This document shows, in pieces, positions 1-64,000 of a stretch of 64,000 nt of DNA; positions within the stretch are counted from its first letter, which is position 1, and each line of letters begins with the position of its first letter. Position numbers and translations under genes: made by a program. Origin of the DNA: an uncultured Victivallales bacterium. Its GTDB lineage: Bacteria; Verrucomicrobiota; Lentisphaeria; Victivallales; UBA1829. Under the pieces are notes generated by a model. That model was not told the origin of the DNA. It was given only the letters and a program-made list of their open reading frames with translations, and made no database searches. The DNA lies in assembly GCA_944391115.1 (NCBI GenBank), contig CALXSJ010000004.1:101957-165956 (forward strand). Reading direction: 5' to 3'.

Positions 1-2428
1 GTTTATTCGAAATGCCGGGCTGCCCGACGCGCTTGCTGCCGCGCAGCACCTGCTCGTCATGCGGATTGTTTCCGCCGAGATCCAGAAGCAGATCCGTTGT
101 GAAAGTCAGATTCGCAAACGGAGTGAAACGGAACATCGTCCCCAGATCTCCGACGTGATTGAACCCGGAAGTCCGGTCGAAATGGAAGTCCCAGTAGTTT
201 TCGAGAGACATCCATTCATAAATCTGGGAGTCTCGGCGGGTCTGCAAACGGTTCTGCAATCCGAAACGGATGAAGTTCTGACGCTCGATCTGATCGACAT
301 CGTCAAAATAATACAGTTTCTTGTAGCTGACAGTCGGATCGGGAATCAGCGTGTAGTTGATGTAAGGCACCGCCACATGCCGCAGTCCGTCAATTTCCCA
401 GAAGGCGTTTTTCGGAGTCTGCCACGCGCGGTAGAACTTCGTGTTGGCTTCCAGCCCGAATTCCGCGGCGAAACGGTAACGGGCGCCGCCTTTGCGATCG
501 TAATTCTGAACCTTGAGATACTGATCCGGCCAGGAATCCAGATCGTCGGCGTAAATCATGGTATAAAGATCCTCGACATCAACGGAGCGTTTCGAAGACC
601 GGGAATACGCGGTGAACCGCCCGCCGGCGCGGGGAATCAGGTTGATCGCGTCAAACAGCTTGATCGGATAATAGAACATGTGCAGGGTGTCAAACCGGAA
701 GGCGCTGTAATCGCGCGGGTCTTCAAAATATCCGGAGAACGCGCCGGGGTTCAGGGCGGCGAGCCGGGCGGCCTTCTCGCGATCCGAGAGCGGCCCGGCA
801 AGAATCGCGCTCGCCTGCGCCTGTTCCGCCGGGGAAAGATTCGCCCGTTCCCTGCTGTAGATCCCATACAGATTCAGGTTCGGATTCTCCGCCCGGTCAT
901 AATCATAGCTCCGCCAGTTCATCCGGTAATAGCCGACGCTGGACTGCCCCTGGTAGTAAATGTTTTTGAACAGCTCCTGACGCTGGAAATCAAGACGGAA
1001 TTCCGGAAGGCGCTCCATGGTGCTGTCAAAGGAGTTCACTTTGACAACAGTCTGGAACGTTGCAGAAAAACGCTCGCCCTGATATTCCAGGGCGGCGAAA
1101 GTCGGCGGCTGGATATTGGAATCATACCGGGCCTTGAAATAATCCTCCAGGAAATTGTAGTCGCTGATCAGATCGAACTGTCCGCGGAAATCCAAACGCG
1201 GCGTCAGATGGGTCAGATTTGAGATTTTGAATTCAAAGCGGTCCCGCGGGATGCGATAGCGGCTGTTCTTCTTCACCCATTGCGGCATGCTCATGTCATC
1301 GGGGGCGTCACCGTGTTCGCTCTCCCAGAATTCGTAGGGACTGCGGTCATGGATGGAGTAGGCAAAAATCTCGGTCAGGGATTCCGGCGTCTGAATGTCG
1401 GCAGTTGCACCGTATCCGAAACCGCGTTCCTCATAAAAGTCCAGGAGCACGGCGGCTTTGACAAGCGCCGGTTCATCCAGAAGCTGAAACTCCTTGCTGG
1501 TCCGCAGATAATAGCCCCAGTCGGAGGAACTTCCGAATTCAAAACGGCCGCCGAAGGAGTTGGAATCCGCCGGCTTGTAGAATGCGGGGAACCAGAATAC
1601 CGGAAAATCCCACACCCTCACAATATTGTTGAAGGACCACGCGGAATGTTCCCCATGGTCGGGATTGTAATTGGTCACGCCGCGGTTCGCCTCGCGCGGA
1701 GACAGCGTCAAGGTGGAAGCGCCGATCGAATAATGGGCATTGTTGTCAAGCTCATATTCGCAGGTTGTCATCTTCGCGTCATGCAGTTTGATCTTGCCGT
1801 TCGGAAAACGCTCCGCAAATTTTCCGGAGCAGTACAGGAGCCCGGTCTTGATCATGAAATCACGGAACTCCAGAGCCCCTGTGTCCAGATTTCCGGATGC
1901 GCGGGCGGCCTTCATATAAGCAGCCGTCGTATAGACGGTGGCCTTGATCTTCTGCTGTCCGGTGGGCAGCGTTTCCACACCGTTGACAACCACCCGGCAG
2001 GCGGGATCCCGGAGCAGGTCGTCATACTCCTCCTGTGTCAATGTCACAGGTGAAGATGCCGTGCCGGAAAAAACGACATTGCCGGAAACTTCAAGATCTT
2101 TTGTCTCCAGATTGACCACCGCCTTGTCGCAGGTGATCTGAAAGTTGCCGGAACGGATGACGACATGCCCTTCCGCAATCAAATTCGCACCGACATACTT
2201 GTAGGAATCCGCGCTGGTATCCAGCTTCTCCCGGGAAAGATCGCCGACCTTGGGAAACGGAGTCGCCTTGAACTGAAGAGCATTTTTATCAAACAGACCG
2301 GTCTTTACGGAGGAATTGGACCCCTGCTGATATCCGTCCGCGTAGATGCGCCCGCAGACCATCAGGATGAATGCTCCCGTTATGACAACATGCGTCCGCT
2401 TGTTTTTTTTCTGCTTTCTTTTTCGCAC
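1..2428 (-). CDS. lptD: LptD/OstA-like outer-membrane LPS-assembly protein; C-terminus runs off the window start
   Basis: Absent from the ORF track because it has no stop inside the window. Hand translation of the minus strand from GTG at 2428 gives (M)RKRKQKKNKRTHVVITGAFILMVCGRIYA, which looks like a signal peptide. It continues with an OstA-like N-domain (GNFQITCDKAVVNLETKDLEVSGNVVF) and a long aromatic/Gly-rich barrel-type region (RQNFIRFGLQNRLQTRRDSQIYEWMSLENYWDFHF), open to position 1. Plus-strand ORFs 59..1222 and 1280..2053 are its antisense shadows. Confidence 0.65.
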   Translation of the reverse strand, partial: MRKRKQKKNKRTHVVITGAFILMVCGRIYADGYQQGSNSSVKTGLFDKNALQFKATPFPKVGDLSREKLDTSADSYKYVGANLIAEGHVVIRSGNFQITCDKAVVNLETKDLEVSGNVVFSGTASSPVTLTQEEYDDLLRDPACRVVVNGVETLPTGQQKIKATVYTTAAYMKAARASGNLDTGALEFRDFMIKTGLLYCSGKFAERFPNGKIKLHDAKMTTCEYELDNNAHYSIGASTLTLSPREANRGVTNYNPDHGEHSAWSFNNIVRVWDFPVFWFPAFYKPADSNSFGGRFEFGSSSDWGYYLRTSKEFQLLDEPALVKAAVLLDFYEERGFGYGATADIQTPESLTEIFAYSIHDRSPYEFWESEHGDAPDDMSMPQWVKKNSRYRIPRDRFEFKISNLTHLTPRLDFRGQFDLISDYNFLEDYFKARYDSNIQPPTFAALEYQGERFSATFQTVVKVNSFDSTMERLPEFRLDFQRQELFKNIYYQGQSSVGYYRMNWRSYDYDRAENPNLNLYGIYSRERANLSPAEQAQASAILAGPLSDREKAARLAALNPGAFSGYFEDPRDYSAFRFDTLHMFYYPIKLFDAINLIPRAGGRFTAYSRSSKRSVDVEDLYTMIYADDLDSWPDQYLKVQNYDRKGGARYRFAAEFGLEANTKFYRAWQTPKNAFWEIDGLRHVAVPYINYTLIPDPTVSYKKLYYFDDVDQIERQNFIRFGLQNRLQTRRDSQIYEWMSLENYWDFHFDRTSGFNHVGDLGTMFRFTPFANLTFTTDLLLDLGGNNPHDEQVLRGSKRVGQPGISNK

Positions 2429-2580
2429 AATACACTCATGATGAAAGTTACAGTTGAACATTACGCAATTTAATACTGAAACGGAAGGATTTCAAGGCGG
2501 GAAACAAAGAAACCCGGCTTTTCTGCGGGAAAGGCGCAGGAGGAAAGGAAAACGCCTCCACAGGATTCCGGAGCAGACAC

Positions 2581-3393
2581 TCATTCCTGCAAACCGTAAA
2601 GGGCGCGGAGATGCGAGGGGGACATGGCGCGATGCTTTTTAAAAATGCGGGAAAAATGAAATTCGTCTTCAAACCCGCATTCGCAGGAGATCTCGCTGAT
2701 CCGCATATGAGAGGTCATCAGAAGTTTCTCGGCATGCCGCAGACGGCACTCCAGAAGATACTGTCCCGGCGCCCATCCGGTCATCTGCCGGAAGATCCGG
2801 CGGAAATGAACATACGAGATGGAAAGCTTTTCCGCCTCCCGCTCAAAATCCCATGCGAGCTGCGGCGCATCGGCAATCTTCTCCCGCAGGAGATGAAGCC
2901 TGCGGACATACGGGCTGGAACTGCGCACGCATCCCGGAGACTGCTCCTGAAGCTGCAGAAGAAGCTCCTCCAGCAGAAGCACCGCCCGGGCATGCTGGGA
3001 ATCTCCCGGAATCCGAACATATTTCAGCAGAGAACGCACAGCCTCCATGAACGGCTCATTCGCGGTGATCCGGACAAACAGATTTTTTTCCCGGAGCTGC
3101 AGAAGACCGCTCCGGAGATAACGTTTCACCCGCTCCCCCTTGAAACAGATATGCGCCTGCCGCCGCTTCATTCCGGGCCGTGATCCGTAGGAAAAGGAAA
3201 CACCGGGATAGGTAATGAAGGCGAGCGGGCCGTCCGCGATTTCAACGGGATGGTCGTTCACCTTCGCGAAAACCTCCCCTTCAAAGATGTACTGAATCCC
3301 GTAATATCCTTCGAAGCGTCTGTCAACGGCGGAATTGTCCACCCAGTCGGAGATTCCGCAGGTGACGAAGCTGATATCGCTGAAATAACTCAT
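2581..3393 (-). CDS. AraC-family transcriptional regulator
   Basis: C-terminal AraC-type double HTH (ISYVHFRRIFRQMTGWAPGQYLLECRLRHAEKLLMTSHMRISEISCECGFEDEFHFSRIFKKHRAMSPSHLR). Start moved from the track start 3498 to ATG 3393 (MSYFSD) because GGAG lies just upstream. This ATG overlaps the stop of the upstream gene as ATGA. Confidence 0.85.
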   Translation of the reverse strand: MSYFSDISFVTCGISDWVDNSAVDRRFEGYYGIQYIFEGEVFAKVNDHPVEIADGPLAFITYPGVSFSYGSRPGMKRRQAHICFKGERVKRYLRSGLLQLREKNLFVRITANEPFMEAVRSLLKYVRIPGDSQHARAVLLLEELLLQLQEQSPGCVRSSSPYVRRLHLLREKIADAPQLAWDFEREAEKLSISYVHFRRIFRQMTGWAPGQYLLECRLRHAEKLLMTSHMRISEISCECGFEDEFHFSRIFKKHRAMSPSHLRALYGLQE

Positions 3394-5189
3394 CGTCTCC
3401 GCTCCGTTTCCGATTTTCCATCCGCAGGCGGAAGCAGTTTCTCCATGGCCTGAAGAATTGCCCCGGATATGGTTTTTCCCGCGGCGTTCTCCTCCCATTC
3501 CACGGCAGCGTCTGCGGAATTTTCCCCTTCCGCGCGGCCGGAGGGAACCGCGTTTCCGGAAGAATCCGGCGGAATCTCCCCGACGGTTTTCGATTCGATC
3601 CAGGAAATGGACTCATCGGAAATCATGACCGCCGCGTATTCTATGATGTCGCGGAATTTCTTTTTCACACCGAGAATCCGTTCGGAAACATCTCCGATAT
3701 TGCGCCGTCCGATCTCCACCGTGCGCCCCGGCACGAGGACGGCAAGAGTCTCGCCGACCGGAAAGGAAATGTAATCCTGACGGAACATGTCGGTAAAGCG
3801 GACGCAAAGAAGAATCGTCACATTGTGAAGCGCCTTTTTCCCGGTATTCGTCACATGCAGGATCACACTGTTGGTGAAAAATGCGGAATCAATGGCTATG
3901 TCCACCTCATTTTCCGGATCGGCGCTGATCCGGAAAAGATCGGTTTTCAGAAAACGGCTGGAGAAACGGAAATCGTCCAGGACCTTGTCCCATTCCCCCT
4001 GCATGCGCCGCCGGAAAAAGTGATCGAAGATCTTTTTGCGCGCGGCCTCGCGCCGGCCGTCCCTGAGCAGAAGGCGCGCCAGCTGGAAGTCCGGGCTGAA
4101 GTATCCGGATCCCGACATGATCGCGCGAAAGGCGTTGACAATGATCCTCCCCTCCATGGACTGATTGAGATAAGCGCGCTTCCGGTAGATGCCGAGTCGG
4201 TCGGTGAGCTCCTTCTGCTGCTTCGGGAAATACACCGCGGCCTGGGAGAAATCGGTGACCGCCTCGTCGGAACGGTTCATCCGGACTTTCACCACGCCGC
4301 GCAGAAGATGTCCCGGAGCGCTGGCGGGATACCTGTTCAGGAATCCGGCGATCAGACCGTCCGCGGCGGCGAAATCCCCCTCCCCTCCCCGCTCCAGCAG
4401 CGCCATGGCCAGAAGGATGTGCGCCTCCTTCTCATCCGGAGCAAGCCTGACCGCGGCGGACGCATTCGCAATCACCTCGTCAAGGCTGCCTTCCCAGGCG
4501 GCGAGATAGGCGCGGTCGCGCAGCGCGCAGAGCCGTTCCCATTCGCCGTAATACCGGGAGGAGAGAGTCATGAACTCAAACAGGAAATCAATGATCTCAT
4601 CCTGATTCCGGTCCACCCGGAGGCGCAGTTCGCCGCTCATCCGCGCCCGTTCCCGATGCTTCTCCCAGATTCTCTGCGCCTGAACGCGGCTGTAGGAGAA
4701 TGCGAGCGGATCCACAACGGAGGCGAAATCCAGCAATGCATCGCGCGCGGTATGGTAAAGGGATTTCAGTTCCGCTTCGGACGCCCGGTTCGAAAGCAGA
4801 TTCTTGTAGACATTGAAAAAGCGGTATTTGAGAAGCTGAACTTCCGGAGCGACCTTTTCCGGCGAATCCTGAACGATATATTCCGTCAGCTGTTCAAAGT
4901 TTCCGGCCTCCCGAAGCGCGGTCTCCATGGCAAAAAGCGCCTCCGCCGTGGTATCGGGATCATACTGCGGAGCCGCGCCGGCAAGGAGCTTTTTCTCCAT
5001 CCGGGCGATCCGCTGTTCCACACGCGGTTCCGCTTCGCGGATATATTCCGGCTTTTCATCCTGTTTCCACGGACGGACAAGCAGCAGAACGCAGAAAACG
5101 AGGAGAAGCAGAAAGATGCCGGAAAAAATCAGACACCCGCCTGCAGCCGGCGAAAACTTTTTCTTGTTCGGAACATTTTCTTCCGCCAT
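3390..5189 (-). CDS. Membrane-anchored hypothetical protein with helical-repeat (TPR-like) region
   Basis: 599-aa ORF with a single N-terminal hydrophobic anchor (CLIFSGIFLLLLVFCVLLLV). Middle has TPR-like helices (AHILLAMALLERGG, LLRGVVKVRMNRSDEAVTDF). No family recognised. Translationally coupled to the AraC gene. Confidence 0.65.
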   Translation of the reverse strand: MAEENVPNKKKFSPAAGGCLIFSGIFLLLLVFCVLLLVRPWKQDEKPEYIREAEPRVEQRIARMEKKLLAGAAPQYDPDTTAEALFAMETALREAGNFEQLTEYIVQDSPEKVAPEVQLLKYRFFNVYKNLLSNRASEAELKSLYHTARDALLDFASVVDPLAFSYSRVQAQRIWEKHRERARMSGELRLRVDRNQDEIIDFLFEFMTLSSRYYGEWERLCALRDRAYLAAWEGSLDEVIANASAAVRLAPDEKEAHILLAMALLERGGEGDFAAADGLIAGFLNRYPASAPGHLLRGVVKVRMNRSDEAVTDFSQAAVYFPKQQKELTDRLGIYRKRAYLNQSMEGRIIVNAFRAIMSGSGYFSPDFQLARLLLRDGRREAARKKIFDHFFRRRMQGEWDKVLDDFRFSSRFLKTDLFRISADPENEVDIAIDSAFFTNSVILHVTNTGKKALHNVTILLCVRFTDMFRQDYISFPVGETLAVLVPGRTVEIGRRNIGDVSERILGVKKKFRDIIEYAAVMISDESISWIESKTVGEIPPDSSGNAVPSGRAEGENSADAAVEWEENAAGKTISGAILQAMEKLLPPADGKSETERRR

Positions 5190-5318
5190 AAAAACGGTCC
5201 TGCAAACATTGTTTCAGAAAATGCGCATGTTCAAAACTGTCAAGACAAATTTCCCGGACAAGGAAAACGGGAAACCTGCGATCCGCGGGGAAGCGCATGC
5301 GCCGGATCGGTTCCCCCG

Positions 5319-6200
5319 TCAGAATTTCATCAAATCCTCAAACGTCCGGCAGAGCTTTGCAATGGAAACATGCTGTGACGCGGAATTGGTTTCATTCTGC
5401 ATGCTCAGAATGCGCGGACACTGTTTCAGCGCCGGGATCAGACTCTTCCAGTCAACCGTTCCCGTGCCGGGAAGATGGTGCTGGTCCTCATATCCGTTAT
5501 TATCATGCAGATGGCAGGTCACAATATGCGGAGCGAGCTTCCCGAAGGCATCCGGTTCCTGCACGACGCCGTTTTTCCAGCAGAGATTCATGTAGGAAGC
5601 ATATTTTGCGGGATCCTTGCCTGGCTTCTTTGCCATGACGTTCGCATGTCCGGCGTCAAAACAGCATCCGAGAACCGGCGTGTTGAAATAATGAAGGAAG
5701 TAAAGAACCTCGTCCGGCGTGTTGAACGGCTCGAAACTGTTTTCCAGGGCAATGACGATCCCGAGCTTCTCCGCCGCAGGAATCAGCTTTTCGAGGGAAT
5801 CGACCGCCAGCGCGCGCATTTCTCCGAGTGTCGTGTTCTTGTAGTAGCAGTCGTAGGCGCCGATATGCATCACGTAGGAACGGCAGCCGAAGTCGGCGGC
5901 ATACTCCATGCAGAGTTTGTGATCCTCGATCATGGCGCTCCGGCGGGGGCGGTCCGTGATGTTCAGGTCCCAGGCGGTGCCCCAGAGGCCGTGGCACTCG
6001 AACATTTTCATGCCGCTCTCCCGGAGCCAGCTGAGAAGAGTGGTGTAAAATCCGGGTTCCCGCACCAGGCGTTTCTCCCATGAGGTGTCCAGGACGATGT
6101 TTTCCGCGCCGTTGTCGGCAAATTCGCACAGAATGTTCACGATGAAATCATCGCTGATTTTCCCCCAGGGGAAAAAGTGGGACAAGGGAATTGTATTCAT
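5319..6200 (-). CDS. Sugar phosphate isomerase/epimerase (xylose isomerase-like TIM barrel)
   Basis: 293 aa with family-typical segments (IVIALENSFEPFNTPDEV, GCCFDAGHANV, VTCHLHDNNG). ATG at 6200 overlaps the histidine kinase stop (ATGA). Confidence 0.8.
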   Translation of the reverse strand: MNTIPLSHFFPWGKISDDFIVNILCEFADNGAENIVLDTSWEKRLVREPGFYTTLLSWLRESGMKMFECHGLWGTAWDLNITDRPRRSAMIEDHKLCMEYAADFGCRSYVMHIGAYDCYYKNTTLGEMRALAVDSLEKLIPAAEKLGIVIALENSFEPFNTPDEVLYFLHYFNTPVLGCCFDAGHANVMAKKPGKDPAKYASYMNLCWKNGVVQEPDAFGKLAPHIVTCHLHDNNGYEDQHHLPGTGTVDWKSLIPALKQCPRILSMQNETNSASQHVSIAKLCRTFEDLMKF

Positions 6201-8167
6201 GAATCGTTTCCTCCATTGTTTTCAGAAAACTGTTCTGCAGGCAGAATCACATCGAAAGCGGCGCCGCGCCCCGGCAGATTGCCGCACTGGAGCCAGCCGT
6301 TGTGCGCAAGAATGGTTCCATATGCCATGGCCAGTCCCATGCCGGTTCCCTTCCCGACGGGTTTCGTCGTGAAAAAGGGTTCGAACACCCGGGATTTCAC
6401 AGCGGGATCAATTCCCGTCCCGGTATCCTCGACGCGGATGACGCAGAGCTTCCGCGCCGGATCCGGCTTCACTTCCGGCGGCGGATCAAGTGCAATGCCC
6501 ATCGCCTGCGGGTCGCCGATCCGGATCGTCAGGATCTGTTCCTCGCTCTCCGTATTGGACTGCATCGCATCCTTGGCGTTTATCATCAGGTTGAGAAGAG
6601 TCTGCTGGAGCTGAATCGCATCGCCGCGGACGATGTACCGCCTTCCGTCGTCAAGAATCCGGAAGGTGATGCCGGACTGCGTGCCGGGGAGAAAGAGATC
6701 CGCGCACTTGTCCACGAGCCCGCGCACATCCACATCGGCATTCTGGTAGTTTCCCTTCCTCGCGAAACTGAGCATCTGCGAGGTCAGCGTTCCGGCGAGT
6801 TCCGTGATATGGTCGATCTTGTCCAGGTTGCGCCGGACATCCTCGTCCTCCACGTCGTGCATGTATCTGATGATGTCGAGATGCCCCTGGATGGCATGCA
6901 GATAGTTGTTGAAGTCATGCGCGATTCCTCCCGCAAGACGGCCGATCGCTTCAAGACGCTGCCGGTGCGACACCTGCGAATGCCATTCCTCGCGTTCGCG
7001 CTCCAGTTTGCGCCGTTCCGTGACATCCCGTCCGAAGGTAATCAGAAGCGGCGCGTTTTCAAACGGAATCATGGTGATGGAGAGCTCCAGCTCCGTCTCC
7101 TTTTCCGGAACGATAATGGAACAGGACACAGACAAATCCTCCGCCGTGCGCGGAAGCTCGGAATCGCCGCCGCGCTCCAGAAGATGGCGCCAGACCTCCG
7201 GATTCAATCCGGCAACCTCCTCGAACGAATGGTTGATGACCTCTGAAAAGGTATCCGCACCGAGCATTTTAAGCGCGGCGCGGTTCGCGTCGATCACCCA
7301 GCCGTTCTCATTCATGACGACAATCATGTCGCTGGCGTTCTGAACCAGCATCCGATAGCGTTCCTGCGATTCGCGGAGATTCTGCTCCAGCTTGAGAGCG
7401 CGCCCGTATCCGCCGAAGAATGCCAGAATGATGTCCAGCGTGCGGCGCGACTCTCCCGGATTTTCATGCGAGATCCTTGAAAGATAGATCGTCGTCGGGA
7501 CACTCAGGATCAATACGAAAATCGCACGGGCAAAATACGAAGTCGTGAGCTGTGCCCACCATGCGGACGAGCCCCAGTAGGCGATCGTCACAAACACAAT
7601 ATGGTCAATCAGCTGAATCAGCAGCAGAGAACCCGTCACGGTTACATACAGCCGGCAGCGGAAATTCATCAGACGCTGGAAGAAGATCGGCAGCAGGAAC
7701 AGGTCGAACGTCAGAGCAATCACCGCCGCCGCCATCATCCGCAGACTGTTCGAAAGCAGAAATCCGAAAGATTCCGTCACGATGCTCTGGGGCATCGTAT
7801 AGCCGGGCCAGGTGGTCTGCACCAGGGTAATCGAAGCCAGATAGGCGTAAAATCCGAGCGATGCCATGACGCCGATAATCAGACGCTGCGCGGCAAGCGT
7901 GCCGTCCGTCAGGTAGACCACCACGAGGACGGCCAGAAACGGCAGGAAGAGAACCGACGAGGAGAGAGAAAAATCCAGTCCCTGATAACCGATCATCATC
8001 CGGAGTCCGGAAGCGCCCGTCAGCTGGGTGAAAACCAGAAGGACGCCGGCGGCGATGTAAAACGGCGTGGAGCCGAGAACCTTGCGCAGACCGTGAAGAA
8101 TCAGCAGCCCCGCGAGAATGAACGTCATCTCCAGAAGAGTGAGACAGCATCCGTAAAAGATTTCCAC
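6197..8167 (-). CDS. Sensor histidine kinase (multi-TM N-domain, PAS, HisKA, HATPase_c); no receiver domain
   Basis: About 230 aa of hydrophobic helices, then a PAS-like segment (ERYRMLVQNASDMIVVMNENGWVIDANRAALKMLG). H-box GGIAHDFNNYLHAIQGHL. ATP-lid motifs LLNLMINAKDAM, EDTGTGID and GTGMGLAMAYG. Confidence 0.9.
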   Translation of the reverse strand: MEIFYGCCLTLLEMTFILAGLLILHGLRKVLGSTPFYIAAGVLLVFTQLTGASGLRMMIGYQGLDFSLSSSVLFLPFLAVLVVVYLTDGTLAAQRLIIGVMASLGFYAYLASITLVQTTWPGYTMPQSIVTESFGFLLSNSLRMMAAAVIALTFDLFLLPIFFQRLMNFRCRLYVTVTGSLLLIQLIDHIVFVTIAYWGSSAWWAQLTTSYFARAIFVLILSVPTTIYLSRISHENPGESRRTLDIILAFFGGYGRALKLEQNLRESQERYRMLVQNASDMIVVMNENGWVIDANRAALKMLGADTFSEVINHSFEEVAGLNPEVWRHLLERGGDSELPRTAEDLSVSCSIIVPEKETELELSITMIPFENAPLLITFGRDVTERRKLEREREEWHSQVSHRQRLEAIGRLAGGIAHDFNNYLHAIQGHLDIIRYMHDVEDEDVRRNLDKIDHITELAGTLTSQMLSFARKGNYQNADVDVRGLVDKCADLFLPGTQSGITFRILDDGRRYIVRGDAIQLQQTLLNLMINAKDAMQSNTESEEQILTIRIGDPQAMGIALDPPPEVKPDPARKLCVIRVEDTGTGIDPAVKSRVFEPFFTTKPVGKGTGMGLAMAYGTILAHNGWLQCGNLPGRGAAFDVILPAEQFSENNGGNDS

Positions 8168-8200
8168 CGCATCAGCGCCTTTCCCTGTTGTACCGCCGCC

Positions 8201-9265
8201 TTATTCCTGCAGAAACTTTCTCAGAAGCGCGGCGCGCGCGACGTCGCGGTTTTCCTGATCCAGTTCCCGCCCTTCGTATTTCTGGAGATGCGCGGCCTGA
8301 ACCAGAAGGAACAGTTCATTGACCGTATGAATGTTCACGGACCGGAACATGTTCAGGTCCACTCCGAGCCGCAGCGCGGAAAGGGAGTTGAGAGACTCGT
8401 CTCCGGAAATGATGTAGGAATGCTTCAGCAGTCCGTAAGCGCGCCCGATATGGTTCATCAGATGGTTCTGGCGGTTCGCAAGAAGCAGCGCGCGCGCCTT
8501 TTTTTCGTGCGTGATGATCTGCGCAATCACCGATGCAAGACGACGGATGATCTGCTCCTCGCTCTCCCCCAGCGTGCTCTGATTGGAAATCTGATAGAGA
8601 TTGCCGAGCGTCTGGCTGCCCTCTCCGTAGAAGCCGCGCGCCGCAAGCCCGAGCTTGTTGACTCCCTGCACGACGGCCTGAATCTGATTCGTCAGGACAA
8701 GTCCCGGCAGATGGAGCATCACGGAGGCGCGCAGCCCGGTTCCCAGATTCGTCGGGCAGGACGTCAGATAGCCGAACGTCTTGTCAAAGGCGAACGGCAG
8801 CTCCATGGAAAGCTCATCGTCCAGACGGCTGATCCTCCTCCAGATTTCATTCAGCTGAAATCCCGGAGCAAGCACCTGAAGGCGCAGGTGATCCTCCTCG
8901 TTGACCATCACGAACAGCCCCTGTTCACGATTCGTCACCAGCCCCGCGCCGCGGCGGGGATTCAGGAACTCCCGGCTGATGAGGTGGCGTTCCAGCAGAA
9001 ATCGGCGGTCCAGCTCGGAAAGCTCGTCCACCTTGAACTCGCAGGTTTCCGTCTCCTTCATGGAATCCGCCCGCTCCAGCACGCCGAAAACGGAATCGCG
9101 GACAGCCGTCAGGGAAACGTCATCGGAACGGACGGGAAACGGCTCTCCGGAAAGATTGCGCGCCAGACGGATGCGGCTGCTGATGGCGATGTCATCCTCC
9201 GGGCCGTTGTCCGTCAGCCAGCAGACAGGCTGACGGAACAGCGCATCGATCCGCTCATTCGGCAT
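8201..9265 (-). CDS. mcsB: Protein arginine kinase McsB (ATP:guanido phosphotransferase family)
   Basis: 354 aa. Motifs SSRIRLARNL, EEDHLRLQ and LTSCPTNLGTGLRASVMLHLPGL are typical of McsB/guanidino kinases. Confidence 0.9.
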   Translation of the reverse strand: MPNERIDALFRQPVCWLTDNGPEDDIAISSRIRLARNLSGEPFPVRSDDVSLTAVRDSVFGVLERADSMKETETCEFKVDELSELDRRFLLERHLISREFLNPRRGAGLVTNREQGLFVMVNEEDHLRLQVLAPGFQLNEIWRRISRLDDELSMELPFAFDKTFGYLTSCPTNLGTGLRASVMLHLPGLVLTNQIQAVVQGVNKLGLAARGFYGEGSQTLGNLYQISNQSTLGESEEQIIRRLASVIAQIITHEKKARALLLANRQNHLMNHIGRAYGLLKHSYIISGDESLNSLSALRLGVDLNMFRSVNIHTVNELFLLVQAAHLQKYEGRELDQENRDVARAALLRKFLQE

Positions 9266-9830
9266 GGACGTCCTCCTTCCCCTCCCCTTCCAGCGCCTTC
9301 TTCAGCTCCTGAATCCGGTCCCGCAGGACGGCGGCCTCCTCGTATTCCTCATTCCGGATCCGGATTTCCAGTTCCTGCTGGCAGTCGGCTATCTTTTTGC
9401 GGAGAGCAACTTTCTCGATCACATCCTCGGTCCGATGATCCGTTTCATGATTCCGCGGAGTCTTCCCGAGATGCGTCGACCCGCGGTGCATATTTTCCAA
9501 TACGCCGGACAACACCTCGGAAAAGACCAGATAACACTCGGGGCAGCCGAGACGGCCGGTCTTCCGGAAACGTTCCGCATCCCAGCCGCAGGCGGCGCAT
9601 TTCACGGACGGCGCGGCGGACGTCTCCTCGGCTCCGCCGGCATTTTCCTGCCCGTTCTCATTGGTGAAATTGTAAAGCATTTCGGCAAGGTTGAAGCTCT
9701 GGAGGATCGGTTCCGTTTCCGCATTTTTCGCGGCGCACTCCGCACAGAGATGAAACACTTTCTTTTCGCCGTTGATGATCTCCTGGACATGGATTGTGGC
9801 GGGATTCTTGTTGCAGATCTGGCACAGCAT
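9255..9830 (-). CDS. mcsA: McsA-like activator (zinc-ribbon pairs plus UVR motif)
   Basis: Has CQICNK...HLCAECA and CAACGW...CPECY Cys pairs, followed by a UVR-type helix (EEYEEAAVLRDRIQELKK). Overlaps mcsB by 11 nt. Confidence 0.85.
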   Translation of the reverse strand: MLCQICNKNPATIHVQEIINGEKKVFHLCAECAAKNAETEPILQSFNLAEMLYNFTNENGQENAGGAEETSAAPSVKCAACGWDAERFRKTGRLGCPECYLVFSEVLSGVLENMHRGSTHLGKTPRNHETDHRTEDVIEKVALRKKIADCQQELEIRIRNEEYEEAAVLRDRIQELKKALEGEGKEDVHAE

Positions 9831-9853
9831 GGAGGAGGCTCCTTGAATCAGGT

Positions 9854-10582
9854 TCAGAATGACACGTTCACATCCCCGCTGAGGGTGTGGGGCGGAGGGA
9901 CGATGAAACAGCCGGAAACGTCGTTCCAGTCGCGGTCCCAGCTGCTGAGCATCAGAGGATCGGTCGGGGGGCCCCAGGGATTGATGTCGACAATCAGGAT
10001 CTTTCCGCCCGCCGTGAAATAGATGTCCATCGCACAGTCACGCAGTTCGAGAAGCGGCGCAATTTCATTCACGAATTTCTCCGCTTTCGACCAGTAGGTC
10101 TGCCGGAGATTCACCAGACGGCGGAAATGACGGATGAGCCAGTACTGGCTCATGGCCTGCAGCTTCCCTCCGCGGATGAACAAGCGGAATTCGCGGGTCA
10201 CATCCATGCGCCGGAACGGACGGATGCAGATCCGGGAGACGGTCCCGGCCTCCGCGGCAGAACGCACCTTCGAACTTTCCGCAAGCACAGCCCATGCGCT
10301 CTTTGCCGAGCTGACCGCGCCGCGTTTCCGGAGAAAGCGTTCCGTGTCGGTCGGCGCAACCGCGTCCACGGAAACAAAACGCATCCCGCTGAATGTGCGC
10401 AGGGCAAGATTCAGGCGCGGCAGAACGGCGCTGACCACTTCGCCCTCCGTTTCTCCGGCGGAAAGGGCGGCGATTTCAGGCTCTTTCAAACTCAGGAACA
10501 CGGCGGGAAAACTGTAGGAGGACAGTTTCGGATACCAGTCCTGCATACGGTAGAAATCGTAATTTTTCACAATGAATCCCAT
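9854..10582 (-). CDS. CDC123/D123-family ATP-grasp-like protein
   Basis: 242 aa. Aligns by eye with eukaryotic CDC123: N-terminal DWYPKL, mid EFRLFIRGGKLQAMSQ, C-terminal MDIYFTAGGKILIVDINPWGPPTDPLMLSSW (compare human DIYRDSRGKVWLIDFNPFGEVTDSLLFTW). Strong RBS AAGGAAGGTGAGG sits before the ATG. Confidence 0.7.
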   Translation of the reverse strand: MGFIVKNYDFYRMQDWYPKLSSYSFPAVFLSLKEPEIAALSAGETEGEVVSAVLPRLNLALRTFSGMRFVSVDAVAPTDTERFLRKRGAVSSAKSAWAVLAESSKVRSAAEAGTVSRICIRPFRRMDVTREFRLFIRGGKLQAMSQYWLIRHFRRLVNLRQTYWSKAEKFVNEIAPLLELRDCAMDIYFTAGGKILIVDINPWGPPTDPLMLSSWDRDWNDVSGCFIVPPPHTLSGDVNVSF

Positions 10583-10599
10583 ACCTCACCTTCCTTATT

Positions 10600-11550
10600 T
10601 TAAAACAGGTCCTCGTCATCCTTCCGCGGCGGATTCAGCTGTTTCTGCACTCGGCTGAACACAACCAGGTGATAGAGGAAAAACGCAATGAAGAACACCG
10701 TCTGGAAACTCAGGAACGGAAGCGCCATCCCCGAAAAAAGAGCCGCGATGATCAATGGAGGAAACGCCGCATAAAGCGTAAGAATCAGAATCGTCCGGAA
10801 GCCCATTTTCCGTTCCGCGCCGTTCACCGACCAGAAATACTGGGCCAGAGCGAAAAAGAGCACCGCAAAAAAGCAGAGCAGCAGCATCCCGAAAAATGCC
10901 AGAATAAAAATCACAAATGCCACGCCGGAAATCATCTGCCCTGCGACAACGGCCGGATTGTCCACGGAGAAACCGTCCGGCCAGAGGGCGAGATCCTCCA
11001 TCTTCTCCCCCTTTTTCAGGCTGAAGCGGTCCGCCAGATACGCGCCGAGCTCCTCGCGGGAAGTCACCAGTTTCATCCATGGAATTTCCTGCGCAAGGCG
11101 TCCGTCGAGCACGGAACTCATCACCATATACTGCTCATGCGCAGTGCCGGACACGTTCCGGAACCATGTCACAATCGCACGGTCAAGCAGAACGATTCCA
11201 TAATCGGAGTCCCATTGCCGCACCGCGGACGGCTGAAAAGACGCGCCGGGGAAATAATCAAAACGCATCCGGGGATTCAGGATATAACTTTGCGCCTTTT
11301 CCGGATTCTTCAGCAGGCGGATGCCGGTATCCCGCGAGATCGTCACACCGCCGACCTGTTCGAACAGAACATTGCAGACGCGCCGGATCTCCCTGCCGAT
11401 CAGCCAGGTATTCACCGCGGAAAGACAGGCGGACAGAAGAACAAGCAGCAGCACGAAGTGAAAAAGCGCCCGCCAGACGGAACGGTTCATCAGCTGAAGA
11501 AAAACCGCCGTCCCGGTGCAGACCTGAAACACTGTCCTGAAAAAATTCAT
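10600..11550 (-). CDS. Polytopic membrane protein (DUF1189-like architecture)
   Basis: 316 aa. N-terminal MNFFRTVF plus a TM helix, then a soluble ~150-aa loop, then C-terminal hydrophobic helices. The family call comes only from this architecture and the N-terminal pattern. Confidence 0.55.
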   Translation of the reverse strand: MNFFRTVFQVCTGTAVFLQLMNRSVWRALFHFVLLLVLLSACLSAVNTWLIGREIRRVCNVLFEQVGGVTISRDTGIRLLKNPEKAQSYILNPRMRFDYFPGASFQPSAVRQWDSDYGIVLLDRAIVTWFRNVSGTAHEQYMVMSSVLDGRLAQEIPWMKLVTSREELGAYLADRFSLKKGEKMEDLALWPDGFSVDNPAVVAGQMISGVAFVIFILAFFGMLLLCFFAVLFFALAQYFWSVNGAERKMGFRTILILTLYAAFPPLIIAALFSGMALPFLSFQTVFFIAFFLYHLVVFSRVQKQLNPPRKDDEDLF

Positions 11551-11554
11551 CGTT

Positions 11555-12169
11555 TTAGGAAACCAGTCGCTTGATGGTGTAATTCTTATTGCCGGACTTC
11601 CGGATGATCTTTTCCAGAGCGGGAAGAATCTCTTCGAAATCCGGCGATTTCACGCGCTGGACATACACCACACCGTCCAGATGGTCGAGCTCGTGCTGGA
11701 GCGCGCGCGCCAGAAGCCCGCCGCAGTCCAGATGAACGGGCGGTCCGTCCAGGATCTGCGCCTTGAGCACAACGGAAACCGGCCGCTCCACAGGTGCGTA
11801 AATCTTCGGCACGCTCAGGCATCCTTCCTCGCGCGTCTCCAGCGCACGGGAAAACGAAACGATCTCGGGATTGACAAGAACCACCGGCATCCGGTGACAG
11901 AGTTCCGTCTCGCCAGGAGAAAGCGGCATGATGATATTTCCCGCCTTGTCCGTCGGCGGATCGACATGCAGCGCAACCATTCGCAGCGGAACGCCCACCT
12001 GCGTCGCCGCAAGACCGATGCCGTCTTTGGCATACATCGTTTCAATCAGTTTTTTCCCGAAATCGCGAATCTCATCGTCGATGCGCTGCACCATCTTCGC
12101 CTTCGCATGCAGCACGTTGTCGCCGAGAGTCCGGACTGTCAGAATTTTCTTTTTTCCGGTGTTCAGCAT
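11555..12169 (-). CDS. def: Peptide deformylase
   Basis: Contains the three Def motifs GIGLAATQVG, EGCLSVP and HELDHLDG. Start is ambiguous among ATGs at 12178, 12175 and 12169; 12169 is best spaced from GGAGG at 12183-12179. Confidence 0.9.
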   Translation of the reverse strand: MLNTGKKKILTVRTLGDNVLHAKAKMVQRIDDEIRDFGKKLIETMYAKDGIGLAATQVGVPLRMVALHVDPPTDKAGNIIMPLSPGETELCHRMPVVLVNPEIVSFSRALETREEGCLSVPKIYAPVERPVSVVLKAQILDGPPVHLDCGGLLARALQHELDHLDGVVYVQRVKSPDFEEILPALEKIIRKSGNKNYTIKRLVS

Positions 12170-12186
12170 TTCCATCATCCTCCGTT

Positions 12187-13779
12187 TCAGCACGCGGTTC
12201 CGAGCGCAAGAGTTTTTCTGATCCGGGAAGCGCATGCGCCCGTTCCGATCACGGCGGCCGTCTCATACATGCTCCCGCCGACCGTCACACCGGTCACGGC
12301 GACCCGCAGCGGCTGATTCAGCTTGCATGCGCCCATGCCGTGCGCGGACTCGACTTCGCGCAGCGTCTGTTCAACCTCCGTTTCATTCATCGACGGCTTC
12401 CGTTCAAAAATATCGGCAAGCGCGGCAAGCGCCGTCCTTGTCGTTTCGTCGGAAAGCAGCTTGCGGAATCCCTTCGGATCATATTCAAGGTCATCGCAGA
12501 AGAAGTATTTCCAGGCGTTCACGTCCTGATAGGTTTTCGTGCGGGTCTGCATCAGCGCGGCGACCTTGGCGAAAAGCTCCCGGGAAGCGGACGCGCGCCA
12601 CTCCCAGCGTCCGGCAAAATCCCATGCCTCGGATTCGAAGCGTGCAAACGGCATTTCCGCCAGATACATTCCGTTCATGTTCGCAAGCTTGACAAGGTCG
12701 AACTGCGCGGGGGACCGCTGGGCGCGGTCAATGGAAAACGCCTCGACCAGCTCCCGCCTTGTCATTTTCTCGCGGTTGTCGCCGGGCGACCATCCGAGCA
12801 GAGAAAGATAGTTGAAGAGCGCTTCCGGCAGGAATCCCTTTTCGCGGAAATCACCCACAAACGCGTCGCCGTCGCGTTTGCTGTACGGCTTTCCGGAGGC
12901 GTTCACCAGCATCGGAAGATGCGCATAAGTCGGCGGCGTGAATCCAAGAGCCTGAAACAGAAACAGATGGCGGTACGTGTTCTCCACATGATCGTCGCCC
13001 CGCACAATGTGGGTCACGCGCTGCGTCACGTCGTCGCAGACGTTCGCCAGATGGAAGACCGGGCTGCCGTCGCTGCGGATGATGACAAGATCCTTGATTC
13101 CGTCGAGCGGTTTTGCCAGTTCCCCTTTCACGAGATCGTTGAAAAAGACTTCACGGCGCGAAAACTCGAACGCGGCGGCTCCGGAAATGATTTTCGGCTC
13201 AACCAGCTGTTCCACCTCACGGATATTGGAAGCGTCAAGCGTGAAAATCACGTTTCCGGCTCCGTCGAACACGTTCAGATCCTTGAATCCCGCAAGTCCG
13301 GCTGCATTTTCAACGGTTTTTCCCTTGTGGTTGACCACGGACCAGGTCAGCCCGGCGCGGGAAACTGCAAACGGCGCTTCCGGCGCCAGTTCCGTGCGGA
13401 CGCGTCCGCAGGCACGGACAAAGGGGAAGGAATCGCAGTCATACGGGAGACGGAACAGCACCGGGGAGCCGGGCTGTCCCGGATTGAGTTCATAAGCAAC
13501 CCCTCTGGCGATCAGGTCGCGCGCCGCCTGCTTGTGATGTTCGCTCTGGGAGGTCTGGTACATCACCTCGCCGTCGTAATCAAGTCCAAGCCATTTCATG
13601 CACTCGAACAGGGCGTCGATCGCCTGTTTTGTGGAACGCTCCAGATCGGTGTCCTCAATGCGGAGCAGGAACTCTCCTCCGCAATGGCGGGTGTAAAGCC
13701 AGTTGAAAATTGCGGTTCTGATATTGCCGATATGAACCTGTCCCGTGGGGGACGGCGCGAATCTGGCTCTGAAATCCAT
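12187..13779 (-). CDS. gltX: Glutamate--tRNA ligase
   Basis: N-terminus RFAPSPTGQVHIGNIRTAIFNW carries the HIGH motif, and a YSKR-type second motif is present. ATG at 13779 (MDFRARF) is preceded by AAGGAG; the track start at 13809 is less likely. Confidence 0.9.
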   Translation of the reverse strand: MDFRARFAPSPTGQVHIGNIRTAIFNWLYTRHCGGEFLLRIEDTDLERSTKQAIDALFECMKWLGLDYDGEVMYQTSQSEHHKQAARDLIARGVAYELNPGQPGSPVLFRLPYDCDSFPFVRACGRVRTELAPEAPFAVSRAGLTWSVVNHKGKTVENAAGLAGFKDLNVFDGAGNVIFTLDASNIREVEQLVEPKIISGAAAFEFSRREVFFNDLVKGELAKPLDGIKDLVIIRSDGSPVFHLANVCDDVTQRVTHIVRGDDHVENTYRHLFLFQALGFTPPTYAHLPMLVNASGKPYSKRDGDAFVGDFREKGFLPEALFNYLSLLGWSPGDNREKMTRRELVEAFSIDRAQRSPAQFDLVKLANMNGMYLAEMPFARFESEAWDFAGRWEWRASASRELFAKVAALMQTRTKTYQDVNAWKYFFCDDLEYDPKGFRKLLSDETTRTALAALADIFERKPSMNETEVEQTLREVESAHGMGACKLNQPLRVAVTGVTVGGSMYETAAVIGTGACASRIRKTLALGTAC

Positions 13780-13912
13780 CGTATTGCTCCTTAAATAAAG
13801 TATGCGCAAAAGCGGTTTGGACTTTTGCGCGCTGAAAAAACAATTCTGAAAATGAACTTTCCCGGAGCTCCGCGGAGAATCGCCGCCGCGGAGGATTCCG
13901 GAACGTCCGCGG

Positions 13913-15325
13913 TCAGTATTCGCCGGTCGCCGCCATCAGCTGAGCTTTGGCATTATGCATGTTGATGACGTAGGTCGCAAGGGAGGTTTCCGCATCGACC
14001 AGGTCGCGCTGCGCCTCGTTCAGACGGGTCAGCTCGGTATTTCCGGCACGGTATTCCTCATCGACGAGGTCGCGGATTTTCCGGTAAAGTTCCAGACTCT
14101 TCTGGAAAATCTTGACCTGTTTCAGACATGTAAGATAGTTGTCATAGGCGGTTCTGACTTCGGCAACCACGGTGATCCACGTGTTTGCCAGCGAGTAGTC
14201 GCTCTGGAGCATGGCGGCCTGGAAGCGCCGCATATTGAAGAAGGTTTCCCCGCCGCTGAACAGCTCCCAGGAGACATTCCCCCCGTAACTGAAGTAAAAG
14301 GTTTCACTTTTATTGGTGCGGCTGTTGGAGTCGTCATACGCCTTGATGCGGCTCTGTCCGACAGTATAGCCGATGTTCGCATTCAGGGAGACGGTCGGTC
14401 CGAAGGAACAGATGGATCCCCAGTAGTTGTATTTGGCGACTTCAAGCGCCTCGCGGTATGCCTTGAGGTCGGGACGGCTCGCGAGAGCGGTATCCAGATA
14501 GACGGCAAGACTGGAGAGAACCTCGCCGTCGGGAGACGGCACGCCGGGGAACTGCACTTCCTCGTGAATCGTGCCCTCTGTCAGCCCCATCAGCTGGGCG
14601 AGCGCGTATTTGGAGGCGGCAAGCTGATACTGCGCGGCATACAGGTCGGATTCCGCGGAGTTGTAGTAGGCCTTGAAGTTGAGCACATCGCTCAGAGGGA
14701 CGGCGCCGACTTCGAACTTCAGTTCGTTTTCCTTCAACTGGGAATTCTGGAATTTCATGTTTTCCTTGGCGATCACGATTTTGGCATTCGCCAGCAGGAT
14801 GTCATTGTAGGCGTAGGCGACGGTCCGCACAAGGATGCGGCGGGCGTCAAGTTCGAGCGCTTCGCTCTGCTTCCAGTTGTGGCGGGCGGCAAGCAGGTTC
14901 ATCTCGCGGACAAAAGAGTCGAAGAGCAGCCAGTTCGCGGTTGCGCTGGGACCGTTTTCAAACGAGCGGGAGCCGTTCTGGATGTTGTTGTAAACATTGT
15001 TGGGCTCATTGAACGTATGGGTAATGGAATATCCCGCGGTAATGGTCGGCATGTAGGGGGCAAAGGCCGCATAATAGGACGCCCGGGCGGCGACGACTGC
15101 GAAATACTTTGTCTTGAAGTCCGGATTGTTCTGAACTGCAAGATTCTGGGCATCCTCCAGCGTCAGAAGCTTCTGGGTGATATCCAGTTTCTTGTGTTCC
15201 GAACCGGGAATGCTGGTGAACGCGCTTCTTGAAATCGCCACCGGAGGTTTCGGATACGACGTGCACCCTGAGAGGACGACCAGTCCAGACAGAGCAAATA
15301 CCGCTGCAATACGTTTTCTGTCCAT
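13913..15325 (-). CDS. TolC/NodT-type outer-membrane efflux lipoprotein
   Basis: Lipobox signal MDRKRIAAVFALSGLVVLSGC. Two-repeat outer-membrane-factor pattern with coiled segments (LAARHNWKQSEALELDARR, LNEAQRDLVDAETSLATYVI). No RND or MFP partner genes are adjacent. Confidence 0.8.
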   Translation of the reverse strand: MDRKRIAAVFALSGLVVLSGCTSYPKPPVAISRSAFTSIPGSEHKKLDITQKLLTLEDAQNLAVQNNPDFKTKYFAVVAARASYYAAFAPYMPTITAGYSITHTFNEPNNVYNNIQNGSRSFENGPSATANWLLFDSFVREMNLLAARHNWKQSEALELDARRILVRTVAYAYNDILLANAKIVIAKENMKFQNSQLKENELKFEVGAVPLSDVLNFKAYYNSAESDLYAAQYQLAASKYALAQLMGLTEGTIHEEVQFPGVPSPDGEVLSSLAVYLDTALASRPDLKAYREALEVAKYNYWGSICSFGPTVSLNANIGYTVGQSRIKAYDDSNSRTNKSETFYFSYGGNVSWELFSGGETFFNMRRFQAAMLQSDYSLANTWITVVAEVRTAYDNYLTCLKQVKIFQKSLELYRKIRDLVDEEYRAGNTELTRLNEAQRDLVDAETSLATYVINMHNAKAQLMAATGEY

Positions 15326-15483
15326 TTCGTGAAATCCTTTAGCCTGTTTATCAAAAGCCCTGCGGCCTGCCGTTTTGTTACCCATCTGTTTTATAAGTGA
15401 GTATTATACACTTATCTTCCCCTGAATTCAAACAGAAAGCGGCGCGGAAATGATTTTTTTATTAAATTATTTTGCTGCTGAAA

Positions 15484-15533
15484 TAAAAAAAACGTTTTCC
15501 GGAGCTCCGCGGACAGTGCGGAGAGCCGGAAAA
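15484..15533 (-). terminator. Rho-independent terminator after the GH20 gene
   Basis: 16-bp imperfect stem TTTTCCGGAGCTCCGC / GCGGAGAGCCGGAAAA. On the minus strand it is followed by a T-run (the plus-strand A-run at 15484-15492). Confidence 0.65.
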
Positions 15534-15606
15534 CGGCGGAAACACCGGGACCATTCCGCCGGCGGAGCATTCTCCGGACGCCGGCGGACAATGCGGAAAA
15601 TCCGGA

Positions 15607-17367
15607 TCAGACCTCTTTCGTCCGCTCCAGCTGCCGCCGGAAATCCGCATTGAGTTTCTCCAGGTAGCCGAAACGGGAGCGGATGAAATCCTCCACCGTG
15701 GTTTCTTCATAAAAATCCCGGAGCAGGGTCCGCATCTCCTCCCGGAACGCGGCAAGTTTGTCTGCCAGCGCGGCGGAATAGCGTTTCATCATGTTCAGCC
15801 GGTAATCCGGAATCGCATGTCCAAGCTGTCCGTCGTAATACTGAAGATAATTGACAATGCGCGTCCGTTCCGTCACAAGAGACTCGGCGGCGGCCGCATA
15901 GCGCAGGAAATTCAGGCGGCGCGACCCGGGATTGACTCCCGCAATCCGGTCATAGACATACGGCTTCTTCCCGATATGGAGAACCGCCTCCGACAACACG
16001 GGATCAAGGATCTCCCCGTAAAACAGCAGGGAGAAATTCCGGATGAACGCTTCCAGGCACATGGGGGCCCCGCTCCACATGCTCATGGCTCCATATGCGA
16101 TCGGGAACCAGGAACTCTCGTGCGGTTCCGCAGGACAATCCGCCGAGGCGATCCTGGTCCATCCGGTCGCGACAACGCATTCCAGGCGGTTTTCGACCGC
16201 GCTCTTGGCCCAGGCGTCCATATTCTGCGCGCGGATTTCCAGCGGAGGAAGAGAGCCCGCCCAGTTGTCACATCCGGAAAAACCGCTCGCCCCCCAGACC
16301 TTCGCACCTGAAACGAGATACTCATGCAGGTAGGGGAAAACGTTGTTTATCCCTCCATAACCGTATGCCCAGTACATGAGCACGGCTTTCTTTCCGAGCA
16401 TCCAGCAGGCCTTCGCTTCGGCTTCGGACAGGTGTCCGTGCAGATTGCGCAGTATATCCTCCCACATGACCGGAGTTCTGCCGTGCGCGATCAGATAATC
16501 AATGCATGCCTCCGTTTTCTTCAGGTAGGAGCCGGCTTTCCCGAGTTTTGCGCATTTCACGCAGCGTCCGAGCATGTCGGTTTCATCCGCGCCGATATGA
16601 AAATATTCCGTGTGCTCGGCAAAGCATTCCATCAGCTCCGACGCCATGGCCTCCCACAGTTTCTGCGCAGCGGGAGAAGACGCGCAATACTGGAACGGAT
16701 GCCCGTCCTCGCGGAGATCCGCATACCTTTTGTGCTTCAGAAGATAATCCGCATGGGCGAGACACTGCAGTTTCGGGACAATCATGATATTCAGCGCACG
16801 GGCATAGCGGCTGAATTCACGCATTTCCTCGAAGGTATAGGCGTCCTTCACCCCGACGCCGGGGGCGCAGCGGTAATCGTATTTGTCCTCCAGCTCAAGC
16901 AGGATGGCGTTGATCTTGAGGGAAGCCAGAATCCGCATCTCCTCCTTCAGCACCTCGAGCTTCGGCTGAAAGCCTTTCAGGTCCCAGTGCATCATGCGGA
17001 TCGGAATGGACGCATGATCCCGGATTTCCATGCACTGCACGGATGAGGGGAACTGCAGCAGAGTCTGAATGCCGTAAAACAGACCGCCGGCCGATGCCGC
17101 ATCGATGCGAATGCAGTCCTCCGTGACGCGCAGCACATAGGCATCCGCTTCTGCTCCGGCATCAGCCGGAGACATTCCGGACTTGCCAGAAGTGAATTCG
17201 GCAAAAAAACCTTTTTTGCTCCGCACGACTTTCAAATCCGGGAAACGCTCTTTGAGGAGCGATTCCGTTTCTTCGTTCACTCCCGCGCACCGGAGTCTCC
17301 GCATGGCACCCATGCAGCAGACCCCGCGGGCGGGGACCATCTGTTTCACAGGCGGGATCAAGTTCAT
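15607..17367 (-). CDS. GH20-like glycoside hydrolase (beta-N-acetylhexosaminidase family)
   Basis: GH20b-like N-domain (YVLRVTEDCIRIDAASAGGLFYGIQTLLQ). Catalytic TIM barrel with IRDHASIPIRMMHWD and HIGADE (D-E pair). ATG at 17367 overlaps the regulator stop (ATGA). Confidence 0.7.
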   Translation of the reverse strand: MNLIPPVKQMVPARGVCCMGAMRRLRCAGVNEETESLLKERFPDLKVVRSKKGFFAEFTSGKSGMSPADAGAEADAYVLRVTEDCIRIDAASAGGLFYGIQTLLQFPSSVQCMEIRDHASIPIRMMHWDLKGFQPKLEVLKEEMRILASLKINAILLELEDKYDYRCAPGVGVKDAYTFEEMREFSRYARALNIMIVPKLQCLAHADYLLKHKRYADLREDGHPFQYCASSPAAQKLWEAMASELMECFAEHTEYFHIGADETDMLGRCVKCAKLGKAGSYLKKTEACIDYLIAHGRTPVMWEDILRNLHGHLSEAEAKACWMLGKKAVLMYWAYGYGGINNVFPYLHEYLVSGAKVWGASGFSGCDNWAGSLPPLEIRAQNMDAWAKSAVENRLECVVATGWTRIASADCPAEPHESSWFPIAYGAMSMWSGAPMCLEAFIRNFSLLFYGEILDPVLSEAVLHIGKKPYVYDRIAGVNPGSRRLNFLRYAAAAESLVTERTRIVNYLQYYDGQLGHAIPDYRLNMMKRYSAALADKLAAFREEMRTLLRDFYEETTVEDFIRSRFGYLEKLNADFRRQLERTKEV

Positions 17368-18437
17368 TCTTTCCTGTCCTTTCTCTTTCTGTTATTTGCA
17401 AATTCAATCGGTTTCCCGGAACCGGAGACATGATGAATGCGGGGAAGCATCCAGTTCTCCGGGGAATTTTCAAGCATCAAATCCACGGCGAAGGCGCCCA
17501 TTGCACTGTAATCGACGCGATAGGAGATGATTCCGGAAAGATTCTTTTCCACGCCGTCGAAACCGGCAAGCAGGGTTTCCGTGCGGACATGAACCTTCGA
17601 CAGCATTTCACGGAAGCGGACCGCCGGATAATCGGAGGCAAACAGGACGGCATCCGGAGGGGCGCCGGACTCCGTCAGCAGATGAAGAAGGCGCCGGCTG
17701 TCGCCGTCCTCCTGGATGCTCCAGTCCAGTTTCCTGTGTTCCGCCTCGATCCGGAATGCCTCGGTCCGCTCGCAGAGATTGGCCATTCCCAGATCGCAGA
17801 ACAACCCGCCGCAGAAGCGGACGCTGCGGACTCCTCTTGCCGTCAGAAGATCCAGAAGAGCGGCCATTCCCGCATGATTGCCGCAAAGGACGCAGTGCAT
17901 ATCGGGGAACACATTGTTGAGCATGATCCGCCGGAGCTGTCTCCTGCACAGCAGAGGATGCCCCCAGTCGATATGCGGGGTATAAAGAAGCAGAATGCCG
18001 TCTGCGTCTCCGGGAATCTCCGACGCGGCGGGATCATCCAGAAACGCCCGGCAGGTCTCCAGTCCGAGTTCCGCGGCGCGCCGTTCCGCTCCGGCAGTCA
18101 TCCTGCGGTTGTGTCCCAGACGGGAAGAAAATGCGCTTCTCATCCCGAAAATAAAGATCCGGCGGGGAGGAACAAGCCCCACCCCTCTCCCGGAATCCGG
18201 CAGTTCCTCCGAAGCCCGGGCGAAAACGCCGCGCCCCTTCTCCCTGCGGGCGAAGCCCTCTTTTTCCAGCTGCGTCTGCACGCGGTAGGCGGTCATTTCG
18301 CTGACTCCGTAGATCCCGCAAAGCTCGCGCCGCGACGGCAGACGGCCTGAAACCCCATAAAAGCCATGGCGGATCCGGCGCTGCAGATCCAGAAGGATTT
18401 CCTTGTAAACCGGGAACGAAACGGATTTCATATGCAT
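17364..18437 (-). CDS. GntR-type HTH regulator with LacI/periplasmic-binding-like sugar sensor domain
   Basis: N-terminal winged HTH (LPSRRELCGIYGVSEMTAYRVQTQLEKEGFARREKGRGVFA), followed by a PBP-like C-domain. Confidence 0.8.
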   Translation of the reverse strand: MHMKSVSFPVYKEILLDLQRRIRHGFYGVSGRLPSRRELCGIYGVSEMTAYRVQTQLEKEGFARREKGRGVFARASEELPDSGRGVGLVPPRRIFIFGMRSAFSSRLGHNRRMTAGAERRAAELGLETCRAFLDDPAASEIPGDADGILLLYTPHIDWGHPLLCRRQLRRIMLNNVFPDMHCVLCGNHAGMAALLDLLTARGVRSVRFCGGLFCDLGMANLCERTEAFRIEAEHRKLDWSIQEDGDSRRLLHLLTESGAPPDAVLFASDYPAVRFREMLSKVHVRTETLLAGFDGVEKNLSGIISYRVDYSAMGAFAVDLMLENSPENWMLPRIHHVSGSGKPIEFANNRKRKDRKE

Positions 18438-18464
18438 GCCATCTGGTTCTTCTGTTTCCTGATT

Positions 18465-18480
18465 CTATACAACTATACAT
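18465..18480. promoter_or_regulatory. Tandem direct repeat CTATACAA-CTATACAT in the GntR/YdjY divergent region
   Basis: Two abutting 8-mers that differ only at the last base, about 30 bp upstream of the GntR-type regulator start (18437, minus strand). Confidence 0.3.
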
Positions 18481-18711
18481 GTCAAGCTTCAAAAAGCAAG
18501 AAGCCGATCTTCCTTTCTCAAAAGAAAATCTCCGTTTTGCCCTCTGCGGGCGAAGCATCTGCCGGACTCCGCGGTTCATCCGGCGCGGAACGGCCTTTTT
18601 CCCGGATCCGGATTGAAAACACGGCAAGGCGATGTAAGTTACGTCAGCCCTCTGCGCGGCGCCATGAAAACGGGATACGATGAAATTGCAATGAAAACCG
18701 GAAGGATACCG

Positions 18712-19473
18712 ATGAAACAGCTGAGCCTTGCCTTGTTTCTTCTGCTTGCCGCCGCGGCCGCGGCCGGAGACGCCGCGCTGCCGGAAAGAATCGGAGCGCG
18801 CAGGGATCGCGCCGGCAACATTCTGCTGGGCAGCGCCCTGATCCGGAAAAGCGACCGGACAATCTCCTTTCCGGGAAGAATCAATATCCGCGAAGGGGTG
18901 ATCGAAGTGCTCGTATCCACATCGCGCGGGCGGATGCACGAAAGCCTGATCGTGACGGACCTTGATCCGTTTCAGCTTCAGATGGCGCTGATCCTCGCCG
19001 GCTACGGCAACGGCGACCGGAAGACAGGCGCATCGTTCCATATCGAAGTGGTCTGGGGAAAATCCGTCCGCACCCCTGTCGATGAATGGCTCTACGACAA
19101 CACCGCGAAACAGCCGAAAACAAGAGGAAGATATTTTTTCGCCGGTTCGAGCTTCAAAAACGGACAATGCCTCGCCTCCCTGGAAGGAAATCTCATCAAC
19201 ATCAACAGCATGGACAGAAATACGATTCTGAACGCAGACATGGATAAGGACGCGGCCCTGCATGAATACACCGTCCGCGCGGAGAAACTCCCGCCGGCAA
19301 AGCTGAAAAACGCGGACTCCCCGCTGGAAGGACGGGAAGAAGTCCCCGTCCGCGTCATTCTCATTCCGGCAGACAGGAAACCCAATCCCTCCGCAGAGAC
19401 CGCGCAGGATTCGAACAACCGGAAAACACATCCGCCGGAGGAACGCGCGGAAACTCCGCGGATGACGCGCTGA
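18712..19473 (+). CDS. Secreted YdjY-domain-like protein
   Basis: Start at ATG 18712 (MKQLSLALFLLLAAAAAAG signal peptide, GGAAGGA RBS). Core segment INIREGVIEVLVSTSRGRMHESLIVTDLDPFQLQMALILAGYG matches the YdjY-type pattern as I recall it. Confidence 0.55.
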   Translation: MKQLSLALFLLLAAAAAAGDAALPERIGARRDRAGNILLGSALIRKSDRTISFPGRINIREGVIEVLVSTSRGRMHESLIVTDLDPFQLQMALILAGYGNGDRKTGASFHIEVVWGKSVRTPVDEWLYDNTAKQPKTRGRYFFAGSSFKNGQCLASLEGNLININSMDRNTILNADMDKDAALHEYTVRAEKLPPAKLKNADSPLEGREEVPVRVILIPADRKPNPSAETAQDSNNRKTHPPEERAETPRMTR

Positions 19474-19651
19474 ATCATGCGCCGAACCGGAATTTTTGCC
19501 GGATTCCGGGTTGCAATCACACACGCGGCATGCTACGTTACCGCTCCCGGCGGAAGTACGGAACAGCAGCCAATTGGAAACGGCATGCGGCCCGGCACGG
19601 ACGGGAAGGATTCCCCCCGTTCTCTCCGGACTTCGGAACATGAGGGTTATG

Positions 19652-21376
19652 ATGAAACCGGACATCTCCAGAGCCACGCAGAGAAATTGGAACCGGTTGC
19701 GGATCGACGGAAGAAAACGCCTGACGAAACGGGCGAACAAGCGCCGGTCCACAAAACGGATCCTGCCGCTGGAATATGTTTCCGATCCCGCTCACATTCC
19801 GTTTGTCCGGGCGGCGGCCGACCGGGTGCGCCGGAAGAAAATCCCGCTGTTCCGGGCGATCCGTTTCTTTGCAGCCGCGCTGCTGAAAGAAAAAGGAATT
19901 CTGCAGAAACCGCATGTGCAGGCAGTATTGGGGGAATCTCCTTCCGAACCGGATGATTTTCCCGCCGGTCTCGCCATTCCGGAACATGAATGGGACATTC
20001 TCGGGCTTCTCTATCAGAGCATGCTGCCGGAAGGACGCAAAAACAGAAACGGCTCCTATTACACACCGGAATCCGTCGCGAAAAACATGACAAAGGATTT
20101 CGATTTCTCCCATGGAGAAACTTTTCTGGACCCCTGCTGCGGCAGCGGCTCGTTCCTGCTCGCCCTGCCCTGTCATGATCCGGAACGCATCTTCGGATTC
20201 GACAATGATCCCCTCGCCGTCTTCATTGCGAAGGTGAATCTTCTTCTCAGATTCGCCGACCGGGAGTTCACGCCGCAGATCTTCCGCATGAATTATCTCG
20301 GAAAAAACCGCGGAAACGCCCTGCTGCGCGGCATCCGGCGGAAAACCTTTGACTACATCGCAACCAATCCTCCCTGGGGAGCGGTCTCCAGAGGCGCGCG
20401 CATTCCGGGGGAAATCCGTTCCGGAGAGTCGTTTTCCCGCTTTTTCGTGAACGCCCGGCGTCAGCTGAACGACAATGGAATGATCCGGTTTCTTTTTCCG
20501 GAATCGCTCCTCAATGTAAAAAACCACAGGGAGCTGCGTTCCTTTCTGCTGAACCGGTGCGAACTGAAGCAGATCACACTGTACGGCGGGACGTTTTCCG
20601 GCGTGACGACAAGATATATCGACGTGCTGTGCGGAAAACATCCGCCGACCCGGGAGGTGTATTTCCGCGATCCGTCCGGACTTCACAGGATTCCGGCGGA
20701 CAGCTTCCGCATGACGGACAATTTTTCCTTTCTCACCCACGCGGATCTGGAAATTCTCCGGAAAATCAAGGCGAAAGGCAGATATGATCTTTCCGGCAGC
20801 ATCTGGGCCCTCGGAATCGTGACGGGCGACAACCGGAACAAGCTGAAGCGCGTGCCGGAACCGGGATTCGAGCCGATCTACACGGGAAAGGAGATCGAAC
20901 GCTACCGGCTCCGGCCGCCGGAAAACTATCTTCTTTACGACCGGACAAACCTGCAGCAGATCGCCAGGGAGGAGTATTACCGGGCGCAGGAAAAACTGGT
21001 TTACAAATTCATTTCATCCAAACTGGTTTTCGCCTATGACGATACGGGAAGCCTTTTCCTGAACAGCGCAAACATCCTGATTCCCTCCGTTCCGGGCATG
21101 AGCATCAAAACCGTTCTCGCGTTTTTGAACTCGGCGCTCTTCCAGTTTTATTACAGCAGGATTTTCGGCGAGGTGAAAATCCTGAAGGGGAATCTCGTCA
21201 AACTCCCGTTCCCCGGCATTCTTCCGGAACAGAACCGGCTTTTCGAATCCGCCGCAGACAGAATTCTTGCAGGAGATGACACCGCGGACGAATTTCTGCA
21301 GGAGGCAATCGAAGCGCTCTATGATCTCACGCCCGATCAGACGGCATATGTCCGGAAAATCGCAGGCAGACAGTGA
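19652..21376 (+). CDS. N6-adenine DNA methyltransferase (Eco57I/TaqI-like, gamma class) with C-terminal target-recognition domain
   Basis: AdoMet motif I FLDPCCGSGSFLL and catalytic motif IV DYIATNPPWG. TaqI-like C-terminal TRD (LVYKFISSKLVFAYDDTGSLFLNSANILIP). Start is uncertain (ATGs at 19640, 19649, 19652 after GAGGG; the ORF is open from 19496). Confidence 0.85.
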   Translation: MKPDISRATQRNWNRLRIDGRKRLTKRANKRRSTKRILPLEYVSDPAHIPFVRAAADRVRRKKIPLFRAIRFFAAALLKEKGILQKPHVQAVLGESPSEPDDFPAGLAIPEHEWDILGLLYQSMLPEGRKNRNGSYYTPESVAKNMTKDFDFSHGETFLDPCCGSGSFLLALPCHDPERIFGFDNDPLAVFIAKVNLLLRFADREFTPQIFRMNYLGKNRGNALLRGIRRKTFDYIATNPPWGAVSRGARIPGEIRSGESFSRFFVNARRQLNDNGMIRFLFPESLLNVKNHRELRSFLLNRCELKQITLYGGTFSGVTTRYIDVLCGKHPPTREVYFRDPSGLHRIPADSFRMTDNFSFLTHADLEILRKIKAKGRYDLSGSIWALGIVTGDNRNKLKRVPEPGFEPIYTGKEIERYRLRPPENYLLYDRTNLQQIAREEYYRAQEKLVYKFISSKLVFAYDDTGSLFLNSANILIPSVPGMSIKTVLAFLNSALFQFYYSRIFGEVKILKGNLVKLPFPGILPEQNRLFESAADRILAGDDTADEFLQEAIEALYDLTPDQTAYVRKIAGRQ

Positions 21377-21510
21377 GCCGCCCGTCCGCACAGCGGGACC
21401 GGGAGAAATCCGGAAACACTTTCATGAAAGCGGCGCAGCAGAGGGGAAAAAACGCTTCCGTCATCTGCCTGCATCGGCGCAAAATAAAGACGGGAAAATG
21501 CGAAGCGCGC

Positions 21511-21539
21511 TTGATTGTATGGGATTTCTGTGGTAAATT
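21511..21539 (+). promoter_or_regulatory. Sigma-70-like promoter for the NDK-like gene
   Basis: TTGATT, a 17-nt spacer, then TAAATT. The -10 element ends 40 nt upstream of the ATG at 21579. Confidence 0.45.
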
Positions 21540-21578
21540 ACCGGGATCAGCAAATTTAAAGAGGAGAAATTTGTTACT

Positions 21579-22763
21579 ATGGCAGTGGAACTTTCGTTCG
21601 TTCTGATCACCCCCTACTCGCTCATGAAATCCCGGACCGGCGGCATTCTCGCACGCCTGCTTTCCCGTACGGATCTTGATCTTGTCGGCGCCCAGATGCT
21701 CACGCCGTCCCGGGAATTCGCCGAAACTTACGCGGCTTCCATGCGGAAACATGTCGGAAAACGCGATGAATTCGCGGCAAAACTCTTCAGCGACTACATG
21801 CTCGACAATCTCTCCCCGCTTCCGGACGGTTCCCGGGAACGCGTTCTGATGCTTCTCTTCAAGGGAGAGGACGCCTGTGCCAAACTCTCCGCCGTCGTCG
21901 GACAGCTGCCGAACGCCAAGAACCGCAAGACCAACATCATCGGGGAAACCATCCGCGACACCTACGCCGACCTGGTCTTCAACCGCGACGGCTCTCTCAA
22001 CTATTTCGAGCCCGCCGTCTTCACGCCGCCGCTCTCCGACGCCTGCGAAGAACGGCTCGGCATGCTTGCGGACTTCGCGGAGGCGAGCGAAAACATCGTG
22101 ACGAACACGACGCATCAGGAACCCAACAGCGAACGCACGCTGGTCATCATCAAACCCGACAACTGGCGCTGCCCGAGCGTAAAGCCTGGCAACATCATCG
22201 ACATGCTCAGCCGGACCGGACTGCGCATCGTCGGATGCAAAATCTACCAGATGTCCGTGGCGGAGGCGCTGGAGTTCTACGGACCTGTCCAGAACGCTCT
22301 CCGCAAGAAACTTGCGCCGGTCATCGGGAAAAAAGCCTATGACCGCCTTTCCGAGGAGTTCGGGCTCAAGCTCCGTCCGGAATCCGAGCAGATGCTGACG
22401 GATTCCATCGGGCGCGACTATGCGGACGACCAGTTCAACAAGATCGTGGAATTCATGTCCGGACGCCGTCCCGACGAGTGCCCGTCCGAGGAACTGAACC
22501 GTCCCGGCAAAGTCAAATGCATGATCCTGATCTACGAAGGCCCCGACGCTGTCCGGAAAATCCGTGACGTGCTCGGCCCGACGGATCCGACCAAAGCGCC
22601 GGGCGGCACGATCCGCAGGGAGTTCGGGCATGACGTCATGGTCAACACCGCGCACGCCTCCGATTCCCAGGAAAGCTTCGAGCGCGAAACCAGAATCATC
22701 AAGATTCAGAACAACCCGATGGCGGCGCTGATCCGCGCCCATCTGGCATCCATGAAACAATAA
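21579..22763 (+). CDS. Tandem nucleoside-diphosphate-kinase-like protein (degenerate N-domain, C-domain with catalytic His)
   Basis: The C-half has NDK signatures: RTLVIIKPD, LIYEGPDAVRKIRDVLGPTDPTKAPGGTIRREFG and NTAHASD (compare NxxHGSD). The N-half starts LSFVLITPYSLMKSRTGGILARLL, which is NDK-like but lacks the Lys and His. AGAGGAG RBS. Confidence 0.75.
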   Translation: MAVELSFVLITPYSLMKSRTGGILARLLSRTDLDLVGAQMLTPSREFAETYAASMRKHVGKRDEFAAKLFSDYMLDNLSPLPDGSRERVLMLLFKGEDACAKLSAVVGQLPNAKNRKTNIIGETIRDTYADLVFNRDGSLNYFEPAVFTPPLSDACEERLGMLADFAEASENIVTNTTHQEPNSERTLVIIKPDNWRCPSVKPGNIIDMLSRTGLRIVGCKIYQMSVAEALEFYGPVQNALRKKLAPVIGKKAYDRLSEEFGLKLRPESEQMLTDSIGRDYADDQFNKIVEFMSGRRPDECPSEELNRPGKVKCMILIYEGPDAVRKIRDVLGPTDPTKAPGGTIRREFGHDVMVNTAHASDSQESFERETRIIKIQNNPMAALIRAHLASMKQ

Positions 22764-22782
22764 AGGTAAGGTGTACGCCGAA

Positions 22783-23967
22783 ATGAACGATCTGAAGGTC
22801 ACAAAAGGAACCATGGCGTTCCTCTCCCCGTCCGAAACACTTGCAATCGCGGCGAAGGCCAAGGCGCTGAAAGCCGCCGGCGAAAACGTCTGCGCAATGG
22901 GAGCCGGCGAACCCGATTTCGATACGCCGGCGCACATCAAACAGGCGGCGATTGACGCTCTTCTGAAAGGGGAGACGAAATACACGCCCTCCTCCGGCAT
23001 CCCCGCACTCAAGAAGGCGATTGCGGAAAAATTCCGGAATGACAACGGAATCGAGACGGAACCTTCCCGGATCATCGTTTCGCCCGGCGCGAAATTCAGC
23101 GGTTTTGCAGCGATCTGCACCCTCTGCGGTCCCGGCGACGAGGTCATTGTCCCCGCCCCCTACTGGGTCAGCTACACGGAAATGATCAAGGCCGCCGGCG
23201 CAACTGCGGTCATCGTCCGCTGCAAGGCGGAGAACAATTTCGAACTGGAGCCGGAAGCCCTTCAGGCCGCGATCACGCCGCGCACGAAACTGCTGATTCT
23301 CAATTCGCCGTCGAATCCGACCGGCGCGGTCTACCGGACTTCCACGATTGAGAAAATCGCGGAAGTGGCACTGCGGAACAACATCATGGTTCTTTCGGAC
23401 GAGATTTATGAGAAGCTCGTCTATGACCCGGAGCTTCCGCACAAAAGCATTGCCTCGGTCTCCCCGGAGATGAATGAGCTCACGATCACGGTCAACGGGT
23501 TCAGCAAGGCCTATTCGATGCCAGGCTGGCGGCTCGGTTACCTCACGGCGCCGAAATGGCTGGCGGACCGGATCGTCGCATTCCAGAGTCACACGACCTC
23601 CAATCCGACGAGTTTTGCCCAGTACGGAGCGCTCGCCGCGCTGACCGGCCCCCAGGAACCTGTCGAGGAAATGCGCCGCGCGTTTGCAAAACGCCGGGAC
23701 CTCATCTACTCGCTCCTTTCCGCAATTCCGGGCGTCAGGACAATCCGGCCTTCCGGCGCGTTCTATCTTTTCTTCGACGTGTCAAGCTTCGGTCTGAACT
23801 CCACGGACTTCGTCAACCGTCTGCTGGACGAGGAAAAAGTCGCGGGTGTGCCGGGGAAGGCATTTGGAGACGATCACAGTCTCCGTGTTTCCTACGCATG
23901 CTCCGAGGAGACCATCCGCGAAGCCGCCGCCAGAATCGCCCGTTTCTGCGGAAAACTTGCAAAATAA
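22783..23967 (+). CDS. Class I PLP-dependent aminotransferase (aspartate aminotransferase-like)
   Basis: Motifs SPSETLAIAAKAKALKAAGENVCAMGAGEPDFDTP and NSPSNPTG, plus the PLP lysine context FSKAYSMPGWRLGY. ATG at 22783 follows AAGGTG. Confidence 0.9.
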   Translation: MNDLKVTKGTMAFLSPSETLAIAAKAKALKAAGENVCAMGAGEPDFDTPAHIKQAAIDALLKGETKYTPSSGIPALKKAIAEKFRNDNGIETEPSRIIVSPGAKFSGFAAICTLCGPGDEVIVPAPYWVSYTEMIKAAGATAVIVRCKAENNFELEPEALQAAITPRTKLLILNSPSNPTGAVYRTSTIEKIAEVALRNNIMVLSDEIYEKLVYDPELPHKSIASVSPEMNELTITVNGFSKAYSMPGWRLGYLTAPKWLADRIVAFQSHTTSNPTSFAQYGALAALTGPQEPVEEMRRAFAKRRDLIYSLLSAIPGVRTIRPSGAFYLFFDVSSFGLNSTDFVNRLLDEEKVAGVPGKAFGDDHSLRVSYACSEETIREAAARIARFCGKLAK

Positions 23968-24066
23968 CAGCTCCGTCTCATCTCCCGCCGGAGGACACGC
24001 CCTCCGGCGGAATGAAAACAACATGCAACCGCGGGGAAAACCCCGGATAAACCGGAGGAGTCCGGC

Positions 24067-24366
24067 ATGGATACTGTATGGATCGCAGTCCGTTTTCTGA
24101 TTCTGCTTGCCGTCACAGCCGCTGCGCTGAACACGGCCATGTTTCTGGCAAACGTCCGTGTGCGTTCAACGATGTCGGTTTCCATCGCCCTCGGGCTGTT
24201 CTGCTCGGTCTTTCTGATGATTCCCTGGATCGGCTGGCTGATCGCCGCGTTCTTCGCGTTCCGCTGTCTGGCGAAACTGACACACTCGCCGCCACTGCCG
24301 GACTCCCTGACCATGGCGGCAGGCGCGATTTTCACCGCACAGCTCTGCAAGCTTCTTCTGTTCTGA
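24067..24366 (+). CDS. Small hydrophobic membrane protein (three predicted TM segments)
   Basis: 99 aa and almost entirely hydrophobic. A perfect GGAGGAG RBS lies 6 nt upstream. It ends 25 nt before the sigma-54 activator gene. Confidence 0.55.
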   Translation: MDTVWIAVRFLILLAVTAAALNTAMFLANVRVRSTMSVSIALGLFCSVFLMIPWIGWLIAAFFAFRCLAKLTHSPPLPDSLTMAAGAIFTAQLCKLLLF

Positions 24367-24391
24367 CGCGCCCGTCCCACGGAGAAATTTC

Positions 24392-25936
24392 ATGGATCAG
24401 CTGAAAACCGAAATCGCCGTTCTGCAGGAAATCAGTTCCGCCGTAGTCCACGAGCGGAACGTCAGCCGTCTTCTTGACAGGGTGCTCGACATTCTGAACC
24501 GGAAAATGGGCATGGTGCGCGGCACGTTCACGCTCCGGCAGGGAGACCTGTTCATCATTGAAGCCTCGCAGGGGCTTGATGAAAACGAGAAGAAACGCGG
24601 ACGCTACAAGCTCGGCGAGGGAATCACAGGACATGTCGCAGAAACAGGCGTCCCCTGTCTGGTGCCGGACATCTCGAAAGACAAGCGTTTTCTGAGCCGT
24701 ACGGGAAAACACCAGTTCGACAGCAATCCCGTCGCATTTCTCTGCGTTCCGGTCATCCAGGACGAACGCGTGATCGCCACGCTCGGCATTGACCGCAAGG
24801 TGGTTCCCGGCGTGCAGCTGGACGAGGATCTGAAACTCCTGGAAATCATCGGCAATCTGATGGCTGACGCGGTCGCGGTTTACCATCAGGAGCGGGAGGA
24901 ACGGGAGAGTCTGCTGGAAGAAAACAAACGCCTGCGCGAAGCGCTCACGGAAGGCGGGAATCCCGGAGAACTGATCGGCAACTGCCGGGCGATGCAGAAT
25001 ATTTATGCGCTGATCCGCCAGGTCGCCGCCAGCAATGCCACCGTGCTGATCCGGGGAAGCTCCGGAACCGGCAAGGAACTGGTCGCAAAAGCGATCCGTC
25101 AGCTCAGCACGCGCGCGGACAAACCGTTTGTCACGCTGAATTGCGCCGCACTGCCGGAAAATCTGGTCGAAAGCGAACTCTTCGGTCATGAAAAAGGAGC
25201 GTTCACCGGCGCGGTCAGCCGCAGAATCGGGCGCGCCGAGGCGGCGGACGGCGGCACGCTGTTTCTGGACGAGATCGGCGATCTGAGCCTGCCTGTCCAG
25301 GTCAAGCTCCTGCGTTTCATTCAGGAACGCACCTTCTCGCGGATCGGAAGCAACGAGGAGATCCGGACCGACGTCCGGCTTCTGGCCGCGACCAGCCGGA
25401 ATCTGGAACAGCTGATGGCGGAGGGGAAATTCCGCGAAGACCTCTATTACCGCCTGAACATCTTCCCGATCCTCCTGCCGGACCTCTCCAAGCGCAGAAG
25501 CGACATCGTTCTGCTGGCGGAACATTTCATCGCCAAGCACAACCTGCGTTACGGCAAACATGTCAAGCGCCTTTCCACCCCGGCGGTCAACATGCTGATG
25601 GCGTATCACTGGCCGGGAAATGTCAGAGAGCTGGAAAACTGCATCGAACGTGCCGTTCTGACCGCCTCGGATGACTGCATTCACGGTTACAATCTGCCGC
25701 CCTCGCTGCAGACCGGAAAAGAGGCCGGCTATGAACTGCTCCCCGAAGGAAAGGCATCCTTCAACACGATGGTCGAATCCTTTGAGCGGGAGCTGATTGT
25801 CGAGGCGCTGAAGAAAAACCGCGGCAACATGTCCGCCGCCGCGCGCGATCTCGATCTCTCCCCGCGTGTCATCCACTACAAGATCAACAGCTACGGCATC
25901 ACACCCGAATGGTACCGCCGCAAACAGGATGAGTGA
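24392..25936 (+). CDS. Sigma-54-dependent transcriptional activator (GAF + AAA+ + Fis-type HTH; NifA-like architecture)
   Basis: GAF-like N-domain. AAA+ core with Walker A GSSGTGKE, the GAFTGA loop (EKGAFTGA) and Walker B LFLDEIG. C-terminal [23 protein letters not shown]. Confidence 0.9.
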
Positions 25937-26030
25937 CATCCTTGCGGTCACGGCTGGACGCGTGCCGCCTCGGCATGACATTCGCACGGATGTTTATTTT
26001 TCGGAACGTTTATAAACATTAAAACTTTTT

Positions 26031-26057
26031 ATATTTGAAATATTATATTTTAAATAT
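26031..26057. promoter_or_regulatory. Two adjacent copies of the palindrome ATATTT-N-AAATAT
   Basis: ATATTTgAAATAT at 26031-26043 and ATATTTtAAATAT at 26045-26057, 14 bp centre to centre. A further perfect 10-bp palindrome, GTTTATAAAC, lies at 26008-26017. Confidence 0.4.
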
Positions 26058-26110
26058 GTAATCAATCAAAGTATTTTTGAGATATTCCATTCATAACAAA
26101 TATATTTTCC

Positions 26111-26140
26111 TTGATTTTCCGAGTTTGTCCAATATATTAT
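26111..26140 (+). promoter_or_regulatory. Sigma-70-like promoter candidate for the ECF sigma/kinase pair
   Basis: TTGATT (26111-26116), an 18-nt spacer, then TATTAT (26135-26140), inside the AT-rich island. Confidence 0.35.
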
Positions 26141-26183
26141 AAAATCATTAAAAATCGTTTCTTTTCCGTGGAGATTCAGCAAC

Positions 26184-26738
26184 GTGAGTTTTACAACACA
26201 TCCCAGTGTCGTCCGGAATCTAAAGGACGGGAGAAGCGAGGCGTGGAACCGCTTTTTTGAACTCTACGCGCCGCTGATCCGCCTGCATGGCAAAGACTGC
26301 GGCATTGACGACGATTCGCTGGACGATCTTGTCCAGAATGTGATGATGTCGGTCTTCCACAGCAGCGCACGCTTTGAATACGATCCGGCGAAAGGCCGTT
26401 TCCGGGATTATCTCCGCTTCATCATCCGGGCACGCGCCAACGACATGCTGCGCGCCAGATACCGCAGGGTGAATCCGCAGGAAATTCCCGCCGTCGAAGA
26501 ATGTCTGGATGAACTCTACTCCGCGGAATGGGAGGAACACGTCCGGACCGAAAGCCTGAAAAAACTCAAGGCGGACATTCTTGCGCGGCATTATCAGATT
26601 TTTCATATGCTTGACGTGCAGAACCGGAAAGTCAGGGATGTCGCGCGCTTCTTTCAGATGTCGGAAGCGTCCATCTATTCCATCCGGAACCGGACAGAGC
26701 TGAAACTGCGCCGGATCGCGGAACAAATGGACGTCTGA
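26184..26738 (+). CDS. ECF-type sigma-70 family sigma factor
   Basis: GTG start with GGAG 10 nt upstream. Region 2 (DDSLDDLVQNVMMSVF, FRDYLRFIIRARANDMLR) and region 4 HTH (RKVRDVARFFQMSEASIYSIRNRTELKLRR). Confidence 0.85.
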   Translation: MSFTTHPSVVRNLKDGRSEAWNRFFELYAPLIRLHGKDCGIDDDSLDDLVQNVMMSVFHSSARFEYDPAKGRFRDYLRFIIRARANDMLRARYRRVNPQEIPAVEECLDELYSAEWEEHVRTESLKKLKADILARHYQIFHMLDVQNRKVRDVARFFQMSEASIYSIRNRTELKLRRIAEQMDV

Positions 26739-26739
26739 C

Positions 26740-27567
26740 ATGCCGGACACCAGACCGAAAATCCCGAATTTCACTCTTGTGGAAGAGTGCGGGCGCGGCT
26801 CCATCGGCAGTGTCTGGCTCGCCGTCGATCCCGACGGAATCCTCCGCGCCATCCGCCTTGTGAATCTCTCCGATCCCGCAAACCGGGAAAGAATCGAAGC
26901 CGAGGCCCGCGCAATCACGCTCTACCGCAATGCGGCCGATCACCATCCGAATCTGCTCGACATTCTCTACGTCGGACGCACAGCCAGACATCTGTATTAT
27001 GTCACAGAACCCGCCGACAACGCGGCGCCATCCTCATGCACATACCGAGCGGACACCCTTGCGGACCGCCTGGAGAGACGCCCGTATTCCGCAGAGGAAA
27101 CACGCGGATATATCGAAGCTCTTCTCAATGGCGTCGAACACCTGCATAAAAATCGTCTGGCGCACCGAGATCTGAAACCGGAAAACATTCTTTTCATCCG
27201 CAATGAACTGAAAATCGCCGATCCGGGCCTTTCCGGCTCCATTGCGAAAATTTCCGAATCCGGAACCGAGGAATTCCGCCCGCCGGGGCGCACAAGCGGC
27301 GAACAGGCGGATTTTTATGCAATCGGCAAAATCATTTACTGCCTCTACACCCGCAGAAATGCGGACCGCTTCCCGGAAATCCCCGAGGAAATCGAGATCC
27401 GCTCCATCGCCGCCTGGAACGAAATCGCGCTGAAATGCTGCGGAGACGGCGCGTCGTCCTACCGCAGCATCGCGGACATCCGGGCGGACGTCCGGAAAGC
27501 CGGCAGTTCATGCCGCTGGAGAGAAATTCTGCGCCGCACCGGGCAATACGCGTTCCACGGACTTTGA
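26740..27567 (+). CDS. Stand-alone Hanks-type Ser/Thr kinase-like protein (atypical ATP-site residues)
   Basis: Gly-loop GRGSIGSV, catalytic loop HRDLKPENILF and subdomain IX DFYAIGKIIY are present. The VAIK position reads LRAIR and DFG reads DPG. Starts 1 nt after the sigma factor stop. No TM segment or extra domain. Confidence 0.85.
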   Translation: MPDTRPKIPNFTLVEECGRGSIGSVWLAVDPDGILRAIRLVNLSDPANRERIEAEARAITLYRNAADHHPNLLDILYVGRTARHLYYVTEPADNAAPSSCTYRADTLADRLERRPYSAEETRGYIEALLNGVEHLHKNRLAHRDLKPENILFIRNELKIADPGLSGSIAKISESGTEEFRPPGRTSGEQADFYAIGKIIYCLYTRRNADRFPEIPEEIEIRSIAAWNEIALKCCGDGASSYRSIADIRADVRKAGSSCRWREILRRTGQYAFHGL

Positions 27568-27581
27568 CGTTTGCCGACGGC

Positions 27582-28094
27582 TCAGTCCACCCGGGCGGCG
27601 CGGATGATTGTCACCGTTTCAACGGGAACATCGTCATGTCCGGCCTTGGAACAGGTGGAAAGCTTTTCAATTTTGTCGACCACATCCATCCCCTCCACGA
27701 CCTGTCCGAAAACACAGTAGCCGAATCCGCGTGGCGTGTTGTCCTGATGATCGAGGAAATCGTTGTCGACCGTATTGATGAAGAACTGGCAGGTTGCGCT
27801 GTCGATCACGCCGGTGCGCGCCATGGCGATCGTGCCGCGCTTGTTGGACCCGCCGTTCGCGGCCTCGTTCCGGATCGGCGGAAGCGTCGGCTTCGGAGAC
27901 ATGTCGGAAGTCAGGCCGCCGCCCTGGATCATGAAGCCGGGAATGACCCGGTGGAAAATCGTGTTGACGTAATGTCCGGACTTCACATAGGCGAGGAAAT
28001 TTTCCACCGTCACAGGCGTATCCTTTGCAAACAGTTCCAGCGTGATGGTTCCGAGGGTGGTTTCGATTTCGACTCTGGGGGCGTTCTCACTCAT
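27582..28094 (-). CDS. Cyclophilin-type peptidyl-prolyl cis-trans isomerase
   Basis: 170 aa. [14 protein letters not shown] and [12 protein letters not shown] motifs. No signal peptide. Confidence 0.9.
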
Positions 28095-28113
28095 GTTTCA
28101 TTCCTTAAATTTT

Positions 28114-28974
28114 TCAGGGTTTCAGCAGGGCGAATGCGTATTGCTCCGCAAGGGCCCGCGCATGTTTCACGGCACGTTCGCGCGCCGCAAAACTCTCGTA
28201 AAAGACAAAAAGCGTCGGTCCGCTTCCGCTGACCATGACACGGCTTCCTTCCGCAATGAATTCCCGTTTCAGAATCGCCAGAAGCGGGAACTTGTCCAGC
28301 ACGGCATGCTCCAGATCGTTCCGCAGCAGCGATGCCGCATTTTGAAAATCCGATCTGCGCAGCGCATCCAGAAGCGGATCCATCGTGCGAAGATCCGCTT
28401 CCGCGGCAGTGCGGTCCAGATGGCGGTAGCTCCAGGCCGCGCTGACGGGAAAGAGCGGCGCGGCGATCAGAAGCGGCAATGCCGCCGGAATGCCGTCCAC
28501 AGCATCCAGACGCTCTCCCACGCCCCGCCCGACCGCAGGAACAGAGCGGAGGAAAAAGGGAACGTCCGCACCGATTTTCACTGCGATGTCCGCAAGTTTG
28601 TCCGCATCCAGCGCGCGGAAGCGGCGCTGCATCAGGCGCAGCACGGCAGCCGCATCGGAACTGCCTCCCCCCATGCCCGCGGCCGTCGGAATGCGCTTGA
28701 CAATCGAAATTTCAACACCGGATGCAATTCCGGCACACTTCCGATAAAGATCGGCGGCCATCCAGCAGAGATTCGACTCATCGGCGGGAACCGCCGGATC
28801 GGAACAGCGGATATGAATCTCTCCGCCGTCCGGGAAGCGCATGGACACGGTGTCCGCAACAGTTTGAACGGGAAAAAAAAGCGTTTCAATCTCGTGATAA
28901 CCGTCCGGGCGCCTGTCTCCGACGCGCAGGAACAAATTGACCTTGCCGGGAGTATCCAACGTGAATGATTCCAT
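28114..28974 (-). CDS. ispE: 4-diphosphocytidyl-2-C-methyl-D-erythritol kinase
   Basis: N-terminus PGKVNLFLRVGDRRPDGYHEIETLF and GHMP-kinase motif PTAAGMGGGSSDAAA. Confidence 0.85.
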   Translation of the reverse strand: MESFTLDTPGKVNLFLRVGDRRPDGYHEIETLFFPVQTVADTVSMRFPDGGEIHIRCSDPAVPADESNLCWMAADLYRKCAGIASGVEISIVKRIPTAAGMGGGSSDAAAVLRLMQRRFRALDADKLADIAVKIGADVPFFLRSVPAVGRGVGERLDAVDGIPAALPLLIAAPLFPVSAAWSYRHLDRTAAEADLRTMDPLLDALRRSDFQNAASLLRNDLEHAVLDKFPLLAILKREFIAEGSRVMVSGSGPTLFVFYESFAARERAVKHARALAEQYAFALLKP

Positions 28975-29000
28975 ATGCCGTGCCGGTGTTTGCTGAAGGA

Positions 29001-30002
29001 TTATTTCCGGAAACGGTAAAGATCATATTTCCGGTTGTAGGCGTCGATCTCCTCCGAGATCGCGACCGCCAGTTCCAGCGCGCGCAGTCCCTGAGCGCCG
29101 GTCACGCGCGGCTGGACGATCATCGGCCCCTCCTTGGTTTTCCGGACCGCCTGCACGAAGTCGTTGATTTCGGCGGCAAGCGCATTTTTCTCGCAGAGAT
29201 TGACATGCTTGCTGGCGACGCCGAGAAAACTTTTCCGGATGATCTTCCCGGTGCTCTTGGCATAGTCCATGGAAATATAGGAATCCGTCTGGAAGACGCG
29301 GAACTTGCGCATGGGATCGGTGCTGACACGACTGGCCGTCACATTGGCAACGGTGCCGTTCCTGAACTTGATGCGGACGTTCGCAATGTCCTCGGTCTTG
29401 CTCATGACGGGCATCCCGACCGCGTCGAAGCGCTCCACGTCGCTGCCGACCATCGTGAGCACCAGATCGAGGTCATGGATCATCAGGTCCAGCACGACGC
29501 TGACCTCCGTCCCGCGCCTGTGCAGCCCCGGACGCGGCGGCGGATACTTCGCCAGGCGGTGCGCCTCGATGAACAATGTGTTGGAACGGTTTTTCTCCAG
29601 AAAGTCCATGGCGGCGTTGAAACGCTCGACATGGCCGACGCCGAACACGAGATTGCGCATTTCGGCGGCCTTGACCATGGCGCGCGCCTCCTCGACGGTC
29701 GCCGCAATCGGCTTTTCCATCAGGATGTGCTTCCCCATTTCAATCAGAGGCATCGCGGTTTCATAGTGAGCGGTTGCGGGAACGGCAACGGTCAGAGCGT
29801 CGCACTGTTCCGCCAGCGCGGTGACGGTGTCGAACGCGGGAACGCCGTACTCTTTTCCGACATCCGCCGCGGCCCCCGGGGAAACATCATAGACGCCGAC
29901 CAGTTCGGCGTCCGGATTGGCCTTGTAAAGTCTCGTGTGATGGTGTCCCAGAACGCCGACGCCGACCACGCCGACCTTGATCTTGTCTTTTTTTCCGAAC
30001 AT
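29001..30002 (-). CDS. Gfo/Idh/MocA-family NAD(P)-dependent oxidoreductase
   Basis: Rossmann N-terminus KVGVVGVGVLGHHH and the family-typical EKP motif (HILMEKPIA). Confidence 0.85.
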   Translation of the reverse strand: MFGKKDKIKVGVVGVGVLGHHHTRLYKANPDAELVGVYDVSPGAAADVGKEYGVPAFDTVTALAEQCDALTVAVPATAHYETAMPLIEMGKHILMEKPIAATVEEARAMVKAAEMRNLVFGVGHVERFNAAMDFLEKNRSNTLFIEAHRLAKYPPPRPGLHRRGTEVSVVLDLMIHDLDLVLTMVGSDVERFDAVGMPVMSKTEDIANVRIKFRNGTVANVTASRVSTDPMRKFRVFQTDSYISMDYAKSTGKIIRKSFLGVASKHVNLCEKNALAAEINDFVQAVRKTKEGPMIVQPRVTGAQGLRALELAVAISEEIDAYNRKYDLYRFRK

Positions 30003-30025
30003 GGCAGTCTCCGGAGCGGTGTGTT

Positions 30026-30637
30026 TCAGAGGGATTTCGCCAGCGCGACGGCTTTCCGGATGCCGTCCGCGTCCGCCTTGTTCAGCCAGGTTCCGCCCGC
30101 CGCGGCAACCTCCGGAACGGCAAGCCAGTCCCCGGCGTTGTCAATCGTGACGCCGCCGGTCGGCATGAACTTGATTCCGAGATGCTTGTAGGGGGCGGCA
30201 ATGGACTTGAGCATCTTGATTCCGCCCGCCGCCTCGGCCGGGAAGAACTTGAAGAAACGGCAGCCGAGCTCATAGGCCTGCTCGATCTCCGAAGGTGTGC
30301 AGATGCCGGGGGCGAACGCATAGCCGCATTTCAGCGCCTCCCTGACAACCGTCGGATTGAAGCCCGGCGCGACGGCGAATTTCGCGCCCGCGTCGAAGGC
30401 ACGGTGAAGATCCGCGGTATTGAGCACGGTTCCCGCGCCGAGGAACATCTCCGGGAAGCGTCTGGAGGCTTCCCGGATGACCGACTCCGCCGCTTTGGTG
30501 CGGAACGTGATTTCCGCGACGGGAAGACCGCATTCGCAGAGAAGTTCACAGCGTTTCAGTCCGCTTTCAAGATCTTCGAGAACCAGAACGGGGATGATTT
30601 TGTATTGCGCGAGAGTCTCGCCGATGGATGCCGTCAT
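30026..30637 (-). CDS. eda: KDPG / 4-hydroxy-2-oxoglutarate aldolase
   Basis: Start moved to ATG 30637 (MTASIGE), which has a GGAGGAG RBS. Motifs PVAEITFRT, GAGTVLN, and the Schiff-base Lys context FKFFPAEAAGG. Confidence 0.85.
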   Translation of the reverse strand: MTASIGETLAQYKIIPVLVLEDLESGLKRCELLCECGLPVAEITFRTKAAESVIREASRRFPEMFLGAGTVLNTADLHRAFDAGAKFAVAPGFNPTVVREALKCGYAFAPGICTPSEIEQAYELGCRFFKFFPAEAAGGIKMLKSIAAPYKHLGIKFMPTGGVTIDNAGDWLAVPEVAAAGGTWLNKADADGIRKAVALAKSL

Positions 30638-30789
30638 TTTCGCTCCTCCAGAATGTAATGTATTGTTGCAGTCTTCCAAAACACGACGGGGGAATATACC
30701 ATGATCTTTCCTGTTTTGCAAGTTGAAACGGTGCGCCTCCGCTCCGGGAAGCGCGGAAACACGCGCAATGCCGAAATGGCGCGGAAATA

Positions 30790-30806
30790 TGTGACATTTT
30801 GTCACG
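30790..30806. promoter_or_regulatory. Perfect inverted repeat GTGAC-ATTTT-GTCAC (possible activator/UAS site)
   Basis: tGTGACATTTTGTCACg is centred about 117 bp upstream of the candidate -24 element, within the eda/dnaK divergent region. Confidence 0.3.
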
Positions 30807-30914
30807 GTGAGACATAAAAAAGGCGCCCTCCCTCCCCTTTTCCCCACCCGGAGACCGCATCGAATATTCTGTTTTAACCTTATTATCATAATGTTGCAAA
30901 AAGATAAAAAAGAT

Positions 30915-30930
30915 TGGCATCAGGTTTGCT
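30915..30930 (+). promoter_or_regulatory. Candidate sigma-54 (-24/-12) promoter upstream of dnaK
   Basis: TGGCATcaggtTTGCT matches the TGGCAC-N5-TTGCW consensus with exact GG-to-GC spacing. The -12 GC lies 54 nt upstream of the dnaK ATG. Confidence 0.55.
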
Positions 30931-30982
30931 TAAAGGGAAAGCGTCAACAAAGAAAATAAAACACAAAGGAAAGGATGTCACT

Positions 30983-32896
<1,914 letters not shown>

Positions 32897-32917
32897 GCAA
32901 TAAGGTTCGAACCGTTT

Positions 32918-32955
32918 CCCCGGAGTCCCGACACTCCGGGGAAATGATTTTATTC
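32918..32955 (+). terminator. Hairpin after dnaK (terminator or attenuator)
   Basis: CCCCGGAGT / ACTCCGGGG stem with a 6-nt loop, followed by aaatgaTTTTATT. The T-tract is not immediately adjacent to the stem. Confidence 0.55.
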
Positions 32956-33008
32956 AGACAGGAAACCCTGTAAAAAACACATATTCCAAAAAAGGAGAAG
33001 ATCCAGCA

Positions 33009-33308
33009 ATGAGCAAGATCAGCATTCAGCCCCTCGGAGACAGAGTTCTCGTTGAGCAGAAACAGGAAGCCGAACAGATCAAAGGCGGAATCGTGATTCC
33101 GGATTCGGCCAAGGAGAAACCCCTGGAAGCCGTGGTGGTCGCGCTCGGAACGGGAAAACTCGACGACAAGGGCAACAAGATCCCCTTCGACGTGAAAGTC
33201 GGCGACGTCGTCCTCACCAGCAAATACGGCGGCACCGAAATCAAGTATGACGACAAGGAATACAAGATTCTCAGCGCCGGCGACATTCTCGCCGTCATCA
33301 GCAAGTAA
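33009..33308 (+). CDS. groES: Co-chaperonin GroES
   Basis: 99 aa. [12 protein letters not shown] and [13 protein letters not shown] are present. Confidence 0.95.
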
Positions 33309-33338
33309 GTTCTGAAAATCCAGAAAAAATACAAATAA

Positions 33339-35000
<1,662 letters not shown>

Positions 35001-35050
35001 TTCATGCGGCATTCCCGCGCGGGCGGTTCTCCCGCCCGCATTGCCCGATA

Positions 35051-35089
35051 AAAACGGCGCAGGTCAAAACGATCTGCGCCGTTTTTTTA
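35051..35089 (+). terminator. Rho-independent terminator after groEL
   Basis: AAAACGGCGCAG / CTGCGCCGTTTT stem followed by a run of T. Confidence 0.8.
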
Positions 35090-35252
35090 TTTCCTTCTCC
35101 CGAAAGACGGCCGTTTCCGCAGAAAAAAAGGAAATCCGGCGGAAACGGGAACGGCGCATCAAAAAAATCGGAATTATTTTCTTTCAATAATTTGCAAAAT
35201 CACGCAAAAGGTGTCATATTTTATCAAACACAAAAAATGAAACGGAAAAACG

Positions 35253-36026
35253 ATGGTTCCGGAACGAAAGAGAAAACTGCTCTCCGCCGAACGTGAGACA
35301 CTGATCTGCAGAAGTCTCTCCCAGGGAGTCAAGACGATCTCCGAGCTCAGCGATGAGCTCCGGGTGTCGGAAGCGACCGTCCGGCGCGATCTGGAGACGC
35401 TGGAAGCCGGCGGCAAGCTGCGCCGGGTGCACGGCGGAGCGGAGCTCCTGCACGGACATCAGGAACCGGTCTACGAGGAAAAGGCGTCGCGGAATGCCGC
35501 GGAAAAAGCCTATATTGCGGAGAAAGCCGTTTCATTCATCAAGGATTCGGACACGATTTTCCTGGACGGCGGAAGCACCGTTCTGGAACTGGCGAAAAAA
35601 CTTGACCGTTTCCGCGACCTCACCGTGGTGACGAATTCGCTGATGGCGGCGTCGGCGCTGATGGAGCGCAGCTGCCGCCTGATTCTGGTCGGCGGGGAGT
35701 TCCGGAGCCTCAGCCGGACCCTGGTCGGACCGCTGACCGCCAAGATCCTCGACGGCATGAACATCTCCAAGGCGTTTCTCGGCACAATCGCCTTCAATCC
35801 CGAAAAAGGAATCAGCACGACCGATCCGAACGAGGCATACACCAAGGAGCTGGTCATGAAGCGGGCGGATCATGTTTATGTTCTGGCGGACAGCTCGAAA
35901 CTGACGCTTTCATCCTTCGTTTTCAGCGGAGCCATCCGGGACATCGACACGCTGATCTCCGATCCCGGCATCCCGCAGAACGTCATCAAGAAACTGAAAA
36001 CCCAAAATATAGAAGTGATATTCTAA
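35253..36026 (+). CDS. DeoR/GlpR-family transcriptional regulator
   Basis: N-terminal HTH (ISELSDELRVSEATVRRDLETLEAGGKLRRVHGGA) and a DeoR C-terminal sugar-phosphate sensor-like domain. Confidence 0.85.
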   Translation: MVPERKRKLLSAERETLICRSLSQGVKTISELSDELRVSEATVRRDLETLEAGGKLRRVHGGAELLHGHQEPVYEEKASRNAAEKAYIAEKAVSFIKDSDTIFLDGGSTVLELAKKLDRFRDLTVVTNSLMAASALMERSCRLILVGGEFRSLSRTLVGPLTAKILDGMNISKAFLGTIAFNPEKGISTTDPNEAYTKELVMKRADHVYVLADSSKLTLSSFVFSGAIRDIDTLISDPGIPQNVIKKLKTQNIEVIF

Positions 36027-36044
36027 CAACCCAAGGAGTAAAAA

Positions 36045-38348
36045 ATGGGCAACTACCTGAGCAATGCCGGCCCCGATTTCACGGCCGGGGAAGTCAAACT
36101 GAAATCCATTCCGGAGTATCAGTACAACAAGGACATGAAAAAGGAACTCAAGGCCGGCCGCATCAAGAAGGAAGACCTTGCCGAACTTTATGAATCCATG
36201 CTCGTCATCCGCGAGTTCGAGGAAATGATCCTCAAGCTCAAGAACGGCGCGTATGAAACCCTCAGCGATTATGAATACCGCGGCCCGACCCACCTCTCCA
36301 TAGGTCAGGAGGCGACAGCGGCGGGCGTCTGCTCCGCGCTGAACATCACCGATGAAATCACCTCCACGCACCGCGGGCACGGCGACTCCATCGCCAAGGG
36401 CTTCCACGCGATCAAGAGAATGACTGAAGCTCAGCTCAAGGCGCGCTGCCCCGAATTTTCCGCGCTCTCCGGCGACGCGCTGCTGGAAGCGGTTCTGGAG
36501 GATCATGTGTTCCGCACCATCGCCGAACTCTTCGGAAAAGAGGCCGGCTACGGCAAGGGACGCGGCGGCGGCATGCACATTGCGGACTTCCGCGTCGGAC
36601 ATCTCGGCGCCAATGCGATCGTCGGCGGCGGCATTCCGATCGCCACGGGCGCGGCCATGACCAACCGCATCGACATTGATCCCGCGCACAAGGGCAAGGT
36701 CGTCTGCGCGTTCGCCGGCGACGGCGCATATGCCAACGGCGTCGTGCTCGAGTCCTTCAACTGGGCCTGCCAGGGACAGTTCACCGATCCGGCCCTCTCC
36801 AGCATCAACTTCGGGCTCCCGATCATCTACTGCCTCATCAACAACCACTTCGGCATGACCGGAAGAGCCGACCGCGAAGTGACCGGCATCAGCCCGCTCG
36901 TCCGCCGCGCCGCCGGATTCTCCAACGAGAACATGCACGCGGAAGTCGTCAACGGCATGGATCCGCTCGCCGTCCGCGACGCGATTGAGCGCGCCAAGAA
37001 GACCATCGCCGAAGGCAAAGGCCCGGTGATGCTCGAATTCAACACCTACCGCTACTTCGGACACTCCCTCTCCGACCCGAGAACGGAATACCGCACCAAG
37101 GACGAGGAAGCGCTCTGGAAGGCAGTCGATCCGGTTCCCTGCTTCCGGCAGAAACTGATCGAAAACGGCGTCTTCACCGAGGAAGAGCTTGCGAAGATGG
37201 AAGCCAACGTCGTCGAGCGCAACAAGAAGGCGGCGCGCCGCGCGGCCGACTCCGACGATCCGAAGGCCGAAGACGTCATCAAATACATGTACACCGACAC
37301 GACCAGCGAAGTCGTTCCCGCTCCCTACAACCAGCTGATGAAGCGCGGCGAACGTCCGGTCATCAAGCGTGACGCAGAAAGCCGTATCACCTACAAGGAC
37401 GCGATCAAGGAAGGCATGATCGAGGAAATGGAACGCGACGCGCGCGTCGTGCTCTACGGCGAAGACGTCGCGGACTACGGCAACGCGTTCAAGCTGACCA
37501 AGGGCATGCTCGAATACTTCGGACGCGCCCGCGTGTTCAACACCCCGATCTCCGAGGCCGCGATCGTCGGAACCGGCGTCGGCATGGCGATGACGGGCTA
37601 CCGTCCGGTCGTCGAACTGATGTATATGGACTTCGCGCTGATGGCCTCCGACCAGATCTCCAACCAGGCCGCCAAGTGGCACTACATGACCGGCGCCTCT
37701 ACCAAGGTTCCGATGGTGATCCGCTGCTCCGTCGGCGGCGGCAAGGGATACGGCGGACAGCATTCGCAGTCTCTCGAGTCGATCTTCGCGCACATCCCGG
37801 GCACCTATGTCGTCTATCCGTCGAATCCGTATGACGCCAAGGGCCTCATCAAGACCGCGATCCGCGACGACAACCCGGTCGTCTTCGTCGAAGGCCAGCT
37901 CCTCTACAATATGAAGGGCGTGGTTCCGGCGGAAGACTACACGATCCCCTTCGGCGTGGCCAATGTCCTGCGCGAAGGTTCCGACATCACGTTCGTCGGC
38001 TGGGGTCCCGCGATCAACGACGCCGTCAAGGCGGCGGACGCGCTTGCCGAGGAAGGCGTCAGCGTCGAAGTGATCGACGCCCGCACGCTTGTCCCGTTCG
38101 ACTGGGAAACCGTATTTGCCTCCGTCCGCAAGACCGGCAAGTGCGTGGTCATGAGCCAGTGCGTCGACATCGGCAGCTTCACGGGTGAAATCGTCTCCAA
38201 AATTATGGAAGAGTGCTTCGACTCCCTCGATGCGCCGGTGCTCAAGATCGGCGCCAAGAACGGAATCGCCCCGCAGGCGCACTGCCTCGAGAAGGCGTTC
38301 CTCCCGAGCGTTGAGGAAATGGTCGCAGCAGCTAAGAAAATCCTTTGA
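36045..38348 (+). CDS. 2-oxoacid (pyruvate/acetoin-type) dehydrogenase E1 component, fused alpha+beta subunits
   Basis: 767 aa. The alpha part carries a TPP-binding region (HLSIGQEATAAG, STHRGHG, FAGDGAYANG). The beta part has VVLYGEDVADYGNAFKLTKG and NTPISEAAIVGTGVGMA. Confidence 0.9.
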   Translation: MGNYLSNAGPDFTAGEVKLKSIPEYQYNKDMKKELKAGRIKKEDLAELYESMLVIREFEEMILKLKNGAYETLSDYEYRGPTHLSIGQEATAAGVCSALNITDEITSTHRGHGDSIAKGFHAIKRMTEAQLKARCPEFSALSGDALLEAVLEDHVFRTIAELFGKEAGYGKGRGGGMHIADFRVGHLGANAIVGGGIPIATGAAMTNRIDIDPAHKGKVVCAFAGDGAYANGVVLESFNWACQGQFTDPALSSINFGLPIIYCLINNHFGMTGRADREVTGISPLVRRAAGFSNENMHAEVVNGMDPLAVRDAIERAKKTIAEGKGPVMLEFNTYRYFGHSLSDPRTEYRTKDEEALWKAVDPVPCFRQKLIENGVFTEEELAKMEANVVERNKKAARRAADSDDPKAEDVIKYMYTDTTSEVVPAPYNQLMKRGERPVIKRDAESRITYKDAIKEGMIEEMERDARVVLYGEDVADYGNAFKLTKGMLEYFGRARVFNTPISEAAIVGTGVGMAMTGYRPVVELMYMDFALMASDQISNQAAKWHYMTGASTKVPMVIRCSVGGGKGYGGQHSQSLESIFAHIPGTYVVYPSNPYDAKGLIKTAIRDDNPVVFVEGQLLYNMKGVVPAEDYTIPFGVANVLREGSDITFVGWGPAINDAVKAADALAEEGVSVEVIDARTLVPFDWETVFASVRKTGKCVVMSQCVDIGSFTGEIVSKIMEECFDSLDAPVLKIGAKNGIAPQAHCLEKAFLPSVEEMVAAAKKIL

Positions 38349-38366
38349 CAGAGAGTAGGTCGCTAA

Positions 38367-39749
38367 ATGGCAACTAAGATACCAGTACCCAGACTCGGAC
38401 AATCCGAGGAGACCGTCACGATTCAGTCGTGGAAGGTCAAAGAGGGCGATGTCATCAAGAAGGGCGACGTCCTGTTCGATGTGGAAACGGACAAAGCCGT
38501 TCTTGACGTGGAATCGCAGTTTGAGGGAACCGTCCTGAAGATTCTCGTTCCGGCGGGAAAAGAGGTTCCGGTTCTCTGCACCGGGTTGATCGTCGGCGCT
38601 CCCGGCGAGGACATCTCCGCACTTCTCGCGGAAGCAGCAGCTCCCGCAAAGGCGCCTGCTCCGGCTCCCGCGGCTCCGAAAGCCGCCGCGCCCGCGCCCA
38701 AGACGGCTGCTCCGGCTCCCGCGGCAAAGGCTCCCGCAGCCTCAGCTCCGGCGCCTGCGCCTGTCGCGGCCGCTCCGGCTCCGGCCGCGCCCGCCGCGCC
38801 CGCGAAAAAGCCCGTCTCCCCGAGAGCGCGCGCTTTTGCGAAGGACTACCTGATTGACCTGAACAAGGTTCCGGGAACCGGCGGAAGCGTCGGACGCGTC
38901 ACGGAAAAGGACGTGAAGGAATATCTGGAAACGTCCGGCTACAACGCAAAGAAAATCACACCCGCCGCGCTGAACGTCGCAAAAGAGAACAAGCTGGAAC
39001 TTCTCAGCCTCAATGGAAGCGGCGAAGGCGGCAGAATCACACTCGCGGACGTGAAAGACGCGGTCGCGGAACTGCCGAAGCCGATGACCACGATGCGCAA
39101 GGTGATCGCAAGAAGACTCTCCGAGTCCAAGCATGTGATGCCGCACTTCTATGTCACGCTCTCCATCGACATGAGCGCGGTCAAGGCCAAGCGCGCGGCG
39201 CTGAAAAAGCAGAACATCTCCATCAGCGTCAATGTGTTCATCGCCAAGGCGGTGGCGCTCGCGCTCAAGGAGTTTCCGAACATCAACGCCGAATGCGTCG
39301 GCGACGCTGTCGTCCACAAGACGAAGGTGAATCTCGGTGTGGCGGTCAGTCTCGACAACGGACTGGTCGTCCCGGTCATCCGGAACGCCGACAAAAAGGC
39401 GCTGGACGAACTTGCCGACGAAATCGCCGAGCAGGCAGCCAAGGCGCGCGCGGGCAAGCTCACACCCGAGGATATGTCCGGCGGCTCCTTCACGATCTCG
39501 AACATGGGCATGATGAACGTGGAGAACTTCTGCGCGATCATCAACCCGGGCGAGAGCGGCATCCTGGCGGTCTCTTCCGCGATCCCGACTCCGGTCGTGG
39601 ACAAGGAGGGCAATATCGTCGTCCGCGACATGATGAAGATTACGCTGAGTGTGGATCACCGGATTGTCGATGGTTCCGAAGGCGCGAAATTCGTCAATGC
39701 GGTCAAGGCGAAACTGGAAGACGCGGCACTCTGGGATTCCATGATCTGA
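38367..39749 (+). CDS. Dihydrolipoamide acyltransferase E2 component
   Basis: Lipoyl domain (VLFDVETDKAVLDVES), Ala/Pro-rich linker, peripheral-subunit-binding domain, and a catalytic domain with DHRIVDG. Confidence 0.9.
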   Translation: MATKIPVPRLGQSEETVTIQSWKVKEGDVIKKGDVLFDVETDKAVLDVESQFEGTVLKILVPAGKEVPVLCTGLIVGAPGEDISALLAEAAAPAKAPAPAPAAPKAAAPAPKTAAPAPAAKAPAASAPAPAPVAAAPAPAAPAAPAKKPVSPRARAFAKDYLIDLNKVPGTGGSVGRVTEKDVKEYLETSGYNAKKITPAALNVAKENKLELLSLNGSGEGGRITLADVKDAVAELPKPMTTMRKVIARRLSESKHVMPHFYVTLSIDMSAVKAKRAALKKQNISISVNVFIAKAVALALKEFPNINAECVGDAVVHKTKVNLGVAVSLDNGLVVPVIRNADKKALDELADEIAEQAAKARAGKLTPEDMSGGSFTISNMGMMNVENFCAIINPGESGILAVSSAIPTPVVDKEGNIVVRDMMKITLSVDHRIVDGSEGAKFVNAVKAKLEDAALWDSMI

Positions 39750-39777
39750 TCTTGCGCAGTCAGAGCTGTTCCCTTGC

Positions 39778-39818
39778 GGGGAAGAACGGAAAAGTCCGTT
39801 CTTCCCCGTTTTCTTTCT
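39778..39818 (+). terminator. Rho-independent terminator after the E2 gene
   Basis: Perfect 12-bp stem GGGGAAGAACGG / CCGTTCTTCCCC with a 6-nt loop, then GTTTTCTTTC. Confidence 0.75.
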
Positions 39819-39833
39819 CTTCCGAAAGCACAA

Positions 39834-39870
39834 AAAACGGCGACTATTTCAAAAAATAATCGCCGTTTTT
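39834..39870. terminator. Bidirectional terminator-like hairpin between E2 and csp
   Basis: AAAACGGCGA / TCGCCGTTTT arms, flanked by an A-run on the left and a T-run on the right. Confidence 0.6.
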
Positions 39871-39901
39871 CATTATGGAACAATATTTATCGGGGAAACG
39901 T

Positions 39902-40114
39902 TTACCCGATCGGCACAACGTCGTCAGCCTGCAGCCCCTTGGCGCCGTTCGTCACGACAAATTCGACTTCCTGCCCTTCTTTCACTGTGCGGTATCCGTC
40001 CATTTTGATCGAACTGTAATGCAGGAAAATATCATCTCCCTGCGCACGTTCAATGAAACCATACCCTTTTGAGTTGTTGAACCACTTGACTTTCCCTTTT
40101 TCTTTCTCCGGCAT
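39902..40114 (-). CDS. Cold-shock protein (CspA family)
   Basis: 70 aa. RNP1/RNP2 motifs KGYGFI and IFLHYS. Preceded by a long AT-rich leader that contains an ATGCGG/CCGCAT hairpin. Confidence 0.95.
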   Translation of the reverse strand: MPEKEKGKVKWFNNSKGYGFIERAQGDDIFLHYSSIKMDGYRTVKEGQEVEFVVTNGAKGLQADDVVPIG

Positions 40115-40316
40115 CTTGCACCACCATACCTTGATTACTTATTTTACTTTCCATGCGGCACCCGTCATCCGCATTCAACTTCGCTATACATTATCCTCAA
40201 AAAAACAGATTTGAAAAGGGGGAAAACTGAAAAAAATTAAAAATATTTGATTTTTTGTAAATAACCGACATAAAAAGCTTTTTTTCTTTTATCCCGATAC
40301 ACGCGGAAACGAAGAA

Positions 40317-40388
40317 TCCGTTATTTTATGTTTTCCCTTGTTTTATTTGGAATCCCTTGTTGATTTTTTGAAATCCTCCGTTATTTTA
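40317..40388. repeat. Intergenic direct repeats (12-mer x2 and 9-mer x2) upstream of the Gfo/TIM pair
   Basis: TCCGTTATTTTA occurs at 40317-40328 and 40377-40388. TCCCTTGTT occurs at 40334-40342 and 40353-40361. Confidence 0.5.
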
Positions 40389-40449
40389 ATGATCGTCCCG
40401 CTTCTGCCGTTGAGCAAAGACTGGACACATCTTTTCAAGGAGAAAAAAA

Positions 40450-41553
40450 ATGGCTGCAAAGAAGATCAGAATCGGCATCGCCGGAATCGGACGCGCAGGC
40501 TGGGGCATGCACTGCTCCGAACTGGACAAGTACAAGGATCTCTATGAAATCGTCGCGGCATGCGACATCGAGCAGGAAAGGCTGGACAAGATGGCGCAGC
40601 GCTATCCGAAATGCCGGACCTACCTGAAATACGATGACTTCCTGAAAGATAAAAACATGGAGATGGTTGCCGTTGCGGTTCGCTCTCCCGAACACACGGA
40701 ATTCGCTCTGAAGGCTCTGAAGGCGGGAAAATACGTTTTCCTGGAAAAACCCATCGCCCTGAGTTATGCAGACGCGAAACGTCTTGTCGCCGCTGCAAAA
40801 AAATACCCCGGCAAACTCTACTGCCGTCACAACAGACGCTTTGAACAGGCCTTCAATCACGTTCTGGAAATCATCCGCTCCGGAATTCTGGGCGAAGTGT
40901 ATGAAATCCGCAATACGGTGAACAGCTACCAGAGGCGCGACGACTGGCAGGCGATCATTGAATGCGGCGGCGGACAGCTGAACAACTGGGGTCCCCACAT
41001 CATCGACCATATGCTCCAGATGCTGGAGTCTCCCGTTGCCGAAGTCTGGAGCGATCTGAAAAAGGTCACGGCGGTCGGTGATGCGGAAGATCATGTCCGG
41101 ATCATTCTCAAAGGGCAGAACAAACGCCTTGCCGAAGTGGAAATCAGCGGCGGCGTCGCAATCCCGGGACCGTCCTATGTCGTTCACGGCACGCGCGGCA
41201 CCCTGATCTGCGAAAACGGAGACATCCGTCTGAAATACCTCGATCCGAACCAGAAACTTGAGAAAATCACCGCCAGCAAGGCGTCTCCGCCGATCACCGG
41301 ATCTTTCGGCCGCCAGGAACCATTCAAATGGATCCGCAAAACCATCATGGTGGAAGCTTCCTGCCCGGATACGGAATCCGACATTTACAAATATGTCTTC
41401 AACGCCGTCCGGAAAGGAGAGCCATTCCCTGTCACGATCGAGCAGGCGGCGGAAGTCGTCCGCATTACGGAAATCGTGAAGAACAACTCGGAATTCAAAG
41501 AGCAGGATGTGAAGCCTGCAAAAGCAGCAAAGAAAGGCTCCCGTAAGAAATGA
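40450..41553 (+). CDS. Gfo/Idh/MocA-family oxidoreductase
   Basis: Has IRIGIAGIGRAG and YVFLEKPIA. The stop overlaps the next gene start (ATGA at 41550-41553). Confidence 0.85.
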   Translation: MAAKKIRIGIAGIGRAGWGMHCSELDKYKDLYEIVAACDIEQERLDKMAQRYPKCRTYLKYDDFLKDKNMEMVAVAVRSPEHTEFALKALKAGKYVFLEKPIALSYADAKRLVAAAKKYPGKLYCRHNRRFEQAFNHVLEIIRSGILGEVYEIRNTVNSYQRRDDWQAIIECGGGQLNNWGPHIIDHMLQMLESPVAEVWSDLKKVTAVGDAEDHVRIILKGQNKRLAEVEISGGVAIPGPSYVVHGTRGTLICENGDIRLKYLDPNQKLEKITASKASPPITGSFGRQEPFKWIRKTIMVEASCPDTESDIYKYVFNAVRKGEPFPVTIEQAAEVVRITEIVKNNSEFKEQDVKPAKAAKKGSRKK

Positions 41554-42542
41554 GGCCTCTGACAATCTTTTCCGGCCAGTGGACCGACATGCCCCTGATG
41601 ACATTTGCCAAAAAAGCCGCATCCTGGGGATATGAAGGAATCGAAGTGGCATGCGGCGCGCATCTTGATCCGGTGAAAGCGGCGCGAAGCAAAAAATACT
41701 GCAAGGAAATTCTCGACACCCTGAAAATCAACAACCTGAACCTCTATGCGATCAGCAACCATCTTGCAGGACAGCTGGTCTGCGATCCGGATGATGATTT
41801 CAGGACCGATGTCTTCGCGCCAAAAAAATTCGCCGGCAACATGAACGAGAAGCGCAAATGGGCGGTCGAGCAGATGAAATACACTGCCAAGGCCGCGGAA
41901 AATCTCGGAATCGAAATCGTCACAGGATTTACCGGTTCCCCGATCTGGCATATGCTTTACAGCTTCCCGCCGGTTCCGAAAAAAACCATTGACGACGGAT
42001 TCGACTATGTCGCGGAAATGTGGAACCCGATTCTTGACGTGTTCGAGGATCACGGCGTCAAATTCGCCCTTGAAGTCCATCCGACGGAAATCGCCTTCGA
42101 TATCGTGACGGCGAAACGCACGCTGGAAACACTCGACTACCGTGAGGAATTCGGGTTCAACTTCGATCCCAGCCATCTGTTCTGGCAGATGATGGATCCC
42201 GTCCGTTTCATCCGGGAATTTCCGGACCGCATCTTCCATGTGCACATCAAGGACGCCGCCCGGACGCTGGACGGCCGCTCCGGCATTCTCGCCTCGCATC
42301 TGGACTTCGGCCAGCCCGGACGAGGCTGGGATTTCCGGAGTCCGGGACACGGACAGGTCAATTTCGAGGAAATCATCCGCGAGCTGAACCGGATCGAATA
42401 CGACGGCCCGCTTTCAGTGGAATGGGAGGATTCCGGCATGGACCGTGAATACGGCGCGGCGGATGCGGCAAAATTTGTAAGGGAACTGGATTTCCCGACA
42501 TCGTCAATCAAGTTTGACGCGCAGATGAAAAACGACCGCTGA
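41550..42542 (+). CDS. Sugar phosphate isomerase/epimerase (xylose isomerase-like TIM barrel)
   Basis: 330 aa with segments GYEGIEVACGAHLD, KFALEVHPTEIAF, NFDPSHLFWQ and HVHIKD. Confidence 0.85.
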   Translation: MRPLTIFSGQWTDMPLMTFAKKAASWGYEGIEVACGAHLDPVKAARSKKYCKEILDTLKINNLNLYAISNHLAGQLVCDPDDDFRTDVFAPKKFAGNMNEKRKWAVEQMKYTAKAAENLGIEIVTGFTGSPIWHMLYSFPPVPKKTIDDGFDYVAEMWNPILDVFEDHGVKFALEVHPTEIAFDIVTAKRTLETLDYREEFGFNFDPSHLFWQMMDPVRFIREFPDRIFHVHIKDAARTLDGRSGILASHLDFGQPGRGWDFRSPGHGQVNFEEIIRELNRIEYDGPLSVEWEDSGMDREYGAADAAKFVRELDFPTSSIKFDAQMKNDR

Positions 42543-42597
42543 AGCGGATCGCCTGATTTGTATGCCTCCTCCGCATCAGGCAGGAGGCAGCGCACAG

Positions 42598-42637
42598 AAA
42601 AACCGGCGGAGAGGCAATGACCTTCCGCCGGTTTTCT
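42598..42637. terminator. Bidirectional terminator between the convergent TIM-barrel and repeat-protein genes
   Basis: Perfect 10-bp stem AACCGGCGGA / TCCGCCGGTT, flanked by AAAAA and TTTT. A second hairpin, GCCTCCT / AGGAGGC, lies at 42564-42588. Confidence 0.65.
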
Positions 42638-42651
42638 GTTTCGAAACGCCG

Positions 42652-43944
42652 TTACCGACCGGAACGCCGGACGGATGGAACAGCCTGGCGGAAGGCTCCG
42701 GAACGCCGGATCTCATATCCGCCGGCACGATTCTGCCGCAGGATAACCCTGCCGGAACTTTCAGCGCCGCTCCGGACCGGGGCCTGCCGGACGGCAGTAA
42801 CCTGCGAAGAGCCGGGCCGCCCGCTGTTCTGCCTTGCCGCAGGTCTGCTCTCCTGCCGGACGGTAATCTGCGAAGTGGTCGTGCCCGGTTTTCCCGGACG
42901 AGCCGGCTTTTCAGGACGAGCCGGTCTGTGAGGGCGGTCCGGTCTGTGGGGACGGTCCGGTCTGTGGGGACGGTCCGGTTTTCCCGGAGGCGGCGGGCGA
43001 TGCGGCGGACGATCCGGATGGAAGCGGTTCCACCATGCCACGGGGGCAAAATTGCCGGATATGAAATAAACCCCGTCGCCGACAAAACCGTAATAGCTGC
43101 CGAACGGATAATAAGTGATGGTATTGCCGTCCGTCCATTGATCGGGAACGGTCCGGGTCTGTTCCGCAGGAGCGGCGGCATCCTGCGATGCGGGGGCTGC
43201 CTGATCCGGCGCAACGTCGGAATCCTTTCCGGAATTGTCGTTCTTTTCCTTCCCCGCCGCGGCATATTCGGCATAGATTTCCAGATATTTTGTCAGAATC
43301 TCGGCGGAATCGTCCAGGTTCCCCGTAAAAACCGGAATCTGTTTTTTCTCATAGACAGCCTTCATGCCGGTGGGATAGAGGAAGCCGCTCCATGATCCTT
43401 CCGCGGGCAGATGGACGCCGTCCACAAGAACAAGTTCGGACTGGATCGGACGGCCGGAAACAACCTTGTCGATTTTCACCACGCAGCCGGTTTTCGTATC
43501 CTTGACCGGAGTAATCTCCACGGAACGGCGCCATGCATGAATGGCATAGCGGAGATCGGCCGGCTTGAGTGTGATTTTTTCGCCGGCGAACTTCGCCTTG
43601 ATCTGTTCGGTAATGCGCTCCAGACGCGTTTTCTCCTCGTCGGCGACCTTCTCGATGTCTTTTCCCTCGTATTTTCTGACCTCGGTTTCAAATTTTCTGC
43701 TTTTTTCCGGATCGTAACCGAATTTTTTCTGAAGCTCTTCCGGAAGATCCTGAAAACGCAGACCTTTCAGGACATAATGTCCCTTCTCGTTGACATAGCC
43801 GATGTCAATTCCGTCAGGATTGACTCTTTCCAGGCGGGCGTCTTCAAAAACCTGTCCGCTCCGGGTGGTGATATCCATCGTTTCAGCAGCAAGCGCGGCG
43901 GCGAAGAAAAAGAAGAAGAAAAACAGAATCAGCGGTTCTCTCAT
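42652..43944 (-). CDS. Secreted hypothetical protein with Pro/Arg/His hexapeptide repeats and a basic C-terminal tail
   Basis: ATG at 43944 has an AAGGAGG RBS. Signal peptide MREPLILFFFFFFFAAALAAE. C-terminal region reads GKPDRPHRPDRPHRPDRPHRPARPEKPARPGKPG. No family recognised. Confidence 0.6.
   Translation of the reverse strand: MREPLILFFFFFFFAAALAAETMDITTRSGQVFEDARLERVNPDGIDIGYVNEKGHYVLKGLRFQDLPEELQKKFGYDPEKSRKFETEVRKYEGKDIEKVADEEKTRLERITEQIKAKFAGEKITLKPADLRYAIHAWRRSVEITPVKDTKTGCVVKIDKVVSGRPIQSELVLVDGVHLPAEGSWSGFLYPTGMKAVYEKKQIPVFTGNLDDSAEILTKYLEIYAEYAAAGKEKNDNSGKDSDVAPDQAAPASQDAAAPAEQTRTVPDQWTDGNTITYYPFGSYYGFVGDGVYFISGNFAPVAWWNRFHPDRPPHRPPPPGKPDRPHRPDRPHRPDRPHRPARPEKPARPGKPGTTTSQITVRQESRPAARQNSGRPGSSQVTAVRQAPVRSGAESSGRVILRQNRAGGYEIRRSGAFRQAVPSVRRSGR
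42897..42985. repeat. In-frame 18-bp tandem repeat inside the secreted protein gene
   Basis: GGTCCGGTCTGTGGGGAC is repeated exactly at 42936-42953 and 42954-42971, with degenerate copies on both sides. It encodes the PDRPHR units. Confidence 0.75.
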
Positions 43945-44074
43945 CAGAAGGCCTCCTTTCAAGCAATGTCCGTCCATGGTAACTTAACCCTTCGCGGCGG
44001 TTTTGCAATCCCGCATGTCCTGATTCGGATCGTTTCAAACCGGAAAAATACGGCATTCCGCAACGGGTCCGCCC

Positions 44075-44626
44075 TTACAGCTTCCACTCGCCCGCATCAT
44101 GAACCTTTGCCGGATTGAAACGGGTGCGGGGCGCACTCTCCCCCTCCGGCACGCCGACGGCAATTCCGGCGACAGGAATGAGAAATTCCGGAATCCGGAA
44201 AATATTGCGCAAGGCGGCGATCCGTTCCTCCCGGGGATGAATGCCCAGCCAGCATGCGCCAAGCCCGAGCGCCGGCGCGGCGAGAAGCAGGTTCTCCGTC
44301 GCAGCGGCGCAATCCTGAAGCAGATAGGAAAGACTTTCCGCATGAGCAAGACGGATGTTGCCGCAGACCAGGATCCCAAGCGGCGCATCCGCCAGAAAAC
44401 GACCGTTCGGCAGACATTCCGCCACCATTTTGAGCAGTTCTCGCTCCCGGATCACCAGAAATTCCCATGGATCCCGACAGCAGGCGGACGACGCCGCCAT
44501 CGCCGCTTCCAGCAGGCTCTGAATCTGCGCTTCGGAAACCGGCGCACCGGTAAACGCCCGGACACTGCGCCGACGCCAGAGAAAATTCAACTCAGCTTTC
44601 ACGACTCTTCCTCCCTGAAATGACAT
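44075..44626 (-). CDS. Nitroreductase-family flavoprotein
   Basis: RRSVRAF motif, followed by LLEAAMAASSACCRDPWEFLVI. An alternative TTG start at 44665 has GGGGAG upstream. Confidence 0.8.
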   Translation of the reverse strand: MSFQGGRVVKAELNFLWRRRSVRAFTGAPVSEAQIQSLLEAAMAASSACCRDPWEFLVIRERELLKMVAECLPNGRFLADAPLGILVCGNIRLAHAESLSYLLQDCAAATENLLLAAPALGLGACWLGIHPREERIAALRNIFRIPEFLIPVAGIAVGVPEGESAPRTRFNPAKVHDAGEWKL

Positions 44627-44867
44627 ATCCAACAATTCCGCAGGCACCGCATGCTGCAAAGGCAAGCGTTTCGCTCCCCTTCCCCGGTAGCATAGCAGAA
44701 GATTGTCCTCTTGTCAAATCCGTTTCATACCGCGCCGTCCGGGAAAGAGGAAAATCCGGAAAAACATTGTTCATTCCATGGATTTCCTTGTCATTTCTTA
44801 CCCCGGACTTGTTTTGATTCCCGATTTCATTATATTATCGCAAAACAGCGGAGGAGAACATCCCGTC

Positions 44868-46172
44868 ATGGCATCCGATTCTGCATCCCCGACACTGGAG
44901 GAACGCCGTTCCTGCGAACGGAAGGCAACCCTTTCGACCTGTTTCGGCGCAATGGGCGATGTAACGCTGACGGACAGCGCCATCATCATTCTCTTTGCGC
45001 AGATGCTCGGCGCGGGCGACATGTTCTCCATGCTGACCACGTCGCTTCTGCCGCTCTTCAACGGACTGTGCATCATCCCGATGGCATGGGTCGCAAGCCG
45101 GATCGGCTATCAGAAACTGATCGTCCGCATCTGCATGGTATCCGCCTTCGCCTATTACATGGTGGCGGCGTCGCCGTTCCTGGGGGGCGGAAAAATTTCC
45201 GTCGGCATCATGATCGGCATGATCGTGCTGTATGCCTACTGCAATACCGGTTATATTGCGGGCTGGTTTCCGATGCTGGACACCTTTCTGCTCAAGGAGC
45301 GGCGCAGCACGTTTCTGAGCTCGATGCGTTTTTCCTGGCAGCTGTCCTCCGCGCTGTTTCTCCTGAGCGCAGGTTTTTTCGTGGGCAGAAATCCGACTCT
45401 GCATCAGCTCCAGCTGGTTCTGCTGATCGCGGCGACTCTCTATCTCGGCCGGATCTTTTTCATTTCACGGATTCCGGTTTACAAAACGGAGAAAAAAGGT
45501 GTCTACGGGTTCCGGGAGGGGCTTCAGGTGGCGCTGGCGAACAAGCCGCTGGCCGGATACTCCGTCTATCTGTTCATTCTGAACCTGGCCGCCTACGGGA
45601 CGCTTCCCCTGTCCACGATCTACCTGAAACGCTATCTGCACGCACCGGACAACATCATCGTCATGATTTCCGCTCTGAACATGGTCGGAATGCTTCTCGG
45701 TTCCATCGGAGCGGGACGGATCATCACCCGCTGGGGAATCAAGGACACACTGCTTGGAATCCACATCACCTACGCCCTGGTGAACTTCGCTCTGTTTTTC
45801 ATCGGGGAATGGAATCCCGCAACCGGCACGCTGATCGCGTTCCTGATGATGGTTTACAGTTTCACGTTCGCCTCCGCCTCCATTGCCTCCACCTCGGAAA
45901 TGATGGCTCTGGCCACGCCGGGAAACAAGGCCATGGCAATGGCCTTCTGCGGCACGTTCTACTACGGGGGCTCGGGCCTGTCGCGCCTGATCTCCTCTCT
46001 GGTGCTCGGTTCCGGCCTGCTGGCGCCGCAATGGTCGATCGGCGCCATGCGCATCTGCCACTACCAGACTCTGTTCCTGGTTTACGCGATCATGATCGTT
46101 TTCGCCGCAATGTTCCTGGTGGTGGTTCCCGCAATCTTTCCGAAAGGGGAATACGTCTACGACGTGCATTGA
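44868..46172 (+). CDS. MFS transporter (glycoside/cation symporter-like)
   Basis: ATG at 44868 after GGAGGAG. About 12 hydrophobic segments. The track ORF start at 44703 is rejected. Confidence 0.8.
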   Translation: MASDSASPTLEERRSCERKATLSTCFGAMGDVTLTDSAIIILFAQMLGAGDMFSMLTTSLLPLFNGLCIIPMAWVASRIGYQKLIVRICMVSAFAYYMVAASPFLGGGKISVGIMIGMIVLYAYCNTGYIAGWFPMLDTFLLKERRSTFLSSMRFSWQLSSALFLLSAGFFVGRNPTLHQLQLVLLIAATLYLGRIFFISRIPVYKTEKKGVYGFREGLQVALANKPLAGYSVYLFILNLAAYGTLPLSTIYLKRYLHAPDNIIVMISALNMVGMLLGSIGAGRIITRWGIKDTLLGIHITYALVNFALFFIGEWNPATGTLIAFLMMVYSFTFASASIASTSEMMALATPGNKAMAMAFCGTFYYGGSGLSRLISSLVLGSGLLAPQWSIGAMRICHYQTLFLVYAIMIVFAAMFLVVVPAIFPKGEYVYDVH

Positions 46173-46270
46173 CATTCTCCGTGCCGGGAAAGCGGCGCGG
46201 CAGCAGCCTCCGGAGCGGCGTGCGGCATGGCGGAACCGCAGACCTCCGGAAGCATCCGGTCAGGCAGAAC

Positions 46271-48031
46271 TCAAGCGTTCCCGCCCTTCTCCGGTTCATG
46301 CAGGATCACCCTGGCGCTGCGGGGCGGAAGAACCAGCAGACGATCGTCGATCGTCTCACCGCTCCAGAAATCCGCGCACGTCCCGCCGTCAGGAAGACGG
46401 CAGAACATTTTCCCCAGCGGAGCCCGGTTGAAATAGCAGTGAAGGACACCTTCTTCAACGGGAATCGTTCCATGCAGGAATTCCGTATCGTCAAAGCGGG
46501 CGGTTTTCCCGTACATCTGCAGAAGCTTTTCGATCGTCCGGAGAGAGTCTTCCCGCAACTCCGTCAGGATATCGCCCGAGAGCAATGCGCCGCCGGAAGC
46601 GAGAATATGCGCCCTGTGAAAGTCGAATTCCTCCGGGGAAACGGCGGTTCGATTTCCCGTGCTGACGGAGCCGTCCGGAAGAATCTGCCGGGTCGCCAGA
46701 TTTTCCAGAAGCAGACAGTCCGGATCATTGATCCAGAGTCTGCCATTCTGCCAGTTGCGGGAAAAACATTCGCGGGAAAGTTCGTCAAATTTGTCCCAGT
46801 GCCGCGAGATATCATTGGTGACACGCATCGCCGTGCAGGTTCCCAGCGAGGGCCACATCGGAGCGTTGCAGCCGAGGATGACCGCATCCGGACCGGCGCC
46901 CCGGCGGATCGCATCCATCCCCTGCCGGTATGCCTCCGTTCTTGTCATGCCGGGATTGAAACGCCTGCCTCCCGGCATGCAGCCCCAGAGATTGGCATCC
47001 AGTTTGAAATAGGTGCAGCCCCACTCTTCGCGCATGGTGCGGAACACATGACAGAGATATTCGCAGGCTTCCGGATGAGAGCCGTCCAGCATGTACCACG
47101 GGGCGCAGCGCCAGCCGCCGAAACTGCATTGCGCCGATGAAAGAGGCTTTCCCGCCTCATCCCGGACAAACCAGTCCGGATGCCGCTGGAAAAGTTCAGA
47201 TTTCTCTTCCGCAATAAACGGAGCGGCCCAGAGAGCCGGTTCCAGTCCCATTTTTCTGATTTTGCCGCAAAGCTCCTTCACGCCGCCGGGGAAATTCGGA
47301 TGCGGAATCAGCCAGTCCCCCATGAAGCGCTGATATCCGTCATCGATCTGCACATACCGGAAACCCGGCAGCTTCTTCATTGCAAGGCAGTTCTCCTCGA
47401 TGTCGCTTTCCCGGACCGCCGGACCATAACAGTACCAGGAACACCAGCCGGTCAGCGGTTTGTCGTACTGCGGACGCGGATGATAATGGGCAATGCGGTC
47501 CGCGAACTGCGCCAGCTGTTCCTCCCTGCTTCCCCGCGCGGTGACAAACAGCTCCTCCAGTTCCAGCGTGCTGTTCGGAGGAATGGCAAGATTGTCGCAG
47601 TCGATGACAAATTCAATGGTTTCCCCGTTGAAGCGGATCTCGTTGGTGAAGCGCCGGCAGCTGGTGAATCCGGCCAGTTCCGGGGTTTCCCCGTCCGGGA
47701 AAAACTGGATCAGGTTGTAGACGGTGAACATACCGGGACGGACGGGAAAACGGTAATGAAGACGGTCTGTATAAACCGTGGATTGAATCTGTCCGATGGT
47801 TCCCCAGTACTGGGAGAGCATATTGGAGCCTTCCGCATAAAAGCGGGTGTTCGCAGGATACCCCATCGCCTGCCGGTGAACCACCACTTCCCGCAGGAGC
47901 ACCGGCTCTCCGGATGCATTCTCCAGGTGAAAGGCATGGTCACTCCCGTTTTTCACTTTTATCAGTTTCAGACCGTCTGCATGCCCGGAGCAAGTGACGA
48001 TTTCAAACTGGGATTCATTCAGATTCAGCAT
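46271..48031 (-). CDS. GH36-family alpha-galactosidase-like glycoside hydrolase
   Basis: Has GWCSWYCYG, FRYVQIDDGYQ, YFKLDANLWG and INDPDCLLL. The placement of the nucleophile and acid/base Asp residues matches GH36 subgroup enzymes as I recall them. Confidence 0.8.
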   Translation of the reverse strand: MLNLNESQFEIVTCSGHADGLKLIKVKNGSDHAFHLENASGEPVLLREVVVHRQAMGYPANTRFYAEGSNMLSQYWGTIGQIQSTVYTDRLHYRFPVRPGMFTVYNLIQFFPDGETPELAGFTSCRRFTNEIRFNGETIEFVIDCDNLAIPPNSTLELEELFVTARGSREEQLAQFADRIAHYHPRPQYDKPLTGWCSWYCYGPAVRESDIEENCLAMKKLPGFRYVQIDDGYQRFMGDWLIPHPNFPGGVKELCGKIRKMGLEPALWAAPFIAEEKSELFQRHPDWFVRDEAGKPLSSAQCSFGGWRCAPWYMLDGSHPEACEYLCHVFRTMREEWGCTYFKLDANLWGCMPGGRRFNPGMTRTEAYRQGMDAIRRGAGPDAVILGCNAPMWPSLGTCTAMRVTNDISRHWDKFDELSRECFSRNWQNGRLWINDPDCLLLENLATRQILPDGSVSTGNRTAVSPEEFDFHRAHILASGGALLSGDILTELREDSLRTIEKLLQMYGKTARFDDTEFLHGTIPVEEGVLHCYFNRAPLGKMFCRLPDGGTCADFWSGETIDDRLLVLPPRSARVILHEPEKGGNA

Positions 48032-48315
48032 TGCATTCTCCCTTTGCTTTCAAATGATTAAAACAGGACGGACTCCATTCATTCCCCAGGCATAAGCAGG
48101 AAAGCCCTGTGACGCATTACAGTAACATTCAGAGCAGACTTTTCAACCCCGGATTCCGGTGTCATTGCGAAAAAGGAAGAAAGATTTCCCGAAAGCTGCA
48201 GGAGAGCAGAAATGCGGCAGCCGGAAATCCGCATGCTATGCTGTCTTTCCTTTTTCCAAGGAGTGTCTCACCATCTCTGCTTGCTGTTTTTTACCGAAAT
48301 TATTTCCGGGCAATC

Positions 48316-48343
48316 TTGACATTTTCCAGATTTCAATTATATT
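48316..48343 (+). promoter_or_regulatory. Sigma-70-like promoter; would give a ~245-nt leader for the GH31 gene
   Basis: TTGACA (48316-48321), a 16-nt spacer, then TATATT (48338-48343). Confidence 0.45.
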
Positions 48344-48594
48344 TCCTATTATATCGATACAGCTCCCCCTGAAGTTCAAAGTCTCAACAATGCCGATGCA
48401 AATGCGGAAAACATCAAGGGATGAATCGAAAAGCCCGATCCGCCTGCATGATGAAATGCGGGAGGGAATTATGCCGAAAGCCAATCCGGCATATGTCGAC
48501 AAAACATCCAACATGGATTCGGAATATCCGGAGCAGTCCGCTGCCTCCGGCAGGAATTTCAAGAGATACAGAACAGAAAAGAAGGAGATCAATC

Positions 48595-51114
48595 ATGGTA
48601 GCTCGAATTTCCACAGATTCCGTCAATTGCCAATGCTGTTATTTTCAGCTTTCCGACAGCGCTTTTCTGGAAGTTTCCGGTCTGCCCGGCAATGCCGTCC
48701 GGGTGCGGATGCAGCCTGAATTTCCGTTCCGCGAGAAAGAGGAATTCATCTTCGGGAAATACCAGGCGCTGCAACCGGATGTCGAAGAAACGCCGGAGAA
48801 CTTTATCATCCGGTTTCCCGGAATTTCCGTCCGCCTGGACAAGGCGGCGGAAGCACTGAGCTTTTTCAATGAAACGGGAGAACGGCTTCTGGGGGAGATC
48901 CCGGGGAGCCGCTTCTTTCAGAAGAAAAACAATTTCCGCTCCGCCGGGATAGCCTTCGACTCGCCGCCGGATGAGGCATTGTTCGGACTGGGGGAATTCC
49001 AGGACGGCGCCTTGAACATCAGAAACCTTCCACGGCGTCTGATTCAGGTCAATACGCAGGCATCTCTGCCGATGCTGTATTCGACCCGGGGCTACGGGCT
49101 TCTGTGGCACAACTACAGCATGACCGAATTCAATCCGGGGGAAATTGCGATTCCCCTGACCAAAACAGGCGAAGGTCAGTCGCAGGAAATCGAAGTCACG
49201 ACTTCCGAAGGGGGAAGCAAAGACTCTTCGAGCCTTGCACTCTGGACGGGCGAATTCCGGACGGAGGAAAGCGGAGAATTCGCATTCGCCCTGGATTGCG
49301 GACAGGTGATGACCCGCACCCATGTTCTCAGGATCGACGGGCAGACCGTCTTTCAGCGCCGGAATTTCTGGCTCCCGCCGTTCATGGGGGGGAGAATCCG
49401 CCTGGAAGCGGGGCTCCATCGTGTTGAAGTCGAGAACGAATCCCGCGATATTCCCGTTCTGACATACCGCGCAGACCGGAACCGGACCGTCTTCCGCTCC
49501 GATCTCACGACCGGAATCGATTACATCGTGTTTTCCGGGAGCGCGCCGGAAGTGACGAAGCATTTCCGGGCCCTCTCCGGCCAGGTGCCGATGCTCCCGA
49601 AATACGCGTTCGGCTACTGGCACTGTCGGGAACGCTACGTCAGCGGGGAAGAGCTGCTGGAAAACCTGCGCGAATTCCGGAAACGCGGCCTGCCGCTGGA
49701 CATTATCGTGCAGGACTGGCAATGGTGGGAGGACGGGAAATGGAACTCCATGGTGTTCGACCCCGTCCGTTTTCCGGATCCCGCGGGCTTGAATGCGCAG
49801 GTGCATGCACTGCATGCCAGAAGCATGTTTTCCGTCTGGTCGGTTGTCACCCGGAAATGCACATTCGGAACTGCCCTCCAGGAAGCGGACGGTTACATCG
49901 GAACAACCGACTGTGTCGATTTTTCCAATCCATCCATCGCCGACCTCTACTGCCGTCAATTCTACAATCAGCTGGTGACAACTGGAATCGACAGCTGGTG
50001 GTTTGATGCCACCGAACCGGGAGACGATGCGTTGAAAGACCGGAAGCTCCATCTCGGCGAAGGTAATTTCTACCGGAATATCTATCCTCTTCTGGTCAAT
50101 ACCTGCGTCGGAAAAACATTGCGGCAGAAACAGCCGGACCGGCGCGCACTTGTGCTGACACGCTGTGCGTTTTCCGGACAGCAGAGGATCGGACAGGTGA
50201 TCTGGAGCGGCGATGTCGGAAGTCAATGGCAGGATTTCCGGACCCAGATTACCGCCGGACTGGGAACCATGCTGACCGGGCTCGCCTACTGGACCAGCGA
50301 CGCGGGCGGTTTTTTCCGTCCGAAAAACCAGTATGACGATCCGGACTATCACAAACGCCTGATCCGCTGGTTTGAATTCGCCACTTTCTGCCCGGTCCAG
50401 CGCGTTCACGGATTCTCAAGCAGAACGGAACCATGGCGCTTCGGCGAGACGGTGGAGAAGGTTTTCCGCAAATATCTGGAACTGCGTTATCGTCTGCTGC
50501 CCTACATCTATACGCTGGCAGGGGACGTCGCAAGCCGGGGATACACGATGATGCGTCCCATGGTCATGGATTTCGCCTCCGACCGGGAAGCGTTGCGGAA
50601 TGAAACGCAGTATATGTTCGGTCCGTCCATTCTGGTGGCTCCCGTATGCGAAGACACGGAAACGGCGGAAGTCTATCTGCCGGAAAAAGAGGAGTGGATC
50701 GATTTCTGGACCGGGAAGCGTTACCGCGGCGGACAGTATGTCAGCGTGGACGCTCCGCTGGACCGGATCCCCCTCTTTCTGAAAGCCGGCTCCATCCTTC
50801 CATGGGGTCCCGCGATGCAGTATGTCGGCGAAAAGGACGACGCGCCGGAGTTCAGAATCTGCGACGGGAAGGACGCGGAGTTCATGTTGTATGAAGACGA
50901 CGGAACCAGTTACCGCTATGAACAAAAGGAATTCAGCAGAATCCGTTTCTTTTGGAATGAATCGAAGCGTCAGCTCACAATCGGAGAGCAGGAGGGAGAA
51001 TTCACGGGCATGCCGCGCGACAGGGAATTCCGGATCTCCAGATTCTCGTGCCCGGAATGCCGCGTGACCGTCCATTATCACGGAGAAAAGCTGGCAATTG
51101 ATCTCCCCTGGTAA
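48595..51114 (+). CDS. GH31-family glycoside hydrolase (alpha-glucosidase/alpha-xylosidase-like)
   Basis: ATG at 48595 after GAAGGAG. Motifs LDIIVQDWQWW, GIDSWWFDATEPG (nucleophile Asp region), WSGDVGSQW and RVHG. Confidence 0.9.
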   Translation: MVARISTDSVNCQCCYFQLSDSAFLEVSGLPGNAVRVRMQPEFPFREKEEFIFGKYQALQPDVEETPENFIIRFPGISVRLDKAAEALSFFNETGERLLGEIPGSRFFQKKNNFRSAGIAFDSPPDEALFGLGEFQDGALNIRNLPRRLIQVNTQASLPMLYSTRGYGLLWHNYSMTEFNPGEIAIPLTKTGEGQSQEIEVTTSEGGSKDSSSLALWTGEFRTEESGEFAFALDCGQVMTRTHVLRIDGQTVFQRRNFWLPPFMGGRIRLEAGLHRVEVENESRDIPVLTYRADRNRTVFRSDLTTGIDYIVFSGSAPEVTKHFRALSGQVPMLPKYAFGYWHCRERYVSGEELLENLREFRKRGLPLDIIVQDWQWWEDGKWNSMVFDPVRFPDPAGLNAQVHALHARSMFSVWSVVTRKCTFGTALQEADGYIGTTDCVDFSNPSIADLYCRQFYNQLVTTGIDSWWFDATEPGDDALKDRKLHLGEGNFYRNIYPLLVNTCVGKTLRQKQPDRRALVLTRCAFSGQQRIGQVIWSGDVGSQWQDFRTQITAGLGTMLTGLAYWTSDAGGFFRPKNQYDDPDYHKRLIRWFEFATFCPVQRVHGFSSRTEPWRFGETVEKVFRKYLELRYRLLPYIYTLAGDVASRGYTMMRPMVMDFASDREALRNETQYMFGPSILVAPVCEDTETAEVYLPEKEEWIDFWTGKRYRGGQYVSVDAPLDRIPLFLKAGSILPWGPAMQYVGEKDDAPEFRICDGKDAEFMLYEDDGTSYRYEQKEFSRIRFFWNESKRQLTIGEQEGEFTGMPRDREFRISRFSCPECRVTVHYHGEKLAIDLPW

Positions 51115-51363
51115 TGCCCCGCGCTTGTCCGCGCCTTGCGGAAGCATGACGGGATTGCGGCATCGGGGAAACGGACCGACAGCGTGCGGGATCCGGAAAT
51201 TTCAGTTTCCGTTTCCACAGGAGAGTCCGGCCATCGGGACAGAAAAAAAAGACGGCATGCGAAACTTCGCCGGTAAAAAATCCGGTTCGGGACGCTCTGC
51301 CGTCTTCCTCTTCCGGAGCGCGCCAAGAATGATAAGGAACGCGCTCCGCGGAAACTACCGTGA

Positions 51364-52206
51364 TTACTGGAGTTCCTTCTTCACCATGTTCTTCAGATAA
51401 TCCCCCACGGACTGTTTGGCCTGAAACGCCTTTTCGGACAGGGCCTTGTAATCGCTGAGGCTCATGTAGACCTCCTGCGGGAGAAGCATCTTGTTCCAGG
51501 CGGGCTGCGCCTTGGCAAGCTGTTCATCCGTCATGCCGAACGCCCGAAGAATCCCTTCGGCAAGCATGATGTTTCCAAGAGGATTCATGAAAATGCCATT
51601 ATGTGTCAGAAGATTGCCTTTGACGCCCGGATGTTTCGCCTTGATGTCTGCAAGGCGCTTCTGCATGTCGGCGTTCACATCCACGAGCGTGCAGGATTTT
51701 TCCTTGGCAAGCGTGCGCAGAAAATCATTATATCCGGCGAGTTTCTGATTGTTGGGATGGTCCGGATTTTCCGTAATCATCGTCGAGGTGAGAATATAAA
51801 CCTTGATCCCGGCCGCCAGAGCCTTGTCCACAATCTGCGTCATGTTTTTCTTGTAGTCTTCAAGAGAGACGCCGCGTTTCCCCTGCTGAACATCGGACAT
51901 CCCGCAGCTCAGAACCATAATCTGGGGAGCCTTCTGAATGACATCGCGATCCATGCGTCCCAGCATCTGATTGGATTTATGGCCGCTGGCTCCGGCGGGA
52001 ATCTTGACGGCTTTCACGCCGTTTGTCTGCAGAGCCGACATCACCAGATTGAGAAATCCGGCCCGGCCATTGCCCATGCGCGTGACAGTGTCTCCCATGA
52101 AGACAATTTTGTCCCCGCTCTTGACAGCGATCTGAGCGGACAGCGCGGATGCGGCCATACACAGGGCTCCGCCGAGCAGAATGTGCAGTGTTTTTCCTTT
52201 GAACAT
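51364..52206 (-). CDS. SGNH/GDSL-fold protein with substituted catalytic signature residues
   Basis: Signal peptide MFKGKTLHILLGGALCMAASALSA. Block I reads FMGDTVT (Thr in place of Ser). Block III reads GMSD (Ser in place of Asn). Block V reads NGIFMNPLG where DGIHxNPxG is expected. Confidence 0.7.
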   Translation of the reverse strand: MFKGKTLHILLGGALCMAASALSAQIAVKSGDKIVFMGDTVTRMGNGRAGFLNLVMSALQTNGVKAVKIPAGASGHKSNQMLGRMDRDVIQKAPQIMVLSCGMSDVQQGKRGVSLEDYKKNMTQIVDKALAAGIKVYILTSTMITENPDHPNNQKLAGYNDFLRTLAKEKSCTLVDVNADMQKRLADIKAKHPGVKGNLLTHNGIFMNPLGNIMLAEGILRAFGMTDEQLAKAQPAWNKMLLPQEVYMSLSDYKALSEKAFQAKQSVGDYLKNMVKKELQ

Positions 52207-52376
52207 CTTACCTTTCTCCTTTTTTTGTTTTTTTGTTTTATATCAGGATGGAGATTTTCTGCCGGAATCTCCATCCGGTGAAATACCTGTTGCGGAACAT
52301 CAGAAATGGTCCGCATCATTCACAACGCCGGATTGCGGAACCTGCAGCGCATCCGGCGGAAATTCCGGATTGCGCC

Positions 52377-53477
52377 TCAGATCACTTCGAGCTCATCGCG
52401 GGAAGGGAAACGCGGGAAAGGCACAGTCGGGAGCGTCTGGTACCAGTAGGCAACCGAGGAAATGTCGTGCTGCCCCGGATAGAGCCGCCCATTGCTGCGC
52501 CAGCCCAAAGCCTGAATCGTGACTCTCAGATCCTGTTCAAAACGAATGGGATCCATGATATGCCAGCGGTACATCGCGTGGCAGTGCTGCGTCTGATAGA
52601 GTCCGTCCGGCTTGATGACCTGATGCATCCCCATGAAGGGGGTCGAATAGGTCACATACTGTCCGTCCACTTCCCAGTTGTGGGCCCCGCCGAAATAATC
52701 CTCCGTTCCCGTCCCGCAGATGGTCGGGAACTCCCCGTCGCCGTCCAGATAGAACTTGATTTCTCCTTCGCCCCACCAGTTGTTGTTGTGGATTCCCCAG
52801 CCCATGACGGTTCCGACGTAATGACCGCGTCCCCGCACCTGATCCAGAATCGTATAGACCTCTTTATAAGGCAGCGGGTTGACACGCCGGAACTGCGCAT
52901 GGAAATAAGCGCAGTCGTCCGGAACATCCGTCAGCGTGTAGTTGATCTGATGAAAACAGGGCTTGCCCTCTTCCTGATTGAGATTCTGCACCGTGATCCG
53001 GCAGTTTTTCCGGAAGGGCATCTCCCAGAAACAGTTCATCCCGCGGTTCGGATTGATGACGACCGGAAGGGAGTTCAGCAGAACCAGAGGCCCTTTCGTT
53101 CCGCGCTCGGAAAATTTCACCCACGGCGCACCGAAAAAGTCGCAGATGGGCACTTCCACGGAAGGATGCTCCTGACCGTCCCAGTAAATCCGCAGGATCA
53201 TCTCCCGGGTAACCGCGGCGGCAAACCACATGCTCTGAATTGCGCCGGGACCGTCGATATTCGCAAGCTCCAGCGTTTCTCCCGGCTCCACGTTGCGGCA
53301 GGCGCTGCATTTCCAGCCGCGCCCCAGCTCGCGCGCATGTTTATGCGGATCCGGTTCGGCCATCGCCCCCGCGCCCTTCCCTCCGGTCGGGTTCTCCCCG
53401 CAGATGGAGCGGCTCTGCGCGTGCGACAGACGCGAAAGATTGCCGAGATTCATCCCGAGACCGTTGAATTTTTCCAT
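52377..53477 (-). CDS. DUF2961 / GH172-family glycoside hydrolase
   Basis: 366 aa. The N-terminal pattern LSRLSHAQSRSICGENPTGGKG and the double jelly-roll-like length match DUF2961 proteins as I recall them. Confidence 0.75.
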   Translation of the reverse strand: MEKFNGLGMNLGNLSRLSHAQSRSICGENPTGGKGAGAMAEPDPHKHARELGRGWKCSACRNVEPGETLELANIDGPGAIQSMWFAAAVTREMILRIYWDGQEHPSVEVPICDFFGAPWVKFSERGTKGPLVLLNSLPVVINPNRGMNCFWEMPFRKNCRITVQNLNQEEGKPCFHQINYTLTDVPDDCAYFHAQFRRVNPLPYKEVYTILDQVRGRGHYVGTVMGWGIHNNNWWGEGEIKFYLDGDGEFPTICGTGTEDYFGGAHNWEVDGQYVTYSTPFMGMHQVIKPDGLYQTQHCHAMYRWHIMDPIRFEQDLRVTIQALGWRSNGRLYPGQHDISSVAYWYQTLPTVPFPRFPSRDELEVI

Positions 53478-53536
53478 GATCTTTCTCCTTCCTTCATTTC
53501 TGTATGGTCCAATTCAAAAATTCTTCTCTGAACCTG

Positions 53537-56098
53537 TTATTTCCCCGCCCTGCCGGATGGCTGAAGAATCACCCCTTTTCCAGGTTCCAGGGGAACAGGT
53601 GTCCCGGCGGGATAGTCCGCCGCCTCCTGAAACCCGGGAATTCCGGGAGCGGTCCAGTCCTCTTCCAAAACAGCATCTGCCGTTTCCGGATGCCATGAAG
53701 CAAGCGCAAGCAGCATATTTCCCTGCGCATTGGTAAAACGCGCCGCCCGGATCCGCGGATCGGACCGCCTCAGGAACGGCGTGTCAAAATCCGATTCGAT
53801 CCGCAGCCCCTCAAGTCCGAAGGTGTCAAAAAAGCGCCAGAGACTGCGGGGATCGCCCGACCAGCCGTACCGCGAAGTCATCCCGAACAGGATGCCGCGC
53901 CAGGGATTTCCCCCGCCCCGCAGCATTTCCCCGGTCAGTCCGAACGGCAGTCCGGAGATCTCCGTCAGGTAATATTCCGGAGACGCCGCCTCGTAATCAA
54001 AACTTTCTCCCAGCCACAGATCCGTCATATAGGGCAGCTTCGCCATGTCGCGGTAAACGACGGAACAGTTTCCGAAATCACGCTTCCGGTGGAAGGGGAA
54101 AGGATTCCAGGCATGGAAATCAAGGATGGGATCACACTTCCGGTATTTCCGGAAAATGCGGTGCACCCTGCGGAACCCCTCTGCGGAGAGAGAGCTGTCA
54201 TCCAGATAAAGACCGTCCAGCGGACAACGTTCCAGAAGATAGCGCAGTCCTTCAAGATAGAAGTTTTCCAGCCTGCCTCCCGGCGTAGTCAAAAGCGCAA
54301 GGTCAAGCGTGCCCGCCAGCTCCCCGTTCTTGACGACCTCCGCCCAGGCGGGAAGGAAATCGCGGCCGAGTCTTTCACAGAGCCATGGATGGGGACCGGC
54401 GGGATTGGTGCACGGACGTGCCGTTTCTCCCGGACCCGGATAGAAAATTTCATCCTCCATGCTGCGAAACGCCCAGAACTCCGGCGCATGCACCGACAGT
54501 TCCCGGATGGTGTAGTAGCAGAGAACTTTCAACCCGTTCCGATGCGCCCGCTCCACAAAAGAAGCCAGTTTCGGAAGCGAAACATTCAAAAACGGATAAT
54601 TGATGCAGGGATTCATCGCAATCCCGTGATGAAGATTGACGCAGGTGACACCTTCTCGGCGGAGGGAGGCGAAGTCAAGGGCCTCAAGCGGATCCGCGCC
54701 TCCGATTTCAAACCCGTGAATCATCGGATGATAGAACCGTTCACGGAAAAAACGCTCCCGTCCCGCCGGATGGAACGGCGTAATCCGGAATTCAAACGGA
54801 AAATGAAGCTCATGATTTTTCCGGAGCGGCGTTTCTCCGCTGAACAAAATGGCGGAAACCACTCCCTCCTCCCGGGCCAGACGGATTCCTCCGCGTCCGC
54901 CGTTCTCCCATGCGGGAGGCGGAGTCAGAGGAGAAAAGCTGTAATAGGCATTGACCAGCGGCTCCCGGGCGCCCGGATCGGAAAGACGCACCTGCATGCC
55001 CCCGTTCAGACTTCCGATCCAGTAACCATCCTGCCAGCGGCTCCGGTCCCAGTACCAGTCCAGACGTTCCGGACAAGGTCCGCCATGGAGGTCAAGTCCG
55101 AGGAAATAATCTTTCTGAAGATGCCGCAGTTCAAGCTGGAAAGAATCCGCGCCATCCTCCGGCAGCGATACGAGAAAAGAGAAACGCATCGTGCCGTCAA
55201 ATTCCAGGGAACCATTCAGACGCGCAGGCAGTTTCCCAAGAGTTCCGCGCACCTCCCAGCGGACTTCCGTTTCCTTCTCGCTCCGGAATGCCAGTTCCCC
55301 CTGAAACACCGCGCCGGAACGCGTCCCGAATACGGCGGACGCCCCGAGCAGATCCAGCGCCGGACCGTCGCAGAAGCTGTTGTCGTCCCGGAAAGAACTC
55401 GTGATCCGGCGCGGGAGACCGTTTTCTCCCAGTTCCAGCGTATGGCCGAGCCATGACAGCGTCAGGCCATCGCGGCGAATCGGAAGATACGGGGGAAATA
55501 CGGTGTCCTCCTTCCCGATTTCCGAATCCAGCCACCGGAGACGGGCGAGACGCCTGTCATCGCTTTCGCCGCCGTCCTCCAGAACAGCCCCCTCAACATG
55601 CAGAGAGAGCGCTATTGTCTGAGGCGGGAAATTCTCCGTTTCAACCCGAAACGTCAGACGGTGTTCCCCGGATGCCGAACGCGGAATCTCCACCCCCGCC
55701 CAGAGCGGACGCACCGAATGGGACGCCTGATTCAGCCGATGTCCGGAACGGAGATTGAAACAACGCCAGGAAAACGGAACACTCTCCGCCTCCAGACGAA
55801 GATCCCCCAACCACTCTTCCGGCGTCCAGACCACCAGCTGGAAAACAAAAAACTCGCCAGGATTCGCCGTGAAGCGGAATGCTTCCTGCAGCAGAATTTC
55901 AGGGATGTTTTTGAAATCGGTCACCGGATATTCCCGGGGAACGGCAAACAGATAATACGGCCGTTTCCCCCTGGCGAAAAACGCTTCCCGCATCTCCCGC
56001 GACGCGGGAATGCGCATTTCCGGAGCGTCCGGAAACAACAGATGGAATTCCGAATTTTTCACCTGACGCTCATTCGCCACATTCTCTTTTTCCGCCAT
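53537..56098 (-). CDS. Large putative glycoside hydrolase-like protein (DUF4091/DUF6067-type resemblance); function unknown
   Basis: 853-aa ORF with good coding character and no obvious signal peptide. Segments NLHHGIAMNPCINYPF, LWLGESFDYEAASPEYYLTEISGLPFG and GGNPWRGILFGM resemble DUF4091-type proteins from memory only. Confidence 0.6.
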   Translation of the reverse strand: MAEKENVANERQVKNSEFHLLFPDAPEMRIPASREMREAFFARGKRPYYLFAVPREYPVTDFKNIPEILLQEAFRFTANPGEFFVFQLVVWTPEEWLGDLRLEAESVPFSWRCFNLRSGHRLNQASHSVRPLWAGVEIPRSASGEHRLTFRVETENFPPQTIALSLHVEGAVLEDGGESDDRRLARLRWLDSEIGKEDTVFPPYLPIRRDGLTLSWLGHTLELGENGLPRRITSSFRDDNSFCDGPALDLLGASAVFGTRSGAVFQGELAFRSEKETEVRWEVRGTLGKLPARLNGSLEFDGTMRFSFLVSLPEDGADSFQLELRHLQKDYFLGLDLHGGPCPERLDWYWDRSRWQDGYWIGSLNGGMQVRLSDPGAREPLVNAYYSFSPLTPPPAWENGGRGGIRLAREEGVVSAILFSGETPLRKNHELHFPFEFRITPFHPAGRERFFRERFYHPMIHGFEIGGADPLEALDFASLRREGVTCVNLHHGIAMNPCINYPFLNVSLPKLASFVERAHRNGLKVLCYYTIRELSVHAPEFWAFRSMEDEIFYPGPGETARPCTNPAGPHPWLCERLGRDFLPAWAEVVKNGELAGTLDLALLTTPGGRLENFYLEGLRYLLERCPLDGLYLDDSSLSAEGFRRVHRIFRKYRKCDPILDFHAWNPFPFHRKRDFGNCSVVYRDMAKLPYMTDLWLGESFDYEAASPEYYLTEISGLPFGLTGEMLRGGGNPWRGILFGMTSRYGWSGDPRSLWRFFDTFGLEGLRIESDFDTPFLRRSDPRIRAARFTNAQGNMLLALASWHPETADAVLEEDWTAPGIPGFQEAADYPAGTPVPLEPGKGVILQPSGRAGK

Positions 56099-56133
56099 AA
56101 AAACCTCGCATGCTCCTTATGGTTCTGATCCGC

Positions 56134-58011
56134 TTACTTCATGCTGGGCACAATGATGCCGCGCATGATGATCTTCTGGCAGAAAATGAACATCAGCAGA
56201 GTCGGGATCGACACCAGCGCAAGAGCCGCCATCACCAGAGCGGAGTTGGAGGCATTGTTCGCCTGGAATTCGTACATCCAGACCATGATCGTCCACATTT
56301 TGGGATCCTGACAGACAAGAAATGCCCACATGAATCCGCCGTATGCGCCATTGAAGGCCCCCAGCGCGATCACAGCCAGGATCGGCTTGGACATCGGGAG
56401 GGCGATCGAATAGAATTTGCTGAATTCCCCCGCCCCGTCAATATCCGCGGCCTCATAAAGTTCCGTCGGAATACTGTCGAAGAATCCTTTCAGCAGGAAA
56501 ATGGAATAGCCGCTTGCCATACCCGGAAGAATCAGGGCGAACAGCGTGTTCAGAAGGTTCAAGTCACGCATCAGAAGGAAGCCGGGAATCATGCCGACCT
56601 CCGCGGGGAATGCCATTGTCGCCAGAAAGAAGATCAGGAATTTGACCGAAATGGACTGCTTTCCGCGCGACAGCGCGTAGGCGGCGAGAGGATTGACCGT
56701 CAAGGCCGTGAAAATGGAGCAGATGATCAGCAGAAGCGTCACCCAGACCGCGCGGGATTTTCCTCCCAGATATCCCAGGACCTCCTTGTAATTCGCGAAA
56801 AAGAAGTTCTTCCGCAGCTCTTTTTTATCCCGTTCGAACAGATGATAATCCTCAAGCTTGACGGGAAGCTTGATTTCGGTAAAGGACGCACAGGGAATTC
56901 CCCACGCGGCGCTGAGTTTTTCCGGTGTTCCGTAACGCTTGCGCAGGAACTCGCGGAAACGCTCTTCGGGCCCCCTGACTTCAATCGCGGAGCCGGGCAG
57001 TCTGTTTTTCAGAAAATTTCCCCACAGAACTCTGGCGCCGGGATCGACGGGAACCGTGGTGAAAAAGGGCATGCGCTCCGCCTGTTCCGGCACCTTTTTT
57101 CTCAGATAGGCCCGCCACAGAGCCTCCGTCTCCGCATTCCGGTGCACATACAGCAGACGCAGCGGCAGATAGGTCTTGACGAAATTATCATAAATTTCCG
57201 TCAGTTTCCCTGTGCGGGCATAAGGAAGCTCAGAGAGAGTCTTGAAGTTGCCGCCGATGCTCTTGTTCAATCCCTGGACGGTGTTGAAGCGGAGAATCAG
57301 ATAACGGATATAGAACTCTCCGCTGGAAATCAGCGCCTTGTTTTCCGCAGGGATGGTTGCGACATATTCCATGTAATCATCATAATCGGGCCGTTTCGAG
57401 GGCAGCCAGGAACGTTCATACAACCGCCCGGGAACCGGAAGCACCGTGTTCAGCGTAGTGAAAGCCCGTGTCCATTTCCGGTTGATCCTGTCAATCAGTT
57501 CCTGTTCCGTGGATACCTCCTTGGAGTATTTCTCGCGCAGGAATTCGCGGAAAGGCGCCGGTTTGTCCGGATAAAGAGGCTCCATCTCCTGCGGGGGGAG
57601 AGATTTCTTGAAATCCCAGTAGTCACCCAGAATCTTCTGTGCGGCGCCTGGAGAATTCTGAGACAGTTTTTTCTCTTCCCCATAGAGAGTGTCCAGCAGA
57701 TGTTCCGTTCCCCGGAAATCGCTCCAGCCGTAATAGGTCTCCATGAGACCGTAACGCGCGGCAAAAGATGTGAAATTCGTCTTGCCGTACCGCTCGTAAA
57801 GGGTTTTCCCCAGCAAAGCGTCGTCGGAAAACAGATATTTCGGGATAAGCCGGAAATCATTGAAATCATATTCGGACGAAACCGCTCCCGCCAACATCAG
57901 CCAGAAGGGGTAAATCATCGTCACCGAACCGACAAGAAGCAGCGCATACATGGAAGCCACAAGAAGACGTGTCTTCCATCCGTGCCGGCTGACTTGCAGA
58001 ATAATCGCCAT
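56134..58011 (-). CDS. ABC sugar-transporter permease (MalG/CUT1-type) with ~350-aa extracytoplasmic insertion after TM1
   Basis: The C-terminal 270 aa form a typical permease with the EAA loop (ELYEAADIDGAGEFSKFYSIALPMSKP). N-terminal TM (LLVASMYALLLVGSVTMIYPFWLML) is followed by a long soluble region. Confidence 0.85.
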   Translation of the reverse strand: MAIILQVSRHGWKTRLLVASMYALLLVGSVTMIYPFWLMLAGAVSSEYDFNDFRLIPKYLFSDDALLGKTLYERYGKTNFTSFAARYGLMETYYGWSDFRGTEHLLDTLYGEEKKLSQNSPGAAQKILGDYWDFKKSLPPQEMEPLYPDKPAPFREFLREKYSKEVSTEQELIDRINRKWTRAFTTLNTVLPVPGRLYERSWLPSKRPDYDDYMEYVATIPAENKALISSGEFYIRYLILRFNTVQGLNKSIGGNFKTLSELPYARTGKLTEIYDNFVKTYLPLRLLYVHRNAETEALWRAYLRKKVPEQAERMPFFTTVPVDPGARVLWGNFLKNRLPGSAIEVRGPEERFREFLRKRYGTPEKLSAAWGIPCASFTEIKLPVKLEDYHLFERDKKELRKNFFFANYKEVLGYLGGKSRAVWVTLLLIICSIFTALTVNPLAAYALSRGKQSISVKFLIFFLATMAFPAEVGMIPGFLLMRDLNLLNTLFALILPGMASGYSIFLLKGFFDSIPTELYEAADIDGAGEFSKFYSIALPMSKPILAVIALGAFNGAYGGFMWAFLVCQDPKMWTIMVWMYEFQANNASNSALVMAALALVSIPTLLMFIFCQKIIMRGIIVPSMK

Positions 58012-58027
58012 ATGAAAAAATCTCCTT

Positions 58028-60688
58028 TCAATTTTCCTGAGCTTTGCGGAATTCCACCTTGGAAAGAATTCTGAGCTGCATCACGGTAAATCCGATCAGC
58101 ATCAGTCCCAGAACCCACGCCATTGCGGTCGCCATGCCGAACTTCAAATAAACAAAGGCGTTGAACCAGATGTCCAGTCCAATGACGCGCGTCGCATTGT
58201 AAGGACCGCCTCCCGTCATGACGAAGATGTTCTGCATGGCATGGAACGCGCCGATGAACACGCCTACGAAGTTGATGATAATCAACGGCTTGAGCATCGG
58301 AATCGTGATATACCGGATCTTGGCGAAGAATCCCGCTCCGTCAAGTTCAGCTGCTTCATACATGTCAGGCGGAATGCTCGTGAGAGCCGCCTGGTAGATC
58401 AGACTGCCGGAACCGGCCGCGGCCCATACACCGGGAATGATGATGCACAGCATCGCCAGGCGCGGATCGGAAAGATATTTGAAACCGAGCGTCTCTATTC
58501 CGAAAAAGGACGCCACTTTTATAATCAGAGTATTAAGCAGTCCGCTGGGAGAAGGATCATAGAACTCCTTCCACAGGAACATGATGACAAGCGCGCTTGT
58601 CACGGACGGGAGATAAAAGATGGTCCGGAAAAGAATCTTGAAACGGGGAATTTCCGTCAGCAGAAACGCAAGGAAAATCGGTGTGACAAATCCGATCAGA
58701 ATGGTCAGGCCGACATAATAGAATGTGCGCAGCATATTGAGATAGAAATCAATATTGCCGAACAGCATGATGAAGTTGTCCACCCCGACATACAGATGAT
58801 TCCCGCTGATCTTGTAATCCTGAAACGCCATGACCGAACCGCGCAGAAGAGGATAATACTGCCACAGCAGAACTGCACCGACGGCCGGCAACGCCAGAAT
58901 GAACAGCGAATAGGTCCTGACAAAGGATTTTCCAGGCGTAATCCCCGAAACGGAACGGACCTTCGGAGTCATGTTTTTGACGATGAAGAAGAGCCCGAAC
59001 AGGAACAGGACAAGAGAACAGAACACAAGTGTCCAGGCAAGAGGACGCCAGCGCTTCAGCTCGCCTTCCGTCCATCCTTCAAACTTCGCGTCCGCATCTT
59101 TCGCTCCTTCGGCCAGCAGCGCGTCGATGTCCGCATGCTCATCCTCGAAAATCCTGCCGGTGATATTCGGCGTGGTTTCCATCTGGACTTCCGACCAGCC
59201 GTTGTTGAACGGTTCCGTGTGAAACACGCTGATCTTGGATTCCACCTCCCTCCATGATTCCGGAAGAGCCTGATAAATGTCCATGTAGCCGGCGGCTTTC
59301 AGGAAATCCGGAGGCACCAGCTCGCCCTTGCCTCCGTCTACCAGAATGCTCGTGCGAAGACGTTCGCTCTCTTCAGAAAGGAAAAACTGAATCACATTCC
59401 ATGCCTCGCGCTCCTCTTCCGGAGTTCGGTTTTTCTTCCGGGAAATCGCCAGCATTCCGGGCTGACGGTTGGAACATGACGGAACGCCGGGCGCCGTCGG
59501 CATGGGGAAAAAGCCGAACTGCGCGGGCGCAAGCCCGTATTGTTCGATAATGCCGATGGTATAGCCACGATAGTGCAGGAACATGGCGGCGCGGCCTTCG
59601 GCAAGCAGACGCGTGATGTTGGTATCCTCTTCACTGCCGCTGTTGTTGACCAGAAGAACGCCGACATACACATTGCCTTCCGGACCCTCGCCGGTCAGTT
59701 CGAAACTTTTGCCGCTGTATGGCGAAACCGCCGTTCCGGAAGCCAGCATTTCCGGCGTCAGGTCAAACGGCTGCCCCGTGTCGGGATCCTTGGTCCATCT
59801 CTGCCAGCGGAGTTTATGGAAAAACCGCATGGCGGCGCGGCCCTGTTCACTGTTAAACGCGGCGCGCCAGCGCTCCTTGACTCCCCGCAGGTCGTCTCCG
59901 GTGACGGGATCGCGGTCGATGGTCTCCAGCATGGAAGCCTCGACGATATTGCCGGTTTTCGGATTGATCTTGTATTTCCGCACCAGTTCGCCGCCGGAAG
60001 ACCAGATCATCGGATTGAAGCCGAGAACGGAGCCCGGGGAAAGATAAAGTCCAGCCTGTCCGCGCTCTTTCCCCGGGACTTCGTTGGGTTTATAGGTAAG
60101 GCGCTGTGCCGTGCGGTAAAGATCATCCCAGTGTTTCGGACAATGATCCGGGTCAAGACCGGCCTGACGGAAAAGATCACGGCGGTAACTGACCACCTGA
60201 AGGCTTCCGCCGTAATACGGCAGCGCATAGATCGTATCGCCCTGCATGCAGGCGACTTTGAATTCTTTCGGGAAATGTTTCCAGGGTTCATAGGTGATCT
60301 CGTCGTCGGAGAGTTTTCCGTCGCCGTTCCGGTCCACGCCGATATACTGGTTCAGCGGCACCATCAGCCCCTGCTCCGAATATTTCATGCTTTCGTGAAA
60401 ATACATGCTCCATACATCGGCGGCGGTTCCCCCGATCACGGCCATGAGTTTCCCGGAACGCCATGCGGCTCCCGGAACGGAAAGACGCGTCCCCGCGCGG
60501 ATTTTCACATTCGGATGCCGCCGCATATATTCGTCAAAAGCGGCATTGTTGCTCTGCATGGAGAGCGAAAACGGATTTTCCGTATAAATATCGCATACCA
60601 CCGTTATTTTTTCCGCTCCCGCGCAAAGAAACGGAAACAGCAATGAAAACAGGGAAAAAACAGTCAATCTCATTCGGAAATTTTTCAT
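58028..60688 (-). CDS. Fusion protein: family-1 extracellular solute-binding domain plus MalF/UgpA-type ABC permease
   Basis: ATG at 60688 (MKNFRMRLTVFSLFSLLFPFLCAGA) overlaps the upstream stop (ATGA). The N-terminal ~560 aa are SBP-like (GGTAADVWSMYF). The C-terminal ~300 aa form a permease with EAA loop MYEAAELDGAGFFAKIRYITIPMLKP. Confidence 0.85.
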   Translation of the reverse strand: MKNFRMRLTVFSLFSLLFPFLCAGAEKITVVCDIYTENPFSLSMQSNNAAFDEYMRRHPNVKIRAGTRLSVPGAAWRSGKLMAVIGGTAADVWSMYFHESMKYSEQGLMVPLNQYIGVDRNGDGKLSDDEITYEPWKHFPKEFKVACMQGDTIYALPYYGGSLQVVSYRRDLFRQAGLDPDHCPKHWDDLYRTAQRLTYKPNEVPGKERGQAGLYLSPGSVLGFNPMIWSSGGELVRKYKINPKTGNIVEASMLETIDRDPVTGDDLRGVKERWRAAFNSEQGRAAMRFFHKLRWQRWTKDPDTGQPFDLTPEMLASGTAVSPYSGKSFELTGEGPEGNVYVGVLLVNNSGSEEDTNITRLLAEGRAAMFLHYRGYTIGIIEQYGLAPAQFGFFPMPTAPGVPSCSNRQPGMLAISRKKNRTPEEEREAWNVIQFFLSEESERLRTSILVDGGKGELVPPDFLKAAGYMDIYQALPESWREVESKISVFHTEPFNNGWSEVQMETTPNITGRIFEDEHADIDALLAEGAKDADAKFEGWTEGELKRWRPLAWTLVFCSLVLFLFGLFFIVKNMTPKVRSVSGITPGKSFVRTYSLFILALPAVGAVLLWQYYPLLRGSVMAFQDYKISGNHLYVGVDNFIMLFGNIDFYLNMLRTFYYVGLTILIGFVTPIFLAFLLTEIPRFKILFRTIFYLPSVTSALVIMFLWKEFYDPSPSGLLNTLIIKVASFFGIETLGFKYLSDPRLAMLCIIIPGVWAAAGSGSLIYQAALTSIPPDMYEAAELDGAGFFAKIRYITIPMLKPLIIINFVGVFIGAFHAMQNIFVMTGGGPYNATRVIGLDIWFNAFVYLKFGMATAMAWVLGLMLIGFTVMQLRILSKVEFRKAQEN

Positions 60689-61911
60689 GAAACGCATTCC
60701 TCCTTCCGCAGACAAAGCTCTCCGTGAAAGACATGATAATCCTCCAGGGAAACGGTCCGCGTCTCTTCCAGCCACGGAAAAATTCCGGCATTCAGAAGGC
60801 GTCCATCCTTCCATGCCGCCAAACACTCCTTATCAAAACCACGCAGTTTCCAGCGCTGCTCCTCGACACACCGCTCAACATACTGCCGCGGGACCTCCAT
60901 CACCGGAGAGGAATCGTGCGCGGCATTGACCACAAGGGTATGCAGCGCGGCAAGCTCCAGATCACAGCAGAAACCGCGTTCCTCCCCCCGGCAGGCGCTG
61001 AACAGGGCATCCAGCATACGGTCGCGAAGCTCCAGCCCTCCGGTATTTTCCTCCGTCCTGCATTCGCTCCCGAGGCGATAGACGGTCTTCCGGAAACTCC
61101 ATTCCACAGAACCGTGCTCTCCATCGATCGCAATCCGGAGATCGTTAAGCTGTTCCGGAGTATGCGATGTGTAGAAATACACGGGAACCCCATCCCGGGA
61201 CAACGCCAGAATGCAGCCGTTGTCCGAACATTCCAGAGCGGGATTGACACGGAACAGCTGCGCTCTGACACTCCGGAATACCGGCATTTTATCCGGAGGA
61301 GCGGTAAACAGCAGCGCAAGATGCAGGTAATGCGCAAAAGCATTGTTGTAGGGACTGTCCAGAATCCATTTTTCCTTCTTTCTGAGTTTTCCGGCCCATT
61401 GATTTCTCTGATAGTAGGAATCATTCCGGGAAGCCACACCGATTCCCCGAACTGCCTTGACAGCGCCGAATTCCGGGCTGTGGCAGAAGGCGCGTATTCG
61501 GGGGATCTGCTCCTGGCAGGAAATCTGAAATCCGACCCAGACGCGCCGGCCGGTTTCACGCTCCGCGCGCCGCATGGCAACGATTTCCTGCATGACCGCG
61601 GCCGGCGGTTTTTCAATGAAAGCGTTTGCCCCCGCACGCATTGCCTCTATCGCCATTTCCGCATGGAGGTCAATTCCCGTGGGAATGAAACAGAGATCCA
61701 GTTTTCCCCGCAGCGCGGAAAGCATCGCCGCGTGGGAATCGAAAATCCGGCAGCCGATGCTTTGCAGAAAGGCGCATTTCTCCGCCTCTTCCGCCTGATT
61801 GATCACAGTTGCGCCGAGAATCCGGATCTCACCGCGTTCCCTGCGCCGCAGCAGATCATCGTAATGCGTCCTGCCGTAACCGGATATCCCGGTAATTGCC
61901 ACATTCAACAT
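60685..61911 (-). CDS. Gfo/Idh/MocA-family oxidoreductase
   Basis: N-terminus NVAITGISGYGRTH and the EKP motif (AFIEKPPA). Confidence 0.8.
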   Translation of the reverse strand: MLNVAITGISGYGRTHYDDLLRRRERGEIRILGATVINQAEEAEKCAFLQSIGCRIFDSHAAMLSALRGKLDLCFIPTGIDLHAEMAIEAMRAGANAFIEKPPAAVMQEIVAMRRAERETGRRVWVGFQISCQEQIPRIRAFCHSPEFGAVKAVRGIGVASRNDSYYQRNQWAGKLRKKEKWILDSPYNNAFAHYLHLALLFTAPPDKMPVFRSVRAQLFRVNPALECSDNGCILALSRDGVPVYFYTSHTPEQLNDLRIAIDGEHGSVEWSFRKTVYRLGSECRTEENTGGLELRDRMLDALFSACRGEERGFCCDLELAALHTLVVNAAHDSSPVMEVPRQYVERCVEEQRWKLRGFDKECLAAWKDGRLLNAGIFPWLEETRTVSLEDYHVFHGELCLRKEECVS

Positions 61912-61925
61912 GTCTCAAACCCCGT

Positions 61926-64000
61926 TTATTCGCTGATATTGATTGTCCTGCTTGTCATCACCGTATAAGGATCATCCGGACCGAATTCCGTCAATGCAAG
62001 CCGCTGAACACCACTCTTGCCGAGAGGTTTTTCCAGCTTCAGCGTGGCATAGCCAAGTGTTTTTGCAGAACCTTTCCGGATTTTGGAACGGTCGGCGGAA
62101 AGGACCTTGTATGCTTTCCCGTCAACGACAAAATTGTCATTGGGGATGGCAGCATCTCCGCCGCCCGAAAGAATCGTCAGATCCTTTCGATTCGAGGCTG
62201 CGGAAACGATGGCAATGAGTTTCCGTGCGGAACGGTCCAGCTGGAGTTCCGTCCGGTTGTCCGCCAGCGGCCTGACGCCGGTGATCTTGTAGGAAGTCGT
62301 GCAGTTCTTATGCTGGACAAGCAGCATGTTTCCGACAGCCTCCTGCGGAATCCGTCCGGCCACCGTCACGGTTGCCGGCTTTTCATACTGCAGCCATTCC
62401 GAAAGACCGGTCGGCATGCCGGAAAGTTTTCCCCGGATGATGCAACCTCCGGCAATCTTTTTCCCGTTCACGGACAGCGACCGGAGACCGGTGGTCGTCA
62501 CCTTCAGGAGCTTCCCATTCCGGTCCAGACTCAGAAGGGCCGCGATTCCGTCAAATGCGATCTGTCCGGCGGACGTGTTCACGAACATTTTGCCCGTCGC
62601 ATCGGAAAGCAGCAGAATGTCTTTCCCGCTTCCATGCGTGACTTCCGCCGCGCCGGAGGCCGGAGACCCGGAAACGTTCAGACGTTTCATCTCCTTCAAA
62701 TCCAGCTTGTCTTTTTCATCCGCATATTCGAATGCCGCCATGAAACAGCTCTGCATCGTCTTTTCCGACGGTCCCTTTTCCCGGCGCCAGACGACTTTCC
62801 TCACCGTGCGGTCCAGTGGGTCCTTCGTCCGGCCCGTATAGCGGATCCCCGGCGCGTCGCCGGTGTAAAGCGTATTTTCGCCCTTCCCCTCCGGAACCAG
62901 AATGCCGCGCAGATATCTCTGCGCACCCTTGAAAGGAAGCGTCCACAGCAGTTCCGCGTTGCCGCTGAATTTTCCGGCATCGGGGTTTTTAATGAACGGA
63001 TATACCTCCTTTTTTTCCGCATTGGAGAACACTTTTGACAGATCGCCTTTTCCTGTCGCCGTCAGCTTCGGGGAAAGAACCTCAAGCTTCTCCAGAGGCT
63101 CCTTGAAGCGGGACTGAGCCTGCAGGAAGTAGTCATGACTCTTTTTCCCGCCGTCCACCTGATAGAAATCCACCAGATAGGGCGGCAGTCCCGGACGGGA
63201 ATTCACAAGAAACGCCGTCCGCCGGAGAACCGCGCCCGGATGGCTCCTGTCGGAGAAACCCTGCATCACCTTGAGATGATCCGTCACGCCCCATGCGCCG
63301 AAACCGCCGCGGGCGCGCTTATGGTTTTTCCCGTCCACCATGACCGTATTGTGCGCACCCGCCCCTCCTCTCCAGTATTGAATGGGAGCCTTCCGTTCAT
63401 TGGCCGGGTATTCCGTGGTGTTCAGCATCAGCATGCCGTCTCCCCAGTAAAGCAGGTTCAGCATGTCGTTATGGGAATGACCGTCTTGCAGATTGCCCCA
63501 GTTCATTGCGGCGGCGGTATTTTCATGACGGAGCGCGCCAATCCCCCATCCGTGATAGAGATCGCTTTCCTTCGGGGGCGTTTTGTTTGCCATTCTCGTC
63601 GGGGAATCTCCGAACGGAATGACCTCGCCGTTCTGAAACACCACTTCCCGATGTTTGTTTCTCGGAAGCTGAAGTTCCGGACGGTTCAGAAAACTGTATT
63701 CTTTCGGAAACGGCTGGTAGCCGCGCTTGACGGGATCATAGCCCGCAGGAGGCTGAAATCCCTCCAGATCGCGCAGGGTACGGGTGACTCCGAGCGCCAG
63801 CATTCCCTGGTACGCAACCGTCGGCTCATGCATCAGGCCGTCGGAATACCAGTAGGTCGAAACCAGATTCTCCAGGCCGTTCCGTCCCTGAACCGTCTCA
63901 TACACCAGATCCGTTCCGCTCAGAATCCGCGGATTGCCTTTTTTATCAGGCGTGTAATAGTCAACGATTCTGGCTTCCGGGAAGGTGCGTCCGGTATTGA
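61926..64000 (-). CDS. Heparinase II/III-like (polysaccharide lyase-type) protein; N-terminus beyond the window end
   Basis: Has DGHSHNDMLNLLYWGDGMLMLNTTEYP and GAGAHNTVMVDGKNH, typical of the heparinase II/III C-domain. The reading frame stays open upstream of the track start (GTG 63905) all the way to 64000 (NTGRTFPEARIVDYYTPDKKGNPRILSGTDL). Confidence 0.75.
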   Translation of the reverse strand, partial: NTGRTFPEARIVDYYTPDKKGNPRILSGTDLVYETVQGRNGLENLVSTYWYSDGLMHEPTVAYQGMLALGVTRTLRDLEGFQPPAGYDPVKRGYQPFPKEYSFLNRPELQLPRNKHREVVFQNGEVIPFGDSPTRMANKTPPKESDLYHGWGIGALRHENTAAAMNWGNLQDGHSHNDMLNLLYWGDGMLMLNTTEYPANERKAPIQYWRGGAGAHNTVMVDGKNHKRARGGFGAWGVTDHLKVMQGFSDRSHPGAVLRRTAFLVNSRPGLPPYLVDFYQVDGGKKSHDYFLQAQSRFKEPLEKLEVLSPKLTATGKGDLSKVFSNAEKKEVYPFIKNPDAGKFSGNAELLWTLPFKGAQRYLRGILVPEGKGENTLYTGDAPGIRYTGRTKDPLDRTVRKVVWRREKGPSEKTMQSCFMAAFEYADEKDKLDLKEMKRLNVSGSPASGAAEVTHGSGKDILLLSDATGKMFVNTSAGQIAFDGIAALLSLDRNGKLLKVTTTGLRSLSVNGKKIAGGCIIRGKLSGMPTGLSEWLQYEKPATVTVAGRIPQEAVGNMLLVQHKNCTTSYKITGVRPLADNRTELQLDRSARKLIAIVSAASNRKDLTILSGGGDAAIPNDNFVVDGKAYKVLSADRSKIRKGSAKTLGYATLKLEKPLGKSGVQRLALTEFGPDDPYTVMTSRTINISE

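Follow-up and report, generated by a model that had tools for sequence, protein, structure and literature searches.

To our knowledge, protein arginine phosphorylation is understood almost solely from Firmicutes, in terms of degradation by ClpCP and control by CtsR, and the literature that we know still treats McsAB and ClpC as an essentially Gram-positive system, with Chlamydia as an oddity. An mcsA-mcsB pair in a diderm gut bacterium, lying in a 64-kb window (the whole stretch of DNA that was analysed) in which neither ctsR nor clpC is found, raises the question of whether this is a genuine arginine kinase and, if so, with which partners it works. The original prediction drew attention to such a pair in a diderm without ctsR or clpC as neighbours, and held that its partners are a D123-like ATP-grasp protein upstream and an orphan histidine kinase downstream, and that this arrangement implies a different wiring of arginine phosphorylation. 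The genes of the neighbourhood (Table 1) were chosen by family scans and by the contexts of homologues, as a longest-ORF rule was misled by long antisense ORFs; one of these, on the forward strand (7601-9667, 688 aa), outcompetes the real genes in this GC-rich DNA. An exact-protein look-up of two large ORFs of the window returned no match.

Table 1. Genes of the mcsA-mcsB neighbourhood, in window coordinates.
Feature	Position	Strand	Evidence and remarks
Xylose-isomerase-like TIM-barrel protein	5319..6200	-	overlaps histidine kinase stop by 4 nt
Membrane sensor histidine kinase, VUPS-PAS-HisKA-HATPase_c	6197..8167	-	Pfam and orthologues
mcsB, protein-arginine kinase (predicted)	8201..9265	-	354 aa; Pfam, NCBIfam, McsB structures
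mcsA, activator of protein-arginine kinase (predicted)	9255..9830	-	191 aa; UVR, 8wtb_B match
D123/R2K-type ATP-grasp protein	9854..10582	-	242 aa; PF07065, E=4.6e-17
Predicted membrane protein	10600..11550	-	316 aa; no family match
def (peptide deformylase) and gltX (glutamyl-tRNA synthetase)	11555..13809	-	housekeeping, tightly packed string
TolC-family outer-membrane efflux protein (OEP)	13913..15385	-	PF02321; diderm marker

The pair is a genuine McsA/McsB module and, judged by its sequence, a predicted protein-arginine kinase with its activator. The McsB protein matches the Pfam ATP-gua_Ptrans family (E=3.6e-67), passes the NCBIfam model NF002194 'protein arginine kinase' (408.8 bits, cutoff 385) and has McsB itself as its closest solved structures (6fh1, 8wtb and 6tv6; E ~1e-84), to which residues 15-352 align; its score against the Bacillus-specific model NF053707 (396.5) lies under the cutoff of 500. 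The roles of the McsB residues in catalysis and as pArg receptor have been described previously (PMC8370763, PMC11046695), those of NEEDH and the catalytic Cys in PMC11046695 and those of the Bacillus subtilis pArg receptor site (R337, D338, R341 and S285) in PMC8370763. When the window protein is aligned to 8wtb and 6tv6, its NEEDH motif falls at residues 122-126, with E124 corresponding to B. subtilis E121 and C170 to the catalytic C167, and E215 aligns with the Glu at B. subtilis position 212. The pArg receptor site is kept as R340/D341/R344 (B. subtilis R337/D338/R341), and the position of S285 is taken by G288, with S287 adjacent, leaving three of the four receptor residues in place. The catalytic Glu and the pArg pocket are thus conserved against the structures as well as across 19 Lentisphaerota McsB sequences, among which all catalytic and pocket residues are invariant. 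No Gram-negative McsB has been assayed so far (PMC11046695). A free-arginine phosphagen kinase was rejected, since the N-terminal phosphagen-kinase helical domain is absent (PF00217 at residues 70-257 is the sole Pfam domain found), the McsB-specific C-terminal dimerisation domain is present (a precomputed PF27454 McsB_C match is on record) and mcsA lies adjacent.

The McsA protein carries two Cys4 zinc sites (Z1: C3, C6, C29, C32; Z2: C78, C81, C96, C99), whose eight cysteines are all invariant among homologues, and ends in a UVR coiled coil (residues 145-178; UVR motif E=3.9e-6). It matches B. subtilis McsA (8wtb_B) along its full length (E=1.5e-28), scores 135.7 bits against NF053706, under the Bacillus equivalog cutoff of 210, and contains a predicted McsB-binding region (the Z2-L3 segment), FRKTGRLGCPECY / HRGxxHxGKxP. 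The two genes overlap by 11 nt, exactly as first described, which is consistent with translational coupling.

Both proteins are therefore full-length homologues of those encoded by the Firmicutes ctsR-mcsA-mcsB-clpC operon (B. subtilis, Geobacillus), with which the window shares overlapping mcsA and mcsB genes, the NEEDH motif, catalytic Cys and pArg receptor site of McsB, and both zinc sites plus the UVR coiled coil of McsA; the window McsB is ~46% identical to that of Paenibacillus. Unlike the Firmicutes operon, the window has no detected ctsR, CtsR box or clpC, its host is a diderm, and its third gene encodes a membrane histidine kinase; R190 and R194, which stabilise the B. subtilis octamer, are N193 and A197 in the window protein. 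We used Paenibacillus ClpC and CtsR (from locus L055) as tblastn queries and found no homologue in the 64-kb window at E<=1e-5; at E<=10 the sole notable match was that of the ClpC UVR motif to mcsA itself (E=0.07). Nor was a Clp-type Walker A motif found in the 64 kb, or an AAA+ protein among the window ORFs of at least 750 aa, so that tblastn, motif scan and large-ORF scan all agree with the reported absence of ctsR and clpC from the operon and its 64-kb surroundings. The LMW-PTP (YwlE-type) motif CxGNxCRS was likewise not found in the window. Upstream of mcsA in the Lentisphaerota loci no CtsR box was found, and when the window and the mcsA upstream region of every locus were searched for CIRCE (HrcA) and CtsR operators, nothing better than scattered sites with 3-4 mismatches turned up; a scan for sigma-54 promoters yielded no convincing match. 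A ClpC-like match in the Victivallaceae locus L080 is ClpB, adjoining HtpG, and not ClpC.

The outer membrane had been deduced from LptD and TolC-type genes in the window; the TolC-family OEP (PF02321) bears this out, and the LptD_2 match (2-2461) is weak. A diderm host does not, however, make the module unusual. The nearest relatives of the window are Lentisphaerota/Victivallales, and since the host is a Lentisphaerota gut bacterium of the PVC superphylum, a diderm with mcsAB is not unexpected: PVC phyla as a rule have mcsAB and no ctsR, mostly as mcsA-mcsB-clpC. Verrucomicrobiota, Planctomycetota and Omnitrophota commonly have this three-gene arrangement, with ctsR undetected, and clpC follows mcsB in ~49 PVC and other diderm loci; the operon is apparently undiscussed in the literature searched, where queries on VUPS, on McsB with PVC phyla and on ClpC with Lentisphaerae gave nothing relevant. 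The PVC-type operons share with the window the superphylum, the order and spacing of mcsA and mcsB, the lack of a detectable ctsR and 45-51% McsB identity, but in the Lentisphaerota clade the position of clpC is held by a VUPS-PAS histidine kinase.

A different wiring does not follow from the missing clpC neighbour either. Chlamydia trachomatis, also a PVC diderm, has mcsAB (CT675/CT676) apart from clpC and no ctsR (PMC10128030, PMC11708050), and its ClpC degrades pArg substrates, including pArg-casein (PMC10128030); because mcsAB is unlinked from clpC there, a neighbourhood without clpC is by itself no proof of different wiring. The chlamydial operon consists of two genes flanked by tRNAs, whereas the window module has a histidine kinase attached. 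A tRNA-flanked island of the chlamydial kind was rejected, as no tRNA gene was found in the window and the module does not stand out from its surroundings in GC content. Stand-alone mcsAB also occurs in a Planctomycetia sub-clade, where the downstream genes are variable and often convergent.

The two proposed partners have to be considered separately. The D123-like gene ends 23 nt upstream of mcsA and adjoins it in one sub-clade only (the window, L007, L091-L094 and L139-L141), where the membrane-protein gene accompanies it; near mcsAB it was absent in all other Lentisphaerota loci examined. Because the adjacency is limited to this sub-clade, within which synteny extends over the entire OEP-gltX-def-TM-D123 block, it looks like retained synteny and not partnership, and we do not consider the D123-like protein a partner of McsAB. 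On the other flank, the position of the xylose-isomerase-like gene is variable in other lineages.

The histidine kinase gene begins 33 nt past the mcsB stop, and its GTG start at 8167 is supported because the N-terminus is conserved in orthologues. The protein combines a multi-pass VUPS input domain (21-229), which is YhhQ/Vut_1-like and vitamin-transporter-like, with a PAS domain (~269-386), a HisKA domain (E=1.4e-6) with H417 in the H-box GGIAHDFNN, and a HATPase_c domain (E=5e-16) with N, G1, F and G2 boxes. As H417 and these boxes are invariant in seven orthologues sharing 36-87% identity, the kinase is predicted to be competent. A protein-database search with its N-terminal half returned 11 matches, all fragments. 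In its H-box (AHDFNN) and its N, G1, F and G2 boxes it resembles orphan CckA/VirA-like HisKA kinases, and among the NCBIfam models it comes closest to VirA-like and CckA kinases, with all scores far under the cutoffs; unlike those kinases, it has no receiver domain, has a VUPS input and stands in a conserved operon with an arginine kinase. The term orphan is apt in that none of six annotated neighbourhoods has a Response_reg gene within ~10 kb and that a search of low sensitivity found no CheY-like receiver in the 64-kb window.

As a downstream partner, the kinase proved to be a conserved neighbour across Lentisphaerota. Starting from McsB, we found it directly 3' of mcsB in 9/11 independently retrieved lineages (loci L007-L010, L087, L088, L089 and L139); L141 (66% McsB identity) and L080 have no such kinase downstream. 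In the reverse test mcsA-mcsB lay directly upstream of 26 of the 36 kinase orthologues for which the upstream sequence reached far enough, though many linked loci were retrieved by the kinase query and raw linkage counts are inflated for that reason; ten orthologues have another location, as in L095, where the gene follows that of a Hanks-type Ser/Thr kinase. The gaps between mcsB and the kinase gene measure 12-41 nt, and the adjacency persists at ~50% McsB identity and 36-49% kinase identity among loci whose other flanking genes all differ and are unrelated among lineages. In a neighbour-joining McsB tree the kinase-linked sequences form one clade, and sister clades have clpC in the same slot. 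The linkage is kept even in L117, L118 and L125, although the catalytic motifs of their McsB-like protein are changed (NGDDH, Cys->Ser and Glu->Asp); the two pArg-pocket arginines are retained. The kinase is thus the conserved third gene of a lineage-specific Lentisphaerota cassette, mcsA-mcsB-kinase. Sigma-70-like promoters are predicted just upstream of mcsA in most of the other lineages, and mcsA, mcsB and the kinase gene therefore appear to form one operon; in the organism studied here all genes between and including gltX and the xylose-isomerase-like gene are tightly packed, so that local co-transcription is not specific to these three genes.

We reasoned that the locus most likely encodes a canonical McsA-activated arginine kinase that is co-transcribed with a membrane sensor kinase. 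By analogy to B. subtilis biochemistry, McsA would use its second zinc domain and the loop that follows to bind the kinase domain of McsB and would activate it, NEEDH and the catalytic Cys would transfer phosphate from ATP to the arginine guanidinium groups of target proteins, and the C-terminal domain would read phospho-arginine through the R340/D341/R344 pocket. Arginine phosphorylation would retain its role in proteostasis and stress marking, with the mark being read by a ClpC encoded elsewhere in the genome, as in Chlamydia. The sensor kinase, for its part, may act by way of an unlinked response regulator to link mcsAB to a signal from the membrane or from a small molecule, and would in this way supply the regulatory input that CtsR gives in Firmicutes. 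Taken as a whole (genuine McsAB, pArg read by an unlinked ClpC, the sensor kinase as regulatory input and the D123-like protein as no partner), we consider this explanation probable. What counts against it is that, as noted above, the searches for a response regulator, a CIRCE element and a CtsR box gave nothing that would point to a regulatory route.

Alternatively, the kinase could have replaced ClpC as the operonic partner of McsAB and interact with it directly, in a mixed His/Arg phospho-signalling that dispenses with ClpC-mediated degradation; the kinase might tether or regulate McsB, or act as its substrate or phosphodonor, and in one variant arginine phosphorylation, or the reading of pArg by McsB, would be controlled by the membrane sensor or feed into it. 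In B. subtilis, ClpC restrains McsB, and the kinase sits in the exact clpC slot of the sister-clade operon. The lack of a receiver domain and of a nearby response regulator points in the same direction, as do the orthologue that comes after another protein kinase in L095 and the fact that ClpC was not seen in any Lentisphaerota locus examined, although these loci span only ~10-20 kb per genome and its absence there says little. That the cassette is kept in one lineage with altered McsB motifs and intact pocket arginines hints at a non-catalytic role as pArg reader or scaffold. Against this, it is common for an orphan histidine kinase to have its regulator encoded far away, mcsAB occurs without the kinase in two lineages, and in Chlamydia unlinked mcsAB and clpC coexist (PMC10128030). 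On balance, we regard direct cross-talk as unlikely.

We give still less credence to the view that shared descent alone has kept the kinase gene and the D123-like gene beside mcsAB, which would be a stand-alone two-gene unit with neighbours of no functional meaning. This would agree with the stand-alone mcsAB of the Planctomycetia sub-clade and of Chlamydia (PMC10128030), with the plain synteny of the D123 block and with the loss of the kinase linkage on at least two occasions. However, the short gaps and the persistence of the adjacency at the divergence given above, amid flanks that have otherwise changed entirely, amount to a conservation of gene order that, on general comparative-genomic grounds, would not be expected without selection. 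The reading with a canonical arginine kinase and a co-transcribed sensor is therefore the one that we retain.

The comparison places mcsA-mcsB, with or without clpC, widely among PVC diderms, and it identifies one phylum-level lineage, including Victivallales that are common in the human gut, in which a sensor histidine kinase stands in place of clpC. Should the linkage reflect mere co-expression, the module would be an ordinary further member of a known family. If, on the contrary, the linkage is functional, these bacteria would offer a tractable system for McsB regulation without CtsR or ClpC, in which one could ask whether arginine phosphorylation may serve signalling instead of degradation.

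The original prediction placed mcsA and mcsB, a protein-arginine kinase pair, at 8201-9830, and both open reading frames (ORFs) were found there with the claimed 11-nt overlap. A family scan identified a guanido-phosphotransferase catalytic domain in McsB (E=3.6e-67), which scored above threshold against NCBIfam NF002194 'protein arginine kinase' (408.8 bits vs. a cutoff of 385) and aligned over residues 15-352 with solved McsB structures (6fh1, 8wtb and 6tv6; E ~1e-84). McsA carries a UVR motif in the family scan, gives a full-length match to Bacillus subtilis McsA (8wtb_B; E=1.5e-28), and retains zinc-binding cysteines that are invariant among homologues (8/8). By every sequence criterion that we applied, the two proteins belong to the McsB and McsA families. 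Picking genes by longest ORF is misled here by long antisense ORFs, one of which covers mcsB together with the start of the kinase gene and some of mcsA; ORFs of this kind are found throughout the window, almost certainly as artefacts of coding DNA that is rich in GC.

Loss of the McsB catalytic residues, named beforehand as a finding that would count against the prediction, was not seen. The NEEDH motif and catalytic Cys (roles in PMC11046695) and the phospho-arginine (pArg) receptor site (roles of this site and of pArg194 in PMC8370763) are intact in the alignment, and the motif and pocket residues do not vary across 19 Lentisphaerota sequences. B. subtilis McsB has two octamer-stabilising arginines, whereas both are replaced in the window protein, and a closed octamer of the B. 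subtilis type therefore need not form here.

Features of the window and of comparison loci (L-numbers; other genomes or metagenome contigs), with McsB residues in window and B. subtilis (Bs) numbering, the latter taken from the 8wtb alignment (chain index = native position + 2)
Feature	Position	Strand	Details
599-aa protein	3390-5189	minus	weak TPR-like match only, no family assignment
VUPS-PAS-HisKA-HATPase_c histidine kinase	6197-8167	minus	family scan
Antisense ORF	7601-9667	plus	688 aa
mcsB	8201-9265	minus	354 aa ORF
mcsA	9255-9830	minus	191 aa ORF
D123/R2K-type ATP-grasp	9854-10582	minus	family scan, E=4.6e-17
Predicted membrane protein	10600-11550	minus	316 aa; no Pfam or NCBIfam match
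Glycan-degrading enzymes	15607-17367, 48421-51114, 53537-56098, 61926-63905		GH20, GH31, GH123, heparinase II/III-like
932-aa ORF	58028-60826	minus	SBP_bac_1 extracellular solute-binding and BPD_transp_1 ABC permease domains
NEEDH motif	McsB N122-H126 (E124)		Bs E121 = second Glu
Catalytic Cys	McsB C170		Bs C167
Glu of GEGS motif	McsB E215		Bs position 212; equivalence by alignment alone
pArg receptor site	McsB R340 / D341 / R344		Bs R337 / D338 / R341
pArg receptor site	McsB G288 (S287 adjacent)		Bs S285
Octamer-stabilising arginines	McsB N193 / A197		Bs R190 / R194
mcsA, divergent McsB-like gene, VUPS histidine kinase	L117:4125-7850; L118; L125:4177-7929		one metagenomic lineage
Kinase orthologues not beside mcsAB	L095:3419-7926; L096:1285-4807; L099		65-68% identity to window kinase

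Several metagenome contigs from the human gut encode the identical McsB protein in unchanged gene order; Lentisphaerae and Victivallales are the nearest named relatives, and the Lentisphaeria MAG UBA11452 is the closest species representative among the matches listed (88% McsB identity). Glycan-degrading enzymes are abundant in the window, as would suit a gut Lentisphaerota that degrades host glycans or polysaccharides. Elsewhere in the window, the 932-aa ORF is an apparent binding protein/permease fusion, and the 599-aa protein lies downstream of a xylose-isomerase-like gene and is conserved in contigs of the same species.

As predicted, neither clpC nor ctsR was detected in the 64 kb: tblastn with ClpC and CtsR of the canonical Paenibacillus operon (L055) found no homologue, the sole notable match at relaxed thresholds being that of the ClpC UVR motif to mcsA, no AAA+ protein was present among ORFs of at least 750 aa, and motif scans found no Clp-type Walker A and no LMW-PTP signature. 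Of the claimed outer-membrane markers, TolC corresponds to an OEP gene of the TolC family and LptD to a weak match; both fit a diderm envelope. A McsB scan over species-representative genomes returned at least 598 loci, and the best 80 of these were mostly from Verrucomicrobiota, Planctomycetota and Omnitrophota (45-51% identity), with Paenibacillus McsB equally distant. Among these 80, mcsA-mcsB-clpC is the usual order in diderms, and a CtsR homologue was detectable in Firmicutes loci only; ~49 diderm loci (L011-L079; the same three phyla and a few other diderm MAGs) have mcsA-mcsB-clpC with no detectable ctsR. A Planctomycetia/Isosphaeraceae sub-clade carries stand-alone mcsAB (L025, L031, L034, L060, L065, L069, L073, L077 and L086), with no clpC within the locus and with variable, often convergent, downstream genes. 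For Chlamydia, an mcsAB operon lying apart from clpC has been reported, and the chlamydial ClpC degrades arginine-phosphorylated casein only (PMC10128030). Taken together, mcsAB in a diderm without ctsR is the norm in the PVC superphylum and unlinking from clpC has precedent, so the absence of both genes beside the module is no sign on its own of the different wiring that was predicted.

The histidine kinase downstream of mcsB, predicted as a partner, proved to be a conserved neighbour. The gene immediately after mcsB is an orthologue of this kinase (36-87% identity over the full length) in L007-L010, L087 (a widespread Victivallales), L088 (strain ZTH, CP119760.1), L089 (an 8.6-Mb contig) and L139, at gaps of 12-41 nt in loci with gene calls, while all other flanking genes differ between these loci. 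The kinase is present in 9 of the 11 lineages retrieved through McsB (exceptions, L080 and L141). Conversely, when metagenomes were scanned with the kinase's VUPS half, mcsA-mcsB lay directly upstream in 26 of the 36 orthologues with enough upstream sequence; the 10 unlinked ones include L095, preceded by a zinc-ribbon Hanks-type Ser/Thr protein kinase, and L096, preceded, like L099, by a Memo-AMMECR1 fusion protein. On a quick neighbour-joining distance tree of 105 distinct McsB sequences, calculated without support values, the kinase-linked proteins form one clade, and clpC fills the same slot in the Verrucomicrobiota, Planctomycetota/Omnitrophota and Firmicutes clades. We conclude that this linkage is real and apparently undescribed.

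Most Lentisphaerota lineages have a sigma-70-like promoter 40-70 nt upstream of mcsA (TTGAAA or TTGCA, ~17 nt, then TATATT-like; L008, L009, L087, L088, L108, L111, L113, L116, L117 and L125, lineages without the D123 block), with no operator-like inverted repeat evident in common, and in these mcsA-mcsB-kinase has the look of an operon of its own. In the window species, the three genes belong to a longer run of closely spaced genes (gaps ≤33 nt). The other proposed partner, the D123-like ATP-grasp upstream, was not supported as such: it adjoins mcsA in one sub-clade only (the window species, L007, L091-L094, L139, L140 and L141; McsB identity ≥66%), throughout which the block OEP-gltX-def-membrane protein-D123-mcsA-mcsB is syntenic, and it was found within 6-10 kb of mcsAB in no other Lentisphaerota locus. 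We read this adjacency as retained synteny. The 316-aa membrane protein is always paired with the ATP-grasp gene (17-nt gap) where both occur, and the two may form their own functional pair.

Neither the phospho-acceptor H417 (in GGIAHDFNN) nor any of the N, G1, F and G2 boxes varies among seven orthologues of the kinase, which should therefore be catalytically competent. On its input side, a multi-pass VUPS domain akin to YhhQ/Vut_1 transporters precedes a PAS domain; our literature search turned up nothing on VUPS kinases. The kinase lacks a receiver domain, none of the neighbourhoods examined has an annotated response regulator within ~10 kb, and a motif scan of low sensitivity found no CheY-like receiver in the window.

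The locus combines a complete McsA/McsB pair, active site and pArg pocket intact, with a conserved operonic sensor kinase in the clpC slot of sister phyla. Extrapolating from B. subtilis work, McsA would activate McsB through its Z2-L3 region, and McsB would phosphorylate arginines and bind pArg through its C-terminal pocket. Our preferred reading is that the module keeps a stress and proteostasis role, that a ClpC encoded at another locus would read the mark, as in Chlamydia, and that the co-transcribed kinase would use an unlinked regulator to tie the module to a membrane or small-molecule signal. A rival is direct cross-talk, in which the kinase replaces ClpC as regulator or partner of McsAB. 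This is hinted at by L117, L118 and L125, whose McsB-like protein (32-33% identity) has NGDDH for NEEDH, Ser for the catalytic Cys and Asp for Glu at Bs position 212, keeps both pArg-pocket arginines, and is still encoded between mcsA and the histidine kinase gene; this protein may be a pseudokinase, or a reader of pArg, that has kept its link to the kinase. Neutral gene order is a third possibility.

Compared with known systems, the window module departs from both the Firmicutes ctsR-mcsA-mcsB-clpC and the PVC mcsA-mcsB-clpC operons in its flanking genes. The closest precedent is the unlinked mcsAB of Chlamydia, which, however, is tRNA-flanked and has no attached kinase; the 64-kb window contains no tRNA. 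Our literature search found no paper naming McsB with Verrucomicrobia, Planctomycetes or Lentisphaerae, and the literature found still presents ClpC and McsAB as essentially Gram-positive, in contrast to the wide occurrence of mcsA-mcsB-clpC in diderms. Within its superphylum the mcsAB module is nothing unusual, and its conserved linkage to the kinase is testable.

Follow-up and report, generated by a model that had tools for sequence, protein, structure and literature searches.

A lysine-less subclade of the CDC123/D123 ATP-grasp family in housekeeping operons of Lentisphaerota and Kiritimatiellota

A gene at positions 9854..10582 on the minus strand of the window (the whole 64,000-nucleotide stretch of Victivallales DNA that was analysed) encodes a 242-amino-acid protein that is a real, full-length homolog of the CDC123/D123 family of ATP-grasp proteins. 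The protein belongs to a monophyletic subclade that spans Lentisphaerota (Victivallales and Lentisphaerales) and Kiritimatiellota. Judged by alignment, this subclade may be regarded as a natural experiment: two signature phosphate-binding residues have been removed, and the half of the site that binds metal has been kept. So far, bacterial CDC123 genes have been described from conflict systems only, as far as the available part of the family survey extends (Burroughs, Zhang and Aravind 2015, PMC4431377). The present subclade differs from these in being stable, slowly evolving and encoded in core operons, where it lies beside N-terminal methionine-excision enzymes and SRP in two PVC lineages; named cultured species are available for at least one of them (Victivallis vadensis, Lentisphaera araneosa). 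The subclade provides a simpler setting in which to ask how the CDC123 fold acts on a client protein; ATP use by eukaryotic CDC123 is still only partly understood.

Identity and clade of the protein

The open reading frame begins with MGFIVKNYDFYRMQDWYPKL and ends with SGDVNVSF. An earlier note, made from the sequence alone, had named the product a CDC123/D123-family ATP-grasp homolog, and profile and structure comparisons uphold that assignment. The Pfam D123 model (PF07065) matches residues 111-213 with 62.6 bits against a gathering score of 24 (E=4.6e-17), and PF07065 is carried, by precomputed annotation, by all homologs among the matches listed. The models of the R2K.2 (PF18299, 24.9 bits) and R2K.3 (PF14243, 24.7 bits) families align over the kinase-like half and are both sub-threshold, which leaves D123 as clearly the best model. 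The family profile matches human CDC123 (8phd) at E=1.9e-14, and hhalign against a group of classical CDC123-like sequences gives a probability of 100% (E=2.3e-41) over residues 6-215. The AF2 model (pLDDT 90.4, pTM 0.83) has the ATP-grasp fold. Foldseek ranks 1-10 against it are exclusively CDC123 chains (TMq 0.71-0.78, E about 1e-13), and the remaining ATP-grasp structures reach a TMq of at most 0.50. The similarity to CDC123 is thus far above chance, and within the ATP-grasp superfamily the protein falls into the CDC123 (R2K.1) branch, as a cytoplasmic member of single-domain architecture.

Three segments that had been picked out by eye are all present, namely DWYPKL (residues 15-20), EFRLFIRGGKLQAMSQ (residues 131-146) and MDIYFTAGGKILIVDINPWGPPTDPLMLSSW (residues 185-215), the last of which HMMER pairs with DIYRDSRGKVWLIDFNPFGEVTDSLLFTW of human CDC123. 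The accompanying claim of a whole-length alignment holds for profiles and structures; single-sequence comparison with CDC123 is individually significant for residues about 111-217 only. Eukaryotic CDC123 (human and S. pombe; PDB 8phd, 8phv, 4zgn-4zgq) has the same fold over the full length, with TM 0.71-0.78. Both proteins have the N-terminal W-Y-P, the A-P-x-D pocket (human A109-P-R-D), ExR, the Asp and D-x-N, and both are cytoplasmic with a translation-related setting. The window protein differs from its eukaryotic relatives in being only 242 residues long, without low-complexity inserts or a C-terminal extension, in having its own G-D-V-x-V-S-F C-terminus and in the disappearance of both R2K basic residues.

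The subclade is sharply delimited. Its members score at least 160 bits and sequences outside it at most 96, and it is recovered in 100/100 neighbour-joining bootstraps. Its position in the neighbour-joining (NJ) tree has no support for any sister group, and the distances are saturated. The hhalign scores of the clade to three other groups are alike (279 to eukaryotic CDC123 and 287-304 to the bacterial groups). A special affinity to eukaryotic CDC123, considered on account of the common D-x-N and A-P-x-D, was dropped, as neither NJ nor hhalign gives a preference.

The T6SS and Legionella members of the published survey belong to the same Pfam family and the same R2K.1 branch (PMC4431377). They keep the motif [KR]-L-x-x-R-S-P-K-D and mostly E-x-N, whereas the window subclade is lysine-less with D-x-N. 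In the part of the survey available they are sporadic, prone to horizontal transfer, and either lie beside VgrG, Hcp, PAAR or SUKH genes or have secretion extensions, in contrast to the lineage-wide occurrence of the present subclade in housekeeping operons. The Legionella rows carry extensions of more than 150 residues; the 242-residue window protein has none.

The family itself had already been described. Membership of Lentisphaerae in the CDC123 family was published in 2015, when the Lentisphaera araneosa ortholog was among the sequences that seeded the searches and was aligned; this sequence (gi 494490064) and 'Dpro' (gi 654515672), both of the window's subclade, stand in the alignment, so far as the accessible part of that paper goes (PMC4431377). 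In addition, some relatives are already named "cell division cycle 123 family protein" by NCBI. Among the papers searched, the 2015 study, in its available text, alone linked CDC123 with these PVC taxa. Within that scope, three features were not found described and are apparently new: the loss of the basic residues (0/91) with ExR, Asp and DxN kept, the G-D-V-x-V-S-F tail, and the housekeeping contexts beside nascent-chain enzymes.

Nucleotide site and C-terminal tail

The RAGNYA domain of the R2K clade has two lysines. The first, which closes strand 2 and may also be Arg, has been described as absolutely conserved; the second, a conserved Lys or Arg, lies in the strand 2-strand 3 loop at a spacing specific to each family and is R111 in human CDC123, where it touches the beta and gamma phosphates of ATP. 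The corresponding segment of the window protein is F-V-S71-V-D73-A-V-A76-P77-T78 (codons S71 to T78 at 10349..10372, minus strand), homologous to human F-P-K104-L-N-W-S-A109-P-R111. S71 thus stands in place of human K104 and T78 in place of human R111, which leaves the protein with neither of the R2K basic residues. HMMER, MAFFT and hhalign all give this correspondence, as does the published alignment; the residue assignments refer to these four concordant sequence and profile alignments. Position 71 is S, G, F or another residue among the 91 clade sequences, position 78 is T in 86, and neither is K or R in any (0/91). In nearly all of about 95 representatives of the wider family, K or R occupies both positions. 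On this alignment, the subclade has replaced both N-terminal phosphate-binding residues, K104 by S/G/F and R111 by T.

The C-terminal half of the site appears intact by the same comparison. The ExR motif, as defined by Burroughs et al. [quoted passage not shown] The acidic residues that would be ligands of Mg and ATP extend from D186 through D199-I-N201 (9980..10027, minus strand) and align with D233 of 8phd, the acidic residue of strand 4, and with D246xN248, the [DE]xN that ends strand 5; D186, D199 and N201 are conserved in 90/91 sequences, the remaining one having an alignment gap. Together, E131, R133, Q146, D186, D199 and N201 are found in 90-91 of the 91, and R121 is conserved throughout the whole CDC123 family. 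The ATP-binding Lys, Asp and Arg residues implied by the original assignment thus fare unequally in the alignment, the Asp and ExR being kept and the two basic R2K residues missing. K86 and R87 are near-invariant in the clade (K or R at the K86 position in 87/91) and lie in the same strand 2-strand 3 loop as human R111. They may be substitutes for the missing basic residues.

The protein ends in G236-D-V-N-V-S-F242 (9857..9877, minus strand), which is modelled with low confidence (pLDDT 55-65) and is conserved in sequence. Of 222 full-length clade members, 201 have a C-terminal F and 196 end in [VIL][SHTK]F. The subclade has acquired a conserved tail of its own at the C-terminus, G-D-V-x-V-S-F.

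Gene neighbourhoods

In the window, the gene is part of a run of genes on the minus strand. Farthest upstream is a gene for a TolC-like outer-membrane efflux protein (OEP; 13913..15385, Pfam OEP E=2.8e-62), followed by a terminator-like hairpin at 13804..13830 with a 10-bp stem and a T-rich tail, which is likely the upstream operon boundary. The glutamyl-tRNA synthetase gene gltX comes next; its longest open reading frame is 12187..13809 (Pfam tRNA-synt_1c and Anticodon_2), and the true start is probably an internal ATG near 13779. The peptide deformylase gene def (11555..12235, Pfam Pep_deformylase E=1.4e-44) is 4 nt from the gene of a membrane protein, TM316 (10600..11550), and this is 17 nt from the D123-like gene. 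The co-directional array with def and gltX that had been noted is therefore as stated, and the window scan found no terminator-like site among gltX, def, TM316, the D123-like gene and mcsA. Also correct is the distance of 23 nt between the D123-like stop (TGA, 9856-9854) and the mcsA start (ATG at 9830). This spacer carries an AAGGAG Shine-Dalgarno-like site and, together with the lack of a terminator, makes co-transcription with mcsA likely in the window. The mcsA-like gene (9255..9830) has a UVR motif and aligns full-length with NF053706 at 135.7 bits, below the cut-off of 210. The protein arginine kinase gene mcsB (8201..9265) scores 408.8 bits against NF002194 (cut-off 385) and matches Pfam ATP-gua_Ptrans. 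After it lies a gene for a VUPS-PAS-HisKA-HATPase sensor kinase (6197..8167, by Pfam).

Neighbours were counted over species-level loci with sufficient flank, drawn from 80 Victivallales-type genome loci of roughly 16 kb each. TM316 is the tightest neighbour, lying directly upstream in 74/78 loci; this partner, like the missing basic residues, was overlooked in the earlier note. The def gene is upstream and co-directional in 71/73 loci, gltX is present in 53/67, and the OEP gene is a conserved upstream neighbour in 56/62. The housekeeping, translation-flavoured context that had been proposed is thus recurrent. In species-level Lentisphaerota loci, mcsA is downstream in 10/67 and mcsB in 9/61, all of them close relatives of the window protein, and the sensor kinase follows mcsB in 6/59, in the same subclade. 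Outside these relatives, the gene downstream is highly variable and often convergent. Accordingly, the conserved Victivallales unit is (OEP)-gltX-def-TM316-D123, with the D123-like gene last in the operon, and mcsA-mcsB-histidine kinase is appended downstream in the window genome's subclade. A gene order conserved within one taxonomic order may have been inherited as synteny, without any functional coupling. The median identity of the D123-like protein is 54%, comparable to that of its housekeeping neighbours (gltX 60%, def 48%). Its co-divergence with neighbours is modest (rho 0.22-0.59), since identities measured to one reference level off near 50%.

The other lineages have different arrangements. 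In Lentisphaerales the order is map-ffh-D123-acyl-CoA-ligase-like-pdxJ-efp; in three separate assemblies, map-ffh-D123 has a gap of 3 nt and is followed downstream by efp. In Kiritimatiellota the order is D123-acyl-CoA-ligase-like-aroFGH. An AMP-binding gene directly follows the D123-like gene in 6/10 sampled non-Victivallales loci from two lineages, with gaps of 0-138 nt (0-36 nt in five of the six), and aroFGH comes next in three of these six. AMP-binding, DAHP synthase, map, ffh and efp genes are not adjacent in any of the 80 Victivallales-type loci. Conversely, TM316 and def do not lie beside the gene in the sampled Lentisphaerales and Kiritimatiellota loci, and neither is therefore an obligatory partner.

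TM316 is composed of one transmembrane helix, a periplasmic alpha/beta domain, 3-4 more transmembrane helices and an acidic cytoplasmic tail ending in KDDEDLF (AF2 pLDDT 85.6). At least three D/E are found within the last 10 residues in 60/77 orthologs, and 39/77 end in F. The window TM316 has no significant Pfam or NCBIfam match; DUF1189/Yip1 scores 15 bits (E=0.019; GA 28), with the C-terminal transmembrane bundle alone aligned, and reaches 31 bits against the same GA in a homolog (P0126) that is 77% identical. Foldseek against the PDB gives nothing significant for TM316, its MacB/LolC/FtsX-like matches being weak (TM about 0.2). The homolog search recovered 14 proteins only, as the sequence diverges fast. 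Among candidates for a ligand or substrate of the D123-like protein, the most concrete one in Victivallales is the cytoplasmic, acidic ...DDxDF tail of TM316.

Proposed function and alternatives

Eukaryotic CDC123 is an ATP-grasp assembly chaperone for eIF2 that binds domain III of eIF2-gamma, and its ATPase activity was reported only in 2025. To our knowledge bacteria have no eIF2, so that the known CDC123 client is absent. We consider it rather likely that the lysine-less subclade still binds Mg-nucleotide, acts on a protein partner and plays a part in co-translational maturation or in the biogenesis of membrane proteins. Nucleotide binding would be retained via a remodelled phosphate clamp, with K86 and R87 as candidate substitutes. 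By analogy with eukaryotic CDC123, the action would be on a protein partner and not in conflict or secretion. The protein might work as a nucleotide-gated assembly or holding factor, or as a ligase on a carboxylate. Both settings are suggested by recurrent neighbours whose products engage the growing polypeptide where it leaves the ribosome: in Victivallales this is Def, in Lentisphaerales they are Map and SRP54/Ffh. The gltX or efp gene lies close by. The coincidence of Def and Map was spotted post hoc.

A more specific version of the preferred reading is put forward as speculation, and we hold it doubtful in its entirety. The subclade would be a vertically inherited CDC123 paralogue serving as a housekeeping factor of Lentisphaerota and Kiritimatiellota, with the exit of the ribosome as its place of action or a translational GTPase as its target, a bacterial counterpart of the eIF2-assembly chaperone. 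Its partners would be Def, Map and SRP and its clients nascent chains or membrane proteins such as TM316, with an acidic C-terminal tail possibly gripped or used as a site of ligation. A possible working analogy is with RimK (ribosomal protein S6), the tubulin tyrosine ligase family and LysX/LysW, ATP-grasp enzymes that recognise acidic C-terminal tails, and its basis is that TM316 and the D123-like protein both have conserved C-terminal tails. RimK is a distant fold match to the AF2 model (TM 0.38-0.42, E about 1e-5), and all of these enzymes retain the strand-2 lysine. If the proposal is true, the subclade would provide an experimentally tractable bacterial model for ancestral, pre-eukaryotic CDC123 function.

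Perhaps the protein is instead a pseudoenzyme without ATP binding or turnover, a pure scaffold or chaperone whose acidic residues hold a metal or a basic segment of a partner. This is the most serious competitor, and we judge it possible though on the unlikely side. The strand-2 lysine, described for R2K proteins as absolutely conserved and nearly universal in the rest of the family, is gone, and ATP binding or catalysis could have gone with it. Positions 71 and 78 are never basic in the subclade, and 71 is K or R in nearly every other CDC123-family representative. Eukaryotic CDC123 is, moreover, itself an assembly chaperone. However, the complete or near-complete conservation of ExR, Q146, D186, DxN and R121 is typical of selection for Mg-nucleotide chemistry, and the new near-invariant K86/R87 lies in the very loop of human R111. 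The second basic residue is also missing in some eukaryote-like family members.

A small-molecule amide ligase, working with the adjacent adenylate-forming enzyme (and with DAHP synthase in Kiritimatiellota), would make the translation neighbours incidental; we regard this as improbable. Most ExR-assemblage ATP-grasp enzymes do form amide bonds, often on metabolites, and the acyl-CoA-ligase-like neighbour in 6/10 of the non-Victivallales loci, with aroFGH in three, fits a small-molecule role equally well as the preferred one. Yet the AMP-binding pairing occurs in 0/80 Victivallales-type loci, and the acyl-CoA-ligase-like gene itself fits generic fatty-acid-CoA-ligase models only. The CDC123 branch is otherwise tied to protein targets, and a C-terminus that is disordered yet conserved, as here, is seen more typically where proteins recognise one another.

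The earlier note had tied the protein to proteostasis through McsA and McsB, and a functional module with protein arginine phosphorylation, in which it would for example modify or assemble McsB substrates, is now very improbable. Likely co-transcription in the window and the same arrangement in 10-11 related loci speak for it. On the other side, all loci with mcsA or mcsB are among the closest relatives (at least 56% identity), and three further loci of like identity (57-62%) are without mcsAB. In the remaining roughly 16-kb loci mcsB is found nowhere and the downstream gene is unrelated, and Lentisphaerales and Kiritimatiellota have entirely different neighbours. Since mcsAB is limited to close relatives and the downstream gene is variable, the tie to an arginine kinase is not a conserved property; over the 80 genome loci, McsAB was rejected as a conserved partner, the association being largely refuted while that with def and gltX recurs. 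For annotation, this corrects an inference that is tempting but wrong: mcsAB came to lie beside the gene by local accident, and its presence is no clue to function.

A part in a conflict system, as a T6SS polymorphic-toxin accessory or a secreted effector, has next to no chance of being correct: although T6SS polymorphic-toxin loci and Legionella T4SS effectors, as the earlier note rightly had it, are the sole bacterial contexts in the available part of the published survey (PMC4431377), it is effectively refuted by the neighbours (no VgrG, Hcp, PAAR, SUKH or toxin domains by Pfam in the eight genes of 5319-13809 and the OEP and TPR neighbours), by zero matches to PADLOC defence models, by a length that leaves no room for secretion extensions, by active-site motifs that differ from the ExN / S-P-K-D type, and by a stable synteny that is lineage-wide in 74-78 species-level genomes, as against the sporadic published members.

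Family membership and predicted fold

The D123-like gene occupies 9854-10582 on the minus strand and encodes 242 amino acids between an ATG start and a TGA stop, as the earlier note proposed. The three peptide segments quoted there are all present in the protein, and its by-eye C-terminal match to human CDC123 is reproduced by a HMMER alignment. The Pfam D123 profile matches with 62.6 bits (gathering score 24), R2K_2 and R2K_3 fall slightly below their thresholds, and a search of NCBIfam matched no model. With a profile built from 18 homologs, human CDC123 (8phd) is recovered at E=1.9e-14 and S. pombe Cdc123 at E of about 2e-7. An AlphaFold2 model made with 64 homologs is confident (pLDDT 90.4, pTM 0.83), and a Foldseek search of the PDB with it puts CDC123 chains in the first 10 places (E about 1e-13, TM 0.71-0.78), followed by D-Ala-D-Ala ligases and RimK (TM 0.35-0.50). 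In a profile-profile alignment, residues 6-215 match the classical-CDC123-like group with a probability of 100% and E=2.3e-41. Since independent profile and structural lines agree, the CDC123 homology does span the full length of the protein. Compared with eukaryotic CDC123, the fold is compact and lacks both the inserts and the extension at the C-terminus.

An exhaustive HMM search yielded 1,834 CDC123-family proteins, in which a sharp score gap separates the clade of the window protein (at least 160 bits) from all others (at most 96 bits). Monophyly of the clade (100/100) is the one feature of its placement resolved in a bootstrap NJ tree, and its hhalign scores with the three other groups are similar (279-304). 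When one genome was scanned for each GTDB species, at least 100 loci emerged, and the 80 kept are all from Lentisphaerota; a profile from divergent members extends the clade to Lentisphaerales/Lentisphaeraceae and Kiritimatiellota. CDC123 (R2K.1) proteins have already been listed for Lentisphaerae, as for other bacterial lineages; a Lentisphaera araneosa protein served as a search seed, and the supplementary alignment holds this protein and a same-type sequence, 'Dpro' (Burroughs, Zhang and Aravind 2015, PMC4431377). Several relatives bear the NCBI name 'cell division cycle 123 family protein'. Thus, membership in the CDC123 family is not new. The 'Dpro' row of that alignment (Dpro_654515672) and P0331, labelled 'Candidatus Pacebacteria bacterium' in NCBI, are clade members under other labels, which could reflect mis-binning, contamination or rare HGT.

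The predicted nucleotide-binding site

Two hallmarks of the R2K clade are a lysine that closes RAGNYA strand 2 and is absolutely conserved (human K104) and another Lys/Arg in the loop after this strand (PMC4431377). In human CDC123 the ATP pocket is lined by A109 and by R111, the latter in contact with the beta and gamma phosphates. The human segment F102-P-K104-L-N-W-S-A109-P-R111-D112 aligns with F69-V-S71-V-D73-A-V-A76-P77-T78-D79 of the window protein, and the K104/R111 correspondence is the same in four independent alignments (HMMER, the published alignment, MAFFT with 113 family representatives, and hhalign). Among ~95 wider-family representatives in the MAFFT alignment, the K104 column is K/R almost without exception and the R111 column is K/R in most. 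Both basic residues are lost in the clade: positions 71 and 78 are basic in 0 of 91 sequences, the former being S, G, F or another non-basic residue and the latter T in 86.

In its C-terminal half, the site keeps the residues that ligate metal and phosphate. All 91 sequences agree at E131-x-R133 (the ExR motif), Q146 and R124, and D186 and D199-x-N201 are found in 90, with an alignment gap in the remaining one. R121 is R/K in 90 of the 91 and basic in nearly all family representatives examined. In the strand2-strand3 loop of the model, where human R111 also sits, K86 is K/R in 87 of 91 and R87 is mostly R. The clade shares D-x-N and A-P-x-D with classical eukaryotic CDC123; most other bacterial-type members differ in having E-x-N and S-P-K-D.

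Absence of both signature residues would be expected of a pseudoenzyme that binds no nucleotide, a reading made rather unlikely by the near-invariance of the other ligands. From this pattern of conservation the active site appears remodelled, not decayed. The protein would still bind Mg-nucleotide through a remodelled clamp, with K86 and R87 as candidate residues. P0152 (224 aa, from a 66-kb ENA contig) is an outlier at the clade base, with 162 bits; it keeps the strand-2 Lys (S-I-K-F-D), and N-x-N replaces D-x-N. By its motifs, it may be intermediate between lysine-bearing and lysine-less forms.

Gene neighbourhoods

On the minus strand of the window the 5'-to-3' order is a TolC-like OEP gene (13913-15385), a terminator-like hairpin (13830-13804), gltX, def, TM316 (10600-11550; a 316-aa membrane protein without significant family match), the D123-like gene, a cluster of mcsA, mcsB and a VUPS-PAS-HisKA-HATPase histidine kinase (6197-9830), and a gene for an AP_endonuc_2 protein. 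The D123-like start lies 17 nt past the TM316 stop and is preceded by a AAGGAAGGTGAGG site, similar to the AAGGAG site in the D123-like/mcsA spacer; this spacer measures 23 nt from stop to ATG, the distance first reported. No terminator-like site was found from gltX through mcsB. The window McsA scores 135.7, below the NCBIfam cut-off of 210. The genome that carries this mcsA-mcsB-kinase cluster is that of a Gram-negative PVC bacterium, and neither clpC nor ctsR adjoins the cluster. Elsewhere in the 64-kb window, AT skew is anomalous at 32001-36000 (0.34 and 0.21), GC falls to 0.495 at 40001-42000 (background ~0.57), and the whole 64 kb holds no tRNA genes.

The window's neighbours were compared with the 80 loci by tblastn, only loci with sufficient flank being counted. 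TM316 is directly upstream of the D123-like gene in 74/78 loci and def is upstream in 71/73; gltX (53/67) and the OEP gene (56/62) are nearby. Downstream, mcsA is found in 10/67, mcsB in 9/61 and the histidine kinase in 6/59, and loci without mcsAB have varying downstream genes, often in convergent orientation. Accordingly, the D123-like gene is the last gene of a conserved def-TM316-D123 unit. Only L026 and L043, of the 80 loci, have neither def nor a TM316-like gene upstream.

Three Lentisphaerales assemblies (L084, L086 and L088; D123-like gene at 5001-5696) have the order map-ffh-D123-acyl-CoA-ligase-like-pdxJ-efp-(CTP_transf/PfkB) with gaps of 0-3 nt, map encoding a type I Met aminopeptidase (TIGR00500, 232 bits). 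In three Kiritimatiellota-type contigs (L081, L085, L087) the gene is followed directly by an acyl-CoA-ligase-like gene (AMP-binding, ~600 aa) and aroFGH, a class I DAHP synthase. Four further loci outside Victivallales have other, differing contexts. In the contig L089 the AMP-binding C-terminal domain is reduced to a fragment. The adjoining adenylate-forming enzyme might suggest that the D123-like protein is its partner as a small-molecule ligase; none of the partner genes seen outside Victivallales lies next to the D123-like gene at the 80 loci, and such a role is improbable.

From the position beside mcsA-mcsB, gltX and def, the earlier note suggested a protein-modification or assembly activity linked to proteostasis or translation. 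Wherever mcsAB is present, the D123-like protein is one of those most closely related to the window protein, and the cluster with the kinase is confined to one Victivallales subclade (L001-L008, L012, L014, L015). Thus mcsAB was added in one subclade; the linkage does not extend to the clade, and a common module is very unlikely. Bacterial contexts in the 2015 text are, in agreement with the earlier note, only T6SS polymorphic-toxin loci and Legionella effectors (PMC4431377). No T6SS, toxin or defence signatures were found among the neighbours examined here, and a role in a conflict system is scarcely credible.

Possible function and C-terminal tails

N-terminal methionine excision is carried out by two enzymes in succession, Def and Map, and nascent chains are a target of SRP54 as well. 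The D123-like gene has def as a neighbour in Victivallales and map in Lentisphaerales, an enzyme of this pathway in each of two lineages. Of the contextual hints, this independent pairing is the strongest: one order has Def, the other Map and SRP54. The hint, albeit post hoc and with neither gene a universal neighbour, points to a role in co-translational maturation or membrane-protein biogenesis. The client of the D123-like protein would be a protein, on which it would act either as a nucleotide-gated assembly factor or as a carboxylate-directed ligase; for other CDC123 proteins, action on protein clients has been either proposed or shown. The clade offers a tractable bacterial entry to CDC123 function, the function given here being one that we infer. 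The literature searched, including part of the 2015 supplement, yielded no description of lineage-wide housekeeping contexts, of complete loss of the two signature lysines from an otherwise preserved site, of the clade's conserved C-terminal tail, or of tight pairing with an acidic-tailed membrane protein.

TM316 orthologs are ~300 aa long with 4-5 hydrophobic segments. In the AF2 model (pLDDT 85.6), a long TM helix comes first, then an alpha/beta domain in the periplasm (~69-196) and finally a bundle of helices at the C-terminus. By sequence, TM316 is marginally similar to DUF1189/Yip1, and a Foldseek search of the PDB gave no significant match. Weak, non-significant matches are to MacB/LolC/FtsX-type permeases (E 0.05-0.4, TM ~0.2); the TM316 topology is one TM helix, the periplasmic domain, then ~3 TM helices. 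The operon has no ABC ATPase gene, and the TolC-like OEP gene is conserved upstream.

The D123-like protein ends in a conserved tail, G-[DE]-[VI]-x-[VI]-S-F-COOH, which in the window is G-D-V-N-V-S-F-COOH (residues 236-242; 9857-9877, minus strand) and has low pLDDT in the model. The terminal Phe is present in 201 of 222 full-length clade members across Victivallales, Lentisphaerales and Kiritimatiellota; eukaryotic CDC123 differs in having no such tail. The cytoplasmic C-terminus of TM316 (10600-10660) is strongly acidic. Its last 10 residues are 38% acidic in the orthologs, vs 8.6% overall, with at least three D/E in 60/77 and a terminal Phe in 39/77 (e.g. ...KDDEDLF, ...DDDDF, ...DDFDDSDF). 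Both tails look like candidate short recognition motifs, with a putative role as ligand or substrate, and that of TM316 resembles the acidic C-terminal recognition tails of SSB or tubulin type.

Follow-up and report, generated by a model that had tools for sequence, protein, structure and literature searches.

A stress-type (ECF) sigma factor gene followed directly by the gene of a Ser/Thr kinase lies on the forward strand of the window, by which we mean the whole 64-kb stretch of DNA that was analysed. The locus comprises the following features:

25940..26183, forward strand: AT-rich intergenic leader of 244 nt upstream of the sigma gene.
About 26005-26014, forward strand: palindrome GTTTATAAAC in the leader.
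26111..26138, forward strand: candidate housekeeping-type promoter TTGATT-N16-TATATT, a 9/12 match to consensus, ~45 nt upstream of the GTG.
26184..26738, forward strand: sigma gene, GTG start, 184 aa.
26736..26742, forward strand: junction of sigma stop and kinase start, TGA-C-ATG, 1-nt gap.
26740..27567, forward strand: kinase gene, ATG start, 275 aa.
27582..28094, reverse strand: downstream neighbour, a cyclophilin PPIase gene convergent with the kinase gene.

Both open reading frames agree with those of the first-pass annotation, which had described an ECF sigma factor coupled across a single nucleotide to a kinase, with no anti-sigma gene following; the reading frames, the domain matches and the flanking genes bear this out. 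The flanking open reading frame upstream encodes a sigma54 activator of the GAF-AAA+ type, and between this activator and the cyclophilin no anti-sigma gene or domain was detected with Pfam models next to the ECF gene. In the downstream protein itself, kinase families are the sole Pfam matches at E-values up to 0.1, and no anti-sigma domain signature is present. The 64-kb window contains no further ECF or kinase paralog. The 1-nt TGA-C-ATG junction implies that the sigma and kinase genes would be translationally coupled, and the junctions of orthologous pairs read TGA-A-ATG, TGA-CC-ATG, TGAATG and TGA-TT-ATG.

The palindrome of the leader recurs (ATGTTTATAAACAT) at a similar upstream distance in the orthologous locus L001, and the leader gave no Rfam match. 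At 8/8 loci, a -35 box reading TTGAC or TTGAT and a -10 box reading TATATT or TATACT stand 40-60 nt before the sigma start, as judged by eye and by consensus match only. No ECF-type autoregulated promoter was recognisable, the boxes being housekeeping-like at every locus compared. Control by sigma54 through the upstream activator was considered and set aside, as there is no TGGCAC-N5-TTGC-like site in 25940-26183; L001, the closest relative, is the only locus in which synteny extends to that activator.

The sigma protein matches Sigma70_r2 (E 3e-8) and the sigma70-ECF model TIGR02937 (51.6 bits, cut-off 42.9), and its match to TIGR02989, the Rhodopirellula/Verrucomicrobium family, is far under the cut-off at E 2e-4. 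A single-sequence search of the PDB returned no match; the family profile was required, and with it the solved ECF sigmas RpoE, SigE, CnrH, SigW and SigH were recovered. The AF2 model (pLDDT 83) shows two helical domains and a low-confidence linker at residues 97-109. By these matches the protein is an ECF (group 4) sigma-70 factor with sigma2 and sigma4 domains only, and it belongs to a subfamily, here called type A, with the signatures MSFTT[HR]xS..., LHGxDCG and LDDLVQ. Its dN/dS against the L001 orthologue is 0.11. Its region 2.2 motif is the following:

26316..26336, forward strand: region 2.2 core-binding motif S45-L-D-D-L-V-Q51 (SLDDLVQ), placed by profile alignment to M. tuberculosis SigE DAEDLTQ.

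Among the closest known systems are the ECF43 pairs EcfP-PknT of V. parahaemolyticus and EcfK-PknS of X. citri, in which an ECF sigma likewise adjoins a Hanks kinase without an anti-sigma factor, and in which the kinase phosphorylates the sigma directly (PMC8999054, PMC13147305). Region 2.2 of the ECF43 sigmas reads STTA or QTTA and is without the acidic DxxD; residues at positions 3-4 are uncharged, the Thr at position 3 is phosphorylated, and phospho-Thr there activates the sigma, while in EcfK a linker Thr is phosphorylated as well (PMC8999054, PMC13147305). The first-pass annotation had seen in the Ser of SLDDLVQ a sign of a similarly phosphorylatable region 2, and this suggestion did not survive alignment. 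S45-L46-D47-D48 fall onto the D-A-E-D of M. tuberculosis SigE, so S45 occupies DAED position 1, which varies in the family (N34/Y12/D11/S10, n=93), whereas position 47 is D/E in 92/93 members, D48 is kept in 91/93 and Q51 in 92/93. Because S45 stands at this variable position, and positions 3-4 and the linker are acidic, the window sigma is without the hallmark of the ECF43 phospho-switch. S45 was also rejected as a phospho-acceptor on the ground that R. sphaeroides SigE, with its classical anti-sigma partner, is likewise non-acidic there (Gln). Ser8 was another candidate: it is present in type-A sigmas, among them every kinase-linked one, and is replaced in type B by Asp/Glu8, which might be read as an evolutionary phosphomimetic. 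This candidate was downgraded, as the type-B side is represented by one context (L090) only, and as the AF2 helix starts at residue 7, so that T5-x-x-[S/D/E]8 fits a capping box. The family alignment and the AF2 model revealed no sigma residue that is both conserved and clearly phosphorylatable. Region 2.2 and the linker already have their acidic residues, an observation that speaks against an active-kinase reading of the locus.

Residues 12-207 of the kinase match Pkinase (E 1.2e-26). Its AF2 model (pLDDT 88.6, pTM 0.86) is a complete and confident kinase fold of canonical ePK type, with Foldseek E ~1e-14 and TM ~0.71 to AMPK, Aurora and S. aureus PknB; the predicted bilobal fold and the Gly-rich loop make it a Hanks-type Ser/Thr kinase. 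Its landmarks are:

26791..26814, forward strand: Gly-rich loop G18-R-G-S-I-G-S-V25 (GRGSIGSV), with the invariant C17 just before it, from family alignments.
26854..26856, forward strand: Arg39, codon CGC, at the beta3 VAIK lysine position (LRAIR, residues 35-39), from alignments.
27163..27186, forward strand: catalytic loop H142-R-D-L-K-P-E-N149 (HRDLKPEN), from family alignments.
27220..27228, forward strand: D161-P-G163 in place of DFG (GAT CCG GGC; ADPGLS, residues 160-165), from alignments.

All motif strings quoted in the first-pass annotation were located in the sigma and the kinase, DFYAIG at kinase residues 191-196 among them. Of the features of a Hanks kinase, the alphaC Glu (E55), the Asp, Lys and Asn of the catalytic loop and the Asp of DFG are present; the beta3 VAIK Lys, the DFG Phe of the regulatory spine and the APE Glu are absent. 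DPG therefore retains the Mg-binding Asp and has Pro for Phe. The loss of the APE Glu, a point missing from the first-pass annotation, is evident where ...FRPPG aligns to Aurora ...LPPE; the equivalent stretch in the clade reads PPG, PPW or PDR, and most members have no Glu at the APE position. In the phmmer alignment to Aurora A/B/C, R39 falls opposite the VALK Lys and P162 opposite the DFG Phe. The placement of R39 is the same in three independent alignments (Aurora phmmer, family alignment A1, and hmmalign of 150 exhaustive-search representatives), so that the K-to-R and DFG-to-DPG calls hold, and both are conserved in orthologues. Arg39 is real rather than a sequencing error: it is found in 23/24 homologues of A1, and a near-copy, P0001 (275 aa, 99% identical), occurs on 4 contigs, one of them 424 kb long. 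In A1 there is no other invariant Lys in the N-lobe that could represent a relocated, WNK-type lysine. The HRD Arg (R143) is variable in relatives (R/H/C/N/G/S/L); this variability, the change of the DFG Phe to Pro and the loss of the APE Glu cluster round the activation segment and count against an active enzyme. Assignment to a defence-system kinase was rejected, the NCBIfam MADS6/PglW matches being far under their cut-offs. PknS of the EcfK pair is a typical Hanks-type kinase of canonical fold (PMC13147305), in contrast to the R, DPG and missing APE Glu found here.

No transmembrane helix is found in the window kinase by hydropathy (maximal Kyte-Doolittle 19-residue mean 0.95), in keeping with the original description of a kinase without a TM segment or sensor domain; the maxima of its relatives are 1.5-2.7 near residues 265-290. 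The long members of its clade are transmembrane receptor kinases with TPR-like C-terminal domains (kinase-TM-TPR); the kinases of the ECF43 pairs are likewise receptors that span the membrane. Outside the DPG clade, CHASE2 or cyclase sensor domains occur in close relatives, and these layouts, like that with TPR, are typical of sensor kinases. Among the representatives no sigma-kinase fusion of the Rosetta-stone kind was seen, the N-terminal extensions being CHASE2, cyclase or a second kinase domain. Along the lineage the C-terminus is shortened stepwise, from ~530 aa with TM and TPR, through ~290 aa with a hydrophobic tail, to 275 aa and soluble. The 'minimal' kinase is thus not a family design but rather a derived loss of the TM helix and the TPR-like sensor domain, and R39 is older than this truncation, occurring in the full-length receptor forms L008, L088 and L089. 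Victivallaceae and Verrucomicrobiota MAGs supply the nearest genomes, and these comparisons place the window kinase, in its reduced and soluble form, in a Victivallales/PVC clade with receptor kinases as its longer members. The absence of a sensor domain here, and the existence of five clade kinases without an adjacent sigma, likewise weigh against an active kinase.

Conservation in the clade is concentrated in the catalytic core. A1 has a mean column identity of 34%, yet shows no variation at C17, G18, G20, A37, H142, D144, K146, N149 and D161, and conservation of V25, E55 and L151 is >=90%. The pattern is repeated in ~30 DPG-clade representatives from the exhaustive search, where D144 and N149 never change and K146 is replaced in a single divergent sequence. 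Every A1 member reads DPG, which is near-universal in the clade, the outgroup family having DIG or DVG. At beta3 the clade has R (~19 representatives) or K (~11) and nothing else, and the K group, which includes the sigma-linked L009 kinase, sits among R lineages in the NJ tree; this topology implies at least two K/R switches, and with them that K and R would be functionally equivalent. Every R-bearing member keeps an acidic alphaC residue, mostly Glu and in three cases Asp, and adenine-pocket residues are near-invariant. Engineered K-to-R substitution is usually strongly inactivating, and the first-pass annotation had invoked it as the classic kinase-dead change; such a verdict has no simple transfer to a clade in which K and R alternate while the rest of the catalytic core is invariant. 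By the standard operational definition, a protein that lacks the beta3 Lys is already a pseudokinase (PMC12599244; bioRxiv 10.1101/2025.01.12.632604), and the window kinase falls under that definition, a label taken from sequence only. ATP binding alongside a beta3 Arg is described for KSR1, EphB6 and the bacterial ActPs2 and DYD families (PMC12599244). In ActPs2 and DYD the VAIK Lys is a conserved Arg, as in the window kinase, and AlphaFold3 models suggest that ATP binding is retained (PMC12599244; bioRxiv 10.1101/2025.01.12.632604). However, ActPs2 also has Asn for the HRD Asp and a deleted DFG, DYD has no alphaC Glu and reads DYD, and these families are actinobacterial or firmicute, whereas the DPG clade belongs to the PVC group, has lost none of HxD Asp, Asn, DxG Asp and alphaC Glu, and alternates K/R; the window kinase falls outside both. 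The word 'sigma' is absent from the papers on ActPs2 and DYD (PMC12599244; bioRxiv 10.1101/2025.01.12.632604). Because beta3 is K or R only, the catalytic core is fixed and the kinase dN/dS against L001 is 0.23, an ATP-binding and probably active atypical kinase is favoured over a dead one. The first-pass annotation had left the choice between a pseudokinase, acting as an anti-sigma-like binder, and a non-canonical active kinase; the evidence leans to the latter.

The pairing recurs beyond the source genome, a co-occurrence on which the initial proposal had depended. A sigma gene stands directly upstream of the kinase gene at six other loci (L001/L002, L007, L008, L009, L088, L089), with 47-83% identity for the sigma and 46-74% for the kinase. 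The flanking genes are unrelated across the six, save in the near-identical L007/L008 pair, and the stop-start spacing is 0-2 nt in 5/6; the coupling statistics cover 12 kinase contexts and 10 sigma contexts. Kinases with DIG or DVG, from Verrucomicrobiota and other MAGs, also lie within ~2.5 kb of an ECF sigma (L010, L011, L012, L091). A Hanks kinase co-transcribed with an ECF sigma, in the place of the anti-sigma factor, matches the association that the first-pass annotation had mentioned and that PMC7826278 reports in its descriptions of several ECF groups. According to the group descriptions in PMC7826278 and PMC8999054, a kinase is conserved nearby and an anti-sigma factor is usually absent in ECF59-62, ECF217 (Planctomycetes), ECF267 and ECF283, which retain an acidic DAED-like motif and whose mechanism is uncharacterised; the named representatives of ECF59, 61, 62 and 217 there are planctomycetes, that is, PVC. 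The window pair is likewise kinase-linked, with an acidic motif and no anti-sigma factor, as compared by group descriptions. In the literature on those groups no statement was found about a beta3 Arg or DPG in their kinases.

With moderate confidence, we consider the best explanation to be a two-gene ECF/Hanks-kinase module, from a Victivallales-like member of the PVC superphylum, in which the kinase is probably active and phosphorylates the sigma. Joint transcription, apparently from the housekeeping-type promoter, and translational coupling would cause the two proteins to be made together, and control of the sigma would therefore have to be post-translational. The kinase, seen as a reduced and soluble descendant of kinase-TM-TPR membrane receptors, combines an atypical site (Arg for the beta3 Lys, DPG, no APE Glu) with purifying selection on every residue required in ATP binding and phosphotransfer. 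ATP is probably still bound, with Arg39 pairing with the conserved alphaC Glu55 in the stead of Lys, and the partner sigma would be phosphorylated, which would modulate its activity. We infer, then, a catalytically competent kinase with the sigma as its substrate, and a regulation whose site and direction would differ from the region-2.2 Thr switch of ECF43, because the sigma keeps its acidic core-binding residues.

A somewhat unlikely alternative is that the protein is a true pseudokinase and a kinase-fold anti-sigma factor, which would perform no phosphotransfer and hold the sigma inactive by stoichiometric binding, nucleotide perhaps serving as a conformational switch. Its gene has the position of a classical anti-sigma gene (ASD/ZAS - TM - sensor), coming next after the ECF gene and coupled to it, and the long relatives are built like those factors, with a cytoplasmic part (the proposed binder), a single TM helix and an extracytoplasmic sensor; the cytoplasmic domain here, however, is a complete protein-kinase fold with no anti-sigma domain signature. 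The replaced beta3 Lys and DFG Phe and the vanished APE Glu are in keeping with such a binder. The sigma, with acidic residues at 47/48 and in the linker, looks intrinsically competent for core binding and therefore would need a negative regulator, for which no anti-sigma gene is at hand; tight translational coupling suggests a 1:1 output, as in sigma/anti-sigma pairs, and the promoter looks constitutive. KSR orthologues vary between K and R, retain the catalytic-loop Asp and form a stoichiometric complex with their partner. In KSR1/2 the VAIK Lys is Arg and ATP binding is kept (PMC12599244), which makes KSR a precedent for a scaffold that has Arg for Lys and differs between K and R from one orthologue to another, as an analogy only, these being eukaryotic proteins of the RAF family without a transcription-factor link. 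Against a pure binder, D144 (the catalytic base), K146 (the Ser/Thr-kinase marker), N149 and D161 vary little or not at all across sequences of 39-99% identity, although such a protein would not need them; the beta3 residue swaps between K and R and is never non-basic; and five clade members have no sigma beside them. An elaborated form, which we regard as unlikely, has the kinase domain as a 1:1 anti-sigma factor in which nucleotide, held via Arg39/Glu55, is the conformational switch and the sigma is released on a signal; the long relatives would be membrane-tethered, and the form found here would be a soluble, sensor-less binder, possibly gated by invariant cysteines (kinase C17 and C233/C234; sigma C39).

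It is less probable still that the two proteins are mere operon partners, the kinase active or semi-active on other substrates and the sigma controlled transcriptionally or by proteolysis. Clade kinases do occur without a neighbouring sigma (P0009, P0011, P0020, P0022, P0024), in dUTPase/ThyX and other housekeeping surroundings, two sigma homologues (L090, L092) are kinase-free, and the sigma has no identified phospho-acceptor; yet gene order and the 0-2 nt junction survive extensive divergence and changed neighbourhoods, the ECF-kinase linkage extends to the distant DIG family, and direct control is published for two other ECF-kinase pairs (PMC8999054, PMC13147305). Finally, a decaying remnant, in which the kinase gene would drift to non-function after the loss of TM and sensor, with K-to-R as part of the decay, accords with the progressive C-terminal reduction and with the loss of synteny to L001 precisely where the kinase gene ends at its 3' side, but appears largely refuted and is very improbable, given intact reading frames in independent assemblies (P0001; P0002 and P0003 at 83% and 73% identity, of the same length class), a dN/dS of 0.23, an R39 that predates the truncation, and catalytic residues that are all intact.

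The pair belongs to the known class of kinase-linked ECF systems without anti-sigma factors, of which its kinase is an atypical member, and that kinase, on the pattern of its conservation, is probably a working atypical enzyme rather than a dead one. The control of kinase-linked ECFs outside ECF43 is acknowledged to await explanation (PMC8999054), and because these groups keep the acidic core-binding motif, the charge-switch model of EcfP is inapplicable to them. The clade provides a compact test case, with proteins of 184 and 275 aa that are both soluble, as well as a natural experiment, in which the 'essential' beta3 site is sometimes Lys and sometimes Arg while the catalytic core is otherwise fixed. 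If the Arg forms are active, they are a natural exception to the VAIK-Lys rule used for pseudokinase annotation; if they are inactive, the pair would provide the first example of an anti-sigma factor with a kinase fold. Both outcomes would refine the annotation of bacterial kinomes and ECF regulons, above all in gut Lentisphaerae/Verrucomicrobiota, which are known almost solely from MAGs.

The ECF sigma gene and the Hanks-type Ser/Thr kinase gene that follows it in the window are separated by a single base between stop and start codon (TGA-C-ATG), and lie in the following setting:

24392..25936, 5' of the sigma gene: sigma54-dependent activator, GAF-AAA+-HTH_8
25940-26183: AT-rich spacer of 244 nt between the activator and the sigma gene
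26184..26738, + strand: ECF sigma gene, GTG start, 184 aa
26740..27567, + strand: kinase gene, ATG start, 275 aa

The convergent 3' neighbour of the kinase gene encodes a cyclophilin. The first-pass annotation had claimed that no anti-sigma gene accompanies the pair, and indeed none is present in the 64 kb, nor are further kinase or ECF genes. A very hydrophobic ORF of 99 aa (24067-24366, +) directly 5' of the sigma54 activator has a counterpart of the same position and length at 3317-3616 of L001, the locus of the closest syntenic relative. Elsewhere in the window, a 441-aa ORF (42652-43977, -) has a signal-peptide-like N-terminus, and its C-terminal part carries a Pro-rich repeat, (PDRPHR)n, with PARPEKPARPGKPG after it. 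At 30915-30929 (+), TGGCATCAGGTTTGC is a near-perfect match to a sigma54-type promoter (one mismatch to TGGCAC-N5-TTGC), about 55 nt 5' of the likely real dnaK start; the sigma54 activator is encoded 5 kb upstream of it, and dnaK expression could possibly be sigma54-dependent.

The kinase protein consists of a Hanks-type kinase domain (Pkinase E 1.2e-26), and every string quoted in the first-pass annotation was found. Three independent alignments, namely phmmer against Aurora kinases, a MAFFT family alignment and hmmalign of the exhaustive-search representatives, place Arg39 (codon CGC, 26854-26856) on the beta3 VAIK Lys and Pro162 on the DFG Phe, as had been proposed, and also reveal loss of the APE Glu, which had been missed. 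The lack of a membrane segment likewise held, the maximum 19-residue hydropathy being 0.95. An AF2 model (24 homologues) gives a complete and confident kinase fold (pLDDT 88.6, pTM 0.86), closest to AMPK/MARK, Aurora and S. aureus PknB structures. Four other contigs encode a 275-aa protein with 99% identity to the window kinase, which excludes an assembly artefact as the source of either Arg39 or the short length.

When 1.84 billion representatives were searched exhaustively with a profile, 2815 proteins scored E values of 1e-30 or lower. About 30 of the best 150 of these form a DPG sub-clade (CGxG ... DLKPEN ... DPG ... KCC, usually without the APE Glu), while the remainder of the 150 are mostly long (400-1500 aa) and read RAVK ... 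HRD[IV]KPSN ... DIG ... PPE ... KAC. Within the sub-clade, beta3 carries Arg in ~19 and Lys in ~11 representatives and never any other residue, and the HRD Arg varies freely (R/H/C/N/G/S/L). No member departs from the catalytic Asp, the Asn of the catalytic loop or the Asp of DxG, and the catalytic-loop Lys is altered only in the divergent protein P0159. V25, A37 and L151 of the adenine pocket are conserved, and alphaC is acidic in all Arg-bearing members (Glu in most, Asp in three). In a rough NJ tree lacking support values, K-bearing groups take the basal positions, and one K group, which contains the sigma-linked kinase of locus L009, is nested among R lineages, implying at least two K/R switches. 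Longer clade members (477-572 aa) carry a TM helix at residues ~265-290 and a TPR-like C-terminal domain, ~290-aa intermediates retain only a hydrophobic tail, and the window kinase and its closest relatives lack even that; by this graded loss, the 'minimal kinase' is a derived, reduced receptor kinase. Synteny between the window and L001 stops precisely where the kinase gene ends, the site of tail loss; in L001 (7087-8520) the genes after the kinase encode a 477-aa protein without Pfam match, then MIF and an OYE-family reductase.

It had been asked whether the pairing extends beyond this genome, and a sigma gene does stand directly 5' of the kinase gene in six other loci. The paired loci are as follows:

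L001/L002: kinase identity 74%, same neighbours
L007, L008: kinase identity ~50%, different neighbours
L009: kinase identity 46%, Victivallaceae MAG, 23-nt sigma-kinase gap
L088, L089: sigma identity 58% and 53%, located from the sigma side

Apart from L009, the only one with such a gap, the junctions read TGA-A-ATG, TGA-CC-ATG, TGAATG or TGA-TT-ATG. The nearest genome matches are an uncultured Victivallaceae MAG and the isolate UMGS1182, with Verrucomicrobiota MAGs next; by these matches, the most likely origin of the window is a Victivallales/Lentisphaerae-like bacterium of the PVC superphylum. More remote kinases (31-34% identity), from Verrucomicrobiota and other MAGs, likewise lie within ~2.5 kb of an ECF sigma (L010-L012, L091). 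Five kinases of the clade lack a neighbouring sigma (P0009, P0011, P0020, P0022, P0024) and three sigma homologues lack a neighbouring kinase (L090, L091a, L092); the coupling is real within one defined lineage and is not universal. On one MAG contig (L091, 4001-7356), two ECF sigmas of the broad family stand back to back, the second (206 aa) directly 3' of a kinase of 626 aa that has the canonical K, DVG and PPE, in the reverse of the window order. The sigma-less P0011 and P0009 (L003, 4903-7671, and L096) share a conserved dUTPase - kinase - ThyX arrangement, which suggests a different role, one linked to nucleotide metabolism, for that branch; L003 has a second kinase of 403 aa just past ThyX.

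The sigma protein is of ECF type, scoring above the TIGR02937 cut-off with a Pfam Sigma70_r2 match; its family profile matches solved ECF sigmas and its AF2 model has the usual sigma2-linker-sigma4 layout. ECF43 is the only kinase-linked ECF group with a known mechanism: the acidic residues of region 2.2 are replaced (STTA/QTTA), the position-3 Thr is phosphorylated and, in EcfK, so is a linker Thr at a position that is acidic in ordinary ECFs (PMC8999054, PMC13147305). The window sigma, in contrast, lacks this hallmark, since both its region 2.2 and its linker (EIPAVEECLDELYSAEWEE) are already acidic. In a profile alignment S45-L46-D47-D48 falls on D-A-E-D of M. tuberculosis SigE; across the family (93 members), residue 45 varies (N/Y/D/S and others), whereas the acidic core-binding positions are kept (D/E at 47 in 92, D at 48 in 91). 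The earlier suggestion that a 'Ser/Thr-bearing region 2' is the kinase target is therefore unsupported. The family falls into type A (MSFTT[HR]xS), comprising the window sigma and every kinase-linked member, and type B (all MKF[VTI]TDY[D/E]), with one member known without a kinase. This is P0069 (L090, 4001-7619; 48% identity, Glu at position 8), whose gene is followed by one for a protein of 952 aa that starts with a signal-peptide-like segment and has no Pfam match on record. Ser8 versus Asp/Glu8 looks like a phosphomimetic signature, but T5-x-x-[S/D/E]8 lies at the start of the first modelled helix and would fit a capping box; with a single type-B context besides, we keep the idea only as a lead. 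Sigma C39 (26298-26300; 84/93) lies in a conserved LHGxDCG motif, of which H35, G36, D38 and G40 are also conserved, and kinase C17 (26788-26790; in CGxG just before the Gly loop) and C233/C234 (27436-27441; in the C-lobe KCC, KAC in the outgroup) are invariant or near-invariant. A redox- or metal-dependent contact through these cysteines is conceivable.

Consensus matching places a candidate TTGATT-N16-TATATT element in the spacer, ~45 nt before the sigma start codon, and putative housekeeping-type -35/-10 boxes 40-60 nt 5' of the sigma gene in 8/8 loci compared, with no recognisable ECF-type promoter, which together suggest that the pair's main control is other than autoregulated transcription. 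The spacer (25940-26183) has 7 promoter-like sites where shuffled sequences lead one to expect 1.2, and is very AT-rich in a genome of ~57% GC, as is to a similar degree its L001 orthologue; it matched no Rfam family, and no sigma54-like promoter was found in it. A palindrome, GTTTATAAAC at ~26005-26014 in the window and ATGTTTATAAACAT ~170 nt 5' of the L001 sigma start, keeps a similar distance to the sigma gene in both, and may be an operator for some regulator.

The pair is thus conserved and translationally coupled without an anti-sigma gene, its kinase core is under purifying selection with Lys and Arg interchanging at beta3, and the sigma keeps its acidic surface. On these facts together, we give about even chances to a kinase that has kept ATP binding and phosphorylates its sigma; a pairing of Arg39 with Glu55 would stand in for the beta3 Lys, and the phosphosite would differ from the Thr used in ECF43. 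A kinase-fold anti-sigma factor, the main rival, is a less probable reading: to judge by its sequence and promoter, the sigma is competent by itself and co-expressed constitutively, and would need a negative regulator, the long relatives are laid out like classical anti-sigma factors, and KSR offers the analogy of a K-to-R kinase able to act as a stoichiometric scaffold; however, residues required only for phosphotransfer are strictly conserved. It is more doubtful still that sigma and kinase are co-expressed with no direct regulation between them. Decay of the kinase gene is very improbable, being largely refuted by its dN/dS of 0.23 against L001 (sigma 0.11).

ECF-kinase linkage without an anti-sigma factor has been published for ECF43, ECF59-62, ECF217, ECF267 and ECF283 (PMC7826278). 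Families with a conserved beta3 Lys-to-Arg change, ActPs2 and DYD, are known from Actinobacteria and Firmicutes, in two papers which do not mention sigma factors (PMC12599244; bioRxiv 10.1101/2025.01.12.632604); these families carry extra lesions that are absent from the DPG clade. The novelty is a combination: a PVC clade of DPG kinases coupled to ECF sigmas, a beta3 K/R toggle on an intact core, and a sigma without the ECF43 switch. The pair is a tractable system for how non-ECF43 kinase-linked ECFs are regulated, and the DPG clade a natural test of the VAIK-Lys rule.

Follow-up and report, generated by a model that had tools for sequence, protein, structure and literature searches.

In the window, the whole 64-kb stretch of gut Victivallales DNA analysed here, dnaK and groES-groEL are very probably transcribed together from an activator-dependent sigma-54 promoter in the 345 bp that separate eda from dnaK, one member of a chaperone regulon of the Planctomycetota-Verrucomicrobiota-Chlamydiota (PVC) group. 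In the mechanism that we propose, sigma-54 RNA polymerase would bind the -24/-12 element (30915-30930), where the closed complex would persist. About 110 bp upstream, an AAA+ enhancer-binding protein would assemble on a dyad and an extra half-site (30790-30814), contact the polymerase by looping over an AT-rich spacer and use ATP to open the promoter, and groES-groEL would be transcribed by read-through of an internal hairpin. The regulon would be common to Lentisphaerota, Kiritimatiellota and many Verrucomicrobiota, where it would stand in place of sigma-32 or HrcA-CIRCE. Conservation of the promoter and the palindrome in related phyla suggests that these bacteria turn on their heat-shock genes by an ATP-driven activator and not by sigma-32 or HrcA. 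The features of the region are listed in Table 1.

Table 1 Features of the dnaK-groES-groEL region and the activator gene in the window
Feature	Position	Strand	Details
GAF-AAA+-HTH_8 sigma-54 activator	24392-25936	+	Pfam domains; GAFTGA motif intact
17-bp dyad TGTGACAtttTGTCACG, predicted upstream activator site	30790-30806	+	Perfect core GTGACA-N3-TGTCAC at 30791-30805
Third half-site TGAGACA, putative function	30808-30814	+	One base 3' of the dyad
AT-rich spacer 5' of the -24 element	30860-30914	+	GC down to 0.41 around 30800-30999
Predicted sigma-54 promoter TGGCATCAGGTTTGCT	30915-30930	+	TGGCAT-caggt-TTGCT; -24 GG 30916-17, -12 GC 30928-29
Predicted 5' untranslated region, ~42 nt	30941-30982	+	Start site predicted near 30941
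Ribosome-binding site AAAGGAAAGGA	~30966-30976	+	
dnaK, 637 aa	30983-32896	+	Pfam HSP70, 897 bits
GC-rich hairpin between dnaK and groES	32913-32946	+	Weak T-tract; dG -38.8 kcal/mol, z -5.6
groES	33009-33308	+	Pfam Cpn10
groEL	33354-35000	+	Pfam Cpn60_TCP1
Intrinsic terminator at operon end	35050-35086	+	16-bp stem then T-run

Promoter and upstream dyad of dnaK

The predicted promoter lies in non-coding intergenic DNA and ends 52 nt before the dnaK ATG. The first-pass annotation had located it correctly, with a gap of about 54 nt that the measurement shortens slightly, and had described a match to the -24/-12 consensus with exact spacing of GG and GC, which we confirmed. Measured against YTGGCACG-N4-TTGCW, the two doublets are exactly 10 nt apart, the canonical distance, and the single deviation from TGGCAC, a C to T change, is a common variant. 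TGGCATcaggtTTGCT occurred only once in the window. The pattern TGGCAY-N5-TTGCW gave one match on both strands of the 64 kb against 0.14 expected, and at least one match was obtained in 12 of 100 shuffled sequences; with one mismatch to the TGGCAC consensus allowed, 1.6 matches would be expected by chance. When the window was scanned with weighted positions and mandatory GG and GC, the dnaK site received the best score, and no second convincing intergenic sigma-54 site was found in the 64 kb. By these frequencies the lone motif match is without significance by itself, and it is the conservation in relatives that lifts the predicted promoter above chance. From standard sigma-54 promoter geometry, transcription would be expected to start ~12 nt 3' of the -12 C. 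Upstream of the -24 element, a weak IHF-like match, TATCATaatgTTG (30884-30896), was read by eye against a literature consensus, with one mismatch to WATCAANNNNTTR.

The perfect inverted repeat that the first-pass annotation had noted at 30791-30805 is real, but its reading as GTGAC-ATTTT-GTCAC is better replaced by GTGACA-TTT-TGTCAC, with 6-nt arms and a 3-nt spacer. With one mismatch allowed, the palindrome had one match in the window against 0.09 expected. A stretch of 108 nt separates the dyad from the -24 element, and the centre of the dyad is ~143 nt 5' of the predicted start site. The same arrangement of dyad, g and TGAGACA was found at three related loci (L001-L003), and the counterpart at Pontiella clpB reads TGCGACAgttTGTCGCG-g-TGTGCCG. 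The geometry is that of NtrC-family enhancers, with a dyad ~50-150 bp 5' of the -24 element that is conserved and, in relatives, present in multiple copies. These comparisons support the view that the palindrome behaves as an upstream activator site of the dnaK promoter.

The position of the palindrome might also point to the divergent gene eda (KDPG aldolase, minus strand, start at 30637), for which it could be the operator of a repressor or activator instead of being a dnaK enhancer. It lies 154 nt 5' of the eda start codon, and a sigma-70-like promoter was predicted on the minus strand at 30721-30693. However, eda adjoins dnaK in this species only, and the dyad remains 5' of dnaK in L002-L010 and 5' of clpB, hsp20 and groES elsewhere. 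We consider an eda operator very improbable.

When orthologous dnaK upstream regions were compared, the promoter motif proved to be conserved, with TGGCAY-N6-TGCT found 49-105 nt 5' of the dnaK ATG at all ten Lentisphaerota loci (L001-L010; DnaK identity 68-99%), whose promoter flanks are unalignable. At the locus from the same species (L001), differences from the window promoter were confined to spacer positions. A relaxed version of the promoter, YGGCAY-N5-TTGCW, was found together with dyads at seven of nine Verrucomicrobiota loci and was essentially absent from 55 non-PVC loci. Lineage specificity by the strict pattern (TGGCAY-N6-TGCW, 0/67 outside Lentisphaerota, L013 and L015) was rejected as overstated, given the Verrucomicrobiota loci matched by the relaxed score. 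Over 23 aligned PVC chaperone promoters, the information content was ~2 bits at GG, CA and TGC and near 0 elsewhere; it should be noted that this profile is partly circular for the Verrucomicrobiota and clpB sets, as the relaxed scoring demanded GG and GC.

The dyad TGTGNCA-N3-TGNCACA was present 5' of dnaK at 9-10 of the 10 Lentisphaerota loci, whereas the full dyad was found at none of the 55 non-PVC loci. Matches with up to three mismatches to TGTGACA-N3-TGTCACA were almost exclusively 5' of dnaK in L001-L010. Per 195 nt, Lentisphaerota loci had a mean of 6.0 half-sites, compared with 4.1 for Verrucomicrobiota and 0.85 for the 55 non-PVC loci. The Lentisphaerota total was 60 against 17.1 ± 3.8 in shuffles; the half-site pattern had been derived from the same sequences on which part of these enrichment statistics was computed. 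In the relatives, the distance from dyad end to -24 element was 38-54 or 96-116 nt, and some loci had two to four copies.

The motif and the palindrome could in principle have arisen by chance in AT-rich intergenic DNA, with dnaK transcribed solely from an unrecognised housekeeping promoter. Within the window such an origin is conceivable, as a lone exact match in 64 kb arises in 12% of shuffles. However, the positions are conserved at 10/10 Lentisphaerota and 7/9 Verrucomicrobiota loci amid diverged flanks, the dyad co-occurs with the promoter, and the element pair predicts chaperone genes in metagenomes and at independently chosen clpB loci. A chance origin is effectively refuted by these comparative data, and we give it almost no credence. 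Sequence comparison establishes the predicted promoter and dyad, shows that both are conserved and links them to chaperone genes.

Chaperone operon and other heat-shock controls

The gene order dnaK-groES-groEL was kept in L001-L012, L014 and L016. The dnaK-groES spacers were 95-170 nt long in most loci and 395 nt in L003, and a hairpin was found in the spacer of nearly all Lentisphaerota loci. In the window, this hairpin is probably a partial terminator or a transcript-stabilising element within the operon. A separate groES promoter was sought in the dnaK-groES spacers of the window and its relatives, and no promoter motif was found in any of them. The groESL genes would be co-transcribed with dnaK, and the dnaK operon would be expected to be induced by heat or protein-folding stress, judging from gene identity alone.

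The absence of a CIRCE element and of a sigma-32-type promoter, both reported by the first-pass annotation, held under wider searches. For CIRCE (TTAGCACTC-N9-GAGTGCTAA), there were no matches with three or fewer mismatches in the 64-kb window, and the best CIRCE-like match had at least seven mismatches in every Lentisphaerota dnaK upstream region. The sigma-32 type CTTGAAA-N13-17-CCCCATNT was not found at the chaperone genes of the window, and the sole match to TTGAA-N14-18-CCCAT in the window (1629-1656) lies far from them. No sigma-70-like promoter was found on the plus strand of 30500-35400 in a scan with a simple Escherichia-type consensus. Furthermore, the dnaK leader showed no structure (dG -4.6 kcal/mol, z +0.87 vs shuffles), and a search of 30500-35400 against Rfam gave no match except sub-threshold ones at the groEL terminator. 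An RNA thermometer (ROSE, FourU and similar), in which a folded leader would sequester the ribosome-binding site, is unlikely, since the leader is unstructured and without an Rfam match.

Both dnaK and groEL are normally essential, and a sigma-54 promoter is as a rule silent until its enhancer-binding protein has been activated. Either the activator would therefore have basal activity or there would be an unrecognised second promoter. If the latter applied, the sigma-54 module would provide a stress boost only, and basal transcription of dnaK and groESL would come from a second promoter missed by consensus scans, an arrangement that complements our main explanation and does not exclude it. Besides the silence of sigma-54 promoters, it is favoured by the strong hairpin 3' of dnaK, so that groESL might need its own initiation, and by the simplicity of the consensus used in the sigma-70 scan. 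However, that scan returned no plus-strand site in 30500-35400, the dnaK-groES spacers of relatives contain no conserved promoter-like motif, and the mapped chaperone start sites with a sigma-54 motif in Flavobacterium psychrophilum include those of groESL and dnaK (PMC9723704). We regard basal transcription from a second promoter as a real possibility, though not the one we would expect.

Chaperone regulon and candidate activator

A metagenome scan for the dyad followed after 56-116 nt by TTGGCAY-N6-TGCT returned 120 DNA stretches, of which 104 loci had a callable downstream gene. Chaperone genes were downstream at 44 of these 104 loci (24 DnaK, 15 Hsp20, 4 ClpB and 1 GroES); example chaperones were confirmed by NCBIfam, and the DnaK matches were Lentisphaerota- or Verrucomicrobiota-like. 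In addition, six clpB genes were picked independently, with protein similarity and name as the criteria and the DNA pattern left out of account, from three Lentisphaerae MAGs, Pontiella desulfatans, one Kiritimatiellae MAG and one other PVC MAG. All six had a sigma-54-type promoter 39-76 nt 5' of the ATG. Clear dyads were found at clpB in L210 and L212, at hsp20 in L209 and L213, and at groES in L205. Because of the metagenome chaperone matches and the six independent clpB promoters, the dyad-promoter module is predicted to be a lineage-wide sigma-54 chaperone regulon that covers dnaK-groESL, clpB, hsp20 and separate groESL operons.

Sites of unrelated activators also fit the degenerate dyad pattern, among them those at Sphaerochaeta rpoS-like genes, TupA-like transporters and fliA; the dyad therefore marks a class of site, not one regulator. 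RpoS-like sigma genes (L101, L104, L105, L122 and L197) were considered as members of the regulon and rejected: L197 was assigned to Sphaerochaeta by protein search and has a kinase and an Rrp2-like regulator nearby, and these loci represent a Borrelia-type RpoN-RpoS cascade outside the PVC chaperone regulon. The activators encoded at metagenome loci belonged mostly to other regulons (TupA-like transporters, TAT-signal proteins, a porin), and none of them was similar to the GAF protein of the window beyond the AAA+ core.

The presence of this GAF activator, with its intact GAFTGA motif, is indirect evidence that sigma-54-dependent transcription operates in the organism. The RpoN box was not found in the window or in 209 fetched loci; rpoN was called by Pfam 3.4 kb from clpB in a Kiritimatiellae locus (L214), and sigma-54 promoters at Victivallis glnA/gltB likewise speak for sigma-54 machinery. 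The best NCBIfam model for the GAF protein was NifA (TIGR01817), with 470.5 bits against a cutoff of 528.85. A NifA identity was rejected, as the score is below the cutoff, the neighbouring genes are gltBD, dapF and an aminotransferase gene and not nif genes, and the associated site is TTTAC-N6-GTAAA and not the TGT-N10-ACA expected for NifA. TTTAC-N6-GTAAA is the upstream site that accompanies the sigma-54 promoters of Victivallis glnA/gltB; it is absent from the window. No autoregulatory dyad or promoter was found near the GAF activator gene.

The first-pass annotation had named the GAF protein as a candidate regulator of dnaK, which would leave the sigma-54 promoter and the dyad as real elements, with the GAF domain sensing a stress-related ligand. 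No other activator is encoded in the window, no good sigma-54 site besides the dnaK promoter was found in the 64 kb, and the GAF gene lies 5 kb upstream of dnaK both in the window and in L001. An orthologue in L205 (70% identity) lies 3 kb from a groES-groEL operon that bears TTGGCACGATTTTTGCG and cTGACAtttTGTCAg, and the protein is unusually conserved, with 70-79% identity across Victivallaceae. However, in the V. lenta-type, V. vadensis, L206 and L208 contexts the orthologue closes a gltB-gltD(-dapF-aminotransferase) operon, beside glnA. The sigma-54 promoters there bear TTTAC-N6-GTAAA (16 bp, 5-nt arms, 6-nt gap), with no heat-shock dyad nearby, and the window keeps the linkage of aminotransferase gene (22771-23967) and activator gene (from 24392). 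Moreover, the DNA up to 7 kb from dnaK contains no activator gene in L002-L010, and among the seven contexts examined, with the window itself set aside, the GAF gene was near a chaperone gene in only one of the other six. The GAF protein is probably a nitrogen-assimilation regulator rather than a chaperone activator; its proposed role at dnaK is probably wrong, and we rate it as unlikely.

Our best guess from gene neighbourhoods is that the activator is instead an NtrC-type response regulator with a histidine kinase, as in other genomes. In L209 and L213, hsp20 and clpB flank or adjoin orthologous pairs of a kinase and a REC-AAA-HTH_8 regulator; the two kinases share 49% identity over 409 aa and have an uncharacterised N-terminal domain. 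The layout kinase-regulator-dyad-promoter-dnaK was found in L032 and also in L035, an Omnitrophota locus. The L209 regulator had 42-44% identity to the L032 and L035 proteins compared with about 41% to unrelated activators, a marginal difference. Near other dnaK genes with a sigma-54 promoter, L013 encodes a degenerate activator-like AAA+ protein without GAFTGA, and L015 encodes a PspF-like activator.

A more far-reaching proposal is that in Lentisphaerota, Kiritimatiellota and many Verrucomicrobiota a single sigma-54 heat-shock regulon has fully supplanted sigma-32 and HrcA, a regulon run by a dedicated kinase of the L209/L213 type and an NtrC-type regulator that binds TGTGNCA-N3-TGNCACA. We put this forward only tentatively, as somewhat doubtful in its full extent. 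If it were true, the L209/L213 kinase would be the sensor of temperature or protein-folding stress.

Relation to known heat-shock systems

Heat-shock control in textbooks relies on a dedicated sigma factor (sigma-32) or on a repressor (HrcA, HspR, CtsR). A core chaperone operon behind an enhancer-activated, ATP-dependent sigma-54 promoter would represent a third logic. The NtrC-glnAp2 enhancer of enteric bacteria consists of several copies of TGCACCA-N3-TGGTGCA, bound by an HTH_8 Fis-type activator that acts by DNA looping. The dnaK region shares with it a 17-bp 7-3-7 dyad ~100-140 bp 5' of a sigma-54 promoter but has another half-site sequence, and the targets are chaperone genes here versus nitrogen assimilation there. 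There are precedents for sigma-54 control of genes for heat or proteotoxic stress: in Myxococcus xanthus, the HsfB/HsfA two-component system activates lonD upon heat shock in a sigma-54-dependent manner, and in Escherichia coli sigma-54 promoters, with a PspF-type activator, are found at ibpB and pspA. The kinase-regulator pairs beside hsp20/clpB (L209, L213) and dnaK (L032, L035) resemble HsfB/HsfA in layout. However, in the HsfB/HsfA, ibpB and pspA systems sigma-54 serves accessory genes alongside sigma-32 or HrcA, whereas here it is predicted to serve the core dnaK-groESL operon, where no other element was found among those sought.

The first-pass annotation had suggested that sigma-54- and activator-dependent chaperone expression would be an unusual regulatory design. 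The conservation of promoter and palindrome supports the prediction itself, and the design is unusual against the textbook but not new. According to a start-site mapping study, F. psychrophilum has sigma-54 promoters at groESL, dnaK, grpE-dnaJ, htpG, clpB and lon (PMC9723704). This SM4 regulon of Flavobacterium psychrophilum and Bacteroides resembles the Victivallales case in that -24/-12 promoters lie directly 5' of chaperone genes, so that protein quality control comes under an activator-dependent sigma factor, and in that its activator was also not identified (PMC9723704, cited in PMC12316311). It differs in belonging to Bacteroidota, with start sites that were mapped whereas those in Victivallales are predicted, and the excerpted text describes no upstream dyad (PMC9723704); in Victivallales, unlike in the SM4 regulon, dnaK and groESL are in one unit.

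In a 2025 weight-matrix survey, predicted sigma-54 promoters were over-represented at chaperone genes of Planctomycetota and Bacteroidota (PMC12316311). The survey thus drew the same inference for DnaK, DnaJ, GrpE, GroEL/ES, IbpA and ClpB-type proteases in a PVC phylum. However, a search of its text for terms gave no mention of Lentisphaerota and gave Verrucomicrobiota for motility only, and the survey defines no upstream site or activator (PMC12316311). A literature search on Lentisphaerae, Victivallis or Verrucomicrobia with sigma-54 found nothing relevant. So far, mapping of the sigma-54 chaperone logic is confined to Bacteroidota, with predictions for Planctomycetota. To predicted sigma-54 control of chaperones we add the phyla Lentisphaerota, Kiritimatiellota and Verrucomicrobiota together with a common 17-bp dyad.

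Chlamydia, in the same superphylum and with the same target operons, follows the opposite logic, in which HrcA represses dnaK and groE through CIRCE, an inverted repeat overlapping the sigma-66 promoter (PMC8762339, PMC4652624); CIRCE is absent from the Victivallales window. The same logic and a common dyad in Lentisphaerota, Kiritimatiellota and Verrucomicrobiota suggest that sigma-54 chaperone control may either be ancestral to the PVC group or occur widely in it, with HrcA used in Chlamydia. The promoter-dyad pair provides a regulon signature for annotating little-studied gut and environmental bacteria, and the comparison points to a specific kinase-regulator pair as a candidate stress sensor. 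A modest practical use may also follow, in that a module for stress-inducible expression in Victivallis could be built on the promoter and dyad.

The dnaK promoter region and its conservation

The 345-bp intergenic region between dnaK and the divergent eda gene holds a sigma-54-type promoter motif, an inverted repeat and a third half-site (see table). In the 64-kb window, the promoter pattern and the palindrome each had a single match, against 0.14 and 0.09 expected, respectively, and the dnaK site was the top-scoring GG-N10-GC site. On its own, a lone match in a window of this length carries little weight, and orthologous loci were therefore compared.

Features of the chaperone locus and of other genes in the window
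Feature	Position	Strand	Remark
N6-adenine methyltransferase	19496-21376		TaqI-like specificity domain (Eco57I-type restriction-modification enzyme); glycoside hydrolase genes on both sides
GAF activator	24392-25936		GAF-AAA-HTH_8
AT-rich stretch	25990-26180		sharply AT-rich, ~190 bp, between GAF activator and ECF sigma factor genes
ECF sigma factor	26184-26738
Ser/Thr protein kinase	26740-27567		directly after ECF sigma factor gene
eda (KDPG-aldolase)	start 30637	-	divergent from dnaK
Inverted repeat GTGACA-TTT-TGTCAC	30791-30805		eda-dnaK intergenic
Third half-site TGAGACA	30808-30814		eda-dnaK intergenic
Sigma-54-type promoter motif TGGCATCAGGTTTGCT	30915-30930	+	eda-dnaK intergenic
dnaK	ATG 30983	+
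Strong hairpin	32913-32946		3' of dnaK, followed by groES and groEL
Clean terminator	35050-35086		3' of groEL

A MAG labelled uncultured Victivallales has the same locus (99% DnaK identity). TGGCAY-N6-TGCT stands 49-105 nt upstream of the dnaK ATG in every one of the ten Lentisphaerota loci (DnaK identity 68-99%), within DNA that is otherwise unalignable. These loci also carry one to four copies each of a 17-bp dyad (consensus TGTGNCA-N3-TGNCACA), a putative activator site separated from the -24 element by 38-54 or 96-116 nt. The near-consensus sigma-54 promoter and palindrome that the first-pass annotation had placed before dnaK were thus borne out. Half-sites averaged 6.0 per 195 nt in Lentisphaerota versus 0.85 in 55 non-PVC loci (60 observed in Lentisphaerota versus 17 ± 3.8 in shuffles), and when 23 chaperone promoters of PVC bacteria were aligned, information was high solely at TGGCAY and TGC, which in sequence terms is the footprint expected for sigma-54; both the half-site statistics and this profile are partly circular, as the motif definitions were drawn from the same sequences.

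A strict-pattern control had suggested a feature restricted to Lentisphaerota. This view was dropped because a relaxed score also found YGGCAY-N5-TTGCW with similar upstream repeats in seven of nine Verrucomicrobiota dnaK loci; among the dnaK loci scored, the combination was essentially absent from Acidobacteriota, Chloroflexota and other phyla. The gene order dnaK-groES-groEL is common to Lentisphaerota and Verrucomicrobiota. In one Lentisphaeria MAG (L009:11130-11185), the terminator hairpin directly after the groEL stop codon has a near-perfect dyad copy (TGTGACACTATGTCGCA) as its loop, so that the operon there is bracketed by putative activator sites.

The absence of CIRCE and of a sigma-32-type promoter, also noted at first pass, held: CIRCE was found neither in the window nor in Lentisphaerota dnaK upstream regions, and the window scan gave no sigma-32-like promoter at chaperone genes. 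No plus-strand sigma-70-like promoter was found in the dnaK-groESL region, no Rfam family in the chaperone operon region and no structure in the predicted 42-nt dnaK leader. The dnaK-groES spacers of relatives have a hairpin and lack any promoter motif, the simplest reading of which is that groESL would be co-transcribed with dnaK, with partial termination between them.

A wider chaperone regulon

Metagenomes were scanned for the dyad followed after 56-116 nt by TTGGCAY-N6-TGCT. Among 104 loci with a callable downstream gene, that gene encoded DnaK at 24, a small heat-shock protein at 15, ClpB at 4 and GroES at 1, and NCBIfam confirmed representatives of these chaperone matches. The DnaK sequences had their nearest references in Lentisphaerota or Verrucomicrobiota, and one ClpB match was of Kiritimatiellae origin. 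Because the scan had selected on a DNA pattern, an independent test was run on six clpB genes picked by protein similarity and source name only. In all six, a promoter of sigma-54 type lay 39-76 nt upstream of the start codon, with clear dyads at several loci; that of Pontiella desulfatans (TGCGACAgttTGTCGCG-g-TGTGCCG) has the window's arrangement of palindrome, one base and third half-site. A separate groES-groEL pair in locus L205 carries TTGGCACGATTTTTGCG and cTGACAtttTGTCAg. Judging from these upstream regions, the dnaK promoter belongs to a regulon and is not a lone promoter.

The -24 element is TGGTAY at the clpB promoters of L213 (4800-4850) and L209 (3810-3830), and these two and L214 (4810-4850) have TGAGTCA-N3-TGACTCA-like or TGACTC repeats instead of TGTGNCA dyads; the activator site at clpB may be a variant form. 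Among the sequence examined (the window and the fetched loci), rpoN was seen only in L214, a Kiritimatiellae MAG, where it encodes all three Sigma54 Pfam domains; the gene (11015-12448) follows mfd, 3.4 kb downstream of clpB.

The degenerate dyad also fits sites of unrelated activators (a Sphaerochaeta RpoN-RpoS cascade, TupA-like transporters and fliA). In the Sphaerochaeta locus L197 (Spirochaetota; 2736-9408), an RpoS-like group-2 sigma gene stands behind a sigma-54 promoter and dyad TGTGTCAAAGTGACAC, with a kinase and an Rrp2-like regulator 3 kb upstream of it. This arrangement is similar to the RpoN-RpoS cascade of Borrelia, here in free-living relatives. The same module occurs in L122, L101, L104 and L105. 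TupA/WtpA-like ABC substrate-binding genes behind sigma-54 promoters and dyad TGCGTCAAATTGAC(G/A)C (L090, L092, L162) belong to a separate regulon that the loose dyad pattern picked up. Two of these loci, L092 and L162, have an activator gene as well, divergent and directly adjoining in L092.

Candidate activators

The first-pass annotation named the window's GAF activator as a candidate regulator of the chaperone promoter. This protein has an intact GAFTGA motif, and its best model is NifA, with a score under that model's cutoff. Its orthologues, 70-79% identical across Victivallaceae, are encoded by the last gene of gltB-gltD(-dapF-aminotransferase) in four distinct genomes, and in three of these a type III glutamine synthetase gene, divergently oriented, lies alongside; the window retains the aminotransferase-activator pair. 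Upstream regions of gltB or glnA-gltB there combine sigma-54 promoters with a distinct site, TTTAC-N6-GTAAA, and the other Lentisphaerota dnaK loci have no activator gene nearby. The simplest assignment is that the GAF activator would regulate nitrogen assimilation. The proposed chaperone role was thus not borne out; since the L205 orthologue lies 3 kb from groESL with sigma-54 promoters, a counter-observation, we retain that role as an unlikely reading.

In Victivallis-type genomes, sigma-54 promoters precede gltB at L201:1726-1985, L203:1719-1984, L206:1916-2190 and L208:4079-4225, with one or two TTTAC-N6-GTAAA palindromes beside the gltB/glutamine synthetase promoters; the divergent glutamine synthetase gene has its own sigma-54 promoter in three of the four. 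These genes look like a GAF-sensor (NifA-like) nitrogen-assimilation circuit. The ECF sigma-kinase pairing beside the window's GAF activator is of a kind common in PVC bacteria.

Kinase-regulator pairs occur at several chaperone loci. In L209 (Lentisphaerae MAG) and L213 (PVC MAG), a histidine kinase and a REC-AAA-HTH_8 regulator are encoded between or next to hsp20 and clpB, which both have a sigma-54 promoter; the pairs are orthologous (kinases 49% identical over 409 aa). Two further loci, L032 and L035 (the latter from Omnitrophota), have such a pair directly before the dyad, TGGCAY-N5-TTG(T/A)T and dnaK. A kinase with an NtrC-type regulator thus appears a better candidate class for the chaperone activator than the GAF protein. 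Kinase, regulator, dyad and dnaK follow in a row at L032:4193-7001 and L035:5403-7001, where the putative promoters (TGGCACACTAATTGTT, TGGCATGATTATTGAT) have TTGT or TTGA at -12 versus canonical TTGC, which could be a lineage-specific variant or else may not be a sigma-54 promoter. The dnaK locus L013 has a good sigma-54 promoter (TGGCATACCAATTGCA) and, just upstream of dnaK (917-2416), encodes a 250-aa AAA+ protein akin to sigma-54 activators but with neither a GAFTGA loop nor a DNA-binding domain.

Comparison with known systems

The classic NtrC-glnAp2 enhancer has 7-3-7 dyads ~100-140 bp upstream and a Fis-type helix-turn-helix activator, a geometry matched by the chaperone dyads and promoter described here. 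Chlamydia belongs to the same superphylum as the window organism, yet uses HrcA-CIRCE control (PMC8762339, PMC4652624), with CIRCE absent here. Two studies deal with chaperone genes controlled by sigma-54: in Flavobacterium psychrophilum, mapped start sites place groESL, dnaK, grpE-dnaJ, htpG, clpB and lon under sigma-54 (PMC9723704), and weight matrices predict such control in Planctomycetota and Bacteroidota (PMC12316311). No report for Lentisphaerota, Kiritimatiellota or Verrucomicrobiota was found in the literature searched. Sigma-54 chaperone control is a known regulatory design; our analysis broadens it to further phyla and contributes the dyad and a candidate activator class.
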